Shown here: positions 1 through 64,000 of the stretch, one piece after another
Layout: every line of letters begins with the position of its first letter
Numbering within the stretch: the first letter of the stretch is position 1
Source of the DNA: Candidatus Omnitrophota bacterium
GTDB lineage: Bacteria; Omnitrophota; Gorgyraeia; Gygaellales; UBA12090
Assembly: GCA_030674475.1 (NCBI GenBank)
Contig: JAUSCZ010000042.1
Span: forward strand, 11,139-75,138
DNA: 64,000 bases
Direction of reading: 5' to 3'
The notes under the pieces: model-generated
The model's database searches: none
The model's input: the letters and a program-made list of their open reading frames with translations, nothing else
What the model was told of the DNA's origin: nothing
Made by a program: the position numbers and the translations under genes

Positions 1-473
1 ATGAAACCAACCAGGATTTGGAGGGGATATTAGAGATTGCCCAAAAGGTCTCTAAATTAAGATTAGAGTCAGCGGGCCGTCCGGCCCAGGTGCGCCTAAG
101 CATATCATTTTTTGTGCCCAAGCCGCATACCTTTTTTGAACGCGAAAAGATGGAGAAGCGTGATAAGTTAAAAGAAAATATTTTATATCTAAGGGATAAG
201 GCCAGGAAGATCTCTAAAAAAATCACCCTGGATTTTCACAATTTAGAAACCAGCGTCATTGAGGCAGTTTTTTCCCGCGGGGATAGGTCTTTGGGAGAGG
301 TTATCTTGCGGGCTTATAATAATGGCTGCCTGTTGGATGGCTGGCCGGAGCATTTCAAGCCTGAACTTTGGCTTAAGGCTTTTAAAGAATCAGGGAAAGA
401 TTTTGATTTTTATCTCAGGGAAAGAAGCGCGGATGAGATTTTGCCCTGGCAGCATATTGATGTCAGCGCTTAA
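1..473 (+). CDS. C-terminal fragment of a radical SAM family protein (TIGR03960-like); 5' end lies outside the window
   Basis: The reading frame is open back to position 1. The tail contains ...ILPWQHIDV..., which matches the conserved C-terminal region of the B12-binding-domain radical SAM group as I remember it. The assignment is by memory only. Confidence 0.45.
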   Translation, partial: ETNQDLEGILEIAQKVSKLRLESAGRPAQVRLSISFFVPKPHTFFEREKMEKRDKLKENILYLRDKARKISKKITLDFHNLETSVIEAVFSRGDRSLGEVILRAYNNGCLLDGWPEHFKPELWLKAFKESGKDFDFYLRERSADEILPWQHIDVSA

Positions 474-591
474 ACCCGCTTCAATTTCATTGTCAGCTTG
501 ACTTTGGGGGGCAAGCGTTATAGTATATATAAGAAAGTAAAAAGGCAAAAGTAAAAAGGCAAAACTCTAGCTCTTAAACAGGGAGGAACTC

Positions 592-1956
592 ATGGCTAAA
601 AGCGCGTCATTATCTTCAAAAGGAATCAGGCATAAATTATTTACCGCTGTCTGCCTTATGTCCGTAATCCCTATTCTTGTCTGCCTTAATTTTGCTTTTC
701 CCAGCTTATTTGTAAGTTTTCTCTCTAAGACGAGCTTTAAGTTTATAATTTTAATAATGATTTCTATCTCTTTGCTTGGCTTTGTCTTAATTAAACAGAT
801 TATAGAGCATATTATCAGGATGGCCCGGGAGGTTAAGTCTATAGCTGAGGGTGATACGGATAAATATATTGAAATCAAAAGTGAAGATGAGATAGGCCAG
901 TTAGGCTCAGCCATAAATCAACTTACCGCCAGGATTAAGGAAAATCTGAATGAACTTGAAGATTATGGTTCAAAGACCGCCCAGATAAATATAGATATCC
1001 AAAAGAGGGTCGTGACTATGTCGGGGTTATTGCAGATTTCAAGCTTAATCACTAAAGGCGCCAAGCTGGATGATATTTTGCATCTTTGCGTGGAAAAACT
1101 CAAAAGCGTGGCGGATTCATCCGCGGCGTTTATTTTATTTTTAGATAGTAACGGTAAGATGGTGATGCGGGCCCAGACAGGCTTAAACGTGGAGTGCGGA
1201 GCGTCACTGGCTGAATCCGATGAATGTGTATCGCGGGTGTTTCAAGGCGGCGCTCTTACCGTTATTGATGCCAAGAACTTTAATGCTTCTTGCCTTAAGT
1301 TATTATCCCTCTTGAATATTAAAAATCTATTGTGTCTGCCTATTTATTTGGCGCATAAACCGGCGGCTATAGCCGGGGTAGGGAATAATATCCCTGATTT
1401 TATCTATAAGCGCGATGACCAGGAGTTGCTGGATATTTTCGTCAAGCAAATGGCTATTGCCATTGAAAGCGATTGGCTGACGGCTAAGGTGGAAGGCCTG
1501 GAGATCAAAGATATGCTTACGGGCTTGTATAATGAGCGTTATGTCCGCCACCATTTAGACGAGGAGATAAAGAGGGCGATAATTTATCAACGCCCGTGCG
1601 GTTTTGTCCTGGCCAGGATACAAAATTTTACTTCTTACCAGAAGCTGTATGGCCAGGTTGCCTCAGAATCTGTTTTTAAGAAAATTGCTTCTTCCTTGAG
1701 CGCTTCGTTCTCAGGCATAGAGAAAGTAGGGAGGTTCGCGGATTATGATTTTGCCGTAATCTTGCCGGAAAAGAACAAGCGTCAAGCCCAAAAAACAGCC
1801 GAAGAACTTCAGAAAAATGTGGAAACTCTTTTTCAAGATGAGCCGGTTAAAGATAAAAGACTGGGCATATCCATAGCGGTAGTTGAGAATCCTTTAGATG
1901 GAGTGGATTCGAATGAGCTCATATCCATTGCCCGGAATCTGCTGAATAATAAATAA
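592..1956 (+). CDS. Membrane-anchored HAMP-GAF-GGDEF-like signalling protein with a degenerate (AD-YDF) GGDEF motif, probably not catalytic
   Basis: Two N-terminal hydrophobic helices are followed by a HAMP-like amphipathic segment (IIEHIIRMAREVKSIAEGDTDKYIEIKSEDEIGQLGSAINQLTARIKENL). A GAF-like middle region comes next, then a C-terminal GGDEF fold (LTGLYNERY...RFADYDFAVILPE). RFADYDF sits where RxGGDEF should be and ARIQNF sits where the metal-binding DxDxF should be. Confidence 0.7.
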   Translation: MAKSASLSSKGIRHKLFTAVCLMSVIPILVCLNFAFPSLFVSFLSKTSFKFIILIMISISLLGFVLIKQIIEHIIRMAREVKSIAEGDTDKYIEIKSEDEIGQLGSAINQLTARIKENLNELEDYGSKTAQINIDIQKRVVTMSGLLQISSLITKGAKLDDILHLCVEKLKSVADSSAAFILFLDSNGKMVMRAQTGLNVECGASLAESDECVSRVFQGGALTVIDAKNFNASCLKLLSLLNIKNLLCLPIYLAHKPAAIAGVGNNIPDFIYKRDDQELLDIFVKQMAIAIESDWLTAKVEGLEIKDMLTGLYNERYVRHHLDEEIKRAIIYQRPCGFVLARIQNFTSYQKLYGQVASESVFKKIASSLSASFSGIEKVGRFADYDFAVILPEKNKRQAQKTAEELQKNVETLFQDEPVKDKRLGISIAVVENPLDGVDSNELISIARNLLNNK

Positions 1957-2044
1957 TTGCTATCAGCTGTCGGCTTTCAGCTTTCTGCTTTTTGCTGAGA
2001 GCTGAAAACTGCCGGCTGATGGCTTAAAAAAAGGATTATTCTTA

Positions 2045-2491
2045 ATGTCTGGCAAGAAGATTGTAAACAAAAAATTAGGTGAACTGTTAGTTGAAAAAGC
2101 GCTGGTTACCCAGGAACAGCTGGATGAGGCCTTGGAATTGCAAAAGGATAAAGGCGGCCTTATCGGGGAGATTTTGGTTGAGCTTAAATATACCACTGAG
2201 GATGATATCGCCAAAATGCTTACCGCCCAGTATGGTTTCGCTTATCTGCCGCTTTCTAATTACGAGATTGATCAGAGCCTGATCAATCTAATTCCTGAGC
2301 GGGTGGCCAGGCAGTATTGTCTTATCCCTATTGACAAAATAGGTACTAATTTAACCATAGCGATGAGTAATCCCTTAAACAGCCAAGCTGTGGAAGATAT
2401 GGAGACGCTTACTTCCTGCAGTGTGCAGACGTTTGTTTCTACTGCCTCCGACATAAAGCAGGCCATTGAGAGGTATTATAAAAACAAATAA
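2045..2491 (+). CDS. Stand-alone T2SSE_N / MshEN-like domain protein with no ATPase domain; candidate c-di-GMP receptor
   Basis: The 148 aa protein aligns with the N-termini of the PilB copies downstream. Two tandem ~24-residue motifs, KLGELLVEKALVTQEQLDEALELQ and LIGEILVELKYTTEDDIAKMLTAQ, resemble the MshEN consensus RLGxxLVxxGxIxxxxLxxALxxQ. Each motif has a glycine substitution. Confidence 0.65.
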   Translation: MSGKKIVNKKLGELLVEKALVTQEQLDEALELQKDKGGLIGEILVELKYTTEDDIAKMLTAQYGFAYLPLSNYEIDQSLINLIPERVARQYCLIPIDKIGTNLTIAMSNPLNSQAVEDMETLTSCSVQTFVSTASDIKQAIERYYKNK

Positions 2492-2561
2492 CTGCTTTCA
2501 GTCTTCTGCTGTCAGCTTTCTGCCGATAGCCGATAGCTGATAGCCGATAGCTGATTTAAAA

Positions 2562-4283
2562 ATGGCTTCTTTAAAAGAACGGATAGTCCAGATACTTATT
2601 CAAGATAAGCTGATTACTCAGGATAATCTTGAATGCGCTTTAAGAGTTCAGAAGGAAAAAGGAGGACAGCTTAGCGGAATTTTAACGGAACTGAAATTTG
2701 TTGATGAAAACAAGCTTCTGGCGGCTATGTCCAAAGTCTTCTCTAAGCCAAGTATTGACATAACTCGTTTCCAGATTGCTCCCGAGGTTTTAAAAATAAT
2801 CCCGCCTAATATCTGCCGGCAGTATCAAGTAATCCCGGTTTCCAAATTCGGCAGCGCCCTCACCCTGGCGATGGCTGACCCTATGAATATCCTCGCCCTT
2901 GATGACGTAAAGAGTCTGACCGGTTATCAGATAAATCCCATTATTGCCGATTCCCGCAAGATAACCCAGGCGATTAATCAATGCTATGGCGAGGTTTCCT
3001 CAAAATCGGTTATCGAAGGATTGATCCAGGGCATTTCAGCCGAAAATATAGAATTGATTGAAGATAGAGAAGAGGAAGCGATTTCTTCGGCTGAATTAGG
3101 CCGCCTTGTTCAGGAGGCCCCGATTGTTACCTTTGTCAACAAGGTATTTGAGCAGGCGGTTAATTTTAAGTCTTCGGATATTATGCTTGAGCCTCAGGAA
3201 AACAAACTGCGCGTTCGTTTTCGTATTGACGGTATGCTTAAAGAGCAGCCTGAATGCCCAAAAGAGATAAGCGCCCTTATTGTTTCGCGGGTTAAGGTTA
3301 TCTCGGGCTTAAATATCGCTGAGCATCGTCTTCCTCAAGACGGAAGATTTAAGATGAAAATCGGCTCCGGCGAGGTGGATTTCCGGGTTTCGGTGCTTCC
3401 TACTGTTTTAGGGGAGAAGGTAGTGCTGAGGATCCTGGATAAATCCCAGTTGAATCTGGATATTGAAAGGCTGGGTTTTCAGGAAAAAGCCCTTTCTGAA
3501 CTAAAAGAATGCGCTCTTAAGCCTTACGGGATGGTCCTGGCGACCGGGCCGACCGGAAGCGGAAAAACCACTACTTTATATTCTCTGATAAAATTAATTG
3601 ACCGCCCCAAGATTAATATCGTTACCGTTGAAGATCCGGTTGAGTTTCAGATTCCGGGGATAAACCAAGTGAATGTCCAGCCGGAGATAGGGCTTACTTT
3701 CGCCTCAGCCTTACGTTCCATCTTAAGGCAGGATCCCAATGTGATTATGATCGGCGAAATCAGAGATTCTCAGACGGTAGATATTGCCATAAAGTCCGCG
3801 TTGACCGGACATTTAGTTTTATCCACTCTGCATACCACGACTGCCTGCGGGGCAGTGGTGCGCTTAATGAATATGGGGATAGAGCCTTTTTTAATTAACT
3901 CGGCAATAAACTGTATCGCGGCCCAAAGATTGGCCCGGGTTCTTTGCTCGGACTGTAAGGAGAAATATGAACTTAAAGAAGATGTTGCCCTTAAGCTTAA
4001 ACTCACCGTCAGAGACAAGAAAGAGCCGTATATTTTTTTCAGGCCCAAAGGCTGTGGTAAATGTTTCCATACCGGGTATCGCGGGAGGGTAGTTTTGGCG
4101 GAGGTCTTGGTTTTGAGCCCTAAGATAAAGGAGCTGATTTTCAGCCGTTCCCAGGAGCACGCGCTAAAACAGGCCGCCAGGGCCGAGGGGATGCAGACCT
4201 TAAGGGAAGACGGCTTGTTTAAAGTCCGCAGCGGAGTAATTTCACTTGAAGAGATGCTTCGGGTGAGCGGGGGAGATGAGTAA
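2562..4283 (+). CDS. pilB: PilB/GspE-family type IV pilus / T2SS assembly ATPase, copy 1
   Basis: N-terminal MshEN-like motifs (RIVQILIQDKLITQDNLECALRVQ and LSGILTELKFVDENKLLAAM). Walker A GPTGSGKTTTLYS. His-box LTGHLVLSTLHT. C-terminal tetracysteine CSDC...CGKC. Confidence 0.9.
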   Translation: MASLKERIVQILIQDKLITQDNLECALRVQKEKGGQLSGILTELKFVDENKLLAAMSKVFSKPSIDITRFQIAPEVLKIIPPNICRQYQVIPVSKFGSALTLAMADPMNILALDDVKSLTGYQINPIIADSRKITQAINQCYGEVSSKSVIEGLIQGISAENIELIEDREEEAISSAELGRLVQEAPIVTFVNKVFEQAVNFKSSDIMLEPQENKLRVRFRIDGMLKEQPECPKEISALIVSRVKVISGLNIAEHRLPQDGRFKMKIGSGEVDFRVSVLPTVLGEKVVLRILDKSQLNLDIERLGFQEKALSELKECALKPYGMVLATGPTGSGKTTTLYSLIKLIDRPKINIVTVEDPVEFQIPGINQVNVQPEIGLTFASALRSILRQDPNVIMIGEIRDSQTVDIAIKSALTGHLVLSTLHTTTACGAVVRLMNMGIEPFLINSAINCIAAQRLARVLCSDCKEKYELKEDVALKLKLTVRDKKEPYIFFRPKGCGKCFHTGYRGRVVLAEVLVLSPKIKELIFSRSQEHALKQAARAEGMQTLREDGLFKVRSGVISLEEMLRVSGGDE

Positions 4284-5971
4284 TGGCTGTTTTTAAAGAA
4301 AGATTGACGGAGTTGTTAGTTACTCAAGGCATCCTTTCTAAGGAGAGGCTCCAGGAGGCCTTTGAAATTCAGAAGAAAAAGGCCGTTTCCTTAAGAGAAG
4401 TCTTGCTAAAAGAGGGCTTTGTTGATGAGGCCAAGCTCATTTCCGTATTGTCCGAGTCGCTTTATATACCTACCTTAAATTTATCCAACTACCGGATTGA
4501 CGCGTCTTTAGCCGAAGTTGTTCCGGAAAGGATGTCCCGCCAATATCACCTGGTGCCGATTTCCCGTATCGGCGATAATCTTACCGTGGCCATGGCTGAT
4601 CCTTTGAATATATTTGCTTTGGATGATTTAAGGCTTTTTACCGGACATAGAATAGAGCCGGTTATCGCTTTAGAGAAAGATATCCTTCTGGCTATAAATA
4701 GCGTCTACCGGCATAAGGAGCATAATGTTTCTTTATTGGAGCAAGAAAAGGAAGCCGGCGGCCGCCTCTCTCAAGATACGGTAGTCAAGGTGGATGATTT
4801 TAGAGATCAGACTAACGCCGCGCCGATTGTCAAGATTATTAATCTAATGATATTGGAGGCGCTCAAGAAGAGGGCTTCGGATATACATGTAGAGCCGCAG
4901 GAATTTGATGTGAGGATTCGTTACCGTATTGACGGTGAGTTGGCTGACGCCTTTAGAATACCCAAAAGCAACCAGAACGCGATAATTGCCAGGCTCAAAA
5001 TTATCTCAGGGCTGGATACCACCGAGACCCGTCTGCCGCAAGACGGCAGGTTTAAAATAAAATCCGCGGATAAGGAGGTTGATTTTAGGGTTTCCTCTCT
5101 TCCCACCAGCTTCGGCCAGAAGATGGTGCTGCGCATTTTAGATAAATCTTCTCTCTCTTTAGGCCTCCAGCGCCTGGGATTCTCGAGTCAGGCTAGGTCT
5201 GCTTTTAATGAGGTAATCCATAAACCCTATGGAATGATTTTGGTAACCGGCCCTACCGGAAGCGGCAAATCCACAACTCTGTATTCTGTCTTGAGCCAGC
5301 TGAACACCCCGGAAAAAAATATAATTACCATTGAAGACCCGGTTGAATATCAGCTTGCCGGGATTAGCCAGATTCAGGTTAATTCTGAAATAAGCCTGGA
5401 TTTTGCCTCGGGGCTGCGTTCTATTTTAAGGCAGAGTCCGGATGTGATTTTAATCGGTGAAATCAGGGACGGAGAAACTGCCGATATCGCGGTCAAGGCC
5501 GCTCTTACCGGGCATCTGGTCATGTCCACTTTGCATACCAATAACGCCAGTCAGGTTATCACCAGGTTGGTAGATATGGGTGTAGAGCCTTTTCTGGTTG
5601 CTTCCAGTTTAATTATGAGTTCGGCCCAGCGTCTGATACGGCTTATCTGCGCTCATTGTAAAGAGCCTGATAATGATGTCTCGCGGCCCATACTGAAGAG
5701 TTTAGGCCTCAGCCCGGATATCGCGCTGTTTCGCGGCCGGGGATGCCGTCTTTGCGGCAATACCGGATTTTACGGCAGAAACGCTTTGCTGGAAATTTTG
5801 ATGATTGATGATATAATAAAAGAAATGGTGGTAAAGGGTTCTTCCTCCCAGCAGATTGAAGATTACGCGGTTTCTAAGCTGGGTATGAAGACCCTGCGTC
5901 AGGAGGCCATAGACAAGGCCAAGGAAGGCTTAACTACCCTGGCGGAGGTGGTAAGGGTTACCGCGGAGTAA
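4283..5971 (+). CDS. pilB: PilB/GspE-family assembly ATPase, copy 2 (tandem paralog)
   Basis: Its start overlaps the stop of copy 1. N-terminal RLTELLVTQGILSKERLQEAFEIQ is a good MshEN match. Walker A GPTGSGKSTTLYS. LTGHLVMSTLHT. CAHC...CRLC zinc motif. Confidence 0.9.
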   Translation: MAVFKERLTELLVTQGILSKERLQEAFEIQKKKAVSLREVLLKEGFVDEAKLISVLSESLYIPTLNLSNYRIDASLAEVVPERMSRQYHLVPISRIGDNLTVAMADPLNIFALDDLRLFTGHRIEPVIALEKDILLAINSVYRHKEHNVSLLEQEKEAGGRLSQDTVVKVDDFRDQTNAAPIVKIINLMILEALKKRASDIHVEPQEFDVRIRYRIDGELADAFRIPKSNQNAIIARLKIISGLDTTETRLPQDGRFKIKSADKEVDFRVSSLPTSFGQKMVLRILDKSSLSLGLQRLGFSSQARSAFNEVIHKPYGMILVTGPTGSGKSTTLYSVLSQLNTPEKNIITIEDPVEYQLAGISQIQVNSEISLDFASGLRSILRQSPDVILIGEIRDGETADIAVKAALTGHLVMSTLHTNNASQVITRLVDMGVEPFLVASSLIMSSAQRLIRLICAHCKEPDNDVSRPILKSLGLSPDIALFRGRGCRLCGNTGFYGRNALLEILMIDDIIKEMVVKGSSSQQIEDYAVSKLGMKTLRQEAIDKAKEGLTTLAEVVRVTAE

Positions 5972-5989
5972 GGGAACGCAGAGAAAAAT

Positions 5990-7054
5990 ATGAGCCAGGG
6001 CAGAATATTATTAATCTCAGACAGTCAATTAATGAATAAGGCCTTGGTAGAAATACTAGCCAATAGGGATTATGAAACGGTTATTTCTGTTGATAGCGGC
6101 TCTGCCTTAAGGTATTTGGATAATGATTTTGATTTGGTTATTTTAAGATGCGGCCTCAGTGCCTGTGATATAAAGAATTTTGTTCAGGATCTCATTGTCA
6201 GGGATTCGTCGCTGGTGATACTGCTTATGGTGGAAGACAGCGATTTTGATTTAACCAGAGAATTTCCCACCAGCGGTATCTTTGAGACAGTAAGGTTCCC
6301 CATACATAATGTCGAAAGTTTTGCTTTTCTGGTAAAGACAGCCTCTCACGCGCATTCCTCAATCGTTTCATATAAAAGGATACTATTGAGCCTGGAGGAG
6401 CGTAACTCTTCTTTACAGAAGCAGAATATGCTTCTGGCTAACCGGGTTGAGGAATCAAGTAAAAACTTAGGGCGTATGTATGAAGATCTGCGTAAAACCT
6501 ACGTGCATACGGTTAAATCTTTAATTGAGGCGATTGACGCCCGGGACCATTATACCCGAAGCCACTCCGAGAAGGTGTCCCGCCGCGCGGTTTTGATTGC
6601 CGAGGAGATGGGGTTATCGGTAAAAGAAATAGAGACGATACGCCAGGCAGGAGAATTGCATGATGTGGGCAAAATCGGCATCGAGGATAGTATTTTAACT
6701 AAACCCGCAGCGCTTAATGATGAGGAATGGGTGAAGATGAGATTACATTCAATTAAAGGCGCCCAAATTCTAGAGCCGCTTACCTTTTTGGGCGATGTAG
6801 CTTCGATTGTCCGCCAGAATCATGAACGTTACGGCGGCGGCGGTTATCCTGACGGCCTCAAAGGCGAAGAGATTGCCCTGGGGGCAAGGATAATCAGCCT
6901 TGCCGACGCCTATGATGTTATGACTTCAATAAGAAGTTACCGCAAGGATGTTTTTAGCAAAGAGCAGGCAATTGAAGAAGTAAAACGTAATTCGGGAAAA
7001 CAATTTGATCCTAAAGTGGTCGAGGCATTCTTAAGGATAGCGGATAAATTCTAA
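5990..7054 (+). CDS. HD-GYP c-di-GMP phosphodiesterase with an N-terminal degenerate (pseudo) receiver domain
   Basis: The C-terminal half carries HYTRSH...LHDVGKIGI...HERYGGGGYPDGL, i.e. HD plus GYP. The N-terminal ~120 aa has a receiver-like fold, but the phospho-acceptor position reads DLVILRCGL, with Arg where Asp is expected. Confidence 0.8.
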   Translation: MSQGRILLISDSQLMNKALVEILANRDYETVISVDSGSALRYLDNDFDLVILRCGLSACDIKNFVQDLIVRDSSLVILLMVEDSDFDLTREFPTSGIFETVRFPIHNVESFAFLVKTASHAHSSIVSYKRILLSLEERNSSLQKQNMLLANRVEESSKNLGRMYEDLRKTYVHTVKSLIEAIDARDHYTRSHSEKVSRRAVLIAEEMGLSVKEIETIRQAGELHDVGKIGIEDSILTKPAALNDEEWVKMRLHSIKGAQILEPLTFLGDVASIVRQNHERYGGGGYPDGLKGEEIALGARIISLADAYDVMTSIRSYRKDVFSKEQAIEEVKRNSGKQFDPKVVEAFLRIADKF

Positions 7055-7055
7055 A

Positions 7056-8258
7056 ATGTCAGTCTATAAATATAGCGCCAAAAATAAAAACTCTGAAAGC
7101 GTAGAGGGAACATTAGAGGCCGGATCTCAGGCTGAAGCGGAGAATATTCTGCACTCTAAAGGCTTGCTGATTGTTTCTTTAAAAAATATCCCGGACAGGC
7201 AGTTAAAGAAAACCCGGGATAGGAAAGTTTCCCTTGATGCCCTGGTGATTTTTTCCCGCCAGCTGGCTACTATGATTGACAGCGGCATAACCCTGGTCGC
7301 GGCCTTAGAGATACTTAAAGACCAGATAGACGACCGCGCGCTCTGCGCTATAATTTCCAAGATATACCGCGATGTGCAGGAGGGAAAAAGTTTTTGCGAT
7401 TCTACGGCAAAATATCCCGCCGCTTTTTCTGATTTTTATATCAATATGATTAAGGCCGGAGAGGCCTCCGGAAGGCTGGATGAGGTCCTGGAAAGGCTGG
7501 CGGTGTTTCTGGAGAAGACCGCCGCCCTAATCAGAAAGGTGCAGTCAAGTTTGGTGTATCCGGCGGTTATAATAACCATGGCTATTTCTATAACCGTATT
7601 TTTGATGATAAAAGTTGTCCCTACCTTTAAGGGTATTTTTGCTACCTTAGGGGGTGAATTACCGGTTCCGACGCAGATATTAATTCTCGCCAGCGATACT
7701 TTAAAAAATTATTTTTTATTCATTCTGATTGCTTTGGGGGTGTTATCATTTTTACTGCGGCGTTACATCAAGACTCCTTCCGGAAGACGAATGTTCGATA
7801 AGCTTACTTTAAAAGTTCCCATATTCGGGCCTCTTTTTCTTAAGGCGGCGGTGGCCAGATTTGCCCGGACTTTTTCTACTTTGGTAAAAAGCGGCGTGCC
7901 TATCTTGAATACCTTAGAGATCGTTTCCAAAACTGCCGGGAATAAAATAATCGAACAGGCGGTGGAAAACGCCCGGCAGGCAATCCGTCAGGGTGAACCT
8001 TTGTATCAGCCTTTAGATAAAGCCAATGTTTTTCCGGCAATGGTAATCAGGATGATCAAGGTTGGCGAGCAGGCCGGAGAGCTGGAGAAGATGCTTTCCA
8101 AGATAGCCGATTTTTATGAAGAGCAGGTGGATGTCGCGGTAAGCAGTATGACCAGCCTGATTGAGCCTTTAGTGATTGCCGTTTTGGGTATACTTATCGG
8201 CGGAATTGTCCTGGCTCTTTTCCTTCCTATATTTAAAATAACCACATTGATAGGTTAA
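7056..8258 (+). CDS. pilC: PilC/GspF inner-membrane platform protein
   Basis: 400 aa with the typical GspF-family duplicated cytoplasmic domains, an N-terminus of the pattern YKYSAKNKNSESVEGTLEA..AEAENIL..GL, and three TM segments. Confidence 0.9.
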   Translation: MSVYKYSAKNKNSESVEGTLEAGSQAEAENILHSKGLLIVSLKNIPDRQLKKTRDRKVSLDALVIFSRQLATMIDSGITLVAALEILKDQIDDRALCAIISKIYRDVQEGKSFCDSTAKYPAAFSDFYINMIKAGEASGRLDEVLERLAVFLEKTAALIRKVQSSLVYPAVIITMAISITVFLMIKVVPTFKGIFATLGGELPVPTQILILASDTLKNYFLFILIALGVLSFLLRRYIKTPSGRRMFDKLTLKVPIFGPLFLKAAVARFARTFSTLVKSGVPILNTLEIVSKTAGNKIIEQAVENARQAIRQGEPLYQPLDKANVFPAMVIRMIKVGEQAGELEKMLSKIADFYEEQVDVAVSSMTSLIEPLVIAVLGILIGGIVLALFLPIFKITTLIG

Positions 8259-8333
8259 TAATTCACGCCGCAAACCACAATCTTTCAGGCTAAAGCGTAA
8301 AGCCTGTAGTATGCGGCGACTTAATTAAACACT

Positions 8334-10367
8334 ATGGCACATAGTATAGATTACCAAAAAGAGCTTAACTCCGCCCAGTTAGAAGCAGTGCGTTCAACTG
8401 AAGGGCCGTATCTGGTAATAGCCGGGGCCGGAAGCGGAAAGACCCGGGTGTTGGTCCATCGCACCGCTTATTTAGTCGAGCGCTCAGTCAGGCCGGAGGA
8501 GATACTTCTCTTAACCTTTACCCGCAAGGCCTCCCAGGAGATGCTTAAGCGGGCGTCCTTGATATTGGATGAGCGCTGTGAGCGGGTATCCGGGGGGACG
8601 TTTCATTCTTTCGCCAATATGGTCTTAAGGAGATACGCGAATGTAGTGGGTATCTCCAGAGACTTTACCATACTGGACCGCTCTGATGCCGAGGACACGG
8701 TTAATCTTATCCGGACCAAGTTAGGGTTTTCTAAAACCAAAAGCCGTTTTCCCAGAAAAGACGCCCTTCTGGATATAATCTCAAAAAGCGTGAATAAATC
8801 GGAGCCTTTGGAGAAAATAATTAACGGCGAATATCCCCAATTCGGTGAATGGCTTAATGAAATAAAAAAGATAGCCCGGGAATACGTTGACTATAAACAT
8901 TCCAAATCTATTCTGGATTATGATGATCTTCTGGTGTATCTTAAAAGGCTTTTGAGCGGCCATGAGGACACACGCCTTAGCTTATCCGCGAGATACCGCT
9001 ATATCATGGTGGATGAGTATCAGGATACCAATAAGCTCCAGTCCGAGATTGTTTATCTTTTAGCGTCGGAAAACAAAAATATAATGGTGGTAGGGGATGA
9101 TTCTCAGAGTATCTATTCTTTTCGGGGAGCCAATTTCAGGAATATCATTGATTTTCCCAAGATATTCAAAGGGACAAAAGTCATTACCCTGGAGGAAAAT
9201 TACCGCTCCACCCAGCCGATATTAAACCTGGCCAACCGGATAATCGAATCCAGCGAAGAGGGCTTTCAGAAAAGATTATACACCAATAAATCTTCCTCCG
9301 CGCTGCCTGTATATATTGAACTTCGCGACGAGCACCGGCAGTCAGAATACATAATTGAGAAGATTCTTGCTTTGAGGGAGGAGGGCGTTGAGTTAGCTGA
9401 TATCGCGGTACTTTTCCGCTCCAGCTGGCATTCTAACGACCTGGAGATAGAATTAGCCAGATGTAATATTCCTTTTGCCAAATACGGCGGGCAGAAATTC
9501 ATCGAGGCCGCCCATATCAAGGATGTCTTGTCTTATGTAAGGGTTATTTATAATATCGCTGATCAGGTAAGCTGGTTTAGACTGCTTTTATTGCTTCCTA
9601 AAATCGGCCCTAAGACGGCCGAGCTGGTAATCGAAGAAATAATTTCCCAGGGAAAGGGATTCGGCATAGATACCTCAAGTAAGCTTTTTACTAAGAATCC
9701 TGTGTTGGTAACCTTACTAGAGCTTTTTAGAAAGATTGATGTCAAAATTCAATTGCCGTATCAAATCCTGGAGTTGTGTATGGAATATTATCAGCCCTGG
9801 TTAAAAGATAAATACGACGACGCGGATAAGCGCCTTAATGATTTGAATTCTCTTTTCAGGATTGCCGAAAGGTATAACTCTTTAGAGCGGTTTCTTTCGG
9901 ATATGGCCCTGGATCCGCCGGAAAAAAATATTATTCAAGCTGGTTCTCTTACTAAGGATGAACCTAAGGTCAGCTTGTCTACCATCCACTCGGCCAAAGG
10001 CTTGGAGTGGCATACGGTTTTTATCATCTATTTGGCCGAAGGGCACTTGCCGAACTATCGGTCTTTAGAAGACCGCTCGGCGATAGAAGAGGAACGCAGG
10101 TTATTTTATGTGGCCGCCACCAGGGCCAGGGAGAATCTATTTCTGCTAAAACCTCATATAGATCGCTCATTTAAAAGCAAATCCTACGGTATGGGAGGGC
10201 CGGCTTTCACTCAGGCCTCGCGATTCTTAGAGGAAAGCGATATTTTAGATAAATACGCGATTACGGAAGGAGATAAAACGGATTCTTTCGGAATGGCAGG
10301 TTCGGGCAGGCGCGGGGATAAAAAATTCTGGAAAGTAATTGAAGATTTCGAGGGGATTGATGAATAA
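8334..10367 (+). CDS. UvrD/Rep/PcrA-family ATP-dependent DNA helicase
   Basis: Walker A AGAGSGKT near the N-terminus. DEYQDTN (motif II). Characteristic UvrD-family C-terminal block (LSTIHSAKGLEW, YVAATRAR). Confidence 0.85.
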   Translation: MAHSIDYQKELNSAQLEAVRSTEGPYLVIAGAGSGKTRVLVHRTAYLVERSVRPEEILLLTFTRKASQEMLKRASLILDERCERVSGGTFHSFANMVLRRYANVVGISRDFTILDRSDAEDTVNLIRTKLGFSKTKSRFPRKDALLDIISKSVNKSEPLEKIINGEYPQFGEWLNEIKKIAREYVDYKHSKSILDYDDLLVYLKRLLSGHEDTRLSLSARYRYIMVDEYQDTNKLQSEIVYLLASENKNIMVVGDDSQSIYSFRGANFRNIIDFPKIFKGTKVITLEENYRSTQPILNLANRIIESSEEGFQKRLYTNKSSSALPVYIELRDEHRQSEYIIEKILALREEGVELADIAVLFRSSWHSNDLEIELARCNIPFAKYGGQKFIEAAHIKDVLSYVRVIYNIADQVSWFRLLLLLPKIGPKTAELVIEEIISQGKGFGIDTSSKLFTKNPVLVTLLELFRKIDVKIQLPYQILELCMEYYQPWLKDKYDDADKRLNDLNSLFRIAERYNSLERFLSDMALDPPEKNIIQAGSLTKDEPKVSLSTIHSAKGLEWHTVFIIYLAEGHLPNYRSLEDRSAIEEERRLFYVAATRARENLFLLKPHIDRSFKSKSYGMGGPAFTQASRFLEESDILDKYAITEGDKTDSFGMAGSGRRGDKKFWKVIEDFEGIDE

Positions 10368-10372
10368 GTTTT

Positions 10373-11386
10373 TTATTTCTTGACCGGGGTTTTCTCTTTT
10401 AGGAAGTAGTTTTTGTCTTTCTTGATATTTTGGATAGCATGCTCCGGGACTTTAAACACCTGATTTTCCGGAGTGATCTTCACGTAATAGGCCTTTTCTT
10501 TTTCTAGATAATTTCCCACCTCAATAGCAAGAGTCTTTTTCTCATCGCTTTCAAGCGCAAGGTTGAAATTATCTTGTCCAAAGCCGTAATCAGTAAGGCT
10601 GGGGTTAAGCGCGTCCTGGGCAAAGATATTTGAGGCATTTTGCAGGAAGCTGTCTATTTTGCCTGAGTCAATTTCAACTTTTTTCACCGCCGGTTCAAAA
10701 TCCCAATTATATTTAGCATCGAATTCCTTCTTTTTGACCAGGGTGAATAGGTTTTTACCCTTTCGCGATGTTTCTATTTTTTCTATTTTTTTAGGGTCAA
10801 AAGAAAGCAGTTTAAAATCAGTGAAATAGTTATTGTCTAATTTTGCCTCTTTATTATAGATATTAAGCCGGCCCGGGATGTCCTTTAGGGTGAGAATAAT
10901 CTTCTCTGAATCTTTAAGCCTGAGGAAGCTGCTGTCCCAGCCAGGTTTATCAGGAGACACAATGATATGGGCTAAAGTTTTCGCGTCCTGGGCCTCTAAG
11001 ATGATATGGATGCCTTGAGTATCTTCCAGGTAAAAATCTCCGAATACCGATTTTGATTCCGCGCGCAGTTCCCCTTTTAAGCCGGATAAATCCTTGAGCA
11101 GGTTTTCCACATTTTCCTTCCTGGCCCTGACATTGAACTTATTTTCTATCCTCCAGTTGTCGGTGTCGTCTTTTAGCAGGATAATTTTATTCTTTTCATC
11201 GTCGCCTCTGTAAATGGTTATTTTCCGGATAAATCCTGCTGCCAAATCTTGCGTCAAAGTAAACGGCCGGGAAGCCGCGATTTCTTCCTGAACAAGCTGT
11301 TTCTTGGTAACGTTGTTTTTGATCAAGGCCAGAGCCGTAAGAAGCGATACTATGGCTACGAGGATAATAAGTTTTTTTAATTTCAT
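10373..11386 (-). CDS. DUF4340-like protein, the usual partner of GldG-type ABC systems; N-terminal signal/anchor
   Basis: N-terminal hydrophobic segment MKLKKLIILVAIVSLLTALAL. The gene sits immediately downstream of the GldF/GldG fusion, which is the position DUF4340 usually occupies. The family assignment is from memory. Confidence 0.5.
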   Translation of the reverse strand: MKLKKLIILVAIVSLLTALALIKNNVTKKQLVQEEIAASRPFTLTQDLAAGFIRKITIYRGDDEKNKIILLKDDTDNWRIENKFNVRARKENVENLLKDLSGLKGELRAESKSVFGDFYLEDTQGIHIILEAQDAKTLAHIIVSPDKPGWDSSFLRLKDSEKIILTLKDIPGRLNIYNKEAKLDNNYFTDFKLLSFDPKKIEKIETSRKGKNLFTLVKKKEFDAKYNWDFEPAVKKVEIDSGKIDSFLQNASNIFAQDALNPSLTDYGFGQDNFNLALESDEKKTLAIEVGNYLEKEKAYYVKITPENQVFKVPEHAIQNIKKDKNYFLKEKTPVKK

Positions 11387-13863
11387 TTCGCGTTCCCCAG
11401 CAGATAAAATTGTTTTTCTTTCCCGCGCAAAAACAGGCGCAGCGATCCATAAAAAACCAATAAAATCGGCACCAGGAATATCGCGATGAATTTATACCAG
11501 GCCTTCTGAGGGTTAGTCAATTTCTTCAGCTCGCGGCTGGTGAGGGTGTTGGAGCGGATTTGGATAATATCGGTCCCCAGGGTAAGGCCGTCAACGATAT
11601 TGGCAAAGAGATTAAGGTTCCCCGCGCCGCTTATAAGCTGGTCGGTAAACATCTTGGAACAGCCGACGATAATTAGCTTGCCGGGTTTAGGAGTAAGCGC
11701 GGGGACTGCCTCCTGATTTTGGGCGGGAGTTTGAGTATCCTGGTTTGGCCACTGGGGAATAGATTGAAAGGTATCGCTGAAATTCCCTTCTAACATTACG
11801 GCTAAGGGAAACGCGCCTTCGGGATTGCTTTTAGGAAAGGTTAAGAGCTCTTTTTTTAGATTGGAGCCGTCGGATGGCGCCTTCCAGCTTCTTTTGCTTG
11901 AGCTAAACATCAGGGTTTCTTTTAGATTCGCGGTTTTTAAGGCGTCTTCAGATATTTCCAGGGCTGAGCCCCACATAAAAAAAAGCGACGGCAGGCGGTT
12001 CATCAGAGGCATATCTGGACGCATCATTTCAGTGGTTACTAATATCTGATTAGGCACCTTGATCGGCATAGATAAGGCGAAGGGGCCGACCCGCTGGCCG
12101 GTGGTAACTTCAATTATCTGACTGCTTTCATCCATCAGCATTTCATCGTTAATCTTGACTCCCCATTTTTGAATCAGCCGGTTGATATCTAAATCCGCCT
12201 TTTTAGGGCTGATCTCTATCCCTTGAGTGCCTCCGCTTTGAAACGCGTATTCAAGGCCCTGGGCAGCGATCAGGGCCGCGCCTCCCTGAGCCAGGAATTT
12301 GTTGATTTCATAAAGCTGTCTGTCGTTGAGCTTCCCGGGGTTAAGGATTAACAGGGTGTTCAGGTCGCCGGTAATCGGGTCGTCTTTAGTCAGGCCGATT
12401 CGTTTCACGTTGTAGCCGTTATTACGCATCAGGGGGATAACGGTTTTATATTCATCCTCGTAGCGGCTTTCGGACTCTGTCATCCCTTGAATGAGGCGGT
12501 TTATTTCCGGGTTTAGTCCCTCGTTTTTAAGAGGAGAGAAAAGGGCGATATTGGGTTTTTTCTCCCGGGTTAATTTAGCGATTCTGGAGAGTATGAGATA
12601 CTCCAGGTCAGGGATGTCCCGGGGAGTGAGCCGGGGGAGGATCTCTTCATTTTTTTCTTTATAGGCGATGGTGATGGCCGAGTAAATCAGCTTGAGGCCA
12701 ACCTCGTCCTTATCAATGCTTTCTACCTGGAAAGGAAGCACACCTTTGTCCTGGAGTTTTTTCTCTAATGAGCCGGTTGTGTCTGAAGATTCTCCCGGGT
12801 TCTGATTTTGCTCTATCAGGTTTGAGGCTTCAATATGAAAGATTTTGTAATTAAGCTTATTATTAGAGATGATTTTCAGTTCCTCGAGCTTCCCGGAAAT
12901 ATCCTGCTCTATGGTTTTAAGCGCGGTGGGCATTTTGTCCTGAGGGCTGATGTAGAGGCTCAGGGAAACCGGCACCTTCAGCTCCCGGAGCATCTTCCGG
13001 GAAACTAAAGAGGTGGTATAGATTTTAGTCTCAGTAATATCAAATCTTCCTAAGCGCAGGTCGTGGATCAGCCAGTTAAAGATGATGAGGCCGATAATAG
13101 ACACAATTACGCTCAAGCTAAATACCGCTTTGGCCTTGGGCCTGAGCCTGCCCTCAAAATAAAAGCCATTGAGGATGAGGAATACGGATATTGCCGCGGT
13201 AAAATAGAGGATGTCCTTAATGCTGATAACGCCCTTGCTGAAGCTGATTGTATGGCTGGCGGTGCCTATATAATTTTTGATAAATGTTCCCAGTCCGCCA
13301 ATCCAGCCGTCAATAAAGGCGGCAAAAAAGTCTGTGCCTAAGAAGAAAAAAAGAAAACAACTTAAGGTGGTCAGCACAAAGGCGACAATCTGCTCTTTGG
13401 TGAGTCCGGAAATGAATATTCCTATAGCAAGGAAAAGCGCTCCGGTAAGAAACGAGCCTAGATAGCCGCCGATAATTGCTCCGCTATCGGGTGAGCCGGC
13501 GGCAGATAAAATTATCGGGATGGTTATGGTGCTTAAAAGGGCCAGAGAATAAAATATCAGGCTGGCTAAGAATTTCCCCAAAACTAACTCCCGCGGCTTC
13601 ATCGGAAAGGTCATCAGGAGCTCAAAGGTATTTTCTTTCTTATCCTCGGCCCACAGCCGCATAGTAACGGCCGGGATAAAAACAAAGAGGATGGTGGGCA
13701 GGCTGTCAAAATAAAGCCGCATATCGGCCCTTCCCAGAAGAAAAAAGCGGGTCATAAATAATCCGTTATTGATGGCCAGGAATACAATCAGGTAGATATA
13801 GGCGATACCAGAGTTAAAATATGAGCTAAGTTCCCTTTTAAGAATAGTCCAGATGTTTCTCAT
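11383..13863 (-). CDS. Fused ABC-2 type permease (GldF-like) and GldG-like auxiliary component
   Basis: 826 aa. The N-terminal ~250 aa are a polytopic ABC-2 permease. The remainder is a large periplasmic Gldg-type domain with a C-terminal TM helix. The gene overlaps the ATPase gene upstream by 4 nt. Confidence 0.7.
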   Translation of the reverse strand: MRNIWTILKRELSSYFNSGIAYIYLIVFLAINNGLFMTRFFLLGRADMRLYFDSLPTILFVFIPAVTMRLWAEDKKENTFELLMTFPMKPRELVLGKFLASLIFYSLALLSTITIPIILSAAGSPDSGAIIGGYLGSFLTGALFLAIGIFISGLTKEQIVAFVLTTLSCFLFFFLGTDFFAAFIDGWIGGLGTFIKNYIGTASHTISFSKGVISIKDILYFTAAISVFLILNGFYFEGRLRPKAKAVFSLSVIVSIIGLIIFNWLIHDLRLGRFDITETKIYTTSLVSRKMLRELKVPVSLSLYISPQDKMPTALKTIEQDISGKLEELKIISNNKLNYKIFHIEASNLIEQNQNPGESSDTTGSLEKKLQDKGVLPFQVESIDKDEVGLKLIYSAITIAYKEKNEEILPRLTPRDIPDLEYLILSRIAKLTREKKPNIALFSPLKNEGLNPEINRLIQGMTESESRYEDEYKTVIPLMRNNGYNVKRIGLTKDDPITGDLNTLLILNPGKLNDRQLYEINKFLAQGGAALIAAQGLEYAFQSGGTQGIEISPKKADLDINRLIQKWGVKINDEMLMDESSQIIEVTTGQRVGPFALSMPIKVPNQILVTTEMMRPDMPLMNRLPSLFFMWGSALEISEDALKTANLKETLMFSSSKRSWKAPSDGSNLKKELLTFPKSNPEGAFPLAVMLEGNFSDTFQSIPQWPNQDTQTPAQNQEAVPALTPKPGKLIIVGCSKMFTDQLISGAGNLNLFANIVDGLTLGTDIIQIRSNTLTSRELKKLTNPQKAWYKFIAIFLVPILLVFYGSLRLFLRGKEKQFYLLGNAK

Positions 13864-14807
13864 GATTGTTTTGGTTCTGTTTTTTTAAAAAGCCCCAGGA
13901 AAACTTCCTCCAGAGAAGGCTCTTGAGGGGAGAGTTCTTTTAGGATCCAGTTTTTTTCTTTAACCACCTGATTAATTGCCCGGAGGAATTCTTCGCCGGA
14001 CTTTGCCCGGCATTGAAATCTTACCGTATGCAAAGCCTCTTCAATAAAACTGAAGCTTTCCAGCGCGGCTATTGTTTTAAACGCGGATTCTATTTCCTGG
14101 CGATTTGCCTGGATGGAGACCAGGAAGTTATTATTTACGCTTTTGCCTTTTTTTAGCTCATTCGTGGTGCCCTGGGCAATAATCTGTCCCTGGTCAATTA
14201 TCAAGAGCCGGTCAGCCACCGCCGATGCCTCTTGCAGGATGTGGGTGGAGAAGATTATGGTCTTTTCCCGGGCTAAGTCCCGGATGAGTTTACGGATGCC
14301 GATAATCTGCATTGGGTCAAGCCCGGAGGTGGGTTCATCCAGGATTACTACCTGGGGGTCATGGATAAGGGCCTGAGCTAAGCCTACTCTTTGCCGGTAG
14401 CCTAAAGATAATTCAAAAATCGTATGCTTATAGACTTTGCGGATTTGGGTGGCTTCGATTACCCATTCTTTCCTTTCTTTAAGTTTTGTTGAGGAAAGGC
14501 CCCGCGCGCGCCCCACGAAATCCAGGTATTCGTCTACCCGCATATCTATGTAGAGAGGAGGGTTTTCCGGAAGATAGCCAAGCATCCTTCTTGCCGCCAG
14601 GGGGTTTTCGGTGATATCGTAGCCGCAGATTGAGGCTGTTCCTTTGCTGGGGTAGATAAAGGTGGTCAGGACGCGCATCAAGGTGGTCTTGCCCGCGCCG
14701 TTAGGGCCAAGCAAACCGATGACTTCTTTTTCGTTGGCCCGGAAAGAAACATTGTCTAGGGCGCGGGTGGCGCCGTAATACATAGTAAGATTTTTGGCTT
14801 CTATCAT
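13860..14807 (-). CDS. ABC transporter ATP-binding protein (GldA-like)
   Basis: Walker A GPNGAGKTT. Signature LSLGYRQRV. Walker B ILDEPTSGLD. C-terminal extension typical of GldA/CcmA-like ATPases. Confidence 0.9.
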   Translation of the reverse strand: MIEAKNLTMYYGATRALDNVSFRANEKEVIGLLGPNGAGKTTLMRVLTTFIYPSKGTASICGYDITENPLAARRMLGYLPENPPLYIDMRVDEYLDFVGRARGLSSTKLKERKEWVIEATQIRKVYKHTIFELSLGYRQRVGLAQALIHDPQVVILDEPTSGLDPMQIIGIRKLIRDLAREKTIIFSTHILQEASAVADRLLIIDQGQIIAQGTTNELKKGKSVNNNFLVSIQANRQEIESAFKTIAALESFSFIEEALHTVRFQCRAKSGEEFLRAINQVVKEKNWILKELSPQEPSLEEVFLGLFKKTEPKQS

Positions 14808-14886
14808 TAGAAAATCAAGAATAGTTTATAGTGTATGGTTTATAGTTTATAGCTAAAAAATAAAACCATAAGTTATCAGCTAATTT

Positions 14887-15744
14887 TTACGCTGTTATTT
14901 TTTGAATATACTCTTTAACTTCTTGAATAGTTTTATCCGGAGTGGAGGCCCCGGCAGTGATTCCCACGGATTCTACACCTTTAAACCAATCTTTCTTAAT
15001 ATCAGCGCTGGATTTTACCCAGTAAGAGTTCCGGTTAATGGATTTAGCGATTTCATAGAGCCTTTTAGTGTTCGCGCTGGTTTTTGAGCCGATAACTACG
15101 ATACAGTCATTTTTCTTAGGCAGGGTTTTTATTTCATCCTGCTTTAGGCGGGTGGGGGAGCAGATGGTGTTGTGAAATTCTAAGTCCGGGACACGCTTTT
15201 TTAGAATGCCCTGCATTTTTAGTACTTTTTCTAAATTTTGAGTAGACTGCACTACTACTGCCAGTTTCTTTAAGTTTGGGGATATTTTTTTCTCAATATC
15301 CGCGATATTCTCTAAGACGATCGCCTTGTGTTGGATTTGGCCGACGATGCCCTGGACCTCGTCGTGATTGTAGTCTCCGATAACCGCGATTCGGTATCCT
15401 TTTTCGTCCATATCCCTGGCCACCTTATGGATTTCTTTGACCATTGGGCAGGTAGCATCTATTACCTCTAATCCTAAGCTGTCCGCCTTTTCTATTGTTT
15501 TCCGGGCGCTGCCGTGGGCGCGGATGAGCAGGGATGAGCCGCTTTGTATTCGGGAGATGTTTTTTATCTTTTTTATCCCGGCGGATTCAATATCCCTGAC
15601 CACATTTTCGTTATGGACTATATCACCCAGCATATACACCGGCTCTTTTTTCTTTGAGCTTACCCTGGCAATATCAATCGCCCGCTTTACCCCAAAACAA
15701 AACCCCGCGTTTTTGGCCACCGTGATTTTCATAACTTTTATCAT
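14887..15744 (-). CDS. ispH: 4-hydroxy-3-methylbut-2-enyl diphosphate reductase IspH/LytB
   Basis: N-terminal AKNAGFCFGVKRAI, HNENVV, and C-terminal GITAGASTPD. The three conserved Cys-containing segments are present. Confidence 0.9.
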   Translation of the reverse strand: MIKVMKITVAKNAGFCFGVKRAIDIARVSSKKKEPVYMLGDIVHNENVVRDIESAGIKKIKNISRIQSGSSLLIRAHGSARKTIEKADSLGLEVIDATCPMVKEIHKVARDMDEKGYRIAVIGDYNHDEVQGIVGQIQHKAIVLENIADIEKKISPNLKKLAVVVQSTQNLEKVLKMQGILKKRVPDLEFHNTICSPTRLKQDEIKTLPKKNDCIVVIGSKTSANTKRLYEIAKSINRNSYWVKSSADIKKDWFKGVESVGITAGASTPDKTIQEVKEYIQKITA

Positions 15745-15761
15745 AGCAAGTAATTATTTCA

Positions 15762-15790
15762 TTGGCAATAGCTAAAATAAATGTTATAAT
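15762..15790 (+). promoter_or_regulatory. Putative sigma70-type promoter (TTGGCA-17-TATAAT) in the ispH/thioesterase divergent region
   Basis: ttggca at 15762-15767, a 17 nt spacer, then tataat at 15785-15790. Confidence 0.3.
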
Positions 15791-15797
15791 TTTACTA

Positions 15798-16274
15798 ATG
15801 GTAAAGAAAACTGTTGCTGATTCCGCGGCGATTTTATCCGAGGTAATGATGCCCCTGCACGCCAATCATTACGGCAGTGTGCACGGCGGGACGATTTTAA
15901 AGCTGGTTGATGAAGCGGCGTTCGTAGCCGCGACTAAACACGCCCGCAAGAATGTAGTTGTGGCCTCCATGGATAATATTGAATTCAAGCATCCGGTGGG
16001 CGTAGGGGATGTGTTGACCCTCAGGGCTTCGGTCTATCATGTGGGCCGGACCTCCATGGATGTGGAAGTGGAGATTGAAACGGAAAAGATTAAACAGGGA
16101 AAGATTCTTAAGGTGGGTTCGGCTTATTTAACTATGGTGGCCATGGACAAGAAAGGAAAGCCCGCGGAAGTTCCCCGCTTGATTCTTAAGACCAAAGAGG
16201 AAGTTGAAAAGAATAAGCAAATAAAGTTAAAAAGGCAAGAGCGGCTCGCGCGTTTTTCGAGAAATTATAAGTAG
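15798..16274 (+). CDS. Acyl-CoA thioesterase, hot-dog fold (YciA-like)
   Basis: ANHYGSVHGGTILKLVDEAAFVAATKHA...VVASMDNIEFKHPVGVGDVL is a thioesterase hot-dog core. Alternative starts are the ATG at 15846/15849, which has a GAGGT RBS. The six-frame ORF begins at 15762. Confidence 0.75.
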   Translation: MVKKTVADSAAILSEVMMPLHANHYGSVHGGTILKLVDEAAFVAATKHARKNVVVASMDNIEFKHPVGVGDVLTLRASVYHVGRTSMDVEVEIETEKIKQGKILKVGSAYLTMVAMDKKGKPAEVPRLILKTKEEVEKNKQIKLKRQERLARFSRNYK

Positions 16275-16299
16275 AGACGCGAAATCTCGCGTCTCTACT

Positions 16300-17805
16300 T
16301 TGTTAAAATTTAACTTCCAGATGGAGCATTGGAAAAAAATAAGCTTTTTGCCGCGGAAGGAATTAAGAGAACTCCAGAATAGATTACTCCGCGATTTTAT
16401 TTCCCGCCAGCTATATCCCTTTAGCCCTTATTACCGCAAGTTATTTGACCAGCATAAGATCAAGCCCCGCTACATCCAGACCGTTGAAGACTTAAAACTC
16501 ATTCCCTTTACCAAAAAAGAGGATTTTTTGCCTTCGGATGACTTTCCTAACCGCTTCCGGGATTTTATTCTTCAGCCGGATGAGGCCTTGATTAAGAAAT
16601 ACTGGCCAAAGAATAAGCTGGTGTATCTGGCCTTACTTAAAATTTTAAAAGGCCAGGAAGAGGTCAAAGAGCGTCTAAGTAAAGAATACCGCCCTATTTT
16701 TCTTACCGCCACCACCGGCACCACCAAACAGCCGGTTTCTTTTTTGTATACCAAGTTCGATATTGATAATTTGTATATTTCAGGATACCGTCTGCTGGAT
16801 GTCTTTGGGGTTCGGCAGGATTCCCGGGCAGTGAATCTTTTTCCTTATGCCCCGCATCTGGCCTTCTGGCAGACGGTCTTCGCGGCTTTTTCCCATAATG
16901 TCTTTATGCTCTCTACCGGAGGGGGCAAGGTGATGGGCACCCAGGGAAATATTGAGGCCATCTTAAAGGTTAAGCCGGATATTGTGATTGGGGTTCCGGG
17001 TTATCTTTATCATCTGGTGCGTTCGGCTAAGCAGATGAATAAAGACTTTAGTTTTATTAAAAAAGTGATCTTGGGGGCCTCCGCGGTTCCTCCGGGATTT
17101 AAGGAAAAGTTAAGCGGTATGCTCGGGGAGATGGGGGCTAATGGCGTCCAGGTATTCGGCACCTACGGTTTTACCGAGGCCAAATGCGCCTGGGGAGAAT
17201 GTCCCACGGATATCGGGGTTTCCAGCGGTTATCATACCTATCCGGATAAAGAGATATTTGAGGTGATTGACCCGGATACCGGCGAGACCAAAGGCGAGGG
17301 TGAAGACGGAGAGTTGGTGTATACCAGCATTGACTGCCGGGGCAGCGCTGTCCTGCGCTATCGCACCGGAGACTTGGTCAAGGGGGGGATAGCGTATTCT
17401 CCCTGTCCTTATTGCCGGCGCAGCGCCCCTCGCGTATCCAGCCATATCTACCGGGCCTCTAATATCAAAAACTTCCAGCTTTCCAAGGTTAAGGGCACCC
17501 TGGTAAACTTGAATACCTTTGGGGCAATCTTAGAGGCCGAGAAGGATATTGAGGAGTGGCAGGTGGAGATCAGAAAGAAGGATAACGACCCCTACGAGGT
17601 TGACGAATTGCTGTTGTATCTAAGCCTGAGCGCCGCTGTCGACCCGCAAAATCTAAAGAAAAGCCTCTGCGATAAAATCCTCTCCTTAACCGAGATAACC
17701 CCCAATGAGATAATCATCCTGCCGCACGATGAGATGCTCAAGCAGGTAGAGATGGAAATCTCCCATAAGGTAAAACGGTTTGTGGACAAAAGACCAGGGA
17801 CCTAA
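16300..17805 (+). CDS. Phenylacetate-CoA ligase-like adenylate-forming enzyme (PaaK / F390 synthetase family)
   Basis: TATTGTTKQP P-loop-like AMP-binding motif. Overall PaaK-like length and N-terminal pattern. Confidence 0.65.
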   Translation: MLKFNFQMEHWKKISFLPRKELRELQNRLLRDFISRQLYPFSPYYRKLFDQHKIKPRYIQTVEDLKLIPFTKKEDFLPSDDFPNRFRDFILQPDEALIKKYWPKNKLVYLALLKILKGQEEVKERLSKEYRPIFLTATTGTTKQPVSFLYTKFDIDNLYISGYRLLDVFGVRQDSRAVNLFPYAPHLAFWQTVFAAFSHNVFMLSTGGGKVMGTQGNIEAILKVKPDIVIGVPGYLYHLVRSAKQMNKDFSFIKKVILGASAVPPGFKEKLSGMLGEMGANGVQVFGTYGFTEAKCAWGECPTDIGVSSGYHTYPDKEIFEVIDPDTGETKGEGEDGELVYTSIDCRGSAVLRYRTGDLVKGGIAYSPCPYCRRSAPRVSSHIYRASNIKNFQLSKVKGTLVNLNTFGAILEAEKDIEEWQVEIRKKDNDPYEVDELLLYLSLSAAVDPQNLKKSLCDKILSLTEITPNEIIILPHDEMLKQVEMEISHKVKRFVDKRPGT

Positions 17806-17876
17806 GAAGAGAAGTAAGGGGTCAGACCCGGACACTAGACATTAATGAGATAACCTATTAGCCGAGGTAGAAAAAT

Positions 17877-19127
17877 ATGTCAAGGATAGCCATAGTTGAG
17901 GGGATAAGGACGCCTTTTGTTAAGGCCTGGACGGATTTTGGGGATATTCCGGCCCAGGAATTGGGGCGGATAGCGGTTAGAGAGTTGTTGGAGAGGACCA
18001 GTTTAGAGCCGAAGTTAGTGGATGAGGTAATCTTCGGTTCAGTAGCCAATCCTCCGGAGGCGGCTAATATCGCTCGGGTGATTTCCCTGCTTGCGGGGAT
18101 ACCGAAAGAAAAACGGGCTTATACCGTTTCCCGTAACTGCGCCTCGGGTTTTGAGGCGGTTACCAGCGCGGTGGAAAAGATTTTGACCGGGATGGATGAG
18201 GTGGTGATTGCCGGCGGGGCGGAGTCAATGTCCAATATCCCGATGTTTTATCCTCCCCAAACCGCCAAGCTATTCTTGAAACTGGCTAAAGCCAGGAATC
18301 CTTTAGAAAGAATTTCTCTATTCTGGGAATTGCTTAAACCCAGTCGTCTGCTAAAGCCGGTGATTGGCCTGCAATTAGGCCTGACTGACCCGGTCTGCGG
18401 CCTGAATATGGGCCAGACTGCCGAGATACTGGCTAAGGAATACGGGATAACCCGCAAAGAGCAGGATGAGTTCGCCTTAGTCAGCCATAATCGGGCGCTG
18501 AGCGCCAGGGAAAGGCTGAAAGAGGAGATTGTCCCGGTTTTTGTCCCTCCGAAATACGAAAAGACAGTTACCGATGATAACGGGGTGAGGGAGAAGATTA
18601 CTTTAGAAGATTTAGCCAAACTTAAACCTTATTTTGACCGCTATTCGGGAACCGTAACCGTAGGCAATGCCTGTCAGGTTACTGACGGGGCCTGCGCTTT
18701 GTTACTGATGAAGGAAGAAAAGGCCAAAGAATTGGGTTTTACGCCTTTAGGATTCATCCGCTCCTATGCCTATTGTGGCGTTGAGCCCAGCAAAATGGGC
18801 ATCGGCCCGGCCTTTGCCGTCCCGGAAGTCTTAAAGAAAGCCAGCCTGAAATTAAGCGATATAGAGTTATTAGAGATCAACGAGGCCTTTGCCGCTCAGG
18901 TAATTGCCTGCGAGAGGCATTTGGAGGCCGCTAATATAGGAAAGCTCAATCGCGAGATACTTAATGTCAACGGGGGAGCCATTGCCCTGGGCCACCCGGT
19001 AGGGGTTACCGGCAGCCGCTTGATTCTGACTCTGCTTAAGGAAATGCAGCGCCGGAACCAGCATTTAGGCCTGGCCTCGCTCTGCGTAGGCGGCGGTCAA
19101 GGCGCGGCAGTGATTGTGGAGCGTTAA
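17877..19127 (+). CDS. Acetyl-CoA C-acyltransferase (thiolase)
   Basis: Active-site NCASGFEAV. C-terminal GLASLCVGGGQGAAVIVE thiolase signature. Confidence 0.9.
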   Translation: MSRIAIVEGIRTPFVKAWTDFGDIPAQELGRIAVRELLERTSLEPKLVDEVIFGSVANPPEAANIARVISLLAGIPKEKRAYTVSRNCASGFEAVTSAVEKILTGMDEVVIAGGAESMSNIPMFYPPQTAKLFLKLAKARNPLERISLFWELLKPSRLLKPVIGLQLGLTDPVCGLNMGQTAEILAKEYGITRKEQDEFALVSHNRALSARERLKEEIVPVFVPPKYEKTVTDDNGVREKITLEDLAKLKPYFDRYSGTVTVGNACQVTDGACALLLMKEEKAKELGFTPLGFIRSYAYCGVEPSKMGIGPAFAVPEVLKKASLKLSDIELLEINEAFAAQVIACERHLEAANIGKLNREILNVNGGAIALGHPVGVTGSRLILTLLKEMQRRNQHLGLASLCVGGGQGAAVIVER

Positions 19128-19160
19128 TGTATATGTTATAATTTAAGCGGAGGTGAGATT

Positions 19161-19379
19161 ATGAAAGTAGCGGATATTCCTAAGATTTCTCGTTTAAGTA
19201 CGGCAGAGAAAATTTTATTCGTTGAGGATGTGTGGGATTCTATCGCTTCTAAAGAGCGTATTCCTATGCCTGAATCGCACAAGGCTGAACTGGACCGGCG
19301 ATCAGCAAAATATCAAAACCATGGCGGACGATTGCTCTCTTTAAAAGAACTGCAAGCGCGGATAGAAAAAAGAAAATAA
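19161..19379 (+). CDS. Putative addiction-module antitoxin (TIGR02574-like), partner of the ParE/RelE gene downstream
   Basis: 72 aa. MKVADIPKISRLSTAEKILFVEDVWDSIA... is typical of the small antitoxins found upstream of ParE/RelE genes. Its stop is 1 nt before the toxin start. Confidence 0.7.
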   Translation: MKVADIPKISRLSTAEKILFVEDVWDSIASKERIPMPESHKAELDRRSAKYQNHGGRLLSLKELQARIEKRK

Positions 19380-19380
19380 T

Positions 19381-19692
19381 ATGCGATATTTGTTGTCATT
19401 TTTGCCCGAAGTTGAAGAAGACACTGTTTCCGCGTATATTTGGTATGAAGAAAAATCCAAAGGTTTGGGCGAGGAATTCTTAAGAGCCTTTTATGCCAGT
19501 GCCGCGGAAATAGCCCGAACCCCCAATCTTTATCCCAAGATCTATAAAAACTTTCATCGTAAGCTACTTAAGCGATTCCCTTATGTTGTCTATTTTCTTA
19601 TTGAGAGTGGATCCGTTATAGTTTACGGCTTGTTCCATTGCGCCCGGAATCCGTATTCAATACAAGGAAAGATTGATGATAGGCCTTCTTAA
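19381..19692 (+). CDS. parE: ParE/RelE-family toxin
   Basis: 103 aa. N-terminal RYLLSF.PEVEEDTVSAYIWY, and overall ParE-like size and pattern. Confidence 0.7.
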   Translation: MRYLLSFLPEVEEDTVSAYIWYEEKSKGLGEEFLRAFYASAAEIARTPNLYPKIYKNFHRKLLKRFPYVVYFLIESGSVIVYGLFHCARNPYSIQGKIDDRPS

Positions 19693-19725
19693 TTACGCAA
19701 AAGAGATAAGGATGAGAGTTGACCT

Positions 19726-19792
19726 ATAGCTAGTCGTGGTGATGATCGTAACTAAGGGGTTAATTTCAAGTTTCAAGGCCTGACCCCTAAAG
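19726..19792. repeat. Approximately 67 bp repeat ending in the hairpin ggggttaatttcaagtttcaaggcctgacccc (copy 1)
   Basis: It recurs almost identically at 20652-20720. The terminal ~30 nt is the reverse complement of the fadJ start region (21879-21907) and of the fragment at 20547-20575. Confidence 0.8.
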
Positions 19793-20135
19793 TTCCCTGC
19801 TTTAATTAACTCTCAAACCCAACAAGCAATTGCACAAGAACAGGCTAATCAAGCAACCTTAAATAGAATACACGATATTTATCAAAGAAGCGCTGAAAGA
19901 CAACAGCAAAATATACAAACCTTTCAACAGAATATTGCTGATTGGAACGCTAACTGGTAAAAGAGCCATAATCAAGTAGGAACAAGATGGAATCCTATGC
20001 ACGTTACTGTCAATGATAAGAAAGAATGATAAGTTTAAAGGTGGAAAAGCAGATGTTTCTTATAAAATATGCATATGAATAAAAATAAACGGTTGTCATG
20101 CCTGTTTTTAAATTTTAGACGAAAGAGGCAAGGAT

Positions 20136-20450
20136 ATGGGAATGTCAGATAAAACACACGAAATTATAAATAAATTATATGTATTTGTAGATACCGGTAA
20201 TAAAAAACTGATAGAAAAGTATACATTAGAAGAAATGATCCAGGTGAAGTGTCACTATAAACCATATAACTCGAAGTTGCCAGACTTAACTCCAATCATA
20301 GATAATAGAATAAACGAACTTAAAGAGATTAATCTCGCAAAAAGGAAGAAAAGAGAAAAATGGTTAGATAGATTATTTGGTTTTATTTCTGGTATGGCAG
20401 TTACTTTAGCGAGCGTTTATTTAAAAGGTTGTTTGAAATTAGAAAAGTAA
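20136..20450 (+). CDS. Hypothetical small protein with a C-terminal TM helix, inside the low-GC insertion
   Basis: 104 aa, lysine-rich, with a C-terminal hydrophobic segment FGFISGMAVTLASVYL. The local sequence is AT-rich. I recognise no domain. A 21-codon hydrophobic mini-ORF (MNKKQLIVVWVVGGVMARRRK) follows at 20452-20517. Confidence 0.35.
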   Translation: MGMSDKTHEIINKLYVFVDTGNKKLIEKYTLEEMIQVKCHYKPYNSKLPDLTPIIDNRINELKEINLAKRKKREKWLDRLFGFISGMAVTLASVYLKGCLKLEK

Positions 20451-20546
20451 AATGAATAAGAAGCAATTAATAGTCGTTTGGGTTGTGGGTGGAGTTATGG
20501 CAAGGAGGCGGAAATGAGAAAAGTATTTGCTTTATTCAGAGAAAAA

Positions 20547-20575
20547 GGGGTCAGGCCTTGAAAGTTGAATTTATC
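20547..20575 (+). repeat. Diverged duplicate of the fadJ 5' end / RBS region
   Basis: ggggtcaggccttgaaagttgaatttatc matches ggggtcaggccttgaaacttgaatttatc at 21879-21907. Confidence 0.75.
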
Positions 20576-20651
20576 TTAACAATTCTGTTGTTTAGGATAC
20601 AATACAGTTATGGTCTGTCCTATAGATTGCATAAGAAGGGTGCTTTTATCA

Positions 20652-20720
20652 TATAACTAGTCGTGGTGATAATCGTAACTGAGGGGTTAATTTCAAGTTT
20701 CAAGGCCTGACCCCTAAAAG
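20652..20720. repeat. Copy 2 of the ~67 bp hairpin repeat
   Basis: Near-identical to 19726-19792. Confidence 0.8.
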
Positions 20721-20986
20721 CGTTTGCCGCAGGCGGATGCGCCTACGGCGCAAGAAAGTAGTTGGTAGTTAAAGTTTTTCGCTGTAATCAAAAAAAGCGC
20801 GAGGGCATAAATGAAAAAGAGGATGTCTCTGCAAGATAAGGCCTATGCGGCATTAAAAAAAGCGGTGCGGCAGGTTGTTCAACAGCATAAAAAAAACAGG
20901 TCGTCCTCTCGCGGTGTGGGAAAATGGCAGGGTAGTCCGCATTTCTCCTTACACGGTTAAATAATAGGGACAGCGGCCATTTTAAG

Positions 20987-21045
20987 AAGATGAAGCGCCG
21001 GAATCTGCACTTAGGCCTGGCCTCGCTGTGCGTAGGCGGCGGACG
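20987..21045 (+). pseudogene. Remnant of a thiolase 3' end, diverged from the resident thiolase
   Basis: It translates to KKMKRRNLHLGLASLCVGGGRN, versus KEMQRRNQHLGLASLCVGGGQG at the true thiolase C-terminus (19044-19098). The two differ at several nucleotides, so this is not an exact tandem copy. Confidence 0.6.
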
Positions 21046-21101
21046 GAACTTGACAAAACAATTATTTTGTGATACACTTTGTAATACAGGAGGCGATAAC
21101 A

Positions 21102-21389
21102 ATGTCCATTACTAAATCACACAACACAAAAGAGAAAATTATTACTGCTAGATGCGATACCCATGTTAAAGAAATTCTGTATCTTCTTAGTCAGTCAGAG
21201 CGCCTTTCTATGTCTGATGTTATAGCTAAAAGCATTCTCGAATATCATAAAAGACACTTTCCTGATCAGTCTTTTTCTGAAGAAGAGCAAGAACTATTTG
21301 GCAGACATAGCAGCTCCAAAGGTGATTTATCTATAAACAGGAAACGGTACTTAAAGGAGATGTTGAGTGGAAAACATGGCCGTAATTGA
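21102..21389 (+). CDS. vapB: Ribbon-helix-helix (CopG-like) antitoxin, VapB-type
   Basis: The ATG at 21102 is preceded by AGGAGG. ARCDTHVKEILYLLSQSERLSMSDVIAKSI is an RHH motif. It overlaps the PIN toxin gene by 23 nt. The six-frame ORF starts earlier, at 21069. Confidence 0.6.
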   Translation: MSITKSHNTKEKIITARCDTHVKEILYLLSQSERLSMSDVIAKSILEYHKRHFPDQSFSEEEQELFGRHSSSKGDLSINRKRYLKEMLSGKHGRN

Positions 21390-21798
21390 TGCCGGGCCTT
21401 TAATTGCCTTATTTGATAAATCCGATACGTATCACCAGAAGGTCAAGCATAGGCTTGAGGAATATCGTAAAGATGTCCAGGGAAGACTTATTACCACTTG
21501 GCCTATAATAACAGAAGTTACTTACATTTTGGAAGCACACGTTCATCTCGAAGCCCAGTTAGACTTCTTAAAATGGATTATTCTGGGTGGATTAGAAATG
21601 TTTGATCTAACCAGGGAGCATCTATCCAGGATAATCGAATTACAAAAGAAATATTCTAACCTTCCTATGGACTTTGCCGATGCTACTTTGCTTATTGGAG
21701 CTGAGGCCTTAGATACAACTAAAGTCTTTTCTCTTGATAAAGACTTCTCAATTTATCGCATGCTGGGCAAAAGACACATGGAGAATTTAATGAAATGA
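21367..21798 (+). CDS. vapC: PIN-domain toxin, VapC family
   Basis: AVIDAGPLIALFD, DFADATLL and FSLDKDF carry the conserved acidic residues of a PIN nuclease. Confidence 0.85.
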   Translation: MENMAVIDAGPLIALFDKSDTYHQKVKHRLEEYRKDVQGRLITTWPIITEVTYILEAHVHLEAQLDFLKWIILGGLEMFDLTREHLSRIIELQKKYSNLPMDFADATLLIGAEALDTTKVFSLDKDFSIYRMLGKRHMENLMK

Positions 21799-21890
21799 GA
21801 AAAAGATTTATAAATTGGTCATCAGTCATCCCTATCTACCCTGCCTACCGGCAGGCAGGCTGTTAAGGTTAATAAGAAAGGGGTCAGGCC

Positions 21891-24014
21891 TTGAAACTTG
21901 AATTTATCCTAAGCCTAAAAATAGAAAACGGATTTGCCGTCATAGAATTTGACCAGCCGGAGGCTAAGGTGAATGTCTTGTCTTCGGCGGTGATGAAGGA
22001 ATTGGAGGGGATAATCGCACAGTTAGCCTCCAAGCCGGATTTAAAAGGACTGCTCGTAGTAAGCAAGAAACCGGATATTTTTATTGCCGGGGCGGATATT
22101 AAGGAGATTGAGAATATTGCTTCCAGTTCCGAGGCCGAGGTTAAGGCTCAAGAGGGGCAGAAGATATTTAATGCTTTAGAGAAACTGTCTATTCCATCTA
22201 TTGCCTTAATTAACGGGGCCTGTCTGGGCGGAGGATTAGAGCTGGCTTTGGCTTGCGACTACCGTTTAGCCTGTTTCGGGGATAAGGTTAAGATTGGCCT
22301 GCCGGAGGTAAAGCTGGGGATAGTCCCGGGTTTTGGCGGCACCAAGCGCCTGCCGCGTTTGGTGGGACTGCAAAAAGGTTTACAGTTAATCCTGGCTGGA
22401 GAGGTGGTTTCTGCCGGTGAAGCTTTAAAGATTGGATTGGTTGACGGCTTGGCCAGTCAAAACCGCTTGCTTGAGGAAGGTATTGAGTTTCTTAAAAGCC
22501 ATCCCCATAAACGCCGGGGATATAAGCCCAGGCTTAAAGGCTGGCTGAATAAATTTCTGGACCGGAATTCTCTGGGACGGTCTATCTTGAAAGATCAAAC
22601 CCGGAAGTTGGTCTTGAAAACTACTAAAGGCCAATATCCCGCGCCGTTAAAGGCCCTGGAGGCAGTTGTTGAAAATTATAGCTCTTCTTTAGAAAGGGCC
22701 CTAGAGAGAGAGGCCCAGGTATTTGGGGAATTGGTAGTCGGGGAAATCTCCAAGAATCTGATTTCGCTATTTTATTTAACTGAGAAATATAAGAAAACCA
22801 AATGGAGTCAGGCCCAGCCTAGTAAGATTGGTAAGTGCGCGGTTTTGGGGGCGGGAGCAATGGGCGGAGGCATTGCCCAGTTATTTAGCGCTTATGGATT
22901 GCCGGTGCGGATGAAAGATTTAAACTATCCGTCATTGGGCCGCGGCCTAAGACAGGCCAGAGAGGTCTATGATTACGCGGTTAAGAAGAAAAAGCTCAAA
23001 AAAAATCAGGCGGTATTTGGAATGGGACTGATTTCTTCGACTTTGGATTACAGCGGATTTGCCAATGCGGATTTAGTGGTGGAGGCGGTGGTTGAGGATA
23101 TGAAGATAAAGCAGGCGGTCTTTGGTCAGCTTGATTCGGTGGTCAGTCCGCGGACGATCATAGCCTCAAACACCTCTTGTTTATCGGTTGAGCGGATGTC
23201 GGAGGGAGCGCGAAATAAAGAGCGGGTAATCGGGATGCACTTTTTTAACCCGGTGCACCGGATGCCTTTGATTGAGCTGATCCGCACCCCCCATACCAGC
23301 GAGGAGACAATCAGCACGATGGTTGAGTTCTCCCGGAAATTAGGCAAGACCCCGATTGTAGTCAGGGATTCCTGCGGCTTCTTGGTAAATAGAATCCTTC
23401 TGCCCTATCTTAACGAGGCCGGATTTATCCTGGAGGAAGGCATAAGTTTTGAGCGAATAGACAAAATTATGTTGGATTTTGGTATGCCAATGGGGCCGTT
23501 TACCTTAATGGATGAAATCGGATTAGATGTAGGCTATAAGGTGGCTTGTTTGTTAGAGGAAAATTTAGGGGCCAGGTTAAAGGTGCCCCAGATTTTCAAG
23601 AAAGTCTACGAGAAGAAATGGTTTGGCAAGAAAACCGGCCAGGGGTTCTACATTCATAGGACAAAAGAAAAAGAGCCGAATAAAGAGGTGAATGGTTTAT
23701 TACCGAATTCGCGAAAAGCTGTTATGAGTGACGAAGATATTTTAAGCCGGATGCTTTATCGGATGATTAATGAGGCGGCCTTTTGTTTAGAGGAAAAGGT
23801 CTGTAATGAGCCTGCGGATGTGGATATCGGGATGATTATGGGCACCGGTTTTCCGCCGTTTCGCGGCGGGCTTCTGCGCTACGCGGATAAACTTGGCGCC
23901 CAAAGAATCGCGCGAGAATCGCGTGAATTCGTGGATAAATTTAAAGCCGAGCGTTTTAGTCCTTGCGGTTTCTTGGTTGAATTGGCCAAGATAAACGGAA
24001 AATTCTATAGATAA
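21891..24014 (+). CDS. fadJ: Fatty-acid oxidation complex alpha subunit (enoyl-CoA hydratase plus 3-hydroxyacyl-CoA dehydrogenase), FadJ/FadB-like
   Basis: N-terminal crotonase fold. Central Rossmann GAGAMGGGIAQ. C-terminal 3HCDH domains. 707 aa. The TTG start lies inside the hairpin repeat. Confidence 0.9.
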   Translation: MKLEFILSLKIENGFAVIEFDQPEAKVNVLSSAVMKELEGIIAQLASKPDLKGLLVVSKKPDIFIAGADIKEIENIASSSEAEVKAQEGQKIFNALEKLSIPSIALINGACLGGGLELALACDYRLACFGDKVKIGLPEVKLGIVPGFGGTKRLPRLVGLQKGLQLILAGEVVSAGEALKIGLVDGLASQNRLLEEGIEFLKSHPHKRRGYKPRLKGWLNKFLDRNSLGRSILKDQTRKLVLKTTKGQYPAPLKALEAVVENYSSSLERALEREAQVFGELVVGEISKNLISLFYLTEKYKKTKWSQAQPSKIGKCAVLGAGAMGGGIAQLFSAYGLPVRMKDLNYPSLGRGLRQAREVYDYAVKKKKLKKNQAVFGMGLISSTLDYSGFANADLVVEAVVEDMKIKQAVFGQLDSVVSPRTIIASNTSCLSVERMSEGARNKERVIGMHFFNPVHRMPLIELIRTPHTSEETISTMVEFSRKLGKTPIVVRDSCGFLVNRILLPYLNEAGFILEEGISFERIDKIMLDFGMPMGPFTLMDEIGLDVGYKVACLLEENLGARLKVPQIFKKVYEKKWFGKKTGQGFYIHRTKEKEPNKEVNGLLPNSRKAVMSDEDILSRMLYRMINEAAFCLEEKVCNEPADVDIGMIMGTGFPPFRGGLLRYADKLGAQRIARESREFVDKFKAERFSPCGFLVELAKINGKFYR

Positions 24015-24067
24015 TTTAATAGTTGACGGTTACTTTAATCATTTCTAAATACGTTCATACAGTAATT

Positions 24068-24172
24068 CGTAGCGGTTGCCGCCCGCCTGCTCGCCTCGCG
24101 GCGAAGCCGAGGGCCGGCAGGCAGGTAAGGCAACGATATTACCGGGTCAGCGGACGCTGACCCCTACACGCT
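24068..24172. repeat. Intergenic palindrome-containing repeat (gtagcggttgcc...ccggcaggcagg...gggtcagcggacgctgacccc)
   Basis: Its reverse complement recurs at 52539-52615. The core cctgcctgccggcaggcagg is also found at 21829-21850 and 37249-37270. Confidence 0.8.
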
Positions 24173-24198
24173 AACTGCTACTATTAGGAGAGAAAAAT

Positions 24199-26052
24199 AT
24201 GGATATCTATGATAAAGGCATAAGTTCGGAAAAGAGAGAATCTTTGGAGCTGGCTGAGGCCTCGCGGGAGAAGGAATGGAACTATCCCAGCTTTGTCCGG
24301 GAGCTTTTTCACGGGGAGCTACCCTGGGATTTGGTGCATCCTTTCCCTCAACAATCTGAGGCAGAAAAGAAAATCGGCAGTGATTATTTAGAGAAGATAG
24401 AGAAATTTCTGCGGGCCAATCTTAATCCGGATGAAGTGGATAAAACCGGCGAGATGCCCCAGGAAGTGATTAAAGGCTTGGCGGATTTAGGGGCTTTCGC
24501 GATGAAAATCAAACCGGAATACGATGGTTTGGGATTAAGCCAGGTAAATTATAACCGGGTAATCCATTTGATCGCCAGCTACTGCGGCTCAACCACGGTG
24601 TTATTGTCCGCGCATCAGAGTATCGGCGTGCCCACGCCTTTGAGCCTTTTCGGGACACCGGAGCAGAAGAAAAAATATCTGCCCCGTTTTCGTCAGGGAG
24701 CGATTTCCGGTTTTGCCTTGACCGAGCCCTCCGCGGGTTCAGACCCCCGGACAATGAAGACTACCGCGGTGCCCACCGAGGACGGTCAGCATTATTTAAT
24801 CAACGGGGAAAAGCTCTGGATTTCTAACGGTAATATAGCCGACATCCTGATTGTGATGGCCAATACCCCGCCTAAGATAGAAAGAGGCAAAGAGAAAAAA
24901 CAGATTACCGCGTTTATTGTGGAGACTAATACCCCGGGTTTTGAGGCGGCTTACCGCTGTAGTTTTATGGGCTTGAAGGGAGTCCAACTGGGGCTTTTAA
25001 AATTTAATAATGTCAAGGTGCCTAAAGAGAATATTGTTTTAGGTGAAGGCCAGGGCTTGAAGCTGGCCTTCCTTACTCTAAATACCGGCCGGCTGACTAT
25101 TCCGGCGGCCTCCAGCGGAATGAGTAAATGGTGTTTAGCGGTTGCCCGCGAGTGGTCTAAGGAAAGAAAGCAATGGGGACATCCCATTGGTGAACATGAG
25201 GCGGTGGCTACTAAGCTTTCTCTGATTGCCGCCAATACCCTGGCTATAGACGCGGTTACCTGGCTTACTTCACAGATGGCTGATGCCAAGAAATTGGATA
25301 TCCGCTTAGAGGCGGCTATGGCCAAGCTTTTTTCTTCGGAGGCCGCCTGGAAGGTGATTGATGATACCTTTCAGATCCGGGGAGGAAGAGGTTTTGAAAC
25401 CGCCCTGTCTTTAAAGGGCAGGCACGAGCCGGGCTATGCCGTGGAGAGGGTGTTTCGGGATGCCCGGATAAACCTGATTATTGAAGGCACCAGCCAGATA
25501 ATGCGGCTTTTCATTGCCCGGGAGGCTTTGGACCCGCATTTAAAGAGGATGCTTTCGGTTATGGGCCCCAGGGTTTCTATAGTAGGAAGGATAAAGGCGG
25601 CGCTATCCACCGGATTGTATTATTTAGCCTGGTATCCTAAATTATGGCTTCCTTCTAAGCGGGATTTTTCGGACTTGCCTGATGAACTTCGGGGGCATCT
25701 GCGTTTTGCCAGTTATGCTACTAAACGTTTAGCCAGGACCATATTTTTGAATATGCTTATTCATCAACAACGTTTGGAATCCAAGCAGAATCTTTTAAAC
25801 CGTTTTGTGGATATCGGAATGGATCTTTTTGTAATTTCAGCAATTTGCTCTTACGCCGTATCGTTGAATAAAGCTCAGCAGAAGTCCGGCTCTCCTGTTG
25901 AGCTGGCAGATTTATTTTGCCGCCAGGCCCGGGAGCGGATTGCCGGAAATTTTAAGGATATTTCTAATAATTATGATCAGCCCGCGCTCAAAATAGCCAA
26001 AAAGATCCTTAGCGGCGACTTTGAGTGGCTGGAGAACGAAATCATTAAATAA
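24199..26052 (+). CDS. Acyl-CoA dehydrogenase (long form with C-terminal extension)
   Basis: ACAD N-terminal, middle and C-terminal domains (GFALTEPSAGSDP, FQIRGGRGFE). 617 aa. Confidence 0.85.
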   Translation: MDIYDKGISSEKRESLELAEASREKEWNYPSFVRELFHGELPWDLVHPFPQQSEAEKKIGSDYLEKIEKFLRANLNPDEVDKTGEMPQEVIKGLADLGAFAMKIKPEYDGLGLSQVNYNRVIHLIASYCGSTTVLLSAHQSIGVPTPLSLFGTPEQKKKYLPRFRQGAISGFALTEPSAGSDPRTMKTTAVPTEDGQHYLINGEKLWISNGNIADILIVMANTPPKIERGKEKKQITAFIVETNTPGFEAAYRCSFMGLKGVQLGLLKFNNVKVPKENIVLGEGQGLKLAFLTLNTGRLTIPAASSGMSKWCLAVAREWSKERKQWGHPIGEHEAVATKLSLIAANTLAIDAVTWLTSQMADAKKLDIRLEAAMAKLFSSEAAWKVIDDTFQIRGGRGFETALSLKGRHEPGYAVERVFRDARINLIIEGTSQIMRLFIAREALDPHLKRMLSVMGPRVSIVGRIKAALSTGLYYLAWYPKLWLPSKRDFSDLPDELRGHLRFASYATKRLARTIFLNMLIHQQRLESKQNLLNRFVDIGMDLFVISAICSYAVSLNKAQQKSGSPVELADLFCRQARERIAGNFKDISNNYDQPALKIAKKILSGDFEWLENEIIK

Positions 26053-26103
26053 CCTTTTCGCGTAATCTGTTCTCTGTTCTCTTCCGAGCAAAGCGAGGAA
26101 AAT

Positions 26104-28200
26104 ATGGATTTCTTTAATCTTTCCAGCATTATCAAAAAAGACCCGGATAAGGTCTTTATCGTTAATTATGCCCCGGTTTTTGCCCGGCTTAGCGAGTCCG
26201 AGAAAAATTTGATAATGCAAAAAAGCAAAGTCGTAGAATATGCCAAAGGGGATATTATCTATAGACAAGGAGATATTCCTACCGCTTTCTATTGCGTTAT
26301 CAGCGGCAGAATCAGGGTTTTCATTAAGCCTCCAGACCGGACTGAGGAGACCCTGGAGTATCTTAACTGCGGACGTTACTTTGGGATGATTTCTTCGCTT
26401 TTAGGAGAGAATCATTCGGTAAGCGCCCAGGCGGCTAACGACTCTAAGATTTTAGAGATCACCCCGGAGGATTTTCGCGGCATCTTAAATAACGCCCCGC
26501 GCTTAGCCATTGACATCAGTCACACCTTGTCCCGCCGGCTTAAGAAAAAAGATCAGGCTGAGAAGAAGATTTTTGAAAGCAACATCATCTCGGTTTTCGG
26601 CATATCCGCTAATACCGGATGCGCGGCCTACGCGGCGAATCTGGCCTTAAGCCTGAAGAAGGAAACCAAGAAAGATGTCCTGCTGATAAATGTGGCCTCA
26701 GCTAAAGACCAGCTTTACCGTGATTTTGACTCTGTTGATGGCGCCTCCAGCGGCCCCGGCGGCTTATGGATGGTTAAACTGGATTCTCCGCTTCCCCCGG
26801 AGGAATCTTTAAATAGCGCGATATCGGAAGATGCCTTTTCCGGGGTGAAATTGGTCAACGTTATCTACGACAGTTCAAGCGCTTCTTATGTCAGCAGATT
26901 TAACGCCTTTCTGACCTATTTTACCGGAAGCTATCACTACATAATCGTTCAACTGCCGCCTCTGGTTGAAGACGCGGTTTTTAACGCCCTCAACCAGTCC
27001 GACTCTGTTCATTTGCTGAGTAACTGCGATGCTAACAGTTTAGGGAAGACAAAATCCCTTTTGTTTGATTTATCTCAGAAGGTAAGCTCGGCCCAGGAAA
27101 AAGTAAGCTTGATTCTGGCCCGGCATCAGCAGGGCGGAGAGCCTTCTTGCGAGGAGATCGCCTCTTCTTTAAAGCATAGTATTTATGCATCCTTGCCGGC
27201 CCTGGATGAGGTTTACCGGAAAATAGGCAAGCCAACCAAAAGGATTGTAACCGAGTATATTGAATTAGAGTATTCCCGCTCAGTTCGGAGAATTGCCCGG
27301 GAAATAGGAGGTATTCGGGTGGGCCTGGCCCTGGGCAGCGGGGCGGCCTACGGCCTGGCTCATATCGGGGTAATCAAGGTTTTAGAGAAGGAAAATATCC
27401 AAATAGATATGATTGCCGGCTCTAGTATGGGGGCGCTGGTCGGGGCATTGTGGGCCTCAGGCTTAAACAGCTCGGAAATTCAGAATATGCTGATGGAGTA
27501 TAACAATAACCGCCTTAAGGCCTATGGCCTTTTGATTGACCTCTGCTTTCATAAAATGTCCCTGGCCAAGGGCAATAAAATCCGCAGGTTTTTAGAGAAG
27601 CACATCGGAAATAAAACCTTTCAGGATGTTAAGCTTCCTTTGCGGGTGGTTGCTTGTAATATCACTAAACGCCAGGAGGTTATTTTTAACAGCGGCAGAA
27701 TTGTGGACGCGGTGATGGCTAGTATCGCGATCCCGGCTGTCTTTGCCCCACAGGTTATTGGCGGTGATTTGATTATTGACGGAGGAATAATTGAGCCGGT
27801 GGCAGTGGGAACGCTGGTAAAGATGGGTATAAATAAGATAATCGCGGTGAATGTCCTGCCCAGTCCCGAGAGTATGGCGCGCAGCCATGAGTTCAAACAA
27901 CTGCTGAAACAGAAAGAAAGAGAAAAGGCGGGGAAAGGGAGTTTTCTGGACAAACTTTCTTATCAATTTCAATCCGGTCTTAACCGGATGTTTTTTCCGA
28001 ATATCTTTGATATTATCGTAAATAGTATGCAGACAATGGAATACGCCATTGCCGAGGCCGACTGTCAGAGGGCCGATGTCCTGATCAGTCCGGTAGCCTT
28101 GGGCGTGGAATGGTTTGATTTCTTCAGGATAGAGGAGCTGATCAAGATAGGGGAATATGAGGCAATTAAGTCTCTGGCTAATATCAAGAGTATTTTTTAA
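26104..28200 (+). CDS. Cyclic-nucleotide-binding domain protein fused to a degenerate ParA/MinD-like middle domain and a C-terminal patatin-like phospholipase
   Basis: The N-terminal CAP-type cNMP-binding fold is at ~30-150 aa. The middle region (ISVFGISANTGCAAYAANLALSL) resembles a ParA/CpaE P-loop but lacks the GKT. The C-terminus is patatin: GLALGSGAAYGLAHIGV (GxGxxG), AGSSMGA (GxSxG), IIDGGI (DGG). Confidence 0.8.
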   Translation: MDFFNLSSIIKKDPDKVFIVNYAPVFARLSESEKNLIMQKSKVVEYAKGDIIYRQGDIPTAFYCVISGRIRVFIKPPDRTEETLEYLNCGRYFGMISSLLGENHSVSAQAANDSKILEITPEDFRGILNNAPRLAIDISHTLSRRLKKKDQAEKKIFESNIISVFGISANTGCAAYAANLALSLKKETKKDVLLINVASAKDQLYRDFDSVDGASSGPGGLWMVKLDSPLPPEESLNSAISEDAFSGVKLVNVIYDSSSASYVSRFNAFLTYFTGSYHYIIVQLPPLVEDAVFNALNQSDSVHLLSNCDANSLGKTKSLLFDLSQKVSSAQEKVSLILARHQQGGEPSCEEIASSLKHSIYASLPALDEVYRKIGKPTKRIVTEYIELEYSRSVRRIAREIGGIRVGLALGSGAAYGLAHIGVIKVLEKENIQIDMIAGSSMGALVGALWASGLNSSEIQNMLMEYNNNRLKAYGLLIDLCFHKMSLAKGNKIRRFLEKHIGNKTFQDVKLPLRVVACNITKRQEVIFNSGRIVDAVMASIAIPAVFAPQVIGGDLIIDGGIIEPVAVGTLVKMGINKIIAVNVLPSPESMARSHEFKQLLKQKEREKAGKGSFLDKLSYQFQSGLNRMFFPNIFDIIVNSMQTMEYAIAEADCQRADVLISPVALGVEWFDFFRIEELIKIGEYEAIKSLANIKSIF

Positions 28201-28212
28201 GCTGATAAATGA

Positions 28213-28992
28213 ATGAGAAAGATTGGCGTGGTAATTCTTATCGCGGGCGCTTTTCTTTCATTCCAAACGGTTCTTGGGTTGACAGAATTAAAGCGGTTTT
28301 CTTTTAACCGGGAAAACGCGCTTAAGGAATGGAAGGAAAAGATTTTTCATGGCCGGGTACTTTACGCGGTAACCCCGCGCGATCCAGCGGGGTATCTTAC
28401 GGGAAAAAGCCAGAAAACATCTTCAGGATTATTCTATCTAATTAAATTCAGCCCCAAAAAGTATCCTTACCTGAGCTGGCGCTGGAAGGTGGATAAATTT
28501 CCCTCTAAGAGCCGCGAAAATGACCGGTCCAGGAAATCCTGGATAGAGCGCGACGATTACGCGGTAAGGTTTTATGTGATTTTTCCGGCAATGATTTTTA
28601 CTAATACCCGTTGCCTGGAATATATCTGGTCTGAAGACTTGCCTCAAGGCACTATTTTAACCAGTCCTTTTTTTAAAAATATCAAGCTGATTGTGCTTGA
28701 ATCCGGCAAGGAAAGAATAGGAGAGTGGATACAGGAGGAAAGGAATATCTTTGAGGATTATAAAGCCGCCTTTGGGAGGTTTCCTTCAGGCATTGTCGGG
28801 GCAATTGCCTTAATGACCGATTCGGATAATACCCAGAGTGATGCCGAAGGCGGTTATTCCGATATAAAAGTGGGATATGAAAAAGCCGCTATAGAGCCTA
28901 TTTCGGGAAAAGAAATCGTTAAGGTGAAACCCGGGAAGGCCCCGGAGTTTTTAGACTATTTGAAGAGATTACTGAAAAAAATCCAAAAATAG
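28213..28992 (+). CDS. Secreted DUF3047-like protein
   Basis: Signal peptide MRKIGVVILIAGAFLSFQ. The family assignment is from memory of the ...SWRW... pattern. Confidence 0.5.
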   Translation: MRKIGVVILIAGAFLSFQTVLGLTELKRFSFNRENALKEWKEKIFHGRVLYAVTPRDPAGYLTGKSQKTSSGLFYLIKFSPKKYPYLSWRWKVDKFPSKSRENDRSRKSWIERDDYAVRFYVIFPAMIFTNTRCLEYIWSEDLPQGTILTSPFFKNIKLIVLESGKERIGEWIQEERNIFEDYKAAFGRFPSGIVGAIALMTDSDNTQSDAEGGYSDIKVGYEKAAIEPISGKEIVKVKPGKAPEFLDYLKRLLKKIQK

Positions 28993-29045
28993 GCAGCAAT
29001 CTCTTATAATCCTTAGGATTTATACCTGATGATTATACCAGCGAG

Positions 29046-29471
29046 GTGCAGATGAAAAGAAAAGAGAAGTGCCGCAGGCGTCCGGTTATCGCTAACCGTT
29101 TCCAGCGTAAGATTTTAAACTTAGTATTTTTTTCAACCGTGGTGCCGATGAGCATAGGGGTGATCTGCCTTTATTATTTAATCTTTAGTGTGGTGGCCGG
29201 TGAAATGGGCATACCTGAATCCATCGGTTATACCTTAATCCCTGCCGCGCAAAAGGCCGCGGGTATCGCGATACTAGGGTTTTTGTTTTCGGTATTTATC
29301 CTTTGGGTGTGGGCGCTCAAGGTATCGCATAGGCTGGCCGGACCTTTAGAAAGATTATGCCAGGAGTTGGACGATCGTATTTGCGGAAAGAAAAAAGGAT
29401 ATATATATTTTCGCAAAGGCGATTATCTGGCTATCTTAGCCGGAAGAATCAATGGCCTGCTGGGGAAGTAA
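29046..29471 (+). CDS. Hypothetical small membrane protein (2 TM plus a short HAMP-like helix)
   Basis: Two hydrophobic segments followed by SHRLAGPLERLCQELDDRI. No clear family. Confidence 0.3.
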   Translation: MQMKRKEKCRRRPVIANRFQRKILNLVFFSTVVPMSIGVICLYYLIFSVVAGEMGIPESIGYTLIPAAQKAAGIAILGFLFSVFILWVWALKVSHRLAGPLERLCQELDDRICGKKKGYIYFRKGDYLAILAGRINGLLGK

Positions 29472-29510
29472 ATTTGGGGTAAATTTTTCTTTACCGTATA
29501 GGAAATTCTA

Positions 29511-29580
29511 TCGGATAAGATTCTTCGCAGAGCTCAGAATCAAGTAAAATCTAAGCGCCAGAGGCAGATTTTACTTGACA
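29511..29580. repeat. Approximately 60-70 bp hairpin repeat (aagtaaaatct-N13-agattttactt core)
   Basis: A 60/60 identical reverse-complement copy lies at 37150-37209, followed by a degenerate half-copy at 37210-37250. Confidence 0.85.
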
Positions 29581-29816
29581 AGAGAACACTTCGTGGTATT
29601 ATGTTTTAAGTTAAGCAGTAAGGTGTGGTTGCGCGATAGTAAAATAAAGCAAGGAAGAGAAAGATTGAAGTTTATAGCCGTAAGGAAAAATAAGACAGCA
29701 AAACCAATCCTTACGGTTTTTTCTTTCTATCCCGCATAACCCGCCAGGGATAGATCCTCCCGGTTTATTGAAGGAAGGATCAAAATGTTAAAGGAAAGCG
29801 AGGTGTGTACAAGTAA

Positions 29817-30020
29817 ATGCCAAAAGGTAAAGTAAAATGGTTCAGCAATCAAAAGGGTTTCGGCTTCATTACTCCTGATGATAACGGTAAAGATGTGTTC
29901 GTGCATCATACCGCGATTAAGGGAGACGGCTATAAGTCTTTAGATGAAGGCCAAGCAGTCGAGTTTGAAATCACTCAGGGTCCTAAGGGCGAACAGGCGA
30001 TTAATGTGGCAAAGCTTTAG
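29817..30020 (+). CDS. cspA: Cold-shock protein (CspA family)
   Basis: [32 protein letters not shown] contains the RNP1 and RNP2 motifs. 67 aa. Confidence 0.95.
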
Positions 30021-30209
30021 TTCAGCTTTAAGATTCTGTTGGTAATCTACTAGAGGAATACACTCTTTTTCTTGGCCTGTCTGATTTTGTTAATGGTGGA
30101 TTAGGCAGGCCAAGAAAAAGAATAGTAAGGGTGGTTCTTGTGAATAATAAGAGGCACCCTTGCTTATTAAGGGTTATATTTTTTAAAAAAGAAGGGAGGT
30201 GAATAAGAA

Positions 30210-30578
30210 ATGAAGAAGGCATTTTTGGTATTGGCGGCATTATGTTTTGTTTCTTCCTTAGCCTTTGCTCAAGGGTCTAGCGGTAGTGAAACCGTGATGA
30301 TCAAGGGAGACATTATTGACAATATGTGTTTAGACGCTCATAAGACTGAGGATTTAGCTGCTTTTATAAAGACTCATTCTAAACAGTGCGCTATCACTCC
30401 TGCCTGCGAGGCCAGCGGATACGCGATCGTTGCTGAGGGAATAGTGAATAAATTTGATCAAGACAGTAACGCGAAGATTGCTGAATTCCTGAAAAAAGAA
30501 GACAGTAAACTTCAGGTAGCGGTAACCGCTCAAAAGAGCGGCGAAGTATTAAGTTTAGTTTCGGTAGAGAATCAATAG
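30210..30578 (+). CDS. Secreted hypothetical protein
   Basis: Signal peptide MKKAFLVLAALCFVSSLAFAQG. Good RBS gggaggtg. Followed by a clean terminator. Confidence 0.45.
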   Translation: MKKAFLVLAALCFVSSLAFAQGSSGSETVMIKGDIIDNMCLDAHKTEDLAAFIKTHSKQCAITPACEASGYAIVAEGIVNKFDQDSNAKIAEFLKKEDSKLQVAVTAQKSGEVLSLVSVENQ

Positions 30579-30593
30579 TAGCTATTGTTAAAA

Positions 30594-30632
30594 TAAAACG
30601 GAGGGCGGCTTTCGCGAGCCGCCCTCTTAATT
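30594..30632 (+). terminator. Rho-independent terminator
   Basis: gagggcggctttcgcgagccgccctc stem-loop followed by ttaattc. Confidence 0.6.
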
Positions 30633-30701
30633 CAGCCGTGGACGACGGATTTTCGGTAAATTTTATAATTAAATATTTTCACAAAAAATTTTATTAAAAT
30701 A

Positions 30702-30729
30702 CTTGACAAATAATTTATCTATTGTATAA
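30702..30729 (+). promoter_or_regulatory. Near-consensus sigma70 promoter upstream of the rRNA operon
   Basis: TTGACA at 30702-30707, a 16 nt spacer, then TATAAT at 30724-30729, with an AT-rich UP-like tract upstream. Confidence 0.45.
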
Positions 30730-30999
30730 TAAAAAATTACCAAAAGGAGACAGGAAAACCTGGAGCCAAATAATTTGGTAAAAATAGTGGAAGAAAAAAC
30801 CACAGCAGTTGACAATACCGGATAGATATTGAAGGACGAATAAGCGCCTTTTTAAAGATAGATAAAAGCGCTCATAGATTTGTCTGAGCGCTTTTTTTGT
30901 TTCTTTAGAGAGCTAAAAAGATAAATTTCAATCGTTCTTTGAGAATTAAATAGCCAAGCCCACTCGTCCCGGCATTATGCCGGGCAAAGAGCTTTATTT

Positions 31000-32578
<1,579 letters not shown>

Positions 32579-32799
32579 AAAATTTTTTGGCTGTGCCAAA
32601 GATATTTTAGAATAATGTTTTAGGTTGATAGTCTAAAGCTATTAACTATTTTTAATCAGACTCGCGATAATAGGCTTTATCGTTTGGAGCTTGGCTATTT
32701 TTTATTTAACGCGAATAGACGCGGAAACTACGGGTTCGTGATTCGTGATTAGTGATTCGTGATTCAAGAACGAACCACGATACACGAACAACGAAATGC

Positions 32800-32876
32800 G
32801 GGCCCATAGCTCAGTTGGTTAGAGCACAGCCCTGATAAGACTGGGGTCAGTGGTTCGAATCCACTTGGGCCCACCA
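32800..32876 (+). tRNA. tRNA-Ile (anticodon GAT)
   Basis: gggcccatagctcagttggttagagcacagccctgataagactggggtcagtggttcgaatccacttgggcccacca. Cloverleaf is intact and CCA is encoded. Confidence 0.9.
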
Positions 32877-32989
32877 AATTTTTGCTGTGCGAAAATTTGG
32901 TAGAGCAATTGAAAATTGAACAATAGAACAAATAGAACATAATAGCTTCAGCTGCGTTCTATTTTCTATTGCTCTATTGCTCAAGACTC

Positions 32990-33062
32990 GGGGCAGTAGC
33001 TCAGCTGGGAGAGCGTCTGATTTGCATTCAGAAGGTCGGGAGTTCGAGCCTCCTCTGCTCCA
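32990..33062 (+). tRNA. tRNA-Ala (anticodon TGC)
   Basis: ggggcagtagctcagctgggagagcgtctgatttgcattcagaaggtcgggagttcgagcctcctctgctcca. The G3:U70 identity pair is present. CCA is not encoded. Confidence 0.9.
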
Positions 33063-33303
33063 CTTAAATTTTCCTTGTCGGAAAATTTAAGTGGATACTG
33101 AGCAAGCGTAAGCGGCACGACAGAGTGCCTGAGCTGAGTCGAAGTATCTTCCCCTATAAAATATAATACTAATAGTAAAACATACATTTTCTTCGCGGCC
33201 AGTCCCGCGATTGGATGTTCTTTGACAACTTAATATAATCAAGTAACAAGGAGTCTTTTCGAAAGAGAAGATTCGGGTAACAATTTGCCAAATAGAATTA
33301 AAA

Positions 33304-36288
<2,985 letters not shown>

Positions 36289-36439
36289 TATAACGTATAG
36301 CGTGTAGCGCGCAGCGTATAGGAAACTATCCGCTCAGCGCTGCACGCTAAACGCTAAAACATGATATAGGTTTAGTCTGTTTTATAAATGTTGTAAGTGT
36401 TATTCTGCTTGATTATACAAAGTTGTCTTATGAAAATTC

Positions 36440-36556
36440 GGAGCATTCTTACCGGAGGGGCCACACCCGTTCCCATTCCGAACACGGTAGTTAAGACCTC
36501 CAGGGCCGATGGTACTTTAGTAGTAATGCTATGGGAGAGTAGGACGATGCTCCGGC
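36440..36556 (+). rRNA. rrf: 5S ribosomal RNA
   Basis: ggagcat...ccgaacacggtagttaag...atgctcc terminal helix. About 117 nt. Confidence 0.85.
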
Positions 36557-36562
36557 TTGAAT

Positions 36563-36600
36563 AAAAAAACCCCCCGATATGTTTTCGGGGGGTTTTTTTA
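36563..36600 (+). terminator. Rho-independent terminator of the rRNA operon
   Basis: aaaaaaccccccgatatgttttcggggggttttttta. Confidence 0.8.
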
Positions 36601-36647
36601 TAGATAACAGATAAAACAAGTAACTGCTAAATACTTTAGCTCTTTTT

Positions 36648-37070
36648 ATGTCACCCAAGACCAAATTTATCCGGCTTAAGAAAATATTTGAAATTCTCCA
36701 TGGGCCTAAAGGCTGTCTTTGGGACAAAAAGCAGACCCATAAGACGCTTATCTCTTATCTAAAAGAAGAGACTAAGGAATTGGCGCACGCTTTAAGAAGC
36801 GGGAATTGCTGTCATATAAAAGAAGAACTGGGGGATGTGCTTTTACAGGTGATGCTTCACGCTCAGATTGCTTCTAAGGGGGGAAGCTTTGACATAGAGG
36901 ATGTGCTTGACGGATTAATCAAGAAGATAAAACGGCGTCATCCGCATGTATTTGGAAAAATAAAGGTTAAATCGGTGCGGGAAATTAAGGCTAATTGGGA
37001 AAAAATAAAGATGCGGGAGAAAAAGGACCAAACAAAAAACCCCGACTTCCTCGGGGCTTTTCGCAGGTGA
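36648..37070 (+). CDS. mazG: MazG-family nucleoside triphosphate pyrophosphohydrolase
   Basis: EELGDVLLQVMLHA and RRHPHVFG motifs. The stop lies within the terminator hairpin ccccgacttcctcggggctttt. Confidence 0.85.
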   Translation: MSPKTKFIRLKKIFEILHGPKGCLWDKKQTHKTLISYLKEETKELAHALRSGNCCHIKEELGDVLLQVMLHAQIASKGGSFDIEDVLDGLIKKIKRRHPHVFGKIKVKSVREIKANWEKIKMREKKDQTKNPDFLGAFRR

Positions 37071-37149
37071 TAGGCCTAATTGCTTTCGCTATTATCCGCC
37101 TCCTGTTTATCACTTATCTCTAATTTAAGTTTACCACATTTTTACAAAA

Positions 37150-37270
37150 TGTCAAGTAAAATCTGCCTCTGGCGCTTAGATTTTACTTGATTCTGAGCTC
37201 TGCGAAGAATCTTAAAAGAGAATCTGCCTCTTGAGCGCTAAAGATTTTACTTGCCTGCCTGCCGGCAGGC
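37150..37270. repeat. Composite repeat block: inverted copy of the 60 bp hairpin repeat, a half-copy, and the cctgcctgccggcaggcagg palindrome
   Basis: See 29511-29580 and 24068-24172. Confidence 0.85.
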
Positions 37271-37421
37271 AGGATTCTAAAGCTATGTGAAGAGATCCTT
37301 CGCAACCAGAAGAAATAGAGGATTGCTCAGGATTAATTCGCTTAGTAGAACTTCCGCAAGATTAGAGAATGAGGGCGAATTAAATCTTATCAAATATAAT
37401 TTTCTATGCTATCAAGGGTAG

Positions 37422-37910
37422 ATGATAAAAATAAATAATAAGCTCATTAAACAGGTGGCGCGCAAGGCTAAAATAGCTCCCCGTAAAAGGATTAATTATA
37501 ATTTTCATCAAGATTATAATGAGGGCATCCAGCGTATTTTAAACGCGGCAGATACTCAAACCTATGTCCGTCCTCATAAGCACGAGGCTCCGGATAAGAC
37601 CGAAATATTCATTATTCTCAAGGGAAGAGTTTTGTGCGTGGAGTTTGATGATGCCGGAAAGATTACAGACCACCTTTTTTTAGACGCCGTAAAGGGTAAT
37701 TTCGGAGTTGAGATTAAGCCCGGCACCTGGCATTCTTTTATCAGCTTAAAAAATGGTTCCTGCGTGTATGAGATAAAGGAAGGGCCGTATGATTCTAAAG
37801 TGGATAAGCAATTCGCCCCCTGGTCGCCCAGCGAAGATGACCTAGAGGCCGGCCGGCGTTTTAACCGGAAGATTGTTACTCAGTTAAAGAGCAAAACTGC
37901 TTCGCGGTAA
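37422..37910 (+). CDS. WbuC-family cupin-fold metalloprotein
   Basis: YVRPHKHEAPDKTEIFIILKGR...GTWHSF...FAPWSPSE matches the WbuC cupin pattern. Confidence 0.75.
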   Translation: MIKINNKLIKQVARKAKIAPRKRINYNFHQDYNEGIQRILNAADTQTYVRPHKHEAPDKTEIFIILKGRVLCVEFDDAGKITDHLFLDAVKGNFGVEIKPGTWHSFISLKNGSCVYEIKEGPYDSKVDKQFAPWSPSEDDLEAGRRFNRKIVTQLKSKTASR

Positions 37911-38028
37911 AAATATTGTTTACAACTTATTGAAAACGGTATATAATTTATTTTAATAATCGGGAAAAACACAAAATAAATGTTTTGTCATTTGGGTTTT
38001 GTCATTTGAATTTAACATAGGAGGATTG

Positions 38029-38508
38029 ATGAAAAGAAATTTTTTTCGCGGAACTTTCATTGTCGTAGGCATATTTTTAATTTCCGGATGCAGCCAACAG
38101 GCCCAGAAGCCGGCTGATACCGTTATTCCGTCTCAAGAAGGAGCGCTTTCCAATACTACAACCGGTTCTCTTTCAGCTCAGCCGAAGGATTTGGTAATTG
38201 AAACTCAGCCGATTCAGGTTCCGGCGGCACCCTTGGGCGGACTTGAGGTTAAGCCGCAGGTTGAATACGCGGGCGCTGAGGAGTTGGGTGACCTGTTTGT
38301 TAAGCCGACTGAAAAAGAAATTCAACAGGCCCTGAAGAACGCCGGCCTTTATGATGGGGAAGTAGATGGTAAAATCGGCCCCAGAAGTAAAAGGGCCATT
38401 GAGGAATTTCAGGCCCAGAATAATTTAAAGGCTGACGGTAAAGTCGGTTCTAAAACCTGGCAGAAGCTGAAAGAGCATCTTAACGCGGAGCCCATGGCCG
38501 CGGAGTAA
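38029..38508 (+). CDS. Lipoprotein with a C-terminal peptidoglycan-binding (PG_binding_1) domain
   Basis: Lipobox FLISGC. C-terminal LYDGEVDGKIGPRSKRAIEEFQAQNNLKADGKVGSKTWQKL. AGGAGG RBS. A tandem ttttgtcatttg direct repeat lies upstream at 37982-38010. The six-frame ORF starts at 37999. Confidence 0.7.
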   Translation: MKRNFFRGTFIVVGIFLISGCSQQAQKPADTVIPSQEGALSNTTTGSLSAQPKDLVIETQPIQVPAAPLGGLEVKPQVEYAGAEELGDLFVKPTEKEIQQALKNAGLYDGEVDGKIGPRSKRAIEEFQAQNNLKADGKVGSKTWQKLKEHLNAEPMAAE

Positions 38509-38631
38509 GTCAAATTTTTCAGGTAAGGTAATTTAAGAAGGCCGTGTTTAAAAGGAGAAAGTATCCTTTAAGGCGCGGCCTTTGTTTTGCGCTGGACAGC
38601 CTGAGCTGGCTAATGTATAATCCATTACAGA

Positions 38632-40773
38632 ATGCGTAAAGACATTTTAGGGGATATTCGTTATTTAAAAGGCGTGGGTCTTAAGCGGGCGGCGCTTTTT
38701 AATAAGTTGGAAATCAGCTTAATTGAAGATCTGCTCTATTATTTCCCTCGCCGTTATGAAGATAGGACTGTAATTACCGATATCGGCAGTCTCGCCCCGG
38801 GAGAATATCAGACAGTGAGGGCAAGAATTATTAGAGTCAAAGAGCGCCCTGTTTTTAGGCAGAGAGGTTTTAGGATTTTTGAGGCTGTGGCGGAGGATTC
38901 AACCGGGAGGCTGTCCTGTGTCTGGTTTAATCAGCCGTATTTAAAAAACTATATTATGATTGATAGGGAGGTTATGCTTTTTGGCAAGGTCGGCCTTTAC
39001 GGGAACAGCCCGCAAATGCAGAATCCGGAATATGAAGTTATGAGTTCGCGCTCATCAGACGGGGCAGAACCAAATGGTCAATCGAACGACAGTCTTAATT
39101 CCGCCAGGATAATTCCGGTTTATTCCCTGATCGAGGGTTTAAGCCAAAGGATGTTTAGGCGCCTTATAAAAACCTGCCTGGATGAGTATCTGCCCGGAAT
39201 TATAGATATCCTGCCTTATGACATCAGACAACGTAATCATTTGCTCAACATAGCTTCGGCAGTCCTGAATATGCATTTTCCTCAGGATGCCCTTCGCCAG
39301 GAAGAGGCCTATAAGAGGATTATCTTTGAAGAGTGTTTCTTGATGCAGTTGATTTTTGGCCTTAAACGTTATAAGGCGGATAAAATAATAGGAACCGCCC
39401 ACAGGCTGAATGAGGATTTTTTAAAGAGCTTTGAGGAGGGTCTGTCTTTTAAATTAACTGATTCTCAAGATAAGTCAATAGCCCAGATAAAGAAAGATAT
39501 GTCTTCCCCTAATCCGATGTACCGGCTTCTGGAGGGAGATGTCGGCTGTGGTAAAACCATAGTGGCTTTATATGGCTGTATGATTTCAGTATCCAACGGC
39601 GCGCAGGCGGCCTTTATGGCTCCCACTGAAATTCTGGCCCAACAGCACTTTCGGGTTATCAGCCATCAGCTTTCGGCTCTCTCCGCCGCAGGCGGATGCG
39701 CCTACGGCGCAAGCCATCGGCTAAAGGCAGGGCTCCTGACCAGCAGTGTGCCATTAAAGGAAAAACAAAAAATATATAATGAAATAAAAAATGGGACGAT
39801 AGATATACTTGTGGGAACCCACGCCTTGCTTCAGGAGGAGGTGGAATTTAAAGATTTAAGTTTGGTGGTGATAGATGAACAGCATAAGTTCGGAGTGTAT
39901 CAGAGAATGGGCCTGCTGACCAAGGGTCTTAATCCGGATTGTTTGATTATGACCGCGACCCCGATACCGCGCACCCTGGCTTTGACTATTTATTCTGATT
40001 TAGACATTTCCACTATTGATGAGCTTCCTTCCGGGAGAATCCCGGTTAAAACTTATCTGGCCGGCGAAGATAGGCGGGGGTGGGTGTATGATTTTATCCG
40101 CCAGAGCCTTCAATCCGGCCGTCAGGCTTATATCGTATACCCAATAATTGATGAGTCAGAAAGATTGGAGCTGAAATCAGCCAAGGCGATGCATAAAGAC
40201 CTGAAGAAAAATATTTTTAGCGATTTTAAGGTAGGGCTTATCCACGGGAAGATGAAACAGAAAGAGCGGGATAAGGTTATGGCCTCTTTTAGAAAGGGCG
40301 AGATTGATCTTTTGGTTTCTACCGTGGTGATTGAGGTGGGCATAGACGTGGCTAACGCCTCGGTGATGGTCATCGAGCATGCCGAGAGATTCGGCTTATC
40401 CCAATTGCATCAACTGCGCGGCAGGATAGGAAGGGGAACACACCAGTCGCATTGTATTTTGATTAGTGATGCCGCCGGCGATGAATCCGGACAAAGGTTA
40501 AAGGTAATGGTTGAAGAGTCTGACGGTTTTAAGATTGCCGAACGGGATTTGGAAATCCGGGGGCCGGGTGAGTTTTTTGGGGCGCGCCAGCACGGCATAC
40601 CGGAACTCAGGGTTAATCCTCTGGAGAATATGGAGTTGCTGCAGGCGGCTAAAAAAGAAGCCGATGCCTTAATCAAAAAGGATCCTCGGCTTGGCCTTAG
40701 GCAGAATACGGGATTAGCTGATATCTTACAGAGAAGATTCCCGGATTATGAAAAAATAGCCGAAGCCGGATAG
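38632..40773 (+). CDS. recG: ATP-dependent DNA helicase RecG, with a short in-frame repeat-derived insertion
   Basis: Wedge/OB N-terminus, helicase motifs GDVGCGKT and DEQHKFGV, and a TRG region. Between motifs I and II, the 29-mer gccgcaggcggatgcgcctacggcgcaag (39685-39713) encodes AAGGCAYGAS and recurs intergenically at 20726-20754. Confidence 0.9.
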   Translation: MRKDILGDIRYLKGVGLKRAALFNKLEISLIEDLLYYFPRRYEDRTVITDIGSLAPGEYQTVRARIIRVKERPVFRQRGFRIFEAVAEDSTGRLSCVWFNQPYLKNYIMIDREVMLFGKVGLYGNSPQMQNPEYEVMSSRSSDGAEPNGQSNDSLNSARIIPVYSLIEGLSQRMFRRLIKTCLDEYLPGIIDILPYDIRQRNHLLNIASAVLNMHFPQDALRQEEAYKRIIFEECFLMQLIFGLKRYKADKIIGTAHRLNEDFLKSFEEGLSFKLTDSQDKSIAQIKKDMSSPNPMYRLLEGDVGCGKTIVALYGCMISVSNGAQAAFMAPTEILAQQHFRVISHQLSALSAAGGCAYGASHRLKAGLLTSSVPLKEKQKIYNEIKNGTIDILVGTHALLQEEVEFKDLSLVVIDEQHKFGVYQRMGLLTKGLNPDCLIMTATPIPRTLALTIYSDLDISTIDELPSGRIPVKTYLAGEDRRGWVYDFIRQSLQSGRQAYIVYPIIDESERLELKSAKAMHKDLKKNIFSDFKVGLIHGKMKQKERDKVMASFRKGEIDLLVSTVVIEVGIDVANASVMVIEHAERFGLSQLHQLRGRIGRGTHQSHCILISDAAGDESGQRLKVMVEESDGFKIAERDLEIRGPGEFFGARQHGIPELRVNPLENMELLQAAKKEADALIKKDPRLGLRQNTGLADILQRRFPDYEKIAEAG

Positions 40774-40779
40774 GTGGAT

Positions 40780-41496
40780 ATGAATATCTTAGCCATAGAC
40801 ACATCTTCAAAATACTTTTATTTGGCCATAGCCGAAGACGATAAAATAAAGGTCAATATTTGTCCGCCCTCAGGAAGGGAATTGAGCCGGATGATAATTC
40901 CCCTCATTGAGCGAGCCTTGAAAAAAGCAAGATTATCTTTAAAAGATATTGATTGTTTTGCCTGTGGTTTAGGGCCGGGGTCTTTTACCGGCCTGAGGGT
41001 AGGGTTGGCCGTGATTAAAGGGTTTGCTTTTTCTTTAAATAAGCCGGTGGTGGGGATAATCAGCTTAGATTGTTTAGCCGGCTCTCAGTCGGATTTTCCG
41101 GGTTATGTCTGTCCGATTGTGGATGCCCGGCGTTCTTTGGTATATTCGGCAATTTACCGCGCGAAAAATGGAATCCTGAAGCGCGAGGGCCGGTATTTGT
41201 TGGTGCCCTTAAAAGAGTTATTTGCTAAGCTTAAAGGCCGGGCTAATATTATCTTTCTGGGTGACGGACTTTCTCTCTACCGCGACGACATTAAGAAGGA
41301 ATTTGGCTTAAGGGCTCATTTTGCCGATGAGGGTTTTTGGTATCCCAGGCCGGAAAATCTTTTAAAACTGGCCAGGGAAAAGATAAGGAATAGAGAGATC
41401 GCTGATTTAGATAAGCTCGTCCCATTTTATATGTATCCCAAGGAATGTCAAATAAAGGAAAAAGTGAAAAGTGAAAAGGGAGAAGTTAGAGGTTAG
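40780..41496 (+). CDS. tsaB: tRNA threonylcarbamoyladenosine biosynthesis protein TsaB (YeaZ)
   Basis: MNILAIDTSS... is an inactive Kae1/YgjD paralog pattern. The GTG at 40774 is an alternative start. Confidence 0.8.
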   Translation: MNILAIDTSSKYFYLAIAEDDKIKVNICPPSGRELSRMIIPLIERALKKARLSLKDIDCFACGLGPGSFTGLRVGLAVIKGFAFSLNKPVVGIISLDCLAGSQSDFPGYVCPIVDARRSLVYSAIYRAKNGILKREGRYLLVPLKELFAKLKGRANIIFLGDGLSLYRDDIKKEFGLRAHFADEGFWYPRPENLLKLAREKIRNREIADLDKLVPFYMYPKECQIKEKVKSEKGEVRG

Positions 41497-41504
41497 GGAA
41501 AGAT

Positions 41505-42617
41505 ATGAAACATTATCGTCCGACCTGGGCGGAAATAAATTTAAGAAATCTGGATTATAATTTCAGATTAGTTAAGAAGCTGGTGGGTCCGAAGGTAAAG
41601 ATCTTGGTTCCGGTTAAGGCGGATGCCTACGGCCACGGGATAATCGCTATTTCTAAAAGATTGGAAAAATTAGGCGCGGATTATCTGGGGGTGGCCAGTA
41701 TTGATGAGGGGATAATCCTGCGCCGTAACGGAATTAAAAGGCCTATTCTTATACTTAGCCCGATTTTCCCTGACGGGGTCCAGGCGTTATTAAAGCATAA
41801 TTTAATCCCCTCTGTGTGCACTTGGGAGCTGGCCTTAAAGCTGAACCGGCAGGCCGCCAGAAGAAATCAGAAGGTAGTTATTCATATCAAAGTAGATACC
41901 GGGATGCAGCGCATCGGCATAGCCCATCACAGCGCCCGCAAGTTTATCCACCAGGTCTCGGGGCTTAAGAATATTCTCATTGAAGGGATATTTACCCATT
42001 TTCCCTGCGCGGACAATAAACCGGTCTTTACCCGTGAGCAGATAAGGATGTTTGAGGCCTTGATTCGGCAAGTAGAGAAAGAAGGAATTCATATTCCCTT
42101 AAAGCACGCCTCTAACAGTTTAGGAGTGCTGGATTATCCTGCTGGGCATTTTAATATGGTCAGGCCCGGCTTGATGATTTACGGCTTGTATCCTAAGGAG
42201 CGGTTAAAGAGTAAACTAAAGCCGGTTTTAAGCCTCAAGACCAGGGTTTCTTATCTTAAGGCGGTGGCTAAGGGTTCAGGTATAAGCTATGGCCACACCT
42301 ATATCGCCAAAAGAAAAATGAAAATCGCCACCCTGCCCATAGGTTATGGTGATGGCTATCCCCGCAGCCTTTCTAATCAGGCGCATTGTCTTATCGGCGG
42401 GGAAAAAGCAAAGATTGTAGGAAGAATCTGTATGGATCAGCTTATGGTGGATGTAACCAGGATAAAAAAAGTAAGGACAGGAGATCCAGCGGTGCTGGTG
42501 GGATTTCAAAAGACTAAGAGTGTTAGTGTGGAGGATTTAGCAAAACTTGCCGGAACCATTTCTTATGAGATTGTCTGTGGTCTGGGAAATCGCCTGCCCC
42601 GGATATATATCGGTTAA
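41505..42617 (+). CDS. alr: Alanine racemase
   Basis: PLP-lysine motif VKADAYGHG. Overall Alr length. C-terminal beta domain present. Confidence 0.9.
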   Translation: MKHYRPTWAEINLRNLDYNFRLVKKLVGPKVKILVPVKADAYGHGIIAISKRLEKLGADYLGVASIDEGIILRRNGIKRPILILSPIFPDGVQALLKHNLIPSVCTWELALKLNRQAARRNQKVVIHIKVDTGMQRIGIAHHSARKFIHQVSGLKNILIEGIFTHFPCADNKPVFTREQIRMFEALIRQVEKEGIHIPLKHASNSLGVLDYPAGHFNMVRPGLMIYGLYPKERLKSKLKPVLSLKTRVSYLKAVAKGSGISYGHTYIAKRKMKIATLPIGYGDGYPRSLSNQAHCLIGGEKAKIVGRICMDQLMVDVTRIKKVRTGDPAVLVGFQKTKSVSVEDLAKLAGTISYEIVCGLGNRLPRIYIG

Positions 42618-43705
42618 GCGGCCTCTTGAATCATTTTTAACGCGGCGATAGAAAATCCTATCGGCGCGATCCAGGCGGATAGAAAGGGAAAGAGCATCCC
42701 GGATTTGCCCAGGGCCAGGCTTATTCCGGTAAGCACGTAGTATAAGAAGCTGATTCCGACGCAGATGCCGAAGGAGCTGAAGATGTTGGCGCGTTTACGA
42801 ATTGTAAAAGAAAACGGAATCCCGATTAATATCAGTATCAGGCTGGAGAATGACGAGGCGTATCTTTGGTGGAGCTCAACCAGCAGATTTCTCACCGCGG
42901 GCATTGCCCCGCTTTTCCTGAGCTTCCAGATATAATCTTCAAGCTGGGCTATAGTCATCAACTCCTGATGTTTTTTCTGCTGAAGAAAATCCTGGGGGGT
43001 TTCGGTGATATCCGTAATCTCTTCCTGGCGGTATATGGCGTCATCTGATACTTGGCCCTGGGCGTCAAAATTGAGCCGGTTAAATTCATAGAAAAACCAG
43101 AGTTTGTCTTTATAATCGCCTCGCCTGGCGGTTATCTTAGCAATAAGATTCTGCTGATTATCATGCTCAAGTATGGTTATGCCCTCCATGGTGTTGGTTT
43201 TACTGTCAAAAGAGTTTATGAAGAACAGCCGGTTTTCCAGTCCGTAAAAAGTAAGGTTATGAATCACTTCTTTAGGGCCGCTATTTTTTTCTCCATCCAG
43301 GGTCTTCTTCATTCTATCGGCGTTTAAACGCGCCGCGGGAATTATTTTTTCATTCGTCGAAAATATCAGGATACTCAAGGATAATCCGATGGCTATGCTG
43401 GGGGCGCATATCTGCCAGAGGCTTAAGCCTGATGAGCGCATAGCAACGAGTTCGTTGTCGCGGTTTAGTTTGCCAAAGACGTATATGGTTGAAAGTAAAA
43501 GAGCTATTGGCGCGGTCTGAGTAGCAATGATGGGTAGGCTGGCCAGGTAATAGTGATACATAAAAGTGAGCCCCACATGGTGTTTCAGGATGTCATCCAG
43601 CCGGCTTAAGGCGTCGGAGATTATATACAGGAAGATAAATATAAAGAGGCATCCCAGAAACGCGCTCACCAGGGGTTTTATGATATAACGGTCTAAGATA
43701 CGCAT
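42614..43705 (-). CDS. lptG: LPS export ABC permease LptG (YjgP/YjgQ family)
   Basis: Six-TM permease with a periplasmic beta-jellyroll insert. Second gene of an lptF-lptG pair. Confidence 0.75.
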   Translation of the reverse strand: MRILDRYIIKPLVSAFLGCLFIFIFLYIISDALSRLDDILKHHVGLTFMYHYYLASLPIIATQTAPIALLLSTIYVFGKLNRDNELVAMRSSGLSLWQICAPSIAIGLSLSILIFSTNEKIIPAARLNADRMKKTLDGEKNSGPKEVIHNLTFYGLENRLFFINSFDSKTNTMEGITILEHDNQQNLIAKITARRGDYKDKLWFFYEFNRLNFDAQGQVSDDAIYRQEEITDITETPQDFLQQKKHQELMTIAQLEDYIWKLRKSGAMPAVRNLLVELHQRYASSFSSLILILIGIPFSFTIRKRANIFSSFGICVGISFLYYVLTGISLALGKSGMLFPFLSAWIAPIGFSIAALKMIQEAA

Positions 43706-44811
43706 AATTTAAGCATAAGAAAACTGCCGATAGTTCCAAATATGATATTAGGCATCCACATACTGATAACCGGGGATAGGTATCCTTGCAGGCTTAAGGA
43801 TTCAAAGGCGATTAAGAGAAGGTAATAGGCTATCACAATGAGAAAGGCCAGGCCGAAATTCATGGTTTTCTCCCGGCGGTGGGTGATTACCGCCAGCGGC
43901 GCGGCAACGAGCATGAAGATAAAGCTGGAGAAAGCCAGGGCAAGTTTCTGGTGCAGATGGGTGACCAATGGCGCCGTATCAATAGATTGGGCGGAGTACT
44001 CGTGTATTTGTTTTTTTAACTCTTTGATAGTCATATCTTTAGGTTTCTTCTCCACTTCTCTTTTATCGTCAGGGTTGTCCAGGGTGAGGGTTATGTAGTA
44101 GGTCTTGAAATTAAGCTTAAAAAACTCACCCGGATTATTCGGGTCAGGTTCATCCGAGGTTCCGTTGGTAAGCTTAAGTTTGACGGTCTTTTTCTCAGGG
44201 ATGGAAACGAACTCGCCTCTTTTGGCTACGATGGTCCGGGTGGGCTTATCTTTTCCCTGCGGTTCGTAGATGCGCACATTATTGAGGATGTTGCGTTCTT
44301 TGGTCTGTTTGTTGCGCTCAATAGAATAGACAAACAAGACATAATTTTGAAAAGAATCAATAAATGTCCCCGGCTCCAGGGCCGCGGTAGGGTTTTTCAG
44401 GCCGATTTCCACCAGGGTTTTACGGCTGGCATAGTGGGCTTTGGGAATAATCTTGTCGTTCATGATTATCAGGAATAGGCTTAAAACCAGCCCTGAGACC
44501 AAGAGTGGAAAAATAACCTTGAAGATATTTATCCCGCTTGAGCGGATAGCCAGGATTTCATTATCCGAGGAAAGCCGTCCCAGGGAAAGCAGGGTGGCGC
44601 TGAGGACCGCGATAGGAATGGTGTAGGTTAATAAATAGGGTATCAGAAAAAGAAAGAGTTTGGCTACGCTGAAGAAATTTACCCCTTTGGTGATAATCAG
44701 TTCAATGAGCTGGATTAGATTTCCCAACAGCATAACAAAGATCAGCACCGCCAAAGAAAATATAAACGGCAGGCTGAATTCTTTTAAAAGATAATCGCGA
44801 AGTATTTTCAT
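43693..44811 (-). CDS. lptF: LPS export ABC permease LptF (YjgP/YjgQ family)
   Basis: Same family. First of the pair. It overlaps comF upstream and lptG downstream. Confidence 0.75.
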   Translation of the reverse strand: MKILRDYLLKEFSLPFIFSLAVLIFVMLLGNLIQLIELIITKGVNFFSVAKLFLFLIPYLLTYTIPIAVLSATLLSLGRLSSDNEILAIRSSGINIFKVIFPLLVSGLVLSLFLIIMNDKIIPKAHYASRKTLVEIGLKNPTAALEPGTFIDSFQNYVLFVYSIERNKQTKERNILNNVRIYEPQGKDKPTRTIVAKRGEFVSIPEKKTVKLKLTNGTSDEPDPNNPGEFFKLNFKTYYITLTLDNPDDKREVEKKPKDMTIKELKKQIHEYSAQSIDTAPLVTHLHQKLALAFSSFIFMLVAAPLAVITHRREKTMNFGLAFLIVIAYYLLLIAFESLSLQGYLSPVISMWMPNIIFGTIGSFLMLKLCVS

Positions 44812-45572
44812 TAGCTTGCCAGCGTAAACACATACACCGCGCTTGCGCGCGCGTTTTTGAGGATCCTTGAGGCCTCGGAAGCGGTGGCCCCGGTGGTTAA
44901 GACATCGTCCAGCAGCAATATGGTTTTTCCTTTTATGGTATCGGGATTTGTTATTCTAAAAGCGCCGGAAATATTCTTCCAGCGGCTCTCTTTATCCAGG
45001 TCAGCCTGGGCCGGAGTATTACGGACGCGTTTTAGATTATTGCTGAGCAATTGGATTCCGAAATATCCGGCTATCTCTTTGGCTAAAACTTCCGCCTGGT
45101 TAAATTCCCTTTCCCTGAGCTTGGCCGGGGAAAGGGGTATGGGTATCAGGTAATCGCAGTGATTCAGGGGAAGATGGTAGTGCCGGATGAAATCTATCAT
45201 TAGTTCGGACAACGGTTTCGCGAGAAAAATTTTATTTTTGTATTTAAATTGATGGATAAGTTCTCTAGCGTTTTCCTGGTAAGGACAGACTGTCCAGGCC
45301 CGCTCAAAATAAAATCGGGCATTTAGACATTCTCCGCAGGTATGCTTAGCGGTATCTTCTTGCGCGAGGCCCCTTCCGCATTTCCGGCAAAAAGGAGGGA
45401 GGTGAGGCGAAATCTCCTTAAGGCATTTTAGACAGACCAAATCCTTTTGGTCATTAAGAGGTATTTTCTCCCGGCACAACAGGCAGTGCCGGGGATAGAG
45501 TATCTCTTTTAACGACTTGATCAAGGTGCTGACCATAGAAAATTTGGAAGCTTTCCCTGGTAAATTTAGCAT
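44811..45572 (-). CDS. comF: ComF-family protein (zinc ribbon plus phosphoribosyltransferase domain)
   Basis: N-terminal CxxC...CxxC. C-terminal PRTase motif ILLLDDVLTTGAT. Confidence 0.8.
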   Translation of the reverse strand: MLNLPGKASKFSMVSTLIKSLKEILYPRHCLLCREKIPLNDQKDLVCLKCLKEISPHLPPFCRKCGRGLAQEDTAKHTCGECLNARFYFERAWTVCPYQENARELIHQFKYKNKIFLAKPLSELMIDFIRHYHLPLNHCDYLIPIPLSPAKLREREFNQAEVLAKEIAGYFGIQLLSNNLKRVRNTPAQADLDKESRWKNISGAFRITNPDTIKGKTILLLDDVLTTGATASEASRILKNARASAVYVFTLAS

Positions 45573-45700
45573 AGTGCGCGAAATTTTGCCTTAACTTAAT
45601 AATTTTAACATATTATAGAAAAGGCTTGCTACAAAGTCGGGAAAGCTTCAAAATTTAGTATAGCAACAAAGGATAACGATGTCAAATATGGAAAAAAATA

Positions 45701-45790
45701 GTTTATAGTTTATAGTTGATAGTGTATAGTCTATGGTTTTGTTTTAGCTATAAACTATACACCGTACACCATAAACTGTTATTTTTGCTA
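45701..45790. repeat. atagtttatag-type AT-rich repeat block in a divergent intergenic region
   Basis: Related blocks occur at 14821-14852 and 58738-58765. Confidence 0.7.
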
Positions 45791-45825
45791 TTGCAAAATC
45801 CGGGGTTATGCGGTAAAATAATTTT

Positions 45826-46392
45826 ATGAATAAAACAACGGTTAATCTTAAGCTCAGAGCCCAGTTATTAAAATTGCTTAAAAAAGAGGCCTTCAGGCGC
45901 AAAGAGGTAGTTTTGTCCTCCGGTAAAACCAGTTCCTTTTACATAGACGGCAGATGCGTTACTTTGAGCGCGGAGGGGGCGTATTTGACTGCCTGTCTTA
46001 TTTTTGATTTGTTGAAGACGCGTAAATTTGAAGCCGTAGGCGGGCCAACCTTAGGCGCTGACCCGATAGTCGGAGCCTTAGCCGCTATAAGTTATACCAA
46101 GAAGAAATCTTTTAAGACCTTTATTATCCGCAAAACCCCCAAGGCTCACGGAGCCAGGCGGCAGATTGAAGGGCCGCGTTTAAGGCCGGGCGCGAAGCTT
46201 ATTTTGGTTGATGATGTGGCGACTTCAGGGAAATCTTTTTTAGAGTCCATAGATGTGCTGCGCGCTGAAGGCTTCAAGGTGGATACGGCTATCTGTATTG
46301 TTGACCGCCAGGAAGGTGCCTCAGCCGCCCTGGCCCAAAAGAATTGTCAGCTTATTCCTCTATTTATCCCCAAAGATTTCGGAATCAAATAA
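45826..46392 (+). CDS. pyrE: Orotate phosphoribosyltransferase
   Basis: PRPP-binding motif LILVDDVATSG. PyrE-like length. Confidence 0.85.
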   Translation: MNKTTVNLKLRAQLLKLLKKEAFRRKEVVLSSGKTSSFYIDGRCVTLSAEGAYLTACLIFDLLKTRKFEAVGGPTLGADPIVGALAAISYTKKKSFKTFIIRKTPKAHGARRQIEGPRLRPGAKLILVDDVATSGKSFLESIDVLRAEGFKVDTAICIVDRQEGASAALAQKNCQLIPLFIPKDFGIK

Positions 46393-46605
46393 ATAGCAAT
46401 CCTGTAGAGGCTGGGTCAAATAAACATTTTTGGCGAATAGGCGGGACATTCTTGTCCCGCTCTCGATGAGGCGGGGTTAGAAAACCCCGCCTATCCGACC
46501 AGAAAAAGCAATTATGACCCAACCTCTGTAAGGGCGGTCCGCGCATCTTACCCGCGAAAAATGAGAAATACCATATATTTTATTAGTCTTCGCCAAAGAT
46601 AACCG

Positions 46606-47850
46606 ATGGATACCTGCGATGTTGCCGTTATCGGAGGCGGGCCGGCAGGAATGATGGCGGCTATCCGCGCCGCCGGGCTTAAAAAAGATGTGTGGTTATT
46701 AGAAAGAGGTGATTCTTTAGGCCGGAAACTTTTACTCAGTGGTAAAGAACGATGCAATGTTACTAATATGGCCCAACTGGATGATTTTATGGCTAAGTTT
46801 GGTCGGCAGGGGGATTTCCTGCGAACAGCTTTTTCGCGATTTTTCAATCAGGATTTAATAGATTTTTTTCAGGTCAAAGGTTTGGAATTGAAGGTGGAGC
46901 GGCAGGGCCGGGTTTTTCCGGTAACGGATCGGGCCTCTTCGGTTTTGGACGCGCTTAAAGATTATCTACGGGAAAATAAGGTCAAAATATTGTATAATAT
47001 CCGGGTAGCGACGATTAAAAAGGAAGGAGACATTTTTTCCTTAAACTCATCCGATGCCGGCACCCGGAAACTGTCGGCCAGGAAAGTAATTTTAGCCGCG
47101 GGAGGAGCCTCTTTTAGCTTTACTGGTTCAAGCGGTGATGGCTTTGCTTTAGCCGGAAAGTTAGGGCATACAATTACTCCTTTAAGAGCAGGTCTGGTGC
47201 CATTAAAGACCAAAGAGTCCTGGGTTAAAGAGTTGCGGGGGCTCAGCTTAAAAAATATCCGTCTCAGCTTTAAAAGTAAGGATAAGAAAATAGTTTCAAA
47301 TATCGGAGAATTGCTGTTTACCCATTTTGGGGTTTCCGGGCCATTGGTCCTGGATTTAAGCGGCTCAGTACTGCGATTACGGGATCAGAACAAGGAATTA
47401 TTTCTCTATATTGACCTTAAGCCTGGTTTGAGCCCTGAGCAGATTGAGGAAAGATTGTTGAGAGAATTTAGGCTGCAGGGGAGCAAGGGCATTAAAAACA
47501 TCCTCAAAGAGCTCTTACCGTTAAAGCTTATTGAAGTTTTTTTGAATCTATGCGGGTTAGACCCGGGTAAAAAAGGCAGTCAGATAAGCAAAGAAGAAAA
47601 AAACGCTATCGCGCGTCTTTTAAAGTCGCTGCCTTTAGAAATTAGCGGTCCCTTGCCGATAGAAGAAGCAATGGTTACCTGCGCGGGGGTACCGATTAAA
47701 GAAATTAACCCCAGAACCATGGAGTCAAGGCTGGTATCTGGATTATATTTTGCCGGAGAAATAATTGATGTTTCGGCCTCAAGCGGCGGATATAACTTAC
47801 AGCAGGCGTTTTCTACCGGATATCTGGCCGGGGAGTCGGCGGCTAAATGA
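46606..47850 (+). CDS. BaiN/HI0933-family NAD(P)/FAD-dependent oxidoreductase
   Basis: VAVIGGGPAGMMAA Rossmann motif. Overall HI0933-like pattern. Confidence 0.8.
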   Translation: MDTCDVAVIGGGPAGMMAAIRAAGLKKDVWLLERGDSLGRKLLLSGKERCNVTNMAQLDDFMAKFGRQGDFLRTAFSRFFNQDLIDFFQVKGLELKVERQGRVFPVTDRASSVLDALKDYLRENKVKILYNIRVATIKKEGDIFSLNSSDAGTRKLSARKVILAAGGASFSFTGSSGDGFALAGKLGHTITPLRAGLVPLKTKESWVKELRGLSLKNIRLSFKSKDKKIVSNIGELLFTHFGVSGPLVLDLSGSVLRLRDQNKELFLYIDLKPGLSPEQIEERLLREFRLQGSKGIKNILKELLPLKLIEVFLNLCGLDPGKKGSQISKEEKNAIARLLKSLPLEISGPLPIEEAMVTCAGVPIKEINPRTMESRLVSGLYFAGEIIDVSASSGGYNLQQAFSTGYLAGESAAK

Positions 47851-47919
47851 AACTGACGGTTTTCTCGCTCAGGCCGATTTTTCGCCGCGAAAATCGTTAG
47901 TTTCATTTTAGAGAGTGTT

Positions 47920-48495
47920 ATGAGAAAAATAATTTTGGCTTCGCGATCAAAGGCCAGACAGAAGTTATTAAGGCAGATTGGGCTTAAATTCCAGACGGTT
48001 AGCTCGGACCTGAAAGAAAGCCGGAGCCTGAATAAAGGCTGCGCGAATTTAGTTATTAGCAATGCCTTAGTTAAGGCCAAAGATGCCGCCGCAAGATTCA
48101 ATTCCGGCGTGGTAATCGGGGCGGATACGGTAGTTTTAGCGGGAAAGAGAATTATCGGAAAGCCGAAAAACATTAAGGATGCCTTTAAAACCTTAAAATT
48201 GCTTTCCCGGGTTCCCCAATGGGTTTATACCGGAATCGTGGTGGTGGATATTGACCATAAAAATATTTTTTCGGATTTTGAAAAAACCAGAATTTATATG
48301 TGTCATTTAAGTGATGAGCAGATTAGGAATTATTTTAAGCGGGTTTCCCCTTTGGATAAGGCGGGAAGTTTTGATATTCAGGGTTTGGGGAGTATATTTA
48401 TTGACCGCATTGAAGGCTGTTTTTATAATGTAGTTGGGCTTCCTCTGGCAAAATTAGCCCGATTGCTTAAGAAAGCAGGAATCGATGTCTTTTAA
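47920..48495 (+). CDS. maf: Maf-like nucleoside triphosphate pyrophosphatase
   Basis: ILASRSKARQKLL...GADTVV...DKAGSFDIQG conserved Maf blocks. Confidence 0.85.
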   Translation: MRKIILASRSKARQKLLRQIGLKFQTVSSDLKESRSLNKGCANLVISNALVKAKDAAARFNSGVVIGADTVVLAGKRIIGKPKNIKDAFKTLKLLSRVPQWVYTGIVVVDIDHKNIFSDFEKTRIYMCHLSDEQIRNYFKRVSPLDKAGSFDIQGLGSIFIDRIEGCFYNVVGLPLAKLARLLKKAGIDVF

Positions 48496-49315
48496 TCTTA
48501 TTCTTAGCTCTTTACTCTTAGCTCTTAGTTCTGTATTATTTGGCTGTGCCACCGAATACAACGTAGCTACCCAAAGCGAAGAGTGGATTTATCACGATAC
48601 TGATAAAGAGATAAAGATAGGCAAGTCTGTGGCCCGGGAAATCGAGAAGGCCTACAAGATTAGTGAAAATCCTTTATTCCAGAATAGGGTTAAACAGATC
48701 GGAGCAAAGATTGCCGCTGTCTGCGACCGCAAAGAACTGATGTATTATTTTAATGTGATTGAGGCCCGGGAGGAAAAAGACCAGGAAGATATTGATGAAG
48801 AGGTAAACGCGATGGCCTTGCCCGGAGGCTATGTGTATTGTTTTAAGGGCCTGTTTATCGCGGCCAATCCTACTGATGATGAACTGGCCTGCGTCCTGGC
48901 CCATGAGGTCGGCCATATTGTGGCCAAGCACTCCCTTAAGAAACTGCAGGGCGCGATGGGCTATACCTTGTTGAGGATCGCGGCCATGGCTTCCGGAGCC
49001 CCGGAAGCCGGTTACGGCCTGGATGCGGCATTTTACCAATTGATGATGGGTTATTCCCAGGAGGATGAATTGCTCGCGGACAGGCTGGGGGTCCGTTATG
49101 CCAGGTTAGCCGGATACGACGGGCGCGGGATGATTACTTTCCTAGAGAAGCTTCAGCGGATAAACCGCAAAAAACCCCTGCGGCCTTTTTCTTACGGCAG
49201 GACCCATCCTTACGGGCCGGATAGAATCCGGGTGGTTAAAGAAGAAATGGGTGAGGGAATGAGTTTTAAAGATTATATTAACATTGAGAAAGCGGAGCAC
49301 GGGAGACATTATTGA
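48485..49315 (+). CDS. M48-family zinc metallopeptidase lipoprotein
   Basis: Lipobox LFGC. HEVGH zinc motif (LAHEVGHIVAKH). Confidence 0.8.
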   Translation: MSFNLILSSLLLALSSVLFGCATEYNVATQSEEWIYHDTDKEIKIGKSVAREIEKAYKISENPLFQNRVKQIGAKIAAVCDRKELMYYFNVIEAREEKDQEDIDEEVNAMALPGGYVYCFKGLFIAANPTDDELACVLAHEVGHIVAKHSLKKLQGAMGYTLLRIAAMASGAPEAGYGLDAAFYQLMMGYSQEDELLADRLGVRYARLAGYDGRGMITFLEKLQRINRKKPLRPFSYGRTHPYGPDRIRVVKEEMGEGMSFKDYINIEKAEHGRHY

Positions 49316-49360
49316 TTTGAATACAGGGCTTAGAAGCGGCAAATCGCGGAGATAAGTAAA

Positions 49361-49747
49361 ATGGAAAAGAAAAGAATCTTAGTGCTTGACGATGAAGTAA
49401 ACATCACCAGCATGATTAAGACTCGCTTGGAATATACCGGTGAATATGAGGTAAGGACTTTATCTGATGCCAAGAATATAGTCTCAGAGGTGCGTACTTT
49501 TAAGCCGGATTGTATACTTTTGGATTTGCTTATGCCGGAAATAGGGGGGATAGAGGTTTGTCAGATGCTTAATAACGACCCCCTGGGAATAACTATTCCC
49601 ATAATTGTGATTTCAGCCCTGGATAAGAATGTGGATAAGATTAAGGCTTACAAATTAGGGGTGGTTGATTACCTGACCAAACCTTTTGAGGCTAAGGCCC
49701 TGCTCTATGCTGTTGAGAAAGCGGTAAAATCCCGCCAGCCCAAATGA
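49361..49747 (+). CDS. Single-domain response regulator (receiver only)
   Basis: ILVLDDE, phospho-acceptor in ILLDLLMP, and KPF near the C-terminus. Confidence 0.85.
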   Translation: MEKKRILVLDDEVNITSMIKTRLEYTGEYEVRTLSDAKNIVSEVRTFKPDCILLDLLMPEIGGIEVCQMLNNDPLGITIPIIVISALDKNVDKIKAYKLGVVDYLTKPFEAKALLYAVEKAVKSRQPK

Positions 49748-49761
49748 GAGAGAAAGCGCTG

Positions 49762-50124
49762 TTAAGCGTTGTTATTTCCTTCCTTAATTAAAGAATTAAT
49801 ATAGCGGACTATTTGTCTGCGGTTGTGTAAACCTACCCTGATAAATTTTATTCCGGTTTCAAAATAATTCTTTCCATTTTTTCCTTTTACGGCAGTTGGG
49901 CTTTGCCAGACTACTTTGGCTAAACCATAAAAGGGCGCTTCCTGCGAGGGAAGGGAGATGTTCAATTCCACCAGCGTTTCCGGTTTTACCTTTTCTTTTA
50001 TAGGTAGGCGGATTCCTCCTCCGCTGACATCCATAGCGCGGATTTCGCCTTCCTCGTTTGAGCCCATTATCTTATAAGCAACACTAATCTCGCCTTTAAT
50101 CCTGGGAAAACTTCTCTTTTCCAT
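49762..50124 (-). CDS. PilZ-domain c-di-GMP-binding protein
   Basis: RSFPR (RxxxR) and DVSGGG (DxSxxG) motifs. Confidence 0.75.
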   Translation of the reverse strand: MEKRSFPRIKGEISVAYKIMGSNEEGEIRAMDVSGGGIRLPIKEKVKPETLVELNISLPSQEAPFYGLAKVVWQSPTAVKGKNGKNYFETGIKFIRVGLHNRRQIVRYINSLIKEGNNNA

Positions 50125-50163
50125 AGTTTTTGTCCTTTGGTTCAGCTTCTGATATTAAGTTAG

Positions 50164-50245
50164 TGCGGAAGGAGAGAGTTGAACTCTCAAGGGTTGCCCC
50201 ATACGCTTCTGAGACGTACGCGTATGCCAGTTCCGCCACTTCCGC
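50164..50245 (-). tRNA. tRNA-Leu (anticodon CAG)
   Basis: The minus-strand sequence gcggaagtggcggaactggcatacgcgtacgtctcagaagcgtatggggcaacccttgagagttcaactctctccttccgc has a long variable arm and T-loop ttcaact. CCA is not encoded. Confidence 0.8.
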
Positions 50246-50422
50246 AAAAACATATTGCTATATAATACCTTAGAGAAACTTTTCTGTCAATAAAGAAGGT
50301 GTTGTGATATAATGCGAATAAATTCAAATTACCAATGAGCATGAAAATAGAGCTTGGGTTATCCGCGTTCCGTAGCGGCGCGATTTATCGCGCCTGAGAG
50401 GAGATTTTCAGGCGAAAGACTT

Positions 50423-51400
50423 ATGAAACTTCTGTTTTATTTTAACTCGGTCTCCCAGATAATGCTTCAGATATTCCTTCTGGGGCTGGTGGGTTTTGTT
50501 TTGACCCGCCGGAAACTGCTTTCCCCGGAAGGGCTTACGGGGTTAACTACCTTTTTGATTGGAGTAAGTTTTCCGGCCCTGATTTTTTGGCAGGTTATTA
50601 CCAAATTCAGCTTTAGCCTGTATCCTCAGTGGTGGATATTTCCTTTAATCAGTTTAGCGATTACGCTTTTAGGCCTGGCCCTGGGGTATTTTTTCAGTTT
50701 TTCCCGGCGGGATATTAAATATAGGCGGGAATTTATCAGTCTGGTGGGTTTTCAGAACGCCGGATATATGCCTCTGATATTGCTTAACCGGATAGTTTCT
50801 AATAATGAGGCAGACACCGCGCTCATCTATCTATTTTTATTTTTACTGGGTTTTAACCTGGTGATTTGGTCCTGGGGGGTATATTTTCTATCCGGCCAGA
50901 AAAGAAAAGATTTTTCTTTGGGCAGTTTATTCAGCCCGCCGGTTATTGCCGTGCTTTTAGGTTTTTTGTTGGTGGCCTTAAAAATAAATCCATTTATTCC
51001 CGGCTTTGTCTTAGGGCCGCTGGAGATGCTGGGGAATTGTTCTTTTCCTTTGGCGGTGGTAGTAGTGGGGGCCAGCCTGGCGGAGTTGCGCCTATCCGAC
51101 AGACAGGACATCGCGGATAGGCTGGGGGAGAAAAAAATTATCTTTAAGCTGATTTTGGCTAAGTTGGTTGTCTTGCCTTTATTGGGATTATTGTTAATCC
51201 GCGGCCTGCGTCCGCCTTATTTAGTGGGCCTTTTGGTTATTCTGGAATTAGCGGTTCCTTCAGCCAACAGCCTGGCAGTTATATCCCGGCGTTATTGCCA
51301 GGAGGAGAAAATTATCAGCCAGGGAATATTCTTCAGCCATATCGCCAGCTTGATTACCATTCCTTTATTTTTGGCGATTTTTAACCTGATTGCTTTGTAG
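50423..51400 (+). CDS. AEC-family (auxin efflux carrier-type) membrane transporter
   Basis: About 10 TM helices. Starts at MKLLFYFNSV. The upstream in-frame extension to 50354 is probably not translated. Confidence 0.65.
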   Translation: MKLLFYFNSVSQIMLQIFLLGLVGFVLTRRKLLSPEGLTGLTTFLIGVSFPALIFWQVITKFSFSLYPQWWIFPLISLAITLLGLALGYFFSFSRRDIKYRREFISLVGFQNAGYMPLILLNRIVSNNEADTALIYLFLFLLGFNLVIWSWGVYFLSGQKRKDFSLGSLFSPPVIAVLLGFLLVALKINPFIPGFVLGPLEMLGNCSFPLAVVVVGASLAELRLSDRQDIADRLGEKKIIFKLILAKLVVLPLLGLLLIRGLRPPYLVGLLVILELAVPSANSLAVISRRYCQEEKIISQGIFFSHIASLITIPLFLAIFNLIAL

Positions 51401-51409
51401 CAGATTAAG

Positions 51410-51868
51410 ATGGAGAGAGTGGATATCGCGGTTAACCGCAAGGCCTTCAGGGATTACGAAATCTTAGAGCGCCTGGAGGCCGGGATAGTCCTGACCGGAG
51501 GTGAGGTAAAATCCCTCAGGGCCGCCAAGGCTGATCTTTCGGATAGTTTCGCCCGTATTGAAGAAAATGAGATTTCGTTGTATAATATGAACATAGCCAA
51601 TTATGCCCAGGCCAGCTATATGAATCTTGAGCCCAAGCGGATTCGCCGGCTTTTACTGCATCGTCCACAAATTCAAAGGCTTAAGGATAAAATCAGCCAG
51701 CGCGGCCTGACCCTTATTCCGCTGAAGGCCTATTTTAATGAGCGTGGGATAGCCAAGCTGGAGATAGCCTTGGCCAAGGGAAAAAAGTTCTATGACCACC
51801 GTGAGGATATCAAGCGCCGGGAATCCGATAGGTATCTGCGCCGGGCTTTAAAAAGCAGAGGCAAATGA
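51410..51868 (+). CDS. smpB: SsrA-binding protein SmpB
   Basis: NRKAFRDYEILE...GIVLTGGEVKS...LLLH conserved SmpB blocks. Confidence 0.9.
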   Translation: MERVDIAVNRKAFRDYEILERLEAGIVLTGGEVKSLRAAKADLSDSFARIEENEISLYNMNIANYAQASYMNLEPKRIRRLLLHRPQIQRLKDKISQRGLTLIPLKAYFNERGIAKLEIALAKGKKFYDHREDIKRRESDRYLRRALKSRGK

Positions 51869-52023
51869 TGAGAGAAACACTAAGTTCTAAACTCGAAACA
51901 CTAAATAAATCCAAAAGCTTAAACCCTAAATTCAAAATACATGTTTTGAGTTTTGTATTTATGGTTTTGAGTTTGCTTAGAGTTTAGTATTTCGGGTTTC
52001 GAATTTTTTAAAATAGAAGCGAG

Positions 52024-52457
52024 GGGGGTGAAAGGTTTCGACTTAGACGAGTTGGGTATCAGTGGCATGCCGCGGACGCAGGGAAGGCCGCGATAACAAA
52101 CCTTGCAAAAGTCAAACGCTAAAAACGAGAATGATCGTTTATTAAAAACAGTTGAGGGTTATGTTGCTCCATTTTTTGTTGCAACACCCCGCCCTGTTTT
52201 TACAGCGCCAGTCTTCGCTCACTAATCTGAGCGAAGCCCCTTACCGTTTAGCCTAAGAAACGGCGTAGGGCAAATTAGATAGGCTGGTTTCCTGCCCTGC
52301 CCTGGGACAGGGAATGAGAGCTATAAAAGGGATGACCCTTAGGGAATCACGGTTATCGGAGGCCCTGAGGATGACGGTTAAAAAGGTAACCTACGCATTG
52401 TAGAGGCTGGTATTTGACTGTTTGAGGACGCGAGTTCGATTCTCGCCACCTCCACCA
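52024..52457 (+). ncRNA. ssrA: tmRNA (SsrA)
   Basis: Lies directly downstream of smpB. The 5' end gggggtgaaaggtttcgac pairs with the 3' end ...ggacgcgagttcgattctcgccacctccacca. This is a tRNA-Ala-like acceptor with a G3:U pair and encoded CCA, plus a ggcatgccg pseudoknot region. Palindromic hairpins follow at 52458-52530. Confidence 0.8.
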
Positions 52458-52538
52458 ATTTTTTCATTAATGAAAAAATTGGTGGAGTCCGTTTTAATGT
52501 AAAACGGACTCTTCTATGCAGCATTAATGAAATGGGTA

Positions 52539-52615
52539 GTGTAGGGGTCAGCGTCCGCTGACCCTGTAATATCGTTGCCTTACCTGCCTGCCGGCAGGCA
52601 GGCGGCAACCGCTAC
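52539..52615. repeat. Inverted copy of the palindrome-containing intergenic repeat
   Basis: Reverse complement of 24068-24172, with a ~30 nt indel. Confidence 0.8.
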
Positions 52616-52664
52616 TTATAAATAAGGATTAGATTTAAAATGTATTTCAGCGCCACAAATTTTT

Positions 52665-54734
52665 ATGCCAAAAACTGATAATCTGAAAAAGATAGACATT
52701 CCGCCGGTGGCCAAATTTTTTCTGGTTATGCTTTTGGCTATATTCGCGACCGAGGCGGCAATTATGTCGGGTCTTTATTTTTTTCTAAGCTATCTGCGTC
52801 TTCCGCCGCTGTGGGAAGGATTTCTTGACAGCCTCACCTTGGCTGTTTTATTAACTCCGGTATTGTATTTCTTATTCTATCGCCCCTTATCTTTGCAAAT
52901 CGCCCGATATAAACAGGCTTTAGAGACAATCCAGGGATTAAAAACCGGATACGGCGTCATCGTCCGCACGGCAATGGATGGTTTCTGGCTTATCGATATC
53001 CAGGGGCGCATTTTGGAGGTTAACGATTCTTACTGCCGTTTAATCGGTTACAGCCGCGAAGAATTATTAACCATGTCAGTATTTGATTTAAGAGCTAATG
53101 AAAAACCCGAAGATACCAAAAGACATCTCCAGCGGATAATAGCATCCGGCAGTGATCGCTTTGAAAGTCATCATCGTGGTAAAGACGGCAGAATTGTGGA
53201 TCTGGAGGTCAGCGTTAATTATTTAGATGCTGAGGGCGGCCGGCTCTTTGCCTTTCTGCACGATATTACCGAGCGCAAAAAGAGGCAAAGAGAATTAGAA
53301 GAAGCAAACGTGTTTAATAGTTCCTTGGTCCAGACCATCCCTTTTGGAATGGATATTGTGGATAAGGAGGGAAATATTTTGTGGTTAAATCCCAGGCTGG
53401 AATCCGTCTTTGGCAAGGAAGCTATCGGCAAGAAATGCTGGGAACTTTACCGGGACGATAAACTGCCATGCGATAATTGCCCTTTGATAGGCGATATTGC
53501 TTTAGGTGAAACCGCGACTATTGAGATTTCCGGAGTACTCGGAGGGAGGAGTTTTCAGATTTCTCATATCGGGATGGTTTATCAGGGCAAAATGGCAATT
53601 TTGGAGATATTCCAGGATATTACTGAGCGTAAACAGAATCAGGCGATGTTAGAAAAGCTGGCCGTGGCAGTCAGGCAGACCGCGGATATGGTTGTTATTA
53701 CCGATAAGGACGGGAAGATTGAATACGTGAATCCGGCCTTTGAATTAGAGACCGGTTATAAAGCCGAAGAAGCTATTGGTCAGACCCCGCGCATACTCAA
53801 GTCCGGCCAACATGACCAGGGTTTCTATGAGCGGCTTTGGCAAACGATTCTCGCCGATGAAGTTTTTCGCGACATCTTAGTTAATAAAAAAAAGGACGGC
53901 CAGTTATATTACTCCGAGAAAACCATTACCCCGATAAAAGACGAACACGGAGTTATTACCAATTTCGTTTCCAATGATAAAGATATTACCACGCGAAAAC
54001 TCGCGGAAGAGGAGCTTCTAAAGCTGAATCGGGAACTGATTAAACTTGACCAGTTAAAGTCGGGATTTATCAATATGTCTTCCCACGAATTGCGCACGCC
54101 GATAGCGATTATCCGCGAAGGCATCTCCCAGATAGTGGAAGGACTGCACGGAGAGCTTAAGCCGGAACAAAAATATTTCTTAGATAAGTCTTTTAAGAAT
54201 GTTAACCGCCTGATCAAAATTGTAGATAATATCTTTGAGATTTCCGGACTTGATTCAGAAAAGGCCTTTCTGGAAAAAGAGTCCTTTGACATGGTGGAAT
54301 TAGCCCGAAGCGCGATAGCCGGCCTTGACCCGGAGATAAAGGGATCGGGGTTAGAGATAAGAGAAAATTTCCCCCGGAATAAAGTTGAGCTGAACGTTGA
54401 CCGGAAGAAAATAAACCGGGTTTTGACCGAGCTGATAAGAAACGCTCTCAAATTTACCGAGAAAGGTTATATTGAGATTAAAATTGAAGATAGGGAAGAT
54501 AGGGTTGAGTGCGCTGTTAAGGATACCGGAATAGGCATTGCCGAGGAAAATTTACCCGCGGTGTTTGATAAATTCCAGCAATTTGACCGGGATTTTGGGC
54601 CCGGAGAAAGAGGCACCGGATTAGGCTTGGCCATTGCCAAAGGACTTATAGAATTGCATAAAGGTAAAATCTGGGTAGAAAGCAGGATGGGCGAAGGCTC
54701 GAAATTTACCCTTAGTCTGCCGAAAGGAAAATAA
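52665..54734 (+). CDS. Membrane-anchored multi-PAS sensor histidine kinase
   Basis: N-terminal TM helices, three PAS/PAC-like blocks, HisKA H-box SHELRTPIA, and HATPase_c GTGLGLAIAKGLIELHKGKIWVES. Confidence 0.85.
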   Translation: MPKTDNLKKIDIPPVAKFFLVMLLAIFATEAAIMSGLYFFLSYLRLPPLWEGFLDSLTLAVLLTPVLYFLFYRPLSLQIARYKQALETIQGLKTGYGVIVRTAMDGFWLIDIQGRILEVNDSYCRLIGYSREELLTMSVFDLRANEKPEDTKRHLQRIIASGSDRFESHHRGKDGRIVDLEVSVNYLDAEGGRLFAFLHDITERKKRQRELEEANVFNSSLVQTIPFGMDIVDKEGNILWLNPRLESVFGKEAIGKKCWELYRDDKLPCDNCPLIGDIALGETATIEISGVLGGRSFQISHIGMVYQGKMAILEIFQDITERKQNQAMLEKLAVAVRQTADMVVITDKDGKIEYVNPAFELETGYKAEEAIGQTPRILKSGQHDQGFYERLWQTILADEVFRDILVNKKKDGQLYYSEKTITPIKDEHGVITNFVSNDKDITTRKLAEEELLKLNRELIKLDQLKSGFINMSSHELRTPIAIIREGISQIVEGLHGELKPEQKYFLDKSFKNVNRLIKIVDNIFEISGLDSEKAFLEKESFDMVELARSAIAGLDPEIKGSGLEIRENFPRNKVELNVDRKKINRVLTELIRNALKFTEKGYIEIKIEDREDRVECAVKDTGIGIAEENLPAVFDKFQQFDRDFGPGERGTGLGLAIAKGLIELHKGKIWVESRMGEGSKFTLSLPKGK

Positions 54735-54739
54735 CCTCC

Positions 54740-54835
54740 CCTATCCCCTCCTTGGTAAGGAGGGGATTAGCAAAGGTGAGCCGGGAAGGGTAAGAAATCC
54801 TCCCCTTGGCAAGGGGAGGCGGGGAGGGGTTAAGA
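54740..54835. repeat. Hairpin repeat family cctcccctt-NNN-aaggggagg followed by a G-rich tail (2 copies)
   Basis: atcccctccttggtaaggaggggat and cctccccttggcaaggggaggcggggaggggt. Related copies lie at 55316-55358 and 57431-57508. Confidence 0.8.
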
Positions 54836-54915
54836 AAGTAGCTTTGTAGTCAATGAATGAATTTACTCACTCCAAACTTCAAAGAACCAAACTAAATAAT
54901 CGGAGGGATATAAAG

Positions 54916-55365
54916 ATGGATAAGCGCAAAAAAAGAATATTGTTGGTGGATGATGAGCCGGATTTTGTGGAGTTGATAAAAAGCAGATTAGAGGCCAATG
55001 AATACCAGGTGGTAACCGCCAAAAACGGCAAAGAGGCCCTGGATTTGCTTAAATGCCTGACCTGCGATAAGTTTGACGCGATATTGCTGGATATCCTGAT
55101 GCCGGAGATAGATGGGATAGAAACCTTGAAAAGAATACGCCAGCAGGATAAGGAGCTTCCGGTGTTTATGCTGACGGCTTATTCGGACAAAGGGATGTTT
55201 GAGCAGGCCAATAAAGCCGGGGCCTCGGGATATATTGTTAAAACCAGCGACCTTCAGCAGGAAATCAATAATATTAATAATATCCTCAGGCTGGCCCCGA
55301 AGTATCACCCGGCGGAGAAATCCTCCCCTTACCAAGGGGAGGTAGGGAGGGGTAAGGAAAAATAA
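54916..55365 (+). CDS. Response regulator (receiver) with a short repeat-encoded C-terminal tail
   Basis: ATG at 54916 with a GGAGGG RBS. ILLVDDEPD. Phospho-acceptor in ILLDILMPEIDG. The last ~14 codons (SSPYQGEVGRGKEK) are encoded by a copy of the hairpin repeat. The six-frame ORF starts at 54853. Confidence 0.8.
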   Translation: MDKRKKRILLVDDEPDFVELIKSRLEANEYQVVTAKNGKEALDLLKCLTCDKFDAILLDILMPEIDGIETLKRIRQQDKELPVFMLTAYSDKGMFEQANKAGASGYIVKTSDLQQEINNINNILRLAPKYHPAEKSSPYQGEVGRGKEK

Positions 55366-55736
55366 TGGCTAAAAAGCGCTTGTTGTTGGTTGATGATGAA
55401 GTAGAATTGGTGGAGATGATAAAATTTCGTTTAGAGGCATCCGGCTATGAAGTGCTCACCGCTAATGACGGCCAGCAGGCCTTAGAGATTGCCCGCAGGG
55501 AAAAGCCGGACCTGATTATCCTGGATGTAATGCTTCCTAAAATGGATGGATATAAAGTGTGCGGTTTGCTTAAAAAGGATTCCCGGTATGCCCATATCCC
55601 GGTAATGATGTTTACGGCCAAGGCCATGGATGCCGATCTGAAATTAGGCCAGGAAGTTTCTGCCGATGCCTATCTGACCAAGCCCTTTGAGCCCAAAGTG
55701 CTTTTGGAGAAGATAAAAGAATTAGTCAAAGAATGA
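55365..55736 (+). CDS. Single-domain response regulator (PilH/CheY-like)
   Basis: LLLVDDEVE, phospho-acceptor in IILDVMLPKMDG, and LTKPF. Confidence 0.85.
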   Translation: MAKKRLLLVDDEVELVEMIKFRLEASGYEVLTANDGQQALEIARREKPDLIILDVMLPKMDGYKVCGLLKKDSRYAHIPVMMFTAKAMDADLKLGQEVSADAYLTKPFEPKVLLEKIKELVKE

Positions 55737-57430
55737 CCCGACAGAAGAAAACTTTAAGCGAGATGCTGGTAGAGCTTGGACTTTTGAGCCCGGAGCAGGC
55801 CAGAGAGGCTAAGAAGGAAGAAGAGCTGAATAGACAGCCCTTTAGGAAAATAATTGTCCAGAAGGGTTTTATCAGCGAGGAAGACCTGATTTCCTTTATG
55901 GCCAGCAATATGAACCTGCCCCAGATTGAACTGGAGAACTACATAATTGACCCCAAGATAATTGAACTTATCCCGGAGGGCTTGGCCCGAAAGCATCAGA
56001 TTGTTCCCCTTTTTAAAATCGCCAACACCTTGACTTGCGCTATGTTTGACCCCTTGAATATTTTTGCCATTGATGAACTGCGCAATAAAACCGGCTTTGA
56101 TATTGAAGCGGCAGTGGCCACCGAGAAGGAAATCAAAAGGGCCCTGAACGAATATTACAGCGCCAAAGGCGGGGTTGAAGAGATTGTTAAGGCCATTGAT
56201 AAAGAAAGGCTGGGGCTTAAAGAAGGAGAGGAGTTAGAGCTTAAAAAACTCCAGCAGATTTCCGGTGAGCCGCCGATTATCCGGCTGGTTAATCTTACCA
56301 TTATGCAGGCGGTCCACGATGGCTCAAGCGATATCCACATTGAGCCGGAGGAGGAAGTTTTAAAGGTGAGATACCGGATTGACGGCATACTCCATGACCA
56401 GTCTTCTTTACCTAAATACCTGGAATCAGCGGTGGTCTCGCGGATAAAAATACTCTCCAGCCTGAATATTGCCGAGCGCCGCGCCCCCCAGGACGGCCGT
56501 TTCCAGATGAAGGTGGAAAACCGCCAGATAGATATCCGGGTTTCAGTAATGGCCACAGTCTACGGGGAAAATGTGGTGATGCGCCTGCTGGATAGAAGCA
56601 ATACGGTTATGGGTTTACCCGATTTAGGCTTACCTAAAGAGGCCGTTAAAACTTATGAAAAGCTGATTCAGAGTCCGCATGGGATAATCTTAGTAACCGG
56701 GCCTACCGGAAGCGGGAAGACCACTACCCTTTATACTTCGCTGAATGTTATTAATTCTCCGCAAAAGAATATCGTTACTATCGAGGATCCGGTAGAGTAT
56801 CATCTTAACGGAATTCGTCAGATTCAGGTGGAATCCCGGTCCGGGGTGAGTTTTGCCACTGGTTTAAGGTCAATCTTGCGGCAGGATCCGGATGTAATAA
56901 TGGTAGGTGAAATCCGGGATAAGGAGACCGCGGAGATTGCTATTCAGGCGGCCCTTACCGGCCATCTGGTCTTTTCCACCCTGCATACTAATGATGCCTC
57001 CGGGGCAATAACCCGGTTGATGGATATGGGGATTGAGCCGTTTTTGATCACTTCTTCATTGAGCGCGGTTCTGGCGCAACGTTTGGTCAGGGTGGTCTGT
57101 AAGGATTGCAAGGAAGAATATGCTCCCTCCGAAGAGGTATTAAAAGAAATAGGGTTAGAGAGCAATCAGGATTCGCGGGTCAAATTCTACCGGGGAAAAG
57201 GCTGTCTAAAATGTAAGGACACCGGCTACAAGGGCCGGATAGGAATTTATGAGCTTATGGTTATGGATGAGAAACTGCATAATCTGATTGTGGCCAAGGT
57301 TTCCAGCGAGGAAATAAAAAGATATTGCCGGTCTTCCGGCGGCATAAGCTTAAGGCAGGATGGCTTAGAAAAAGTCAAGGCCGGAATAACCACCATTGAA
57401 GAAGTTTTGCGCCTAACTCCAAAGGAATAG
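55733..57430 (+). CDS. pilB: PilB/GspE-family type IV pilus assembly ATPase, copy 3
   Basis: N-terminal MshEN-like motifs (TLSEMLVELGLLSPEQAREAKKEE, FRKIIVQKGFISEEDLISFMASNM). Walker A GPTGSGKTTTLYTS. LTGHLVFSTLHT. CKDC...CLKC. Confidence 0.9.
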   Translation: MTRQKKTLSEMLVELGLLSPEQAREAKKEEELNRQPFRKIIVQKGFISEEDLISFMASNMNLPQIELENYIIDPKIIELIPEGLARKHQIVPLFKIANTLTCAMFDPLNIFAIDELRNKTGFDIEAAVATEKEIKRALNEYYSAKGGVEEIVKAIDKERLGLKEGEELELKKLQQISGEPPIIRLVNLTIMQAVHDGSSDIHIEPEEEVLKVRYRIDGILHDQSSLPKYLESAVVSRIKILSSLNIAERRAPQDGRFQMKVENRQIDIRVSVMATVYGENVVMRLLDRSNTVMGLPDLGLPKEAVKTYEKLIQSPHGIILVTGPTGSGKTTTLYTSLNVINSPQKNIVTIEDPVEYHLNGIRQIQVESRSGVSFATGLRSILRQDPDVIMVGEIRDKETAEIAIQAALTGHLVFSTLHTNDASGAITRLMDMGIEPFLITSSLSAVLAQRLVRVVCKDCKEEYAPSEEVLKEIGLESNQDSRVKFYRGKGCLKCKDTGYKGRIGIYELMVMDEKLHNLIVAKVSSEEIKRYCRSSGGISLRQDGLEKVKAGITTIEEVLRLTPKE

Positions 57431-57508
57431 GTAATCCTCCCCTTACCAAGGGGAGGCGGGGTGGGGTAAGAAATCCTCCCCTTACCAAGGGGAGGCGGGG
57501 TGGGGTTA
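57431..57508. repeat. Two tandem copies of the cctccccttaccaaggggaggcggggtggggt hairpin repeat
   Basis: Two ~38 bp copies with near-identity, with the downstream pilC RBS AGGAGG immediately after the second copy. Confidence 0.85.
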
Positions 57509-57523
57509 AGAAGGAGGTTTTGT

Positions 57524-58738
57524 TTGCCCGATTATCTGTATAAGGCCAGAGACGAAAGCGGTAAATTAGTTAAGGGCGCTCTCGATGCGGACTCTGCCGA
57601 TGAGGTGAGCGCCAAATTGCGCAAGATGGGGTATATGGCTGTTTCCCTAAGCCTGGCTAAAAAAGAAATTGACCTGGAGGGTATGTTGCGGCAATTGCGC
57701 CGGATAAATCCTCAGGATTTGATAGTTTTTAATTTTCAGCTGGCTAATCTGCTGGAATCCGGAATTTCCCTTTTAATCGCCCTGCGCACCATTGAGGCCC
57801 AGACGGCAAATAAAAGGCTGAAAGATGTCTTAGGTGAGCTTTGGAGGGCGGTTGAATCCGGGAGCTCTTTCTCGGAAAGTCTCAGCCGCCATCCCAAGGT
57901 GTTCAGTAAATTATTCGTGAATATGGTCAAGGCCGGTGAGGAATCCGGAAAGCTCGATGCGGTGCTCAAGAAATACGCCTCATTCTCCGAGGCCAAAGAG
58001 GAATTATCCCAGAAGATTAAGGGAGCGCTTTTTTATCCGCTTATTCTATTTATCGCCTCTATCTTGGTTATAGTATTTATCGTAACCTTTATTATGCCGA
58101 AGTTTGCCGATTTATTCTTAAGTGCTGGGCTAAAACTGCCTTTGGTTACCCAGATTCTATTTTCATTTGGGGTAATTATTAAGAGATACTGGTATCTGAT
58201 TATCTTAGGCTTCTGTATATTGTCTTGGCTGATAGTCCAATACGCGCGAACTAAAACCGGAAAATTTCAATTTGACCGCTTAGTGCTTAAAATCCCGGCA
58301 GTAGGAGATTTGGCGCGTAAAATCTATGTCTCCAGGTTTAGCCGCACTTTGGCGGTTCTTTTGTCCAGCGGAGTATCGGTTTTGCGCTCCTTAGATATAA
58401 CTAAGGAGGTGATCGGTAATGAGGTGATGGCCGGGGTAATGGCAAACTTAAAGGCTTCAGTTGAGCAGGGAGAGCGGCTCTCCGAACCTTTAAGAGTAAG
58501 CGGAGAATTTCCCTTAGACGCGGTGCAGATGATTTCCGCGGGAGAAGAATCCGGTAATTTAGACGGGATGCTGGATAAGATAGCCGATTTTTATGATACC
58601 GCGGTCGGTTATTCACTTAAGAAACTGACCGCGTTGATTGAGCCTTTATTGCTGGCCATAATGGGCGCGGTAGTGGCTGTGATTATGGCTTCGGTATTGA
58701 TCCCGATTTTTGATATGGTTAAGATTATAAGACATTAA
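57524..58738 (+). CDS. pilC: PilC/GspF platform protein, copy 2
   Basis: TTG start 8 nt after an AGGAGG RBS. PDYLYKARDESGKLVKGALDADSADEVSAKLRKMGY is the classic PilC N-terminus. The six-frame ORF extends to 57500, inside the repeat. Confidence 0.8.
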   Translation: MPDYLYKARDESGKLVKGALDADSADEVSAKLRKMGYMAVSLSLAKKEIDLEGMLRQLRRINPQDLIVFNFQLANLLESGISLLIALRTIEAQTANKRLKDVLGELWRAVESGSSFSESLSRHPKVFSKLFVNMVKAGEESGKLDAVLKKYASFSEAKEELSQKIKGALFYPLILFIASILVIVFIVTFIMPKFADLFLSAGLKLPLVTQILFSFGVIIKRYWYLIILGFCILSWLIVQYARTKTGKFQFDRLVLKIPAVGDLARKIYVSRFSRTLAVLLSSGVSVLRSLDITKEVIGNEVMAGVMANLKASVEQGERLSEPLRVSGEFPLDAVQMISAGEESGNLDGMLDKIADFYDTAVGYSLKKLTALIEPLLLAIMGAVVAVIMASVLIPIFDMVKIIRH

Positions 58739-58775
58739 ATATAGTTGATAGTTTATAGCTATAGGAGGAGGAAGA

Positions 58776-59225
58776 ATGAAAAAAGGTTTTACCTTGATTG
58801 AGCTTTTGATAGTCATCGCGGTAATTTCAATTTTGATCGGAATTTCCCTGCCCCGTTTTAAGGGTATGCAGGATGAGGGAAATATCGCCAAGGCTAAAGG
58901 CGAGTTGCGGACACTGCAAACCGCGATAGAGAGTTATTTTATCCACAATAATAACACTTACCCGGCTACCACTGCCGCCGCTCTGCAGACTGCCTTAGCC
59001 GCGGCCGTCCCCAGCATTATAACTTTTGTGCCTACCGACCCCTTTAGCGCCACCAGCGCTGATTATGTATATGTGATGGGCGGGACTAACAGCAAATTTT
59101 ATATTATTTATTCGGTTGGCCCGGGTGGAAACGGAAGCGCGGTTATTACCAGCGACGCCGTGGTTGAAACCAACGGATCAAGCTGTATTTATGCCTCTAA
59201 CATCAGCCAGGATTTACAGCCATAA
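58776..59225 (+). CDS. pilA: Type IV pilin (major pilin candidate) with a class III prepilin signal
   Basis: MKKGFTLIELLIVIAVISILIGI: G-1/F+1 cleavage site and E+5. 149 aa. A terminator-like repeat hairpin follows. Confidence 0.85.
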   Translation: MKKGFTLIELLIVIAVISILIGISLPRFKGMQDEGNIAKAKGELRTLQTAIESYFIHNNNTYPATTAAALQTALAAAVPSIITFVPTDPFSATSADYVYVMGGTNSKFYIIYSVGPGGNGSAVITSDAVVETNGSSCIYASNISQDLQP

Positions 59226-59316
59226 TTAGCAGCTGTCAGCTGTCAGCTTTCAGCTTTTTACTGATAGCTGAAGGCTTAAAAAAGGAAGTTGTAATGAGGT
59301 CAAGAAGGCAAAAATT

Positions 59317-59703
59317 TTGATGTTATCAAACGTTACACATCAAACAGCGAGAGTTCGGGATGGCTTTAGTCTATTAGAGATCATGATAGCCTTGCTTATT
59401 TTTACCGTGGGGGTTATCGCGATAATCTGGGCCTTCAGCGCGGGTATGTCCGCTACTGGCGATATTGAAAATGTTGATTTAGCCTTAAACATTGCCCAGG
59501 CGAAAATGGAGGAAATAAAAAATACTCCCTTCGCCAGCCTCACCGATAGCGGCCCCGTGGCGGATTCTAACTTTTCCAATTTTAATACAGCGGTTAATGT
59601 AGGTGAAGGCCAAAACCCTATGCTGGTAGACGTAACCGTAGCTTGGAATGTTAAGGGAGGCTCAACCAATATTACCTTGACCACGCTGGTAGCGAATTAT
59701 TAA
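59317..59703 (+). CDS. Minor pilin / pseudopilin (PilV- or GspI-like)
   Basis: GFSLLEIMIALLIFTVGV prepilin N-terminus after a 15-16 aa leader. 128 aa. Confidence 0.6.
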   Translation: MMLSNVTHQTARVRDGFSLLEIMIALLIFTVGVIAIIWAFSAGMSATGDIENVDLALNIAQAKMEEIKNTPFASLTDSGPVADSNFSNFNTAVNVGEGQNPMLVDVTVAWNVKGGSTNITLTTLVANY

Positions 59704-59745
59704 AGGCTATCAGCAGTTGAAGGCCGAGGGAAGGAAAGTAGAGAG

Positions 59746-60264
59746 TTGAAAAAAGTGCGTAAAGGATTCACGCTCATAGAACTTATTATTACGATTTTAA
59801 TGCTGGTGGTTTTAGTGGGGGTGAGCGCCTTTGTTTTTCGCGCGGTGCTTTTAAGCTGGTCCAGCCAAGAAACCAGGTCAGGCATTGATATAGTTTTAGA
59901 TCGGGGGATTGAGGAGATGGTCCGGGATTTAAGAAAGGCCAGACAGGTTCAGTCTATAAATAATGACGAGCTAAGATTTACCCAGGACCAAAGCGCCTAT
60001 TATATTTATTATTTTTATAATGCCAATGACTCCTATCCTCCAAGTTTTAACCAAAGTTCGTATCAGTTAAGAAAAGCCGCCCTTTCCGGAGGCATAAGTG
60101 GAACCTTCACCTATGGCTCAGGCCCAATTATAATTACTGAAGCATTGCCTCCGGCGATCTCAGATTTATCAATAAGCGCTAATTTAATTACTCTGGATTT
60201 GAGTATAAAAAGAGGCGATGAGACCATAAGGTCAAGGACGCAAGTTAGGCCGAGAAACCTATGA
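59746..60264 (+). CDS. Minor pilin with a prepilin-type N-terminal methylation domain (PilW/GspJ-like)
   Basis: MKKVRKGFTLIELIITILMLVVL. Confidence 0.65.
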   Translation: MKKVRKGFTLIELIITILMLVVLVGVSAFVFRAVLLSWSSQETRSGIDIVLDRGIEEMVRDLRKARQVQSINNDELRFTQDQSAYYIYYFYNANDSYPPSFNQSSYQLRKAALSGGISGTFTYGSGPIIITEALPPAISDLSISANLITLDLSIKRGDETIRSRTQVRPRNL

Positions 60265-61349
60265 TCAAGCTATCCGCTATCCCCTCTCGCTCGTCCGCGA
60301 AGAAAGGAACAGCATTATTACTTACCTTCATAATAATGACCACCTTAACTACGGTGGTGATGGCATTCTTATATATGAGTTCCCTGCGGCTGAAAGGTTC
60401 AGGATACGATATGTCCGATAGTCAGGCCCTCTGGCTGGCTGAGGCGGGATTACAAAAGGCTTTATATACCTTAAAAAATGACACTAATTATCAAAGCAGT
60501 CCCACTACTATTACCGGTTCTCTGGGCAACGGCGCGTATTCCGTAAGCGCCGTTAAAAGCGGAAGTATTTATACTTTTACCTCTCTGGGCACGGTTAACG
60601 CGATGAGCCGGCAGATCAGGGCCAGCGCGGCCTTTACCTCTTCGGTTTTAGTGCGCAGTATTCATGCTGACGGCAGCACGGTTGATTTTAACGGCTCAAC
60701 CGGAGTAATAAATGGTAATATAAGTTGTCATGTGCATATAACAAATTACGCGGGTATGACTATCAACGGAACTCTTTCCGAAAATTTTCCCATGATTAAT
60801 CCCACCTTAGATTTTGATTACTATAAGAATCTGGCTGCTGCTTCCGGCCAGCTTATCACCGGCAGTTATACCTTTCAAAACGGCACCTACAGCGGAGTAT
60901 GGTATGTGACTACAGGGGTTACTATAGGAAATAATGCCATAATAAATGGCTCTATCTTTTCGGATAGCAGTATTCAATTTGTCGATAAGGCGGATAATGT
61001 TCAGATAACCCCCAGTCTGCTTACTAATTATCCGGCGCTGGCCGCCAAGAATAATATGAGCACCAGTGGCACCGGTGCCCCCGGCCAAAGGATTGGCTTA
61101 CAGAATAGCACCATAAATGGATTGATTCTGGCGCAAAATAATATCACCTTTGACGATGTGAAAAATTCTACTATTAACGGCACAATATTGGCGGGAGGTA
61201 ATTTTTCGATGGGCAATGGAAGCGGCATTACCATTAATTATAATGATAATATTTTCGCGCCTATGCCGCCGGCCTTTACCTATTCTCCCGGAGCCGACCT
61301 GGTAGTGGTATTTCAAAAAGACTGGAATGAGATAGTCCCCGCTACTTAA
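60261..61349 (+). CDS. PilX-like minor pilin / pilus tip-associated protein
   Basis: The N-terminal hydrophobic segment KKGTALLLTFIIMTTLTTVVMAFL resembles the PilX_N pattern. Ser/Thr/Asn-rich beta-rich remainder. Position within the minor-pilin block. Confidence 0.5.
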   Translation: MIKLSAIPSRSSAKKGTALLLTFIIMTTLTTVVMAFLYMSSLRLKGSGYDMSDSQALWLAEAGLQKALYTLKNDTNYQSSPTTITGSLGNGAYSVSAVKSGSIYTFTSLGTVNAMSRQIRASAAFTSSVLVRSIHADGSTVDFNGSTGVINGNISCHVHITNYAGMTINGTLSENFPMINPTLDFDYYKNLAAASGQLITGSYTFQNGTYSGVWYVTTGVTIGNNAIINGSIFSDSSIQFVDKADNVQITPSLLTNYPALAAKNNMSTSGTGAPGQRIGLQNSTINGLILAQNNITFDDVKNSTINGTILAGGNFSMGNGSGITINYNDNIFAPMPPAFTYSPGADLVVVFQKDWNEIVPAT

Positions 61350-61363
61350 ACGACCTAACCAAG

Positions 61364-62941
61364 ATGAATATAGAAAGCCTGATACCAAACGGATTTTTTT
61401 CTAAGGAAAAATATAGTATCGGCTTGGATATCGGCGCCAGTTCTATAAAATTAGCCCAGTTTAAGCAAGAAGAAGGCGTTTTCTCTTTAATTAAAGTCAA
61501 AAGTATTGACATAGAAAAGAATAAAGAGCCGGCGCGTATCCTTAAAGAACTGTTTTCGGGCCCAGAGGCGAAAAACTCCAAAGTAGTTGCTTTGCTGGAT
61601 TCGCCTTATTCCATGCTTAAAAGGGCGATTGTGCCGATGATGCCGGATAATGAACTAAAAGAGGCGGTATCTTTGGAAGCTAAGAATTATTTCCCTTTTC
61701 CTATCGAGGATTCGCTGGTTGATTTTGAAGTCATCGGGGATCTTGTTGAGAATGGGGTTAAGAAAAAAGAAATACTGGTGGGGGTGTGTCCTCATAAAGC
61801 CATAGCGGAACGTGTGCGTCTGTTTAATGAGCTGAACCTAAAACCGCGGGTAATTATCAACTCGGCTTTAGCAATGTTCAATCTGCTTAAGTTTAAAAAA
61901 TTTAAAGAAAACTTAAGTGTCGCGGCAATAGATATAGGAAAGAGCTTATCTAATTTGATAATCATTCGGGCTCACAAACTTTATTTTAACCGCGAGATTC
62001 CCATATCCGGCGATGACTTTACCCGGGCCTTGACCAGCGCTCTCTCTACGGCTTCAGGCAAAATAGAGCTTTCTTATTTAGAGGCGGAAAGGATAAAAAA
62101 GGAATACGGAATCCCCCGGGAAATCAATTCCGAGCTGGTTGAGAATAAGATTTCTCACGCCCAGCTTCATTCTTTATTGATGGCCTCTTTAGAGAAGCTG
62201 GCCACGGAAATCGGCCGCTCCTTTGATTTTTACCGTGAAGAAACCGGAGGGATTAAAGTAGACAGGCTGATACTTTTTGGCGGAAGCGCGATGTTGAAGG
62301 GTTTGGATAAATTCCTGGCTAAGGAGTTAGCCATAGAGGTTGAGGTCTATAATTCCTGGGAAGGAATCAAGGCAAGTAAAGAATTAAACGATCATCCTGA
62401 AATCAGCCGTATGGCTATGGCTGTAGGCGCGGGAATAAATAAAGCCGAGGGAATAAATTTTCTTCCCTTTGAGATAAGGGAGGATCTGAAGCGCCTTATG
62501 GAGAGGGCGGCTTTAAAGGCCGGGTTAAGCGCGGCGATAACTATTTTGGTTCTTACTTTTGTGGGACTGCGCCTAAGCGTGGCTAATTTAGACAAAAAAA
62601 TAAACGCGGTGAAATCAGAGTTGTCTTTTTTAAATACCCGTTTTGGCGAGGCCAAAGAGCGGAATTTAATAAATGATGTTTTGTCGGTTGAGCCTTACTG
62701 GGAAGATGTTTTTAAGGAAATCGGCAATGGTATCCCGGATGAAATATACCTCACCCAGATGAGCGCGCAAGGCGGCAGTGTAACCCTCAAGGGAGTGATT
62801 GCCTCAGGCAGAGACCAGCAGGATGCCTTTTCCGGTTTTATCCGTAAGCTGGAAGCGGGCATATTCAGGAATATTAAGTTTTCCGCGGCGGCGCGGGCCG
62901 CGGGCCAAAAAGAATTTGAAGTTCAAATGCAGTTTGAGTAA
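61364..62941 (+). CDS. pilMN: PilM-PilN fusion protein
   Basis: N-terminal actin-like PilM (IGLDIGASSIKLAQF). The C-terminal ~150 aa carry a TM helix (LSAAITILVLTFVGL) followed by a PilN-type coiled-coil/periplasmic domain. Confidence 0.8.
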   Translation: MNIESLIPNGFFSKEKYSIGLDIGASSIKLAQFKQEEGVFSLIKVKSIDIEKNKEPARILKELFSGPEAKNSKVVALLDSPYSMLKRAIVPMMPDNELKEAVSLEAKNYFPFPIEDSLVDFEVIGDLVENGVKKKEILVGVCPHKAIAERVRLFNELNLKPRVIINSALAMFNLLKFKKFKENLSVAAIDIGKSLSNLIIIRAHKLYFNREIPISGDDFTRALTSALSTASGKIELSYLEAERIKKEYGIPREINSELVENKISHAQLHSLLMASLEKLATEIGRSFDFYREETGGIKVDRLILFGGSAMLKGLDKFLAKELAIEVEVYNSWEGIKASKELNDHPEISRMAMAVGAGINKAEGINFLPFEIREDLKRLMERAALKAGLSAAITILVLTFVGLRLSVANLDKKINAVKSELSFLNTRFGEAKERNLINDVLSVEPYWEDVFKEIGNGIPDEIYLTQMSAQGGSVTLKGVIASGRDQQDAFSGFIRKLEAGIFRNIKFSAAARAAGQKEFEVQMQFE

Positions 62942-62944
62942 CTA

Positions 62945-63454
62945 ATGACAGAGCTGATAAAAATATTTCGGGAGAGGAAAAAGATAATTTTTGTTCTGCC
63001 TGGAATCCTCTTTTTATTTATTTTCTCTTTTTATTTTTCTTTAGCCGCAAAGATAAGCAGAAAGGCGAAAGAGCTGGATGGGTTAAAAATTCAGCTTAAA
63101 TCGGTCAATGAGAATCTGCGGATAATTAAGGAGCTGAAAGTAAATAAAAGGCTGATTAAGGAAGAGGATGCTTCTTTAGTTGTTGATACTATAACCAAAC
63201 AGTGCCAGTCTCACTCTTTGGAGTTAAAATCCATAACCCGCAAAGAAAAGAATATAAAAGACGGCTATTCGCTTTTGCCGGTGTATCTGGAGGTGGAGGG
63301 TGAGTTTAAACAGATAGGTTTATTTTTAAGTTTTCTAAGGGAATTTGAGGGCGCGCTTATTACGGTAGATAACTTTCAAATAAGGAGCACTGATATGCCC
63401 TTGCCCAAAATAGCCGGTTTGGTTACCCTTACCATTTATCTTAGCAATGAATAA
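62945..63454 (+). CDS. pilO: PilO-like pilus assembly protein
   Basis: N-terminal TM, coiled coil (LDGLKIQLKSVNENLRIIKEL), and a C-terminal PilO-type domain. Confidence 0.7.
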   Translation: MTELIKIFRERKKIIFVLPGILFLFIFSFYFSLAAKISRKAKELDGLKIQLKSVNENLRIIKELKVNKRLIKEEDASLVVDTITKQCQSHSLELKSITRKEKNIKDGYSLLPVYLEVEGEFKQIGLFLSFLREFEGALITVDNFQIRSTDMPLPKIAGLVTLTIYLSNE

Positions 63455-63863
63455 ATCAATGCCGAAATTTGATCAGAAAAAAGCCATATTAGCGGTTTTG
63501 GCGCTGATAGCGGTTTTTGTCTGGTATAACGGCTTGAAGTCTTTTTCTAAGAAGAAAGACAGCGCGCCTTCCGGAGATATTGAAGCCTCTTCTTCGGGAC
63601 AAAAGATAAAGCAAAAAAAACGCGCCGGTTATAAAGATTGGGGCAGGGATCCCTTTGTGATTACCCAGGCGCCCGCTGTTAATTCTTCCGCGTTAGCGCT
63701 GGGCGGGATTGTCTACGATGAGAAAGACAGCTACGCCCTCATTAATAACCAGCTTCTGCATATCGGAGACGAGGTGAACGGAAACAGAGTGGTTGACATA
63801 CAACAGGATAGGGTTATTTTAAATGACGGAAATAAAGACATCGAGCTGAGGCTTGAGCAATGA
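63447..63863 (+). CDS. pilP: PilP-like pilus assembly protein
   Basis: N-terminal anchor, an RDPF motif, and a C-terminal beta-domain pattern GIVYDEKDSYALINNQLLHIGDEVNGNRVVDIQQDRVIL. Confidence 0.6.
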   Translation: MNKSMPKFDQKKAILAVLALIAVFVWYNGLKSFSKKKDSAPSGDIEASSSGQKIKQKKRAGYKDWGRDPFVITQAPAVNSSALALGGIVYDEKDSYALINNQLLHIGDEVNGNRVVDIQQDRVILNDGNKDIELRLEQ

Positions 63864-64000
63864 TGATTTCATTCAGGAAAAATAATCTTTTTCAGCTTTC
63901 TGCTTTCAGCTTTCTGCTTTCAGCTATGTTAATTGGCTGTGCCACCACCGGCCGTATTCAAAAAACAGGGCTTCCGGTAGAAAGCTTTTCCGTCAATAAT
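63860..64000 (+). CDS. Start of a lipoprotein, probably the PilQ secretin N-terminus (partial; continues beyond the window)
   Basis: MMISFRKNNLFQLSAFSFLLSAMLIGCATTG has a lipobox LIGC. There is no stop before the window end. The PilQ assignment rests on position alone, after pilMNOP. Confidence 0.4.
   Translation, partial: MMISFRKNNLFQLSAFSFLLSAMLIGCATTGRIQKTGLPVESFSVNN

Follow-up and report, generated by a model that had tools for sequence, protein, structure and literature searches.

A block of six co-oriented genes (positions 592-8258, + strand) in a 64 kb window, by which we mean the whole stretch of 64,000 nucleotides analysed, from an Omnitrophota MAG, is best explained as the operon that supplies a type IVa-pilus-like machine with its motor and control components in the cytoplasm and inner membrane. 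We somewhat favour the reading that a stand-alone MshEN protein encoded in this block senses c-di-GMP and acts in trans on a pilus machine with two motors. The Omnitrophota organisms that carry the block are uncultivated. All six ORFs lie where the original prediction had placed them, with intergenic spacings of 88, 70, -1, 18 and 1 nt, and the Pfam profile search that it had suggested called domains on each of the six proteins (HAMP/GAF/GGDEF, MshEN, MshEN plus T2SSE twice, HD and T2SSF); its observation is confirmed, and its interpretation as a whole is partly supported. A promoter-like site (TTGACT-17-TAGTAT, 498-526, + strand), recognised only by its match to the consensus, sits together with a GGGAGG ribosome-binding site in the 118-nt gap 5' of the first gene. 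Such sites are not much more numerous in the region than in shuffles, and the site is weak evidence for a promoter.

The block is conserved over much of the phylum Omnitrophota. Six-gene synteny in related genomes, which had been proposed as a further check, was found in L001, L002, L092, L093 and L094, the first two being 97-99% identical Omnitrophota MAGs. The same order without the HD-GYP gene, thus with five genes, occurs in L081, L087 and L088; it is partial in L083 and L086, where the contig ends inside or just past PilB2. In L003 the genes are stand-alone MshEN-PilB1-PilB2-second MshEN-PilC. Constant among the sampled block loci is a GGDEF-domain protein, then a separately encoded MshEN and then two PilBs. 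The arrangement is not due to chance: the six-gene block recurs in Omnitrophota loci with protein identities of only about 50-70%, and over the loci with the six- or five-gene order identities fall as low as about 40-55%. Conservation between the window and L081 is 75% for the stand-alone MshEN, 70% for PilB1 and PilB2, 69% for PilC and 50% for the GGDEF protein.

In two relatives pilin genes come after the block, which suggests that it serves as motor operon for a type IVa-like pilus of its own: in L087 pilins, a PilX-like gene, PilM and PilO come immediately after it, and in L089 it precedes a PAS kinase, a sigma-54 regulator and pilins. In the present genome the block is flanked by a radical-SAM gene, UvrD, a GldG-like ABC system and IspH, and neither PilMNOP nor pilins nor a secretin adjoin it; as originally noted, no pilin, prepilin peptidase or secretin is found within 1-16 kb of the window. 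This absence, and the presence of pseudopilins and PilM-N/PilO 50 kb away, would fit an accessory ATPase module that has no filament of its own and works in trans for the pilus/pseudopilus genes clustered at 52.6-64 kb, as had been predicted for a cluster at 55-64 kb. We consider this unlikely, however, since an ATPase (PilB3), a platform (PilC2) and a GspG-like pseudopilin are encoded in the distal cluster itself, and the orthologous blocks of L087 and L089 are contiguous with their own pilins. Moreover, the L087 pilin, PilX and PilM are only 24-41% identical, over partial lengths, to the window genes at 58-63 kb, whereas L087 PilB1, PilB2 and PilC reach 55-57% with their window counterparts, and extension ATPases are generally system-specific (PMC11656802). 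PilB3 passes the NCBI GspE cut-off (647 vs 630), and the distal cluster looks more GspE/F/G-like. The single platform gene of the block (PilC, 7056-8258, + strand, 400 aa) encodes a PilC-type inner-membrane protein with two T2SSF repeats in Pfam, and its best NCBIfam match is the Thermus-type PilC (414 bits, under the equivalog cut-off).

The stand-alone MshEN protein (2045-2491, + strand, 148 aa), proposed as a detached c-di-GMP sensor or adaptor, has MshEN as its sole Pfam domain (77 bits). Its tandem c-di-GMP motif (2072-2230, + strand; 53 residues, aa 10-62, arranged as 24+5+24) consists of KLGELLVEKALVTQEQLDEALELQ, the spacer KDKGG and then LIGEILVELKYTTEDDIAKMLTAQ. On NCBIfam NF053729, a model of the 53-residue c-di-GMP motif with a cut-off of 38 bits, it scores 64.2 bits, compared with 41.5 for PilB1, 40.2 for PilB2 and 31.6 for PilB3. 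Orthologues of the stand-alone protein score 48-72 bits; the range is 41-64 in the PilB1 clade, and in the PilB2 clade it extends from the absence of any match to 49, while canonical c-di-GMP-binding PilBs (L009, L062, L070 and L079) score 60-69. Among the 120 relatives listed (57-100% identity), 100 carry two hG..Q half-motifs, as the window protein does, and none lacks both; the ligand-contact positions G, L, L and Q are near-invariant in both motif halves. An AF2 model (pLDDT 86.7) finds 5HTL as its best Foldseek match (TM 0.79-0.84, rmsd 2.3 A) and superposes on MshE with bound c-di-GMP. [quoted passage not shown] Two departures are seen. Motif II has Lys at the turn Gly/Ala/Ser position and Tyr-Thr at the next two hydrophobic positions, and for this reason the relaxed Wang et al. 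pattern failed there; furthermore, the guanine-contacting MshEN_C Asp of MshE and PilF is replaced by Asn109, invariant in a 41-sequence alignment of the family. Of all proteins in the locus this one is the strongest candidate for sensing c-di-GMP, in line with the role first predicted for it.

Both ATPases of the block, PilB1 (2562-4283, + strand, 573 aa) and PilB2 (4283-5971, + strand, 562 aa), are full-length PilB/GspE-type and PilB-type proteins, respectively, with MshEN and T2SSE domains in Pfam (T2SSE 452 bits in PilB1 and 443 in PilB2). They share 43% identity, and the start of PilB2 overlaps the stop of PilB1 by 1 nt. Walker A, the Asp box, Walker B, the His box, the Arg fingers and the tetracysteine Zn site are intact in PilB1; all ATPase motifs are likewise intact in PilB2, and they are kept in both PilB clades. 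In a neighbour-joining tree, a distance method used here without bootstrap values, the 'first' and the 'second' PilBs form separate orthologous clades, and the truncated ATPases of L091 group as PilB1-like and then PilB2-like in the same order. The two are old, anciently diverged paralogs with intact catalytic motifs. Both glycines of the N-terminal MshEN motif are gone in PilB1 (RIV..., QLS...) and in PilB2 (RLT..., SLR...). The idea that each PilB carries its own MshEN sensor was therefore overstated: the fold is present in both, but the c-di-GMP motif is not intact. Binding in cis may still occur, given the marginal NF053729 passes and the PilB1 orthologues that match stand-alone scores. 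All 15 PilB ORFs that adjoin a stand-alone MshEN lack hG..Q half-motifs, as do 46 of the 77 PilBs that have no such neighbour; since the 15 come from only two clades, this complementarity between sensor and PilB motifs is not statistically independent.

The first gene (592-1956, + strand, 454 aa) encodes, according to Pfam and hydropathy, a HAMP-GAF protein that is anchored in the membrane and whose GGDEF domain is inactivated (hydrophobic N-terminus 625-816, aa 12-75; HAMP 787-939; GAF 1066-1467; GGDEF 1510-1947). The GG(D/E)EF signature is degenerate, as had been noticed, and reads ADYDF (1738-1752, + strand, aa 383-387), with SGIE at the upstream RxxD I-site position. Its orthologues, which precede the stand-alone MshEN in all sampled Omnitrophota loci with the PilB block, have GECGF, DNNEF, GDDEF, SDTEF, SDYEF, VDYGF or GDNEF; every Omnitrophota orthologue compared is degenerate and lacks RxxD. 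With catalytic residues and I-site both missing, the protein does not qualify by known criteria as an enzyme of c-di-GMP or as a receptor, and its initial listing among the c-di-GMP components is not supported. At the same gene position, two distant loci have RYGGDEF (L089) and RYAGDEF (L091), each with RxxD, in an intact-looking cyclase gene that shares 4 nt with the stand-alone MshEN gene. The 64 kb window yielded no active cyclase; its canonical PilZ protein, which has both RxxxR and DxSxxG, makes c-di-GMP use by the organism plausible.

The fifth gene (5990-7054, + strand, 354 aa) combines a pseudo-receiver (REC-like region 6005-6292) with an HD-GYP domain (6518-7018; NHERYGGGGYP at 6818-6850). 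Pfam reports HD_5/HD, and Response_reg is sub-threshold (20.9 bits vs a cut-off of 30.2). The receiver lacks the phospho-acceptor Asp, as predicted, with Arg53 (6146-6148) in its place and the acidic pair DD changed to SD; this position is never Asp among 119 relatives. H189, HD, K235, H250, H277, E, GYP and D305 are invariant across the same relatives, and 114 of them have the complete binuclear catalytic set, which assigns the protein by its residues to the binuclear class. The window copy has H-to-N at a metal-ligand position (PmGH H276; His in 114/119) and, unusually within its family, Gly instead of Asp in DGxGYP. A local phosphodiesterase role, by which c-di-GMP would be kept low, is plausible because the family keeps its catalytic set, but the substitution in this copy weakens that claim.

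Such losses would also agree with a c-di-GMP-independent scaffold, in which the names GGDEF, MshEN and HD-GYP are vestigial and the three proteins affect the pilus motors through protein contacts alone. The stand-alone MshEN would then serve as an adaptor, or as a decoy N-domain in competition with those of the PilBs for the platform. In support of this, the GGDEF domain is inactive and lacks an I-site, the receiver is a pseudo-receiver family-wide, the HD-GYP has its H-to-N change, and the MshEN fold is known as a docking module for PilZ and GspL (PilB-PilZ and GspE-GspL, 7LKM and 4PHT, are also among the Foldseek matches). For Xanthomonas campestris, moreover, regulation of PilT/PilU by an HD-GYP::GGDEF::PilZ complex was reported to need neither enzyme activity nor c-di-GMP binding (PMC3749722), although the Xanthomonas RpfG literature is partly retracted. 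We regard the scaffold as a minority possibility, since the stand-alone family is near-invariant at ligand contacts and scores like canonical c-di-GMP-binding PilBs on NF053729, with 60-72 bits against their 60-69, the catalytic set is complete in most HD-GYP members, and the stand-alone MshEN is paired with an intact-looking cyclase in distant loci.

Under sensing in trans by the stand-alone MshEN, c-di-GMP recognition may have shifted to this protein, with its K/L high-affinity motif, from the ATPase N-domains, whose guanine-reading glycines were lost. Once loaded with c-di-GMP, this protein would dock on one or both PilBs or on the platform, and thereby license or bias pilus assembly. The upstream GGDEF protein would ancestrally have been a local cyclase feeding the sensor, and still looks active in L089 and L091; in the present clade it would be enzymatically dead and probably retained to provide a membrane anchor and a signal input that depends on GAF. 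Part of the phylum has the pseudo-receiver HD-GYP, which probably lowers local c-di-GMP or works via protein contacts, and the pilins and alignment subcomplex served by this motor would be encoded elsewhere in the genome.

Outside the Omnitrophota block PilB-PilT-PilC is the usual neighbour pattern, and PilB2 takes the slot of PilT in the pilB-pilT-pilC operons common in other phyla. PilB1 and PilB2 might hence serve different jobs or filaments instead of cooperating (extension vs retraction, or pilus vs DNA uptake/secretion), with PilB2 standing in for PilT; the 64 kb window contains no PilT gene, and TGQ often replaces TGH in the His box of the PilB2 clade. This seems very improbable, however, as PilB2 has an N1 domain, the PilB-type Arg-finger motif RxPQDGR and the Zn tetracysteine site, falls far under the PilT family cut-off (194 vs 319), and shares a single platform gene with PilB1. 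The two ATPases are thus both PilB-type and not a PilB/PilT pair, as first proposed, and what is new about the block would be how known parts are wired together, not the kind of system.

The block at 592-8258 consists of six forward-strand open reading frames, which encode a protein with HAMP, GAF and GGDEF domains (592-1956), a 148-aa protein in which Pfam finds an MshEN domain alone (2045-2491), two ATPases with MshEN and T2SSE domains, PilB1 (2562-4283; 573 aa) and PilB2 (4283-5971; 562 aa), an HD-GYP protein with HD_5/HD matches and a sub-threshold receiver (5990-7054), and PilC with its two T2SSF repeats (7056-8258). The ORF and Pfam checks hence agree with the original prediction on the gene set and its domains, including the free-standing MshEN domain, and annotation of the flanks agrees that genes for a pilin, a prepilin peptidase or a secretin are missing from the neighbourhood. 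On one side the block borders on a radical-SAM gene, of which the window, starting inside it, has the 3' end (61% identity to the counterpart at L081, a locus in another genome), and on the other side on a UvrD helicase gene (Pfam). The intergenic gaps are 88, 70, -1, 18 and 1 nt, and this tight spacing, together with a promoter-like consensus match at 498-526 upstream of the first gene, suggests that the six genes would be co-transcribed. Counts of intrinsic terminators and promoters inside the block are near those of shuffled sequences and hence uninformative. Rfam gives no c-di-GMP riboswitch or other RNA element in the block, and its matches in the window are rRNA, tRNA and tmRNA only: a complete rRNA operon (30998-36555; 16S, two tRNAs, 23S and 5S) and a tmRNA gene (52024-52457) that smpB adjoins (51410-51868).

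The nearest genome loci belong to Omnitrophota MAGs (L001, 97% identity; L002, 99%), and the source names of the stand-alone MshEN homologues are likewise Omnitrophota. The same six-gene order is found in three more lineages of this phylum, L092, L093 and L094, where the HD-GYP gene takes the same slot and its product is 71%, 51% and 49% identical to that of the window, respectively; the block is thus syntenic in related genomes, as the original prediction had supposed. A five-gene version without the HD-GYP gene is present at L081, L087 and L088, and two further loci (L083 and L086) follow the five-gene order up to their contig ends. From L081, L087 and L088 the HD-GYP gene could be taken as an insertion private to near-identical relatives of the window, a reading overturned by L092, L093 and L094. 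L003, from a MAG labelled Planctomycetales, has a stand-alone MshEN gene, PilB1, PilB2, a second stand-alone MshEN gene and PilC, and its block contains no GGDEF gene. The second MshEN gene (L003 11678-12106; 142 aa, 44% identical to that of the window) occupies the position between PilB2 and PilC, where the window has the HD-GYP gene; this position looks like a preferred site for accessory regulators.

The usual upstream neighbours of the block are mreB-mreC-mreD-pbp2-rodA and the radical-SAM gene. Elongation genes stand directly 5' of it in most sampled lineages (L081, L084, L086, L088, L093, L094, the distant L089, and L003 with rodA only), and the radical-SAM gene that lies beside the mreB-rodA set in Omnitrophota is represented in the window by its 3' end at 3-473. 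Relative to L081 and L088, a reverse-strand set at 10373-14807 (DUF4340, a GldG-like ABC_transp_aux/ABC-2 fusion of 826 aa and an ABC ATPase) is inserted between UvrD and IspH.

At L087, genes for pilins, a PilX-like protein, PilM and PilO come immediately after the block. L089 has a version with one PilB, and downstream of it are genes for a PAS kinase, a sigma-54 regulator and pilins; the tie of L089 to Omnitrophota is a loose one, made by synteny and 65-69% MreB identity. Pilins contiguous with the block in these two loci indicate that it encodes the motor of a type IV pilus-like machine, and argue against a free-floating regulatory module. One option in the original prediction was that the block acts in trans on the cluster at 55-64 kb. 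This second type IV filament cluster (52665-63863) carries genes for a PAS histidine kinase and two receivers, for the ATPase PilB3 (55733-57430) and the platform protein PilC2, for three N-methyl pseudopilins (one GspG-like) and an unassigned 362-aa protein, and for PilO, a T2SSC/B-like protein and a PilM-PilN fusion (61364-62941). The score of PilB3 is above the GspE cut-off (647 versus 630, NCBI) but below that for PilB, and the best match of PilC2 is GspF; judged from these assignments, the cluster may belong to a T2SS-like system and not to a pilus. PilB1, PilB2 and PilC are 55-57% identical to their L087 counterparts, and the pilin, PilX and PilM that follow the L087 block match the distal cluster at 24-41% identity over partial lengths. 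Because of this weak likeness, service to the distal cluster is the less likely option, and the reading of the pilins at 58-63 kb as the block's own is not supported. The fibre genes of the block are probably located elsewhere in the genome.

A 120-aa stand-alone PilZ protein (49762-50124, reverse strand) has canonical RxxxR (RSFPR) and DxSxxG (DVSGGG) motifs, which gives an independent hint that the organism may use c-di-GMP; a single-domain receiver gene with a normal DD...D signature adjoins it (49361-49747, forward strand). No active cyclase was found within the 64-kb window. A 698-aa protein combining a cyclic-nucleotide-binding domain and a patatin-like phospholipase (26104-28200, forward strand) follows a beta-oxidation set of thiolase, enoyl-CoA hydratase/3-hydroxyacyl-CoA dehydrogenase and acyl-CoA dehydrogenase.

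[quoted passage not shown] The top PDB match in Foldseek is MshE with c-di-GMP (5HTL; TM 0.79-0.84, rmsd 2.3 A over 139 columns), the best PDB match by sequence is PilF, and the MshEN region of NfrB (NF008411 positions 482-619) can be aligned along the entire protein. Residues 10-62 read KLGELLVEKALVTQEQLDEALELQ, KDKGG and LIGEILVELKYTTEDDIAKMLTAQ, which is the 24+5+24 register of the MshE motif (aa 10-33, 34-38 and 39-62). NF053729, the NCBIfam model of the tandem c-di-GMP motif, is covered from position 1 to 53 with 64.2 bits (cut-off 38); canonical single PilBs score 60-69 bits. The ligand-contact positions (motif I: K10-L11-G12, L26, L30, Q33; motif II: L39-I40-G41, I55, L59, Q62) are near-invariant across the family and correspond in both halves to (R/K/L)-L-G...L...L..Q, an extended consensus that allows K and L as first residues (PMC11731258). 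We infer that the protein binds c-di-GMP and that, once loaded, it would dock on the ATPases or the platform and thereby license or bias assembly. The main rival explanation retains the same protein contacts on the motors and dispenses with the nucleotide. At the turn position, where the motif glycines are G18/G47 and the relaxed form is [GAS]hh (Wang et al. 2016, PMC5013675), motif I has the permitted A19 but motif II has K48 followed by Y-T, against the relaxed form, and the guanine-contacting Asp of MshEN_C is replaced by Asn109, which is invariant in the family.

Metagenomes are rich in stand-alone MshEN proteins: in a library search with 22,300 matches, such proteins of at most 180 aa make up about 40 of the 150 best cluster representatives. 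A longer stand-alone variant of 212-221 aa (L087 10001-10639, the proteins P0023, P0031, P0041, P0045 and P0080, and others) has the MshEN_N motif unit duplicated, with two NF053729 stretches (105 bits) and four hG..Q half-motifs, and might bind two c-di-GMP molecules.

The MshEN-like extensions that had been assigned to both ATPases stand as folds according to Pfam, but both glycines of the c-di-GMP motif are lost. Alignment to MshEN, which had been proposed as a check, consequently favours the stand-alone protein, where the contact residues are kept, and not the PilB N-termini. The backbone amides of the position-3 glycine read guanine O6/N7 (Wang et al. 2016); this residue is replaced by V9 and S38 in PilB1 and by T9 and R38 in PilB2, with V/K/I/Q/T and S across the PilB1 clade and T/L/I/A and R/V across the PilB2 clade. 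The second motif Gln is also lost in both clades. In XpsE, the loss of binding has been attributed to several key positions including G11V, G40L and Q61V (PMC5013675). Moreover, NF053729 gives 41.5 bits for PilB1, 40.2 for PilB2 and 31.6 for PilB3, and among orthologues 41-64 bits for PilB1 and anything from no match to 49 bits for PilB2. Since the glycines and the second Gln are lost and the scores are marginal, c-di-GMP binding in cis by the PilB N-domains is unlikely, though less so for some PilB1 orthologues.

Counted with the pattern hG..hh(9)h...h..Q, the stand-alone MshEN protein has two half-motifs and the PilB ORFs adjoining a stand-alone MshEN gene have none (15 of 15), whereas the 77 PilBs without such a neighbour have none in 46 cases, one in 14 and two in 17. 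The counts fit a handover of sensing from the PilB N-domains to the separate MshEN protein; they do not amount to independent evidence, as only two clades are represented among the 15 ORFs.

PilB1 and PilB2 share 43% identity, and their identity to PilB3 is 42-45%. In an NJ tree (a distance method, without bootstrap) with PilT proteins as the outgroup, the 'first' and 'second' PilBs of all loci form two separate orthologous clades and PilB3 falls outside both, implying that the pair is ancient; a recent tandem duplication is ruled out by these clades and by the 43% identity. At L091 as well, the first ATPase is PilB1-like (54%) and the second PilB2-like (50%), both of them N-terminally truncated. 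Here (L091 10422-13221) the N1 domain is entirely absent from the PilB1-like ATPase, which has 397 aa, and the PilB2-like ATPase of 530 aa is without the MshEN_N half. Upstream are genes for a stand-alone MshEN and for a 1333-aa GGDEF-AAA_16-HEAT protein, and beta-helix/depolymerase-like genes are situated downstream.

Both PilB clades keep Walker A, the Asp box, Walker B with its catalytic Glu, the His box (TGQ instead of TGH in several PilB2 orthologues), the RxPQDGR arginine fingers and the CxxC...CxxC zinc site, and both ATPases of the window would hydrolyse ATP, working on the PilC of the block. The model of type IVa PilB, TIGR02538, gives 646 bits for PilB1 and 627 for PilB2 (equivalog cut-off 675.65). 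The order PilB-PilT-PilC is common among the loci fetched from other phyla, and PilB2 therefore sits in the usual PilT slot. PilT and PilU proteins are recognised by a TIGR01420 score above 319, a length of about 350 aa and the absence of the N1 domain and the Zn tetracysteine site; PilB2, with 194 bits and both of these features present, is not one of them. Nor is either ATPase a TfpB, as NF053534 gives 436 and 449 bits for PilB1 and PilB2 against an equivalog cut-off of 850. PilC has the polytopic architecture and length (~400 aa) of a platform protein, with 211.7 bits for its T2SSF repeats (Pfam) and PilC as its best NCBIfam match.

The N-terminus of the first protein in the block is hydrophobic (aa 12-75), and we read it as two putative membrane helices with almost no external loop. 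Alignment confirms that its GGDEF motif is degenerate (ADYDF), and so are the motifs of all nine orthologues examined, with signatures such as GECGF, DNNEF, GDDEF, SDTEF, SDYEF, VDYGF and GDNEF. In place of two cyclase residues, the window protein has Arg at the D327 and Gln at the N335 position of what we take to be the PleD reference sequence. None of the orthologues checked retains the guanine-binding Asn; the metal-binding Asp is missing from the window protein and most orthologues, with DID kept at L086 and L087. Five residues upstream of the signature, at the I-site position, the window has SGIE and the orthologues TGIE, SEID, TEVD, GEIE or SDVE, so the Arg of RxxD is never present in the window or the orthologues aligned. 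By all known criteria the window protein is predicted neither to make nor to bind c-di-GMP. A PelD-like role as I-site receptor is ruled out, given the missing RxxD and the lack of a PelD match for this protein among PDB sequences.

At L089 and L091, an intact-looking cyclase is encoded immediately 5' of the stand-alone MshEN gene, and the two genes have a 4-nt overlap (RYGGDEF with RRYD at L089, RYAGDEF with REKD at L091; DID and KxxND in both). These cyclase-MshEN pairs indicate that the conserved unit is composed of the GGDEF protein, the stand-alone MshEN and one or more PilB-type ATPases. In the window clade the cyclase appears decayed and the gene position kept.

We aligned the HD-GYP protein with PmGH (4MCW) and 118 relatives. 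H192, H224-D225, K228, H253, H278, E279, G-Y-P and D306 are all present, but the position of PmGH H276 is Asn277, a substitution found in the window and its closest relatives (His in 114 of 119 relatives), and the Asp of DGxGYP is changed to Gly in the window and its nearest relative, P0295. The activity of the protein is uncertain on account of these two changes. A Glu equivalent to PmGH E185 defines the trinuclear HD-GYP subclass; this position is Tyr in 118 of the 119 family members, which puts the family in the binuclear class. The receiver does lack the phospho-acceptor Asp, as had been claimed, with R53 in its place and SD for DD, and the region scores 20.9 bits in Pfam, below the cut-off of 30.2 for a two-component receiver. 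Across the 119 relatives (P0295-P0414) the acceptor position is K, R, Q, N or E, mostly a positive charge and never D, and the HD-GYP catalytic residues are invariant in the same proteins. The family-wide absence of D suggests an old pseudo-receiver and not a recent loss.

In the circuit that we favour, the HD-GYP protein would lower c-di-GMP locally. The dead GGDEF protein would tether the sensor or the HD-GYP protein to the membrane and relay a cue sensed by its GAF domain. For the docking of the MshEN protein on the ATPases or the platform, analogues are MshE, with its cis MshEN domain, and FimX-PilZ, on the N-domain of Xanthomonas PilB. The anchoring step has parallels in the GGDEF role, reportedly cyclase-independent, of the Xanthomonas RpfG::GGDEF::PilZ::PilT/U complex, and in E. 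coli NfrB, where a cyclase is paired with MshEN. A bolder reading seems to us rather improbable: an obligate PilB1-PilB2 pair on one PilC, acting as a hetero-oligomer or as motors that take turns in extension and retraction where PilT is absent, with a diffusible MshEN switch and the dead GGDEF protein as its membrane dock; if true, stand-alone MshEN proteins would be a large class of c-di-GMP adaptors working in trans.

The Omnitrophota, uncultivated bacteria of ultra-small size, probably depend on hosts, and type IVa pili are considered key to their attachment to, or predation on, other cells (PMC10066038). The genome literature searched for this phylum does not mention PilB or c-di-GMP, and the literature searched yielded nothing on tandem PilB or stand-alone MshEN in Omnitrophota; the c-di-GMP and pilus literature searched yielded no discussion of stand-alone MshEN proteins. 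Every domain and regulatory principle of the block has a precedent, namely cis MshEN, trans FimX-PilZ, the multi-MshEN PilF, HD-GYP/GGDEF proteins on pilus motors and the two motors of A. baylyi. The combination of a free-standing MshEN sensor, an adjacent PilB pair with decayed motifs, a fossil cyclase and a pseudo-receiver HD-GYP, conserved as a whole across a phylum beside elongasome genes, is not described in the literature searched. For specialists in c-di-GMP and type IV pili, the block is a neat natural experiment without a surprise of principle: an assembly ATPase appears to have had its c-di-GMP-sensing domain split off as a protein of its own, and the partner cyclase to have decayed into a scaffold. 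As a concrete and testable control circuit, it would bear on what the N1/MshEN domain of PilB does and on why some systems need two extension-type motors (PMC11656802).

The known systems closest in design sense c-di-GMP in cis through the MshEN domain of the assembly ATPase (PMC5013675, PMC11656802). V. cholerae MshE, M. xanthus PilB and C. perfringens PilB2 share with the block the ATPase family, the N-terminal MshEN fold, the 24+5+24 motif (here in the stand-alone protein) and a presumed c-di-GMP input to extension. In the window, however, the motif-bearing domain is a separate polypeptide of 148 aa and the N-domains of the ATPases lack both glycines. Thermus thermophilus PilF has three GSPII/MshEN domains, of which A is non-binding, B binds at 6 nM and C at ~0.5 uM; GSPII-B is the tightest MshEN-type binder known and the source of the extended consensus (PMC11731258). 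PilF resembles the block in having several MshEN-type domains of unequal competence per motor, and the first residues of the stand-alone MshEN motifs, K in motif I and L in motif II, are those of GSPII-B (K167, L196). All domains are in one chain in PilF, whereas here they are distributed over three proteins, one competent-looking and two degenerate.

In the FimX-PilZ-PilB systems of Xanthomonas and Pseudomonas, a separate receptor is reported to dock on a degenerate, MshEN-fold N-domain of PilB (PMC8389850, PMC11656802); 7LKM is among the Foldseek matches of our stand-alone MshEN model. A degenerate PilB N-domain that receives c-di-GMP information in trans would be common to these systems and the block. 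The receptor there is a degenerate GGDEF-EAL protein with a PilZ adaptor, while the candidate receptor of the window is MshEN, and the degenerate GGDEF protein of the window, unlike FimX, has no EAL domain and no I-site. In X. campestris, a complex of RpfG (REC-HD-GYP), a GGDEF protein and PilZ acts on PilT/PilU, with a cyclase-independent GGDEF role (PMC3749722), although part of the Xanthomonas RpfG literature has been retracted. There, as in the block, an HD-GYP protein of RpfG architecture, a GGDEF protein and a small protein of c-di-GMP-receptor type converge on pilus motor ATPases; the window differs in having partners and motors in one operon, a receiver that cannot be phosphorylated, MshEN instead of PilZ as the receptor, and PilB-type motors instead of PilT/PilU.

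E. coli NfrB, a glycosyltransferase with a C-terminal MshEN domain, was reportedly put forward by Junkermeier and Hengge in 2021 as a case of a cyclase and an MshEN receptor acting locally. The GGDEF-MshEN gene pairs at L089 and L091 suggest, by analogy, a similar local arrangement. In NfrB the output is polysaccharide synthesis and MshEN is fused to the effector, whereas the partner GGDEF protein of the window clade is dead. Finally, Acinetobacter baylyi needs two distinct PilB-type ATPases, PilB and TfpB, for one type IVa system (PMC11656802), and thus provides a precedent for two extension motors per system; PilB1 and PilB2 differ in not being TfpB orthologues and in being adjacent, in places translationally coupled, and paired across much of the phylum.

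Follow-up and report, generated by a model that had tools for sequence, protein, structure and literature searches.

The gene at positions 2045 to 2491 on the forward strand of the window (the whole 64,000-nucleotide stretch of Candidatus Omnitrophota DNA analyzed here) encodes a stand-alone MshEN protein of 148 amino acids which appears, on balance, to be a detached c-di-GMP receptor subunit, probably of high affinity, acting in trans on the type IVa pilus motor of the Omnitrophota. MshEN is one of the few widespread c-di-GMP receptor domains, others being PilZ and, as a recent addition, the ComFB family, and to our knowledge it has been studied so far as part of larger proteins. Here a known receptor domain is found in a new arrangement, free-standing beside the pilus motors.

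The gene begins with an ATG codon about 10 nucleotides downstream of the Shine-Dalgarno-like sequence AAAGGA. Based on HMM searches, its product consists of a single complete MshEN domain and no other domain: residues 63-146 matched the Pfam MshEN model PF05157 (E = 1.1e-21, 77 bits, cutoff 23.1) and residues 10-62 the NCBIfam c-di-GMP_motif model NF053729 (64.2 bits, cutoff 38). A preliminary description had called the product a stand-alone MshEN-like domain and had named a lack of HMM similarity to MshEN as one outcome that would speak against it; these significant matches were obtained instead, and the structural comparisons agree with them. The solved structure of MshE with c-di-GMP (5HTL) was retrieved by phmmer (E = 2e-16) and by the family profile (E = 5e-20), and it was also the top Foldseek match of the AF2 model (E = 1.7e-11, TM 0.68-0.72). 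This model (pLDDT 85.6) shows the two-subdomain fold expected for MshEN, with helices at residues 10-17, 23-36, 40-46 and 52-63 (MshEN_N) followed by a beta-sheet with flanking helices (the alpha/beta MshEN_C). By sequence and predicted fold, the product is a free-standing MshEN, that is, a four-helix subdomain of c-di-GMP-binding type joined to a T2SSE_N1-like subdomain. The T2SSE ATPase domain (PF00437) was absent from the protein in the Pfam search, and the PilB model TIGR02538 scored 85 bits, far below its cutoff of 676, over no more than model positions 1-138, so that the protein cannot be classed as a PilB. Some database names call proteins of this type "type IV pilus assembly protein PilB", and a 100% identical protein in a Candidatus Omnitrophota MAG is annotated as "hypothetical protein".

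Two tandem 24-residue motifs were identified, as the preliminary description had stated. Predicted c-di-GMP-binding motif 1 (2072 to 2143, forward strand; residues K10-Q33, KLGELLVEKALVTQEQLDEALELQ) aligns with R9-Q32 of Vibrio cholerae MshE (VcMshE), and predicted motif 2 (2159 to 2230, forward strand; residues L39-Q62, LIGEILVELKYTTEDDIAKMLTAQ) with R38-Q61. The spacer KDKGG joins them in a 24+5+24 layout, and the alignment to VcMshE R9-Q61 has no gaps. The ligand-contacting Gly11 and Gly40 of VcMshE are retained as G12 and G41, its triads (L10, L25, L29, L39, L54 and L58) correspond to L11, L26, L30, I40, I55 and L59, and its Q32 and Q61 to Q33 and Q62. The two triad positions that changed from Leu to Ile are conservative replacements and are invariant in the family. 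Conservation was counted in the best 80 of the 452 species-representative genomes with a relative of the gene. In these best 80 of 452, the equivalents of Vc L10, G11, L14, L25, G40, L54 (as Ile), L58 and Q61 were present in 80/80, both contact glycines included; L11, G12, L26 and L30 of motif 1 were essentially invariant, Q33 (Vc Q32) was found in 75/80 and the equivalent of Vc L29 in 77/80, and L39, G41, I55, L59 and Q62 of motif 2 in 80/80 each. Conservation of at least 95% was observed at nine of the ten ligand-contact positions versus 57 of the 138 other positions (Fisher p = 0.003). We know of no role of the two motif glycines other than ligand contact. In VcMshEN, the guanine is contacted by the backbone amide of Gly11 or Gly40 and mutation of these residues leads to poor or undetectable binding: the G11L and G40I proteins showed poor if any binding, that of G11L being undetectable by ITC, and mutating Gly11 abolished binding and caused the greatest loss of complementation in an mshE mutant (PMC5013675).

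The preliminary description had given weight to the replacement of Gly by Ala in one motif copy and by Lys in the other. The substitutions are real, A19 at the alpha1-alpha2 turn and K48 at the alpha3-alpha4 turn (Vc G18 and G47), but the weight was misplaced, as these are turn residues and the changes are clade-specific: among the best 80 of 452, Gly occupies the two positions in 69/80 and 70/80 orthologues, and AF2 still models both turns with A19 and K48. Wang et al. considered the turn glycines to be "required for the turns"; a literature search for mutational data on these positions found none. Judging from the alignments, A19 and K48 are a clade-specific quirk of helix-turn positions, apart from the ligand contacts. 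The first residues of the motifs, K10 and L39, fall within an extended R/K/L set, since the study of GSPII-B of Thermus PilF widened the consensus to (R/K/L)LG and proposed a hydrophobic residue at the first position as a predictor of very high affinity (PMC11731258). The affinity of the stand-alone MshEN for c-di-GMP is thus probably high, as far as its motif starts can predict it. Across the family, motif 1 starts with different residues, Q in 57/80 and P in 10/80 of the best 80 of 452, and both of these lie outside the published R/K/L set.

The remainder of the protein is the T2SSE_N1-like MshEN_C subdomain (2231 to 2482, forward strand; residues 63-146), delimited by the PF05157 match and the AF2 secondary structure. 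It is retained in every orthologue of the best 80 of 452, its mean conservation is 0.87 versus 0.81 for the N subdomain, and it contains the family-invariant stretches QYGF..LPL (QYGFAYLPL), AMSNPLN and FVST. N109 aligns with a guanine-contacting Asp (D266 of PilF, D108 of VcMshE), and this Asn is invariant in the family. The isolated MshEN_N of V. cholerae and the full domain bind c-di-GMP equally well (PMC5013675).

The stand-alone gene is, as previously described, a separate small gene upstream of two PilB genes on the same forward strand. PilB1 (2562 to 4283; 573 amino acids, 646 bits with TIGR02538) and PilB2 (4283 to 5971; 562 amino acids) each contain a degenerate MshEN and a T2SSE domain according to Pfam; the start of PilB2 overlaps the stop of PilB1 by 1 nucleotide, and the PilB1 translation shows Walker A, Walker B and the tetracysteine motif. 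The claim that each PilB has its own MshEN copy is correct as far as the Pfam match goes, but the critical Gly is lost in both motifs of both copies. This degeneracy is a more telling fact, which the preliminary description had missed. The motifs begin RIV and QLS in PilB1 and RLT and SLR in PilB2. None of the PilB1 orthologues has Gly at the Gly11 or at the Gly40 position (0/74 each; T or I in the first motif, S in the second), and neither does any PilB2 orthologue (0/63 each; I or V in the first, R in the second). Since the PilB copies have lost key binding residues, sensing has probably moved to the separate subunit. Some residual c-di-GMP binding by the PilBs is possible because both N-domains pass the NF053729 cutoff of 38 (41.5 bits for PilB1, 40.2 for PilB2) and the Ser at the Gly40 position of PilB1 is small. 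PilBs lacking a functional motif are also common in bacteria without any stand-alone MshEN, so the complementarity between MshEN and the PilBs is suggestive and no proof. The stand-alone MshEN and the two PilB N-domains are about equidistant in pairwise comparisons (31-38% identity), so a recent origin of MshEN by duplication from one of the adjacent PilBs was rejected. AMSNPLN of MshEN reads AMADPLN in the PilBs and QYGFAYLPL also differs from the PilB N-domains; the surface of the stand-alone protein is therefore not identical to theirs.

The other genes of the cluster also lie on the forward strand. Upstream, at 592 to 1956, a membrane-anchored protein of 454 amino acids with Pfam HAMP, GAF and GGDEF domains has a degenerate GGDEF site (ADYDF) and no RxxD I-site. 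Its gene lies directly 5' of MshEN in at least 70 of the 80 loci (best 80 of 452), and the A-site consensus across 72 orthologues is G-D-[D/N]-E-F (GDDEF or GDNEF), with the I-site Arg replaced by S or T. A role of this protein as the local cyclase was ruled out for the clade, given the ADYDF A-site and the missing I-site; a search of the 64-kb window with the expression G[GS][DE]EF found no match and hence no canonical cyclase. Downstream of PilB2, positions 5990 to 7054 encode a pseudo-receiver protein of HD-GYP phosphodiesterase type (354 amino acids; Pfam HD_5/HD, with a weak REC match). Its family retains HD and HHExYDG[S/T]GYP, the copy in the window reading NHERYGGGGYP, and has K or R in place of the receiver phospho-acceptor Asp; from these residues the enzyme is probably active. 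PilC follows at 7056 to 8258 (400 amino acids; two T2SSF repeats in Pfam, E = 3e-63). No PilZ adaptor was seen in the gene cluster.

Both spacers that flank the MshEN gene are predicted to fold. A long imperfect hairpin with heptad repeats TTTCAGC/AGCTGAA occupies 1959 to 2023 (forward strand; MFE -42.9 kcal/mol, z -8.2) between the GGDEF and MshEN genes, and a further hairpin with heptad repeats GCCGATA/AGCTGAT lies at 2498 to 2554 (forward strand; MFE -28.7 kcal/mol, z -5.2) between MshEN and PilB1. Matches to the heptad repeat family are in excess in the window (12 observed versus 0.93 expected), and a structured MshEN-PilB1 spacer occurs in about half of the orthologous loci.

Relatives of the MshEN gene occur in 452 species-representative genomes. 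Among the best 80 of these, the proteins are 144-168 amino acids long by ORF call, mostly 146-151, with conserved ends, and nearly all 80 Omnitrophota species-representative loci show the order degenerate GGDEF, MshEN, PilB, PilB, (HD-GYP), PilC. Within the cluster, MshEN shows the highest conservation, with a median identity of 67% versus 58% for PilB1, 56% for PilB2, 59% for PilC, 49% for HD-GYP and 42% for GGDEF. Fused PilB1-PilB2 ORFs in two loci (L018 and L045) were discarded as artefacts of N runs in the scaffolds. Relatives of 42-48% identity are placed directly 5' of pilB with overlaps of 4-17 nucleotides, and the combination of a Gly-keeping MshEN with Gly-less PilBs extends to more distant lineages (L081, L083 and L085), in one of which (L083) MshEN-PilB-PilC has a canonical RYGGDEF cyclase upstream. 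The metagenomic contig L087 encodes the homologous domain and the first PilB as one fused (MshEN)2-T2SSE protein (P0130), whose first MshEN keeps both Gly and whose second does not, and the PilB-PilC order downstream is unchanged. Two relatives are located elsewhere: in L079, MshEN adjoins HD-GYP although no pilB is adjacent, and in L084 it stands alone, distant from the pilus genes, and both of its motifs end in E instead of Q.

Of the three roles offered in the preliminary description, a c-di-GMP sink, a trans-acting adaptor or a decoy, the adaptor fits best, based on the synteny, the abutment or overlap with pilB, the fusion and the conserved MshEN_C; its functional part is what we infer from them. 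In such a mechanism, c-di-GMP would be bound between the two 24-residue motifs through the backbone amides of G12/E13 and G41/E42, the Leu/Ile triads and Q33/Q62, with K10 and L39 stacked on the bases. The loaded or unloaded MshEN would then dock through its conserved MshEN_C onto PilB1 and/or PilB2 or onto the platform and so tune pilus extension, the two polypeptides rebuilding the (MshEN)2-ATPase design that is fused in other bacteria. The co-encoded HD-GYP enzyme could reset the signal locally, and the membrane-bound degenerate GGDEF protein may have a sensing or scaffolding role in place of cyclase activity.

The strongest alternative, though in our judgement an unlikely one, is that the free MshEN is a competitive decoy or anti-activator, which mimics the N1 domain of PilB, occupies its platform site (on PilM/PilC or a PilZ-like protein) and blocks the motor, c-di-GMP switching the block. 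The common fold and 31-38% identity with both PilB N-domains, the higher conservation of the MshEN_C half, and the solved complexes among the fold matches (2BH1, 4PHT and 7LKM) in which homologous N1 domains dock to GspL or PilZ are in line with this role, and the stable hairpin 3' of the MshEN stop could uncouple its expression from that of pilB. However, the covalent fusion to the first PilB in L087 is hard to square with a pure competitor, the overlap of the MshEN stop with the pilB start in many genomes suggests co-production in a fixed ratio, and the family-specific AMSNPLN and QYGFAYLPL point to a surface different from that of the PilB N-domains. A passive sink or buffer, in which an abundant high-affinity binder would set the threshold of free c-di-GMP and make no contact with the pilus, is less probable still. 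The intact ligand site with motif starts of high-affinity type, the pairing with HD-GYP even where no pilB is adjacent (L079) and the flanking hairpins, which might stabilise this transcript segment and raise abundance, would suit it; yet the 53-residue MshEN_N would suffice for a sink, whereas MshEN_C has been kept as the more conserved half, and the phylum-wide adjacency or overlap with pilB and the fused form are left unexplained. Equally improbable is a structural subunit which has lost c-di-GMP binding and only aids assembly or acts as a bridge, for example in organising PilB1/PilB2 hexamers. The lost turn glycines of this genome, the Q or P that starts motif 1 in most orthologues, the D108 to N change and the degenerate GGDEF of the cluster could be read in this way, but the excess conservation of the ligand-contact positions, both Gly included, speaks against it, as do the HD-GYP in the same operon, probably active by its motifs, and the canonical GGDEF upstream in L083. 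[quoted passage not shown]

If the detached receptor is real, it would show that a c-di-GMP sensor is able to function as a subunit of its own and would explain how ATPases with "dead" N-domains can be regulated by c-di-GMP. Nearly all Omnitrophota have type IVa pili, and their host-attached or predatory lifestyle is thought to depend on them (PMC10066038). An extended version of the trans-acting receptor, which we put forward as a speculation with the chances against it, is that in Omnitrophota and some related lineages sensing has been split off into a diffusible nanomolar MshEN that serves two PilBs and selects the one that engages the platform, the extension mode being set by the local HD-GYP/GGDEF module. 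MshEN would then be an exchangeable regulatory subunit, controlled by a second messenger, of a secretion-superfamily ATPase, and the mode so chosen could be, for example, attachment to host or prey cells. We found nothing specific in the literature on a described stand-alone MshEN or on PilB regulation in Omnitrophota, and no plain stand-alone MshEN is among the entries of Wang 2016 Supplementary Table 4. In practical terms, this small and easily expressed protein offers a handle on signalling in an uncultured phylum. For annotation, an MshEN match on a PilB does not amount to c-di-GMP binding, and small upstream ORFs labelled "hypothetical protein" or "PilB" merit a name of their own.

Among known systems, the MshEN of V. 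cholerae MshE (5HTL) shares with the stand-alone protein the two-subdomain fold, being its best Foldseek match, and the 24+5+24 motif, in which the two ligand-contact Gly, the two Gln and the Leu triads are all present. The differences are that the 148-residue protein is not attached to an ATPase, that the motif-first Arg residues are K10 and L39, that the turn Gly residues are A19 and K48, and that D108 is Asn. GSPII-B of Thermus thermophilus PilF (PDB 8PDK) binds c-di-GMP with a KD of 6 nM and its motifs start with K167 and L196 (PMC11731258); the K/L pair of motif starts is identical here, which by analogy would suggest an Arg-free recognition. PilF is also a motor with several MshEN domains of which only some bind the ligand. 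Unlike PilF, however, where three domains and the ATPase form one chain, the domain of binding-competent type is here a separate gene product, and the D266-R268 pair of PilF corresponds to N109-L111.

A functional analogy may be drawn with the PilB-PilZ-FimX system of Xanthomonas and Pseudomonas (PDB 7LKM; PMC8389850), in which a PilB with a non-sensing N-domain, the docking site, obtains the signal from a separate receptor. FimX is a degenerate EAL receptor bridged by a non-binding PilZ, whereas the candidate receptor here is a paralogue of the PilB N-domain. Because it has no PilZ or EAL domain, the stand-alone MshEN lies outside the FimX-PilZ family and the comparison is functional only. 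By their descriptions, Pseudomonas aeruginosa PA3740 (MshEN-xT2SSE_N1) and the cyanobacterial (MshEN_N)2 proteins are also MshEN proteins without an ATPase, and for PA3740 c-di-GMP binding is listed as experimentally characterised, with a role in swarming. In contrast to the protein studied here, again by description, the N1 part of PA3740 is highly diverged and the cyanobacterial (MshEN_N)2 proteins lack MshEN_C. Finally, the multi-MshEN ATPases, (MshEN)2-4-T2SSE (Wang 2016 Supplementary Table 4; P0130 of L087, and P0121), have the domain content of the stand-alone MshEN plus PilB1. P0130 in particular resembles the pair in its first domain with Gly, its ATPase-adjacent second domain without, and the PilB-PilC order downstream. 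What is one polypeptide in these ATPases is two polypeptides here, and therefore stoichiometry and the choice of partner, PilB1 or PilB2, can vary.

The ORF at 2045..2491 (+) starts with an ATG preceded by a ribosome-binding-like sequence (AAAGGA) and encodes a 148-aa protein covered in full by two model matches taken together: the 53-residue NCBIfam model NF053729 ('c-di-GMP_motif', curated cutoff 38 bits) at residues 10-62 (64.2 bits) and the Pfam MshEN domain PF05157 at residues 63-146 (E 1.1e-21). No ATPase domain was found in it with the Pfam and NCBIfam models. Although some sources label its relatives as PilB, the protein is not one: its match to the PilB equivalog model covers model positions 1-138 and, at 85 bits, stays far below the cutoff of 676, and the ATPase domain is lacking. 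A search of solved-structure sequences returned Thermus PilF, Geobacter PilB, Myxococcus PilB and the N-domain of V. cholerae MshE (VcMshE; 5HTL), the latter with E 2e-16 from the single sequence and 5e-20 from the family profile. An AlphaFold2 model based on 16 family members (mean pLDDT 85.6) has an alpha/beta unit after four helices; its best PDB match by Foldseek was also 5HTL, 'MshE with cdg' (E 1.7e-11), followed by PilF GSPII-A/B, the Xanthomonas PilB(N)-PilZ complex and XpsE-N. The preliminary description of a separate small MshEN gene without an attached ATPase was thus borne out, in HMM searches as well as against MshE structures. Membership of the MshEN domain family is secure, as all sequence and fold features of the family were found bar two turn glycines that most orthologues possess.

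The two 24-residue motifs (K10-Q33 and L39-Q62) are separated by the canonical five residues and, as previously noticed, Gly is replaced by Ala in one (A19) and by Lys in the other (K48). Wang et al. (PMC5013675) told apart two kinds of conserved MshEN glycine. The backbone amides of the third motif residue (G11/G40 in VcMshE numbering) and of the residue that follows contact guanine O6/N7. The VcMshE variants G11L and G40I bind poorly, if at all (G11L undetectably by ITC), mutation of Gly11 abolished binding and impaired complementation of an mshE mutant the most, and the non-binder XpsE carries G11V and G40L (PMC5013675). The turn glycines G18 and G47 lie between helices and were described as structural (PMC5013675). 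The window protein keeps the ligand-contacting glycines (G12, G41) and lacks those of the turn.

We found 452 stretches encoding an MshEN relative in species-representative genomes and tabulated every motif position over the best 80, one locus each, all from Omnitrophota and a few labelled 'uncultured Planctomycetales'. In VcMshE numbering, L10, G11, L14, L25, G40, L54 (as Ile), L58 and Q61 were invariant (80/80), L29 was kept in 77 and Q32 in 75. Conservation of at least 95% was reached by 9 of 10 ligand-contact positions versus 57 of the 138 others (Fisher p = 0.003). Because the turn Gly is present at its two positions in 69/80 and 70/80 orthologues, the A19/K48 pair is a peculiarity of the small clade of the window genome and not a family trait. 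Concerning the first motif residues, K10 and L39, the latter is invariant among the 80 orthologues, most of which have Q or P at the former. The same combination occurs in Thermus PilF GSPII-B (K167/L196), which binds c-di-GMP at 6 nM using no arginine; the consensus was widened to (R/K/L)LG and a hydrophobic first residue was proposed to predict very high affinity (PMC11731258). Like the Q or P at the start of motif 1 in most orthologues, the guanine-contacting Asp of MshEN_C (Vc D108 / PilF D266) calls for caution: the alignment has an invariant Asn in its place in the stand-alone family.

All genes of the cluster share one strand, and their junctions are short or overlapping. Downstream of MshEN, PilB1 (2562..4283) and PilB2 (4283..5971) are complete ATPases, both with T2SSE (TIGR02538, 646 and 627 bits) and with Walker A, Walker B and tetracysteine motifs seen in their translations. 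Their N-domains are barely above the NF053729 cutoff (41.5 and 40.2 bits) and their motifs start with RIV.../QLS... and RLT.../SLR..., respectively. The earlier statement that each PilB has its own MshEN copy holds for the presence of the domains, but Gly was absent from either contact position in all orthologues of PilB1 (0/74) and PilB2 (0/63). The membrane-anchored HAMP-GAF-GGDEF protein upstream of MshEN (592-1956) has ADYDF at its A-site, where the consensus of its family is G-D-D/N-E-F, and no RxxD I-site; degeneracy of both sites is phylum-wide. It recalls pilus-associated proteins of predatory bacteria in which GGDEF is likewise degenerate. The PilBs are followed by a pseudo-receiver plus HD-GYP protein (5990-7054), whose family keeps HD and HHExYDGxGYP and has K/R in place of the receiver phospho-acceptor Asp, and then by PilC (7056..8258). 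The window HD-GYP signature, NHERYGGGGYP, differs a little from HHEHYDGSGYP, the consensus of the family.

The order [~585-aa gene]-GGDEF-MshEN-PilB-PilB-(HD-GYP)-PilC was observed in almost all of the 80 loci, and MshEN was the most conserved gene, with a median identity to the window of 67%, followed by PilC (59%), PilB1 (58%), PilB2 (56%), HD-GYP (49%) and GGDEF (42%). Conservation of its non-ligand half, MshEN_C, equalled or exceeded that of the ligand half (0.87 versus 0.81), which points to a conserved protein partner. Two 1170-aa ORFs resembling PilB1-PilB2 fusions, in two of the relatives' loci, were discarded as artefacts of 100-nt N runs in the scaffolds (L018 10301-10400 and L045 9036-9135).

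The window has an excess of intergenic heptad repeats of the TTTCAGC/AGCTGAA family (12 matches to TTTCAGCTTTCTGC with at most two mismatches, 0.93 expected), located at 1959-2023, 2498-2554, 59230-59261 and 63890-63925. The arrays at the first two sites form long hairpins on either side of the MshEN ORF (dG -42.9, z -8.2; dG -28.7, z -5.2). In about half of the 80 orthologous loci, MshEN and pilB1 are separated by 40 nt or more of strongly structured sequence, and in the others they abut. The hairpins might act between the cistrons as a stabiliser or attenuator that uncouples expression of MshEN from that of pilB, or might be a genome-wide REP-like element. The window also holds a complete rRNA operon (30998-36555; 16S, two spacer tRNAs, 23S, 5S), one further tRNA (50164-50245) and a tmRNA gene (52024-52457). 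At 57433-57512, an intergenic gap of this otherwise AT-rich genome contains two tandem copies (97% identity) of the 39-nt GC-rich unit AATCCTCCCCTTACCAAGGGGAGGCGGGGTGGGGTTAAGA, each with a CCCCTT...AAGGGG inverted repeat.

A search of 1.84 billion cluster representatives revealed many more MshEN-only clusters (144-180 aa, 41-59% identity), multi-MshEN ATPases and other MshEN fusions. Four distant short relatives were viewed in their loci: L081 (46% identity; MshEN, PilB, PilB, HD-GYP, PilC, pilin), L085 (48%; REC, MshEN, PilB, PilB, PilC), L083 (42%; canonical RYGGDEF cyclase, MshEN, PilB, PilC) and L084 (47%), which is an orphan and has Glu instead of Gln at the end of each motif. In the first three, the MshEN gene and the pilB that follows share 4-17 nt, and once more neither contact glycine is present in the PilBs. 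The L083 cyclase (6090-7004) is a TM-HAMP-GGDEF protein directly upstream of MshEN-PilB-PilC, a predicted cyclase/receptor/motor operon with only one PilB. A 212-215-aa variant (P0080, L086 7001-7639, and relatives), in the same operon position, has an extra N-terminal MshEN_N and so two complete sites. Most informative was one metagenomic contig, L087, where a 765-aa (MshEN)2-T2SSE protein (P0130, 6001-8298) precedes another PilB and PilC. Of its two MshEN domains, joined by a Gly/Asn/Lys-rich low-complexity linker, the first shares 40% identity with the stand-alone protein and has retained both contact glycines, and the second, adjoining the ATPase, carries Ile and Leu in their place. P0130 is the fused, Rosetta-stone counterpart of the window's split MshEN and PilB1. 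In one Omnitrophota genome (L079 8001-15367) MshEN and HD-GYP lie adjacent, followed by an rRNA operon, and the pairing is kept without adjoining pilB or pilC. MshEN domains that share 44-55% identity with the query also belong to other architectures, joined to a DnaA-type AAA+ ATPase domain (P0158), to the same domain plus FHA (P0212) or to PilZ and DUF7305 (P0151), or as a triple MshEN that lacks an ATPase (P0125). The MshEN-DnaA-like combination was not seen in the Wang 2016 architecture table.

Among the roles offered in the preliminary description, we lean, by a small measure, to the trans-acting adaptor: stand-alone MshEN may be a detached sensor subunit for the PilB1/PilB2 motor, and the function so assigned is a well-supported inference. 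The free protein would bind c-di-GMP, probably tightly, dock through MshEN_C on PilB1/PilB2 or their platform and provide in trans the kind of regulation that MshE, Myxococcus PilB and PilF receive from MshEN domains in cis (PMC11656802). Local breakdown of the signal would fall to the HD-GYP enzyme; for the degenerate GGDEF protein, a role as membrane sensor or scaffold is more likely. A decoy competing with the PilB N-domains is unlikely, given that a fused form exists and that MshEN is translationally coupled with pilB. Still less probable is a passive c-di-GMP sink, since MshEN_N alone suffices for binding (PMC5013675) and the MshEN_C half is nevertheless conserved. We give equally little credence to a ligand-independent structural subunit, against which stands the selective conservation of the ligand-contact residues. 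That the gene is a remnant is refuted.

ATPase-less MshEN proteins are already on record, namely PA3740 and the cyanobacterial (MshEN_N)2 proteins (Wang 2016 architecture table). A plain MshEN_N+C protein, its conserved operon and its complementarity with degenerate PilB domains are undescribed in that table, the 2024 PilB-cofactor review and the Omnitrophota genomics paper, an incomplete coverage of the literature that makes mention elsewhere possible. Stand-alone MshEN offers a concrete way into the regulation of pili in a phylum that is uncultured and probably host-dependent and, as a small soluble protein, its function is directly testable. The FimX-PilZ system, through which c-di-GMP controls a PilB whose N-domain does not bind it (7LKM, PMC8389850), is alike in concept only and has no domains in common with it. 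Functionally, stand-alone MshEN resembles the extra MshEN domains of multi-MshEN ATPases, and in site chemistry its closest counterpart is Thermus PilF GSPII-B.

Follow-up and report, generated by a model that had tools for sequence, protein, structure and literature searches.

Several known kinds of locus gather small exchangeable units beside conserved genes. Chromosomal hotspots and toxin–antitoxin (TA)-rich genomic islets are accessory regions between conserved genes that vary among close relatives, are rich in TA genes and lower in GC, and are exchangeable via homologous recombination in their flanks; hotspot analyses by Oliveira, Touchon and Rocha are said to exemplify chromosomal integration hotspots flanked by core genes. 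In ICE/CIME accretion (ICESt1/ICESt3 at fda; tRNA-gene islands), successive units are separated by direct repeats of the upstream gene's 3′ end, and the resident gene stays intact. Integron arrays, among them the integrase-free attC clusters termed CALINs and the TA-rich Vibrio superintegron, consist of small cassettes in a common orientation, often TA modules, and imperfect palindromes separate some of these. MITE, REP, and REPIN repeats include elements with terminal inverted repeats and a long hairpin, and in the Xer-dependent pdif modules of Acinetobacter plasmids, sites of about 28 nt in alternating orientation flank small modules, including TA modules.

The junction between a thiolase gene and a fadJ gene, both of fatty-acid oxidation, in a 64,000-nt stretch of DNA from a Candidatus Omnitrophota bacterium (hereafter, the window) shares these features and departs from each system; numbers with the prefix L (L004–L124) denote loci or contigs of other assemblies compared with it. 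Unlike chromosomal hotspots, this locus interrupts an operon where the ancestral spacing is 0–5 nt, and its cassettes are 0.3–1.3 kb long and co-oriented, with incomplete copies of the flanking genes recurring between them. Unlike ICE/CIME accretion, its units are smaller by a factor of 10 to 100, 5′ pieces of the downstream gene are also present, repeat limits are heterogeneous rather than placed at a uniform crossover position, and a cognate integrase was not found among ten window ORFs or in the L124 array and 10 kb on either side. Unlike integrons and CALINs, palindromes are missing from several cassette boundaries, TA cassettes have their own promoters, and no IntI recombinase was found among the ten window ORFs or in the L124 array and 10 kb on either side. 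Direct reading of the sequence revealed neither attC cores (RYYYAAC ... GTTRRRY) at the palindrome ends nor, in the arm AGGGGTCAGGC-CTTGAA-ACTTGAAATTA, the internal dyad of a 28-bp Xer/dif-like site; unlike pdif modules, the sites lack an XerC/XerD-like 11-6-11 dyad and similarity to dif, and the locus is a chromosomal operon junction. At 173 nt, non-coding and framed by inverted arms of 28 nt, the palindrome has the build of a MITE. Unlike MITE, REP, and REPIN repeats, it was encountered nowhere but in the hotspot, both in the 64 kb, which has four arm copies, and in the compared loci, and no target-site duplication, cognate transposase, or RAYT was identified. The window also contains scattered copies of other REP-like families.

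We consider it fairly probable that the junction is a recombination hotspot with small, low-GC, mostly TA cassettes that are reshuffled by recombination between variant alleles. The thiolase stop codon (19127) and the fadJ TTG start (21891) are separated by 2,763 nt (Table 1). The insert at 19128–21876 (2,749 nt) has a GC content of 0.38, and the block 19792–20543 within it 0.32; thiolase (0.52), fadJ (0.47), and the window as a whole (0.45) are richer. The description of the region in an earlier note as a low-GC TA insertion splitting thiolase and fadJ (38% GC vs. 47–52% in the flanking genes) therefore stands, as does its claim that junction sequences are repeated: the E-values of the three repeat pairs are 2e-25, 8e-17, and 3e-10, so that none of the similarities falls to chance level (3e-10 or lower in alignments).

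Table 1. Features of the thiolase–fadJ junction, in window coordinates.
Feature	Position	Strand	Evidence
Resident thiolase gene	17877..19127	+	Pfam Thiolase_N and Thiolase_C
ParDE-like cassette: antitoxin 19161-19379, RelE/ParE-like toxin 19381-19692	19128..19724	+	PF09720, TIGR02574; weak ParE
Partial palindrome copy, right 67 nt including R arm 19761-19788	19725..19791	+	96% identical to 20652-20718
Low-GC block (32% GC), internal fragment of three-gene unit	19792..20543	+	88% identical to L115
Full imperfect palindrome "HP", E1 family	20544..20718	.	Arms 93% complementary; fold z = -6.8
Small-gene unit	20719..20981	+	88% identical to L037 9888-10142
Partial thiolase 3′-end copy, codons for KKMKRRNLHLGLASLCVGGG	20982..21045	+	Resident 19036-19096, L008 allele
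VapBC-type module: antitoxin 21102-21389, PIN toxin 21367-21798	21046..21807	+	PIN domain
Spacer with short GC-rich palindrome cctgcctaccggcaggcagg	21808..21876	.	Read from sequence
Left-end palindrome copy, 36 nt	21877..21912	+	94% identical to 20544-20579
fadJ/fadB-type enoyl-CoA hydratase / 3-hydroxyacyl-CoA dehydrogenase, chimeric 5′ end	21891..24014	+	Pfam ECH_1, 3HCDH_N, 3HCDH

In 16 more distant relatives (L005, L007, L038–L051), the thiolase–fadJ gap is only 0–80 nt, and comparison with these genomes indicates that the ancestral junction is empty. In the close clade, defined by thiolases at least 85% identical (nine loci: the window, L004, L006, L008, L035, L036, L037, L052, and L124), every locus carries 1.2–5.3 kb of differing small cassettes, and the junction is, on this comparison, a variable hotspot. 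Cassette content is wholly different between genomes with thiolases 85–94% identical, and the small gene, the thiolase copy, and the 104-aa gene are ordered differently, as in a circular permutation, in the window, L008, L115, and L116. The short, cassette-free junction that the earlier note had proposed to look for in relatives is thus found, and its proposal of repeated cassette recombination from homologous loci agrees with the empty relatives, the variable close clade, and the junction duplicates in six other assemblies. Neither the arrays nor the 10 kb on each flank of the one in L124 yielded a recombinase gene, and none of ten mid-size window ORFs matches Phage_integrase. Cassette genes are co-oriented with the operon in all 11 loci; full co-orientation of a dozen or more cassettes is also expected from an orientation-specific site-specific system.

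The 3′-terminal ~95 nt of thiolase (19036–19127) is, by alignment of ends, the sequence that recurs as partial copies within the arrays. The fragment at 20982–21042, cut on its right side (at 21045) by the VapBC module, is 88.5–89% identical to resident 19036–19096 (E = 8e-17); the L008 allele is marginally nearer, at 90% against 88.5% for the resident gene. Compared with the latter, the fragment has four synonymous substitutions and two that introduce residues of other lineages (MKRRNLH, as in L052), which together with the slightly closer L008 allele supports the view that it is not a recent local copy. Thiolase 3′ copies, usually extending to the stop codon, also lie between cassettes in six other assemblies: three long copies and one short in L052, three in L008, four in L124, one apiece in L006 and L116, and one in L036, where it immediately precedes fadJ and direct copies of the thiolase end flank the entire 2-kb insert. 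Direct repeats as in gene-3′-end accretion are accordingly present in the window and in L006, L008, L036, L052, L116, and L124, and the copies between cassettes suggest that the duplicates are scars, or portable homology, from repeated recombination among variant alleles. In addition, a fadJ 5′ piece is located at L008 3954–3986, behind the cassette that adjoins fadJ in L004.

The left limits of the thiolase copies vary (about -95, -78, -65, -47, -40, and -25 relative to the stop codon). Several begin near -92 to -95, for which a preferred crossover site is possible instead of common ancestry. The junction at which ..CCATTT meets TAAGAAGA is common to five copies in four genomes, the junction of E2 with thiolase is common to L008 and L124, and the motif ATAGGGACAGCGGCCATTT (20964–20982), the left junction of the window fragment, is found again at L008 5013, L052 2220, and L052 4030. 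The codon state AAGAAG occurs in none of 16 resident alleles, which, with the common junctions, suggests that units were inherited and reshuffled.

Palindromic repeats form the second recurrent component. E1/HP, E2, and E3 constitute a small family beginning (A/T)AGGGGTCA, in which the units of ~28 nt occur singly or as inverted pairs, and E4 is the GGGACAGCG hairpin half. The 173-nt palindrome at 20546–20718 has a left arm (20546–20573) and a right arm (20688–20715) of 28 nt each, 114 nt of partly self-complementary sequence between them, and outer ends AGGGGTCAGG...CCTGACCCCT; its predicted fold has an energy of -68 kcal/mol (z = -6.8), matched by 0 of 200 shuffles. The 67-nt repeat (19725–19791 vs. 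20652–20718; E = 2e-25), previously taken for a free-standing hairpin, is actually the right end of this palindrome, and its two pieces, with z = -0.5 and +0.7, show no fold more stable than that of their shuffled versions. Within the 64 kb, four occurrences of the 24-nt core AGGGGTCAGGCCTTGAAACTTGAA were counted, every one in the hotspot region, against none in 100 shuffles; related E1 copies in other genomes likewise sit in the thiolase–fadJ hotspot. The palindrome has no match in viral contigs and no clear target-site duplication beside the full 173-nt copy. The suggestion that the hairpin is the recombination site finds no clear support: palindrome copies do lie at truncation breakpoints, but cassette limits are heterogeneous and many are marked by thiolase ends instead.

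The low-GC block (19792–20543) is 88% identical over 742 nt to L115 3461–4185, where all three genes are complete. In the window, the three-gene fragment is cut at both ends beside palindrome copies and retains part of a 208-aa lipoprotein gene, truncated at its 5′ end and interrupted by a premature stop (about 19798–19962), an intact 104-aa gene (20136–20450), and a 153-aa lipoprotein gene reduced to its ~25 initial codons (20453–20536). The 104-aa protein has no family match and has homologues only in a few metagenome contigs; its gene had been called an orphan in AT-rich DNA, of which the AT-richness holds, whereas the gene belongs to the three-gene unit. The small-gene unit carries a GC-rich mini-palindrome (20726–20754) and a 50-aa gene frameshifted in an A8 run that replaces A7 (20811–20960); L008 (5681–5833), L037 (9964–10116), and L124 (16372–16524) have this gene intact.

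The ParDE-like cassette starts immediately after the thiolase stop codon, and the stop and start of its two genes overlap (TAATATG). Its antitoxin is supported by PF09720 (49 bits) and TIGR02574; the assignment of the toxin to ParE is weaker than first stated, with a PF05016 score of 19.4 bits, below the cut-off of 23, and no match in NCBIfam. The pair is conserved in L052 (3238–3834; 91% identical) with a thiolase-end remnant of ~25 nt in front, and L008 has the antitoxin only. In the VapBC-type module, which fits the plan of a type II TA pair, the VapC PIN domain is clear (E = 1e-11); the upstream 95-aa protein, labeled RHH in the earlier note, matched nothing in Pfam, NCBIfam, or PDB, and the antitoxin fold is a prediction. 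Its gene overlaps the toxin gene by 23 nt, the two travel together in six contexts, and a promoter-like site (21050–21078; TTGACA-17-TACACT with a TG motif) precedes them. With equal limits, the module recurs in L004 (95% identical), in L117, where it occupies a different chromosomal locus (92%), and in the TrfA plasmid-like contigs L118–L121 (83%), and no repeats were found at its limits in four contexts. Between the window and L004, VapBC is 95% identical and fadJ 88% identical at the DNA level.

The recombination route that we infer would begin with cassettes drawn from a local mobile gene pool and with recombination between variant alleles of the thiolase–fadJ locus, generating new arrangements. 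The first crossover would occur in the conserved flank or a flank copy, and the second would be an illegitimate or out-of-register join, so that each event would leave a partial thiolase 3′ end before the cassette or a fadJ 5′ piece after it. These leftover copies, the E1/HP, E2, and E3 palindromes, and the E4 hairpin half could then serve as portable homology through which ordinary homologous recombination would add, remove, duplicate, and reorder cassettes, without need of a dedicated recombinase. Three copies or fragments of the 173-nt palindrome would mark breakpoints in the window: two abutting the truncated genes of the three-gene unit and the third fused in frame to fadJ, providing its ribosome-binding site and TTG start. 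Transcription reading through the array is probably needed for fadJ and the following genes, so that only co-oriented, terminator-free insertions would persist; no terminator-like sites were found on the + strand between thiolase and fadJ. All evidence of recombination comes from comparing assembled sequences.

An integron-like site-specific system, in which a recombinase encoded elsewhere moves circular cassettes using the thiolase 3′-end unit or the 173-nt palindrome as attachment site, seems to us rather unlikely. It would account for the single orientation of all cassettes and for 3′-end direct repeats of the target gene between them, as in tandem accretion at att sites and around the L036 insert, but the left limits of the thiolase copies spread from about -95 to -25, and the neighbors and limits of one cassette differ between genomes. 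Palindromes are placed between cassettes as attC sites are, yet they lack attC cores and the Xer-type dyad (see above), and the arms of the L008 copy agree at only ~17 of 24 positions. A 927-nt unit (low-GC block plus palindrome) is bounded by the 67-nt direct repeats and ends on an identical 23-mer in a k-mer assembly, which is compatible with a circle; against this, VapBC limits are repeat-free in four contexts, and tyrosine and serine recombinases were absent from the arrays, from the 10 kb on either side of the one in L124, and from the ten window ORFs. The assembly graph could also be resolved with the 927-nt unit as a tandem repeat or a circle of its own.

Less probable still are purely local events in one lineage, i.e., tandem duplication of the junction, decay, and unrelated insertions, with no intergenomic exchange. 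Some copies within one genome do share private features (for instance, two from L052 have the GGGGAGTGATTG insertion, and L124 has direct repeats of 174 nt), suggesting duplication or gene conversion within the array. The other-lineage residues and synonymous differences in the window thiolase fragment are, however, not those of random decay, identical junctions stand beside different cassettes in different genomes, cassette content is completely replaced at 85–94% thiolase identity, and VapBC is more alike between genomes than core genes are. That co-existing strains with different versions of the locus were merged into an assembly chimera is very improbable, since, although the sample is a metagenome, k = 31 contigs end in repeats, and placement of the 927-nt unit hinges on repeat resolution, three Logan contigs of run SRR13727527 (which may underlie the window's assembly) match the window exactly, breaking only within repeats and confirming every non-repeat junction, the fragments are diverged and fused to unique sequence, and the architecture recurs in at least seven assemblies from other studies, including a 524-kb contig.

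The start of fadJ has apparently been remodeled as well. The segment 21877–21912 (E = 3e-10 against 20544–20579) contains a ribosome-binding site (AAAGGGG), the putative TTG start, and the first six to seven fadJ codons, and similarity to the fadJ genes of relatives begins only at 21909–21915. In L008, L035, L037, L004, and L115, E1 sits elsewhere and fadJ starts differently, which indicates that the ribosome-binding site, start codon, and first six codons of fadJ are acquired from the palindromic element. The 67-nt repeat had been read as the reverse complement of the fadJ start: the final 31 nt of each copy are indeed 94% complementary to 21879–21909, whereas a derivation from the fadJ start conflicts with the position of E1 elsewhere. 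Upstream of this segment, the spacer palindrome cctgcctaccggcaggcagg resembles part of a REP-like repeat that is present after fadJ and after the tmRNA gene.

In the window, which belongs to a Candidatus Omnitrophota bacterium, 2,763 nt separate the thiolase gene from the fadJ/fadB-type gene (both confirmed by Pfam). This insert has a GC content of 0.38, compared with 0.52 in thiolase and 0.47 in fadJ, in agreement with an earlier note on this DNA that described a low-GC insertion splitting a beta-oxidation operon. The ancestral state of the junction is empty. In 16 more distant loci (thiolase identity no higher than 81%), the thiolase–fadJ gap is 0–80 nt and often consists of the stop and start codons alone; every locus with a thiolase at least 85% or a fadJ at least 84% identical carries 1.2 to 5.3 kb of small genes at the junction. 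No study of the thiolase–fadJ locus was found in the literature on Omnitrophota toxin–antitoxin (TA) systems and hotspot cassettes.

The content of these arrays varies from genome to genome (related loci are given L-numbers). L008 has a ParD-like antitoxin alone, a pair of 62- and 150-aa genes, a Gp49/HTH pair, and a zeta-toxin-like ATPase with a 50-aa gene. L004 has an IS110 transposase, the VapBC of the window and the same 62- and 150-aa pair; L006 an RHH/RelE-like pair and a 156-aa zinc-ribbon protein; L052 a 397-aa ATPase, an RHH/RelE-like pair and the ParDE-like pair of the window; L036 a PIN gene with a 96-aa gene, and a pilin-like gene; and L037 and L035 other small genes. The array of L124 is complete (5.3 kb, on a 524-kb contig). 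In every array, all of the called genes are on the strand of the operon. The L124 array and the 10 kb to its left and right contain no called recombinase gene, the ORFs listed for the other arrays show none except the L004 transposase, and ten mid-size ORFs checked in the window are all housekeeping genes.

Genes, repeats and gene remnants at the thiolase–fadJ junction of the window and of related loci
Feature	Locus	Position	Remarks
Thiolase gene	Window	17877-19127	
Antitoxin gene	Window	19161-19379	PF09720/TIGR02574
Partner of PF09720 antitoxin	Window	19381-19692	ParE match weak, below cut-off
67-nt repeat pair	Window	19725-19791 and 20652-20718	96% identity, E=2e-25
Last 31 nt of 67-nt pieces, inverted, vs fadJ start	Window		94%
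Palindrome fragment	Window	19725-19791	Right 67 nt of second copy
Low-GC block	Window	19792-20543	GC 0.32
fadJ-start copy	Window	20544-20579 vs 21877-21912	94% identity, E=3e-10
Full palindrome	Window	20546-20718	173 nt
50-aa gene	Window	20811-20960	Frameshifted
Thiolase 3' fragment	Window	20982-21042 vs resident 19036-19096	89% identity, E=8e-17
Thiolase 3' copy	Window	20982-21045	
PIN toxin gene (VapC)	Window	21367-21798	
Palindrome fragment	Window	21877-21912	Left 36 nt of third copy
fadJ/fadB-type gene	Window	21891-24014	
Thiolase 3' copies	L052	2218-2334, 2950-3039, 3217-3237, 4027-4130	
Thiolase 3' copies	L008	4029-4097, 5041-5105, 5850-5870	
Thiolase 3' copies	L124	11371-11429, 11446-11524, 11978-12068, 15602-15648	
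Thiolase 3' copy	L036	8293-8378	Immediately 5' of fadJ; direct copies bracket whole 2-kb insert
Thiolase 3' copy	L006	5395-5452	
Thiolase 3' copy	L116	about 63-145	
fadJ 5' piece	L008	3954-3986	3' of cassette that adjoins real fadJ in L004

Copies of the last 25–110 nt of thiolase, most of them extending to the stop codon, separate the cassettes (all-versus-all BLAST of the hotspots and alignment). Together with the fadJ 5' piece in L008, they indicate that cassettes carry pieces of their former left, and sometimes right, neighbor. Scars of both flanking genes are expected if the arrays grow by the joining of variant alleles of the locus, where one end is formed by homologous crossover and the opposite end by an illegitimate or out-of-register join. 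The window fragment differs from the resident thiolase by four synonymous changes, by two residues as in other lineages (MKRRNLH as in L052, versus resident MQRRNQH) and by one E to K change at its left edge. Judged from these differences, it is not a decayed copy of the resident gene, in line with the argument of the note against a recent local tandem duplication. Purely local duplication is an unlikely source of the array.

Some junctions are common to several genomes. Five thiolase copies in four genomes share a left junction (..GGGACAGCGGCCATTT followed by TAAGAAGA), and the codon state AAGAAG of these copies occurs in 0 of 16 resident alleles; the thiolase copies are thus not all independent captures. 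The left partner of this junction, E4, is half of a hairpin that is complete just 3' of fadJ in the cassette-free locus L048, and for this reason the junction looks like the product of a single old illegitimate join, propagated afterwards. L008 and L124 have in common another type of junction, in which E2 (a palindromic motif, GGGGTCAAGCCTCAAAACTCCAAAATAG...) is joined to a thiolase copy whose start is at about −65. Gene order is circularly permuted: the small gene is followed by the thiolase copy and preceded by the 104-aa gene in the window, the order is thiolase copy, zeta-like gene, small gene in L008, and it is small gene, thiolase copy, 104-aa gene in L116. Shared junctions and permuted order point to repeated homologous exchange among repeat units. 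Clustering the copies with the resident thiolase alleles in a tree-like manner was uninformative, given the excessive shortness of the sequences and probable gene conversion. Inside the L124 array, a 174-nt direct repeat (14601-14774 and 14800-14973; 96.5% identical, tandem-like) starts with an E2 element.

All repeats listed in the note, comprising the junction sequences and a 67-bp element, were recovered by repeat search and BLAST. Of a 24-nt core, the 64 kb contain four copies, all within the hotspot, and shuffled sequence contains none. Assembly chimerism is unlikely: three Logan contigs (k-mer assembly, run SRR13727527, whose reads are possibly those of the window's assembly) match the window exactly and end solely inside the repeats. 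The 67-nt piece, described as a hairpin in its own right, folds no better than shuffled sequence; the real palindrome is imperfect and spans 173 nt, with 28-nt arms and a self-complementary interior (−68 kcal/mol, z = −6.8). One full copy and two fragments of it are present in the window. Related arms (E1) lie at other array positions in L008 (a 65-nt hairpin, z = −3.0), L035, L037, L004 and L115. The E1 core has no match among viral contigs, and an Rfam scan of the whole window returned rRNA, tRNA and tmRNA alone, without a match to the repeats.

The start of fadJ in the window is chimeric. Its homology to all relatives begins at 21909-21915, and the fadJ N-terminus reads MDKAL.. or MNTNS.. 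in E1-bearing relatives, and MQN... in cassette-free ones. Since E1 also lies elsewhere in relatives whose fadJ starts differently, descent runs from the element to the fadJ start, the reverse of the earlier proposal that the repeat is a copy of that start, which the comparison with relatives rejects. The ribosome-binding site, TTG and first six codons of the window fadJ thus derive from the palindrome, which would make a small palindromic repeat the co-opted translation start of a core metabolic gene.

Over 742 nt, the low-GC block shares 88% identity with a part of L115 that holds three complete genes (208, 104 and 153 aa). The window version of the first gene is cut next to the R arm at 19792 and has a premature stop; that of the third ends after about 25 codons, where the L arm cuts it at 20544. 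Palindrome copies adjoin truncation breakpoints at three places, a pattern that fits insertion followed by recombination or adjacent deletion. It does not establish the hairpin as a dedicated site of recombination, the role that the note had suggested it may have. In L004, a sister motif, E3, flanks VapBC as an inverted repeat of ~70–130 nt (1309-1438 and 2216-2345), which is adjoined by the IS110-family transposase gene (35-1183). IS110-family elements are known to target palindromic repeats.

The TA gene calls of the note were mostly upheld: the PF09720 antitoxin and the PIN toxin are confirmed, the ParE match falls below the cut-off, and the upstream partner of VapC, called RHH, has no family match in Pfam, NCBIfam or PDB. 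No Pfam or NCBIfam family is assigned to the 104-aa protein, the 50-aa protein or the 62- and 150-aa pair. An exact look-up of a 140-aa VapC reading gave no match because the gene was called with a GTG start. The 50-aa gene is frameshifted in the window by one extra A (A8 versus A7 run) and intact in L008, L037 and L124; sequencing error, a pseudogene or slippage may be responsible. The VapBC module has sharp limits, the −35 box (21050) on the left and the stop codon (21800) on the right, which are the same in other contexts. It is 95% identical in L004 (versus 88% for fadJ DNA), 92% in L117, which is another chromosomal locus, from a different Omnitrophota MAG, and 83% on plasmid-like contigs with TrfA and integrase (L118-L121). 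These limits are not marked by any repeat; the conserved unit is the functional module itself. The cassettes are thus taken from the local mobile gene pool. The small contigs L118-L121, probably plasmids from the same habitats, encode VapBC homologs of ~80% protein identity, a TrfA replication initiator, a 205-aa tyrosine recombinase and other TA pairs.

The scars, shared junctions and permuted order support the main reading of the note, repeated recombination of cassettes from homologous thiolase–fadJ loci. The probable explanation as a whole is that arrays change by homology-anchored recombination between alleles, under selection for co-orientation and with persistence of TA modules. Scars and palindromes would serve as portable homology for this recombination, including out-of-register events. 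Co-oriented inserts alone would survive because fadJ and the acyl-CoA dehydrogenase gene behind it need transcription through the array, which is supported by the lack of a plus-strand terminator-like site between thiolase and fadJ and by a promoter-like site 5' of VapB in the window. TA modules would be kept because their loss is costly.

The main rival is that a trans-acting recombinase moves the cassettes site-specifically. Such a system would account for the strict co-orientation and for the position of the 927-nt unit (low-GC block plus palindrome) between 67-nt direct repeats, but the limits are heterogeneous and no candidate enzyme appears among the genes checked, which makes it improbable. 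Also improbable is a self-propagating cassette system doing an integron's job without an integron integrase. Each cassette would travel with a portable ~60–115-nt thiolase 3' copy (plus an E4 or E2 half-hairpin) that targets it to the thiolase stop codon or any earlier copy; insertion would proceed via RecA or an unrecognized recombinase in trans, with circular intermediates such as the 927-nt unit, and the host operon would supply transcription. Functionally, the locus resembles an integration hotspot flanked by core genes. Its similarity to an integron array is superficial, and an integron reading was rejected (no IntI, no attC core motifs); tandem accretion at a gene 3' end is likewise only superficially similar, as the locus lacks an integrase and a uniform crossover. 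A Xer/pdif reading was rejected since the arms lack dyad symmetry.

We class the locus as an operon-internal TA cassette array without integrase, bounded by flanking-gene remnants and small palindromes. With allele recombination as the preferred explanation, it is a clean natural example of a gap-free operon junction becoming an open-ended landing pad for selfish TA modules, with neither flanking gene inactivated, and of how old recombination scars can turn into homology driving later rearrangement. Because Omnitrophota are almost unstudied genetically, the locus is useful as a tractable marker, both for recombination at strain level and for the TA mobilome that these bacteria share with plasmids. 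Discovery of a dedicated mechanism would make it a new kind of cassette-capture system.

The window has other dispersed REP-like repeats, so that small palindromic repeats generally characterize this genome. One imperfect palindrome of REP-like type, ~100 nt long (ends TAGGGGTCAGCG..CGCTGACCC), lies after fadJ (24071-24170, plus strand) and after the tmRNA gene (52539-52600, minus strand), the copies sharing 98% identity over 57 nt. The end of this palindrome is similar to the beginning of the hotspot E elements, and a piece of it, CCGGCAGGCAGG, lies in the VapC–fadJ spacer (21845-21860). A 29-nt GC-rich mini-palindrome, GCCGCAGGCGGATGCGCCTACGGCGCAAG, is identical in non-coding hotspot DNA (20726-20754) and in frame within a 713-aa RecG-like ORF (39685-39713), where it encodes AAGGCAYGAS. 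Repeats of 45–81 nt (AGAAATCCTCCCCTT..CAAGGGGAGGCGGGGAGGGG; families D1 and D4) lie between genes of a type II secretion/type IV pilus cluster (54767-57523). A 65-nt inverted repeat (29516-29580 and 37150-37214; 100% complementary) encloses the entire rRNA operon (16S at 30998-32576, tRNA-Ile, tRNA-Ala, 23S, and 5S ending at 36555) and could allow operon inversion. The tmRNA gene (52024-52457) has a long predicted tag peptide, EGYVAPFFVATPRPVFTAPVFAH, whose end is not the common ALAA-type motif.
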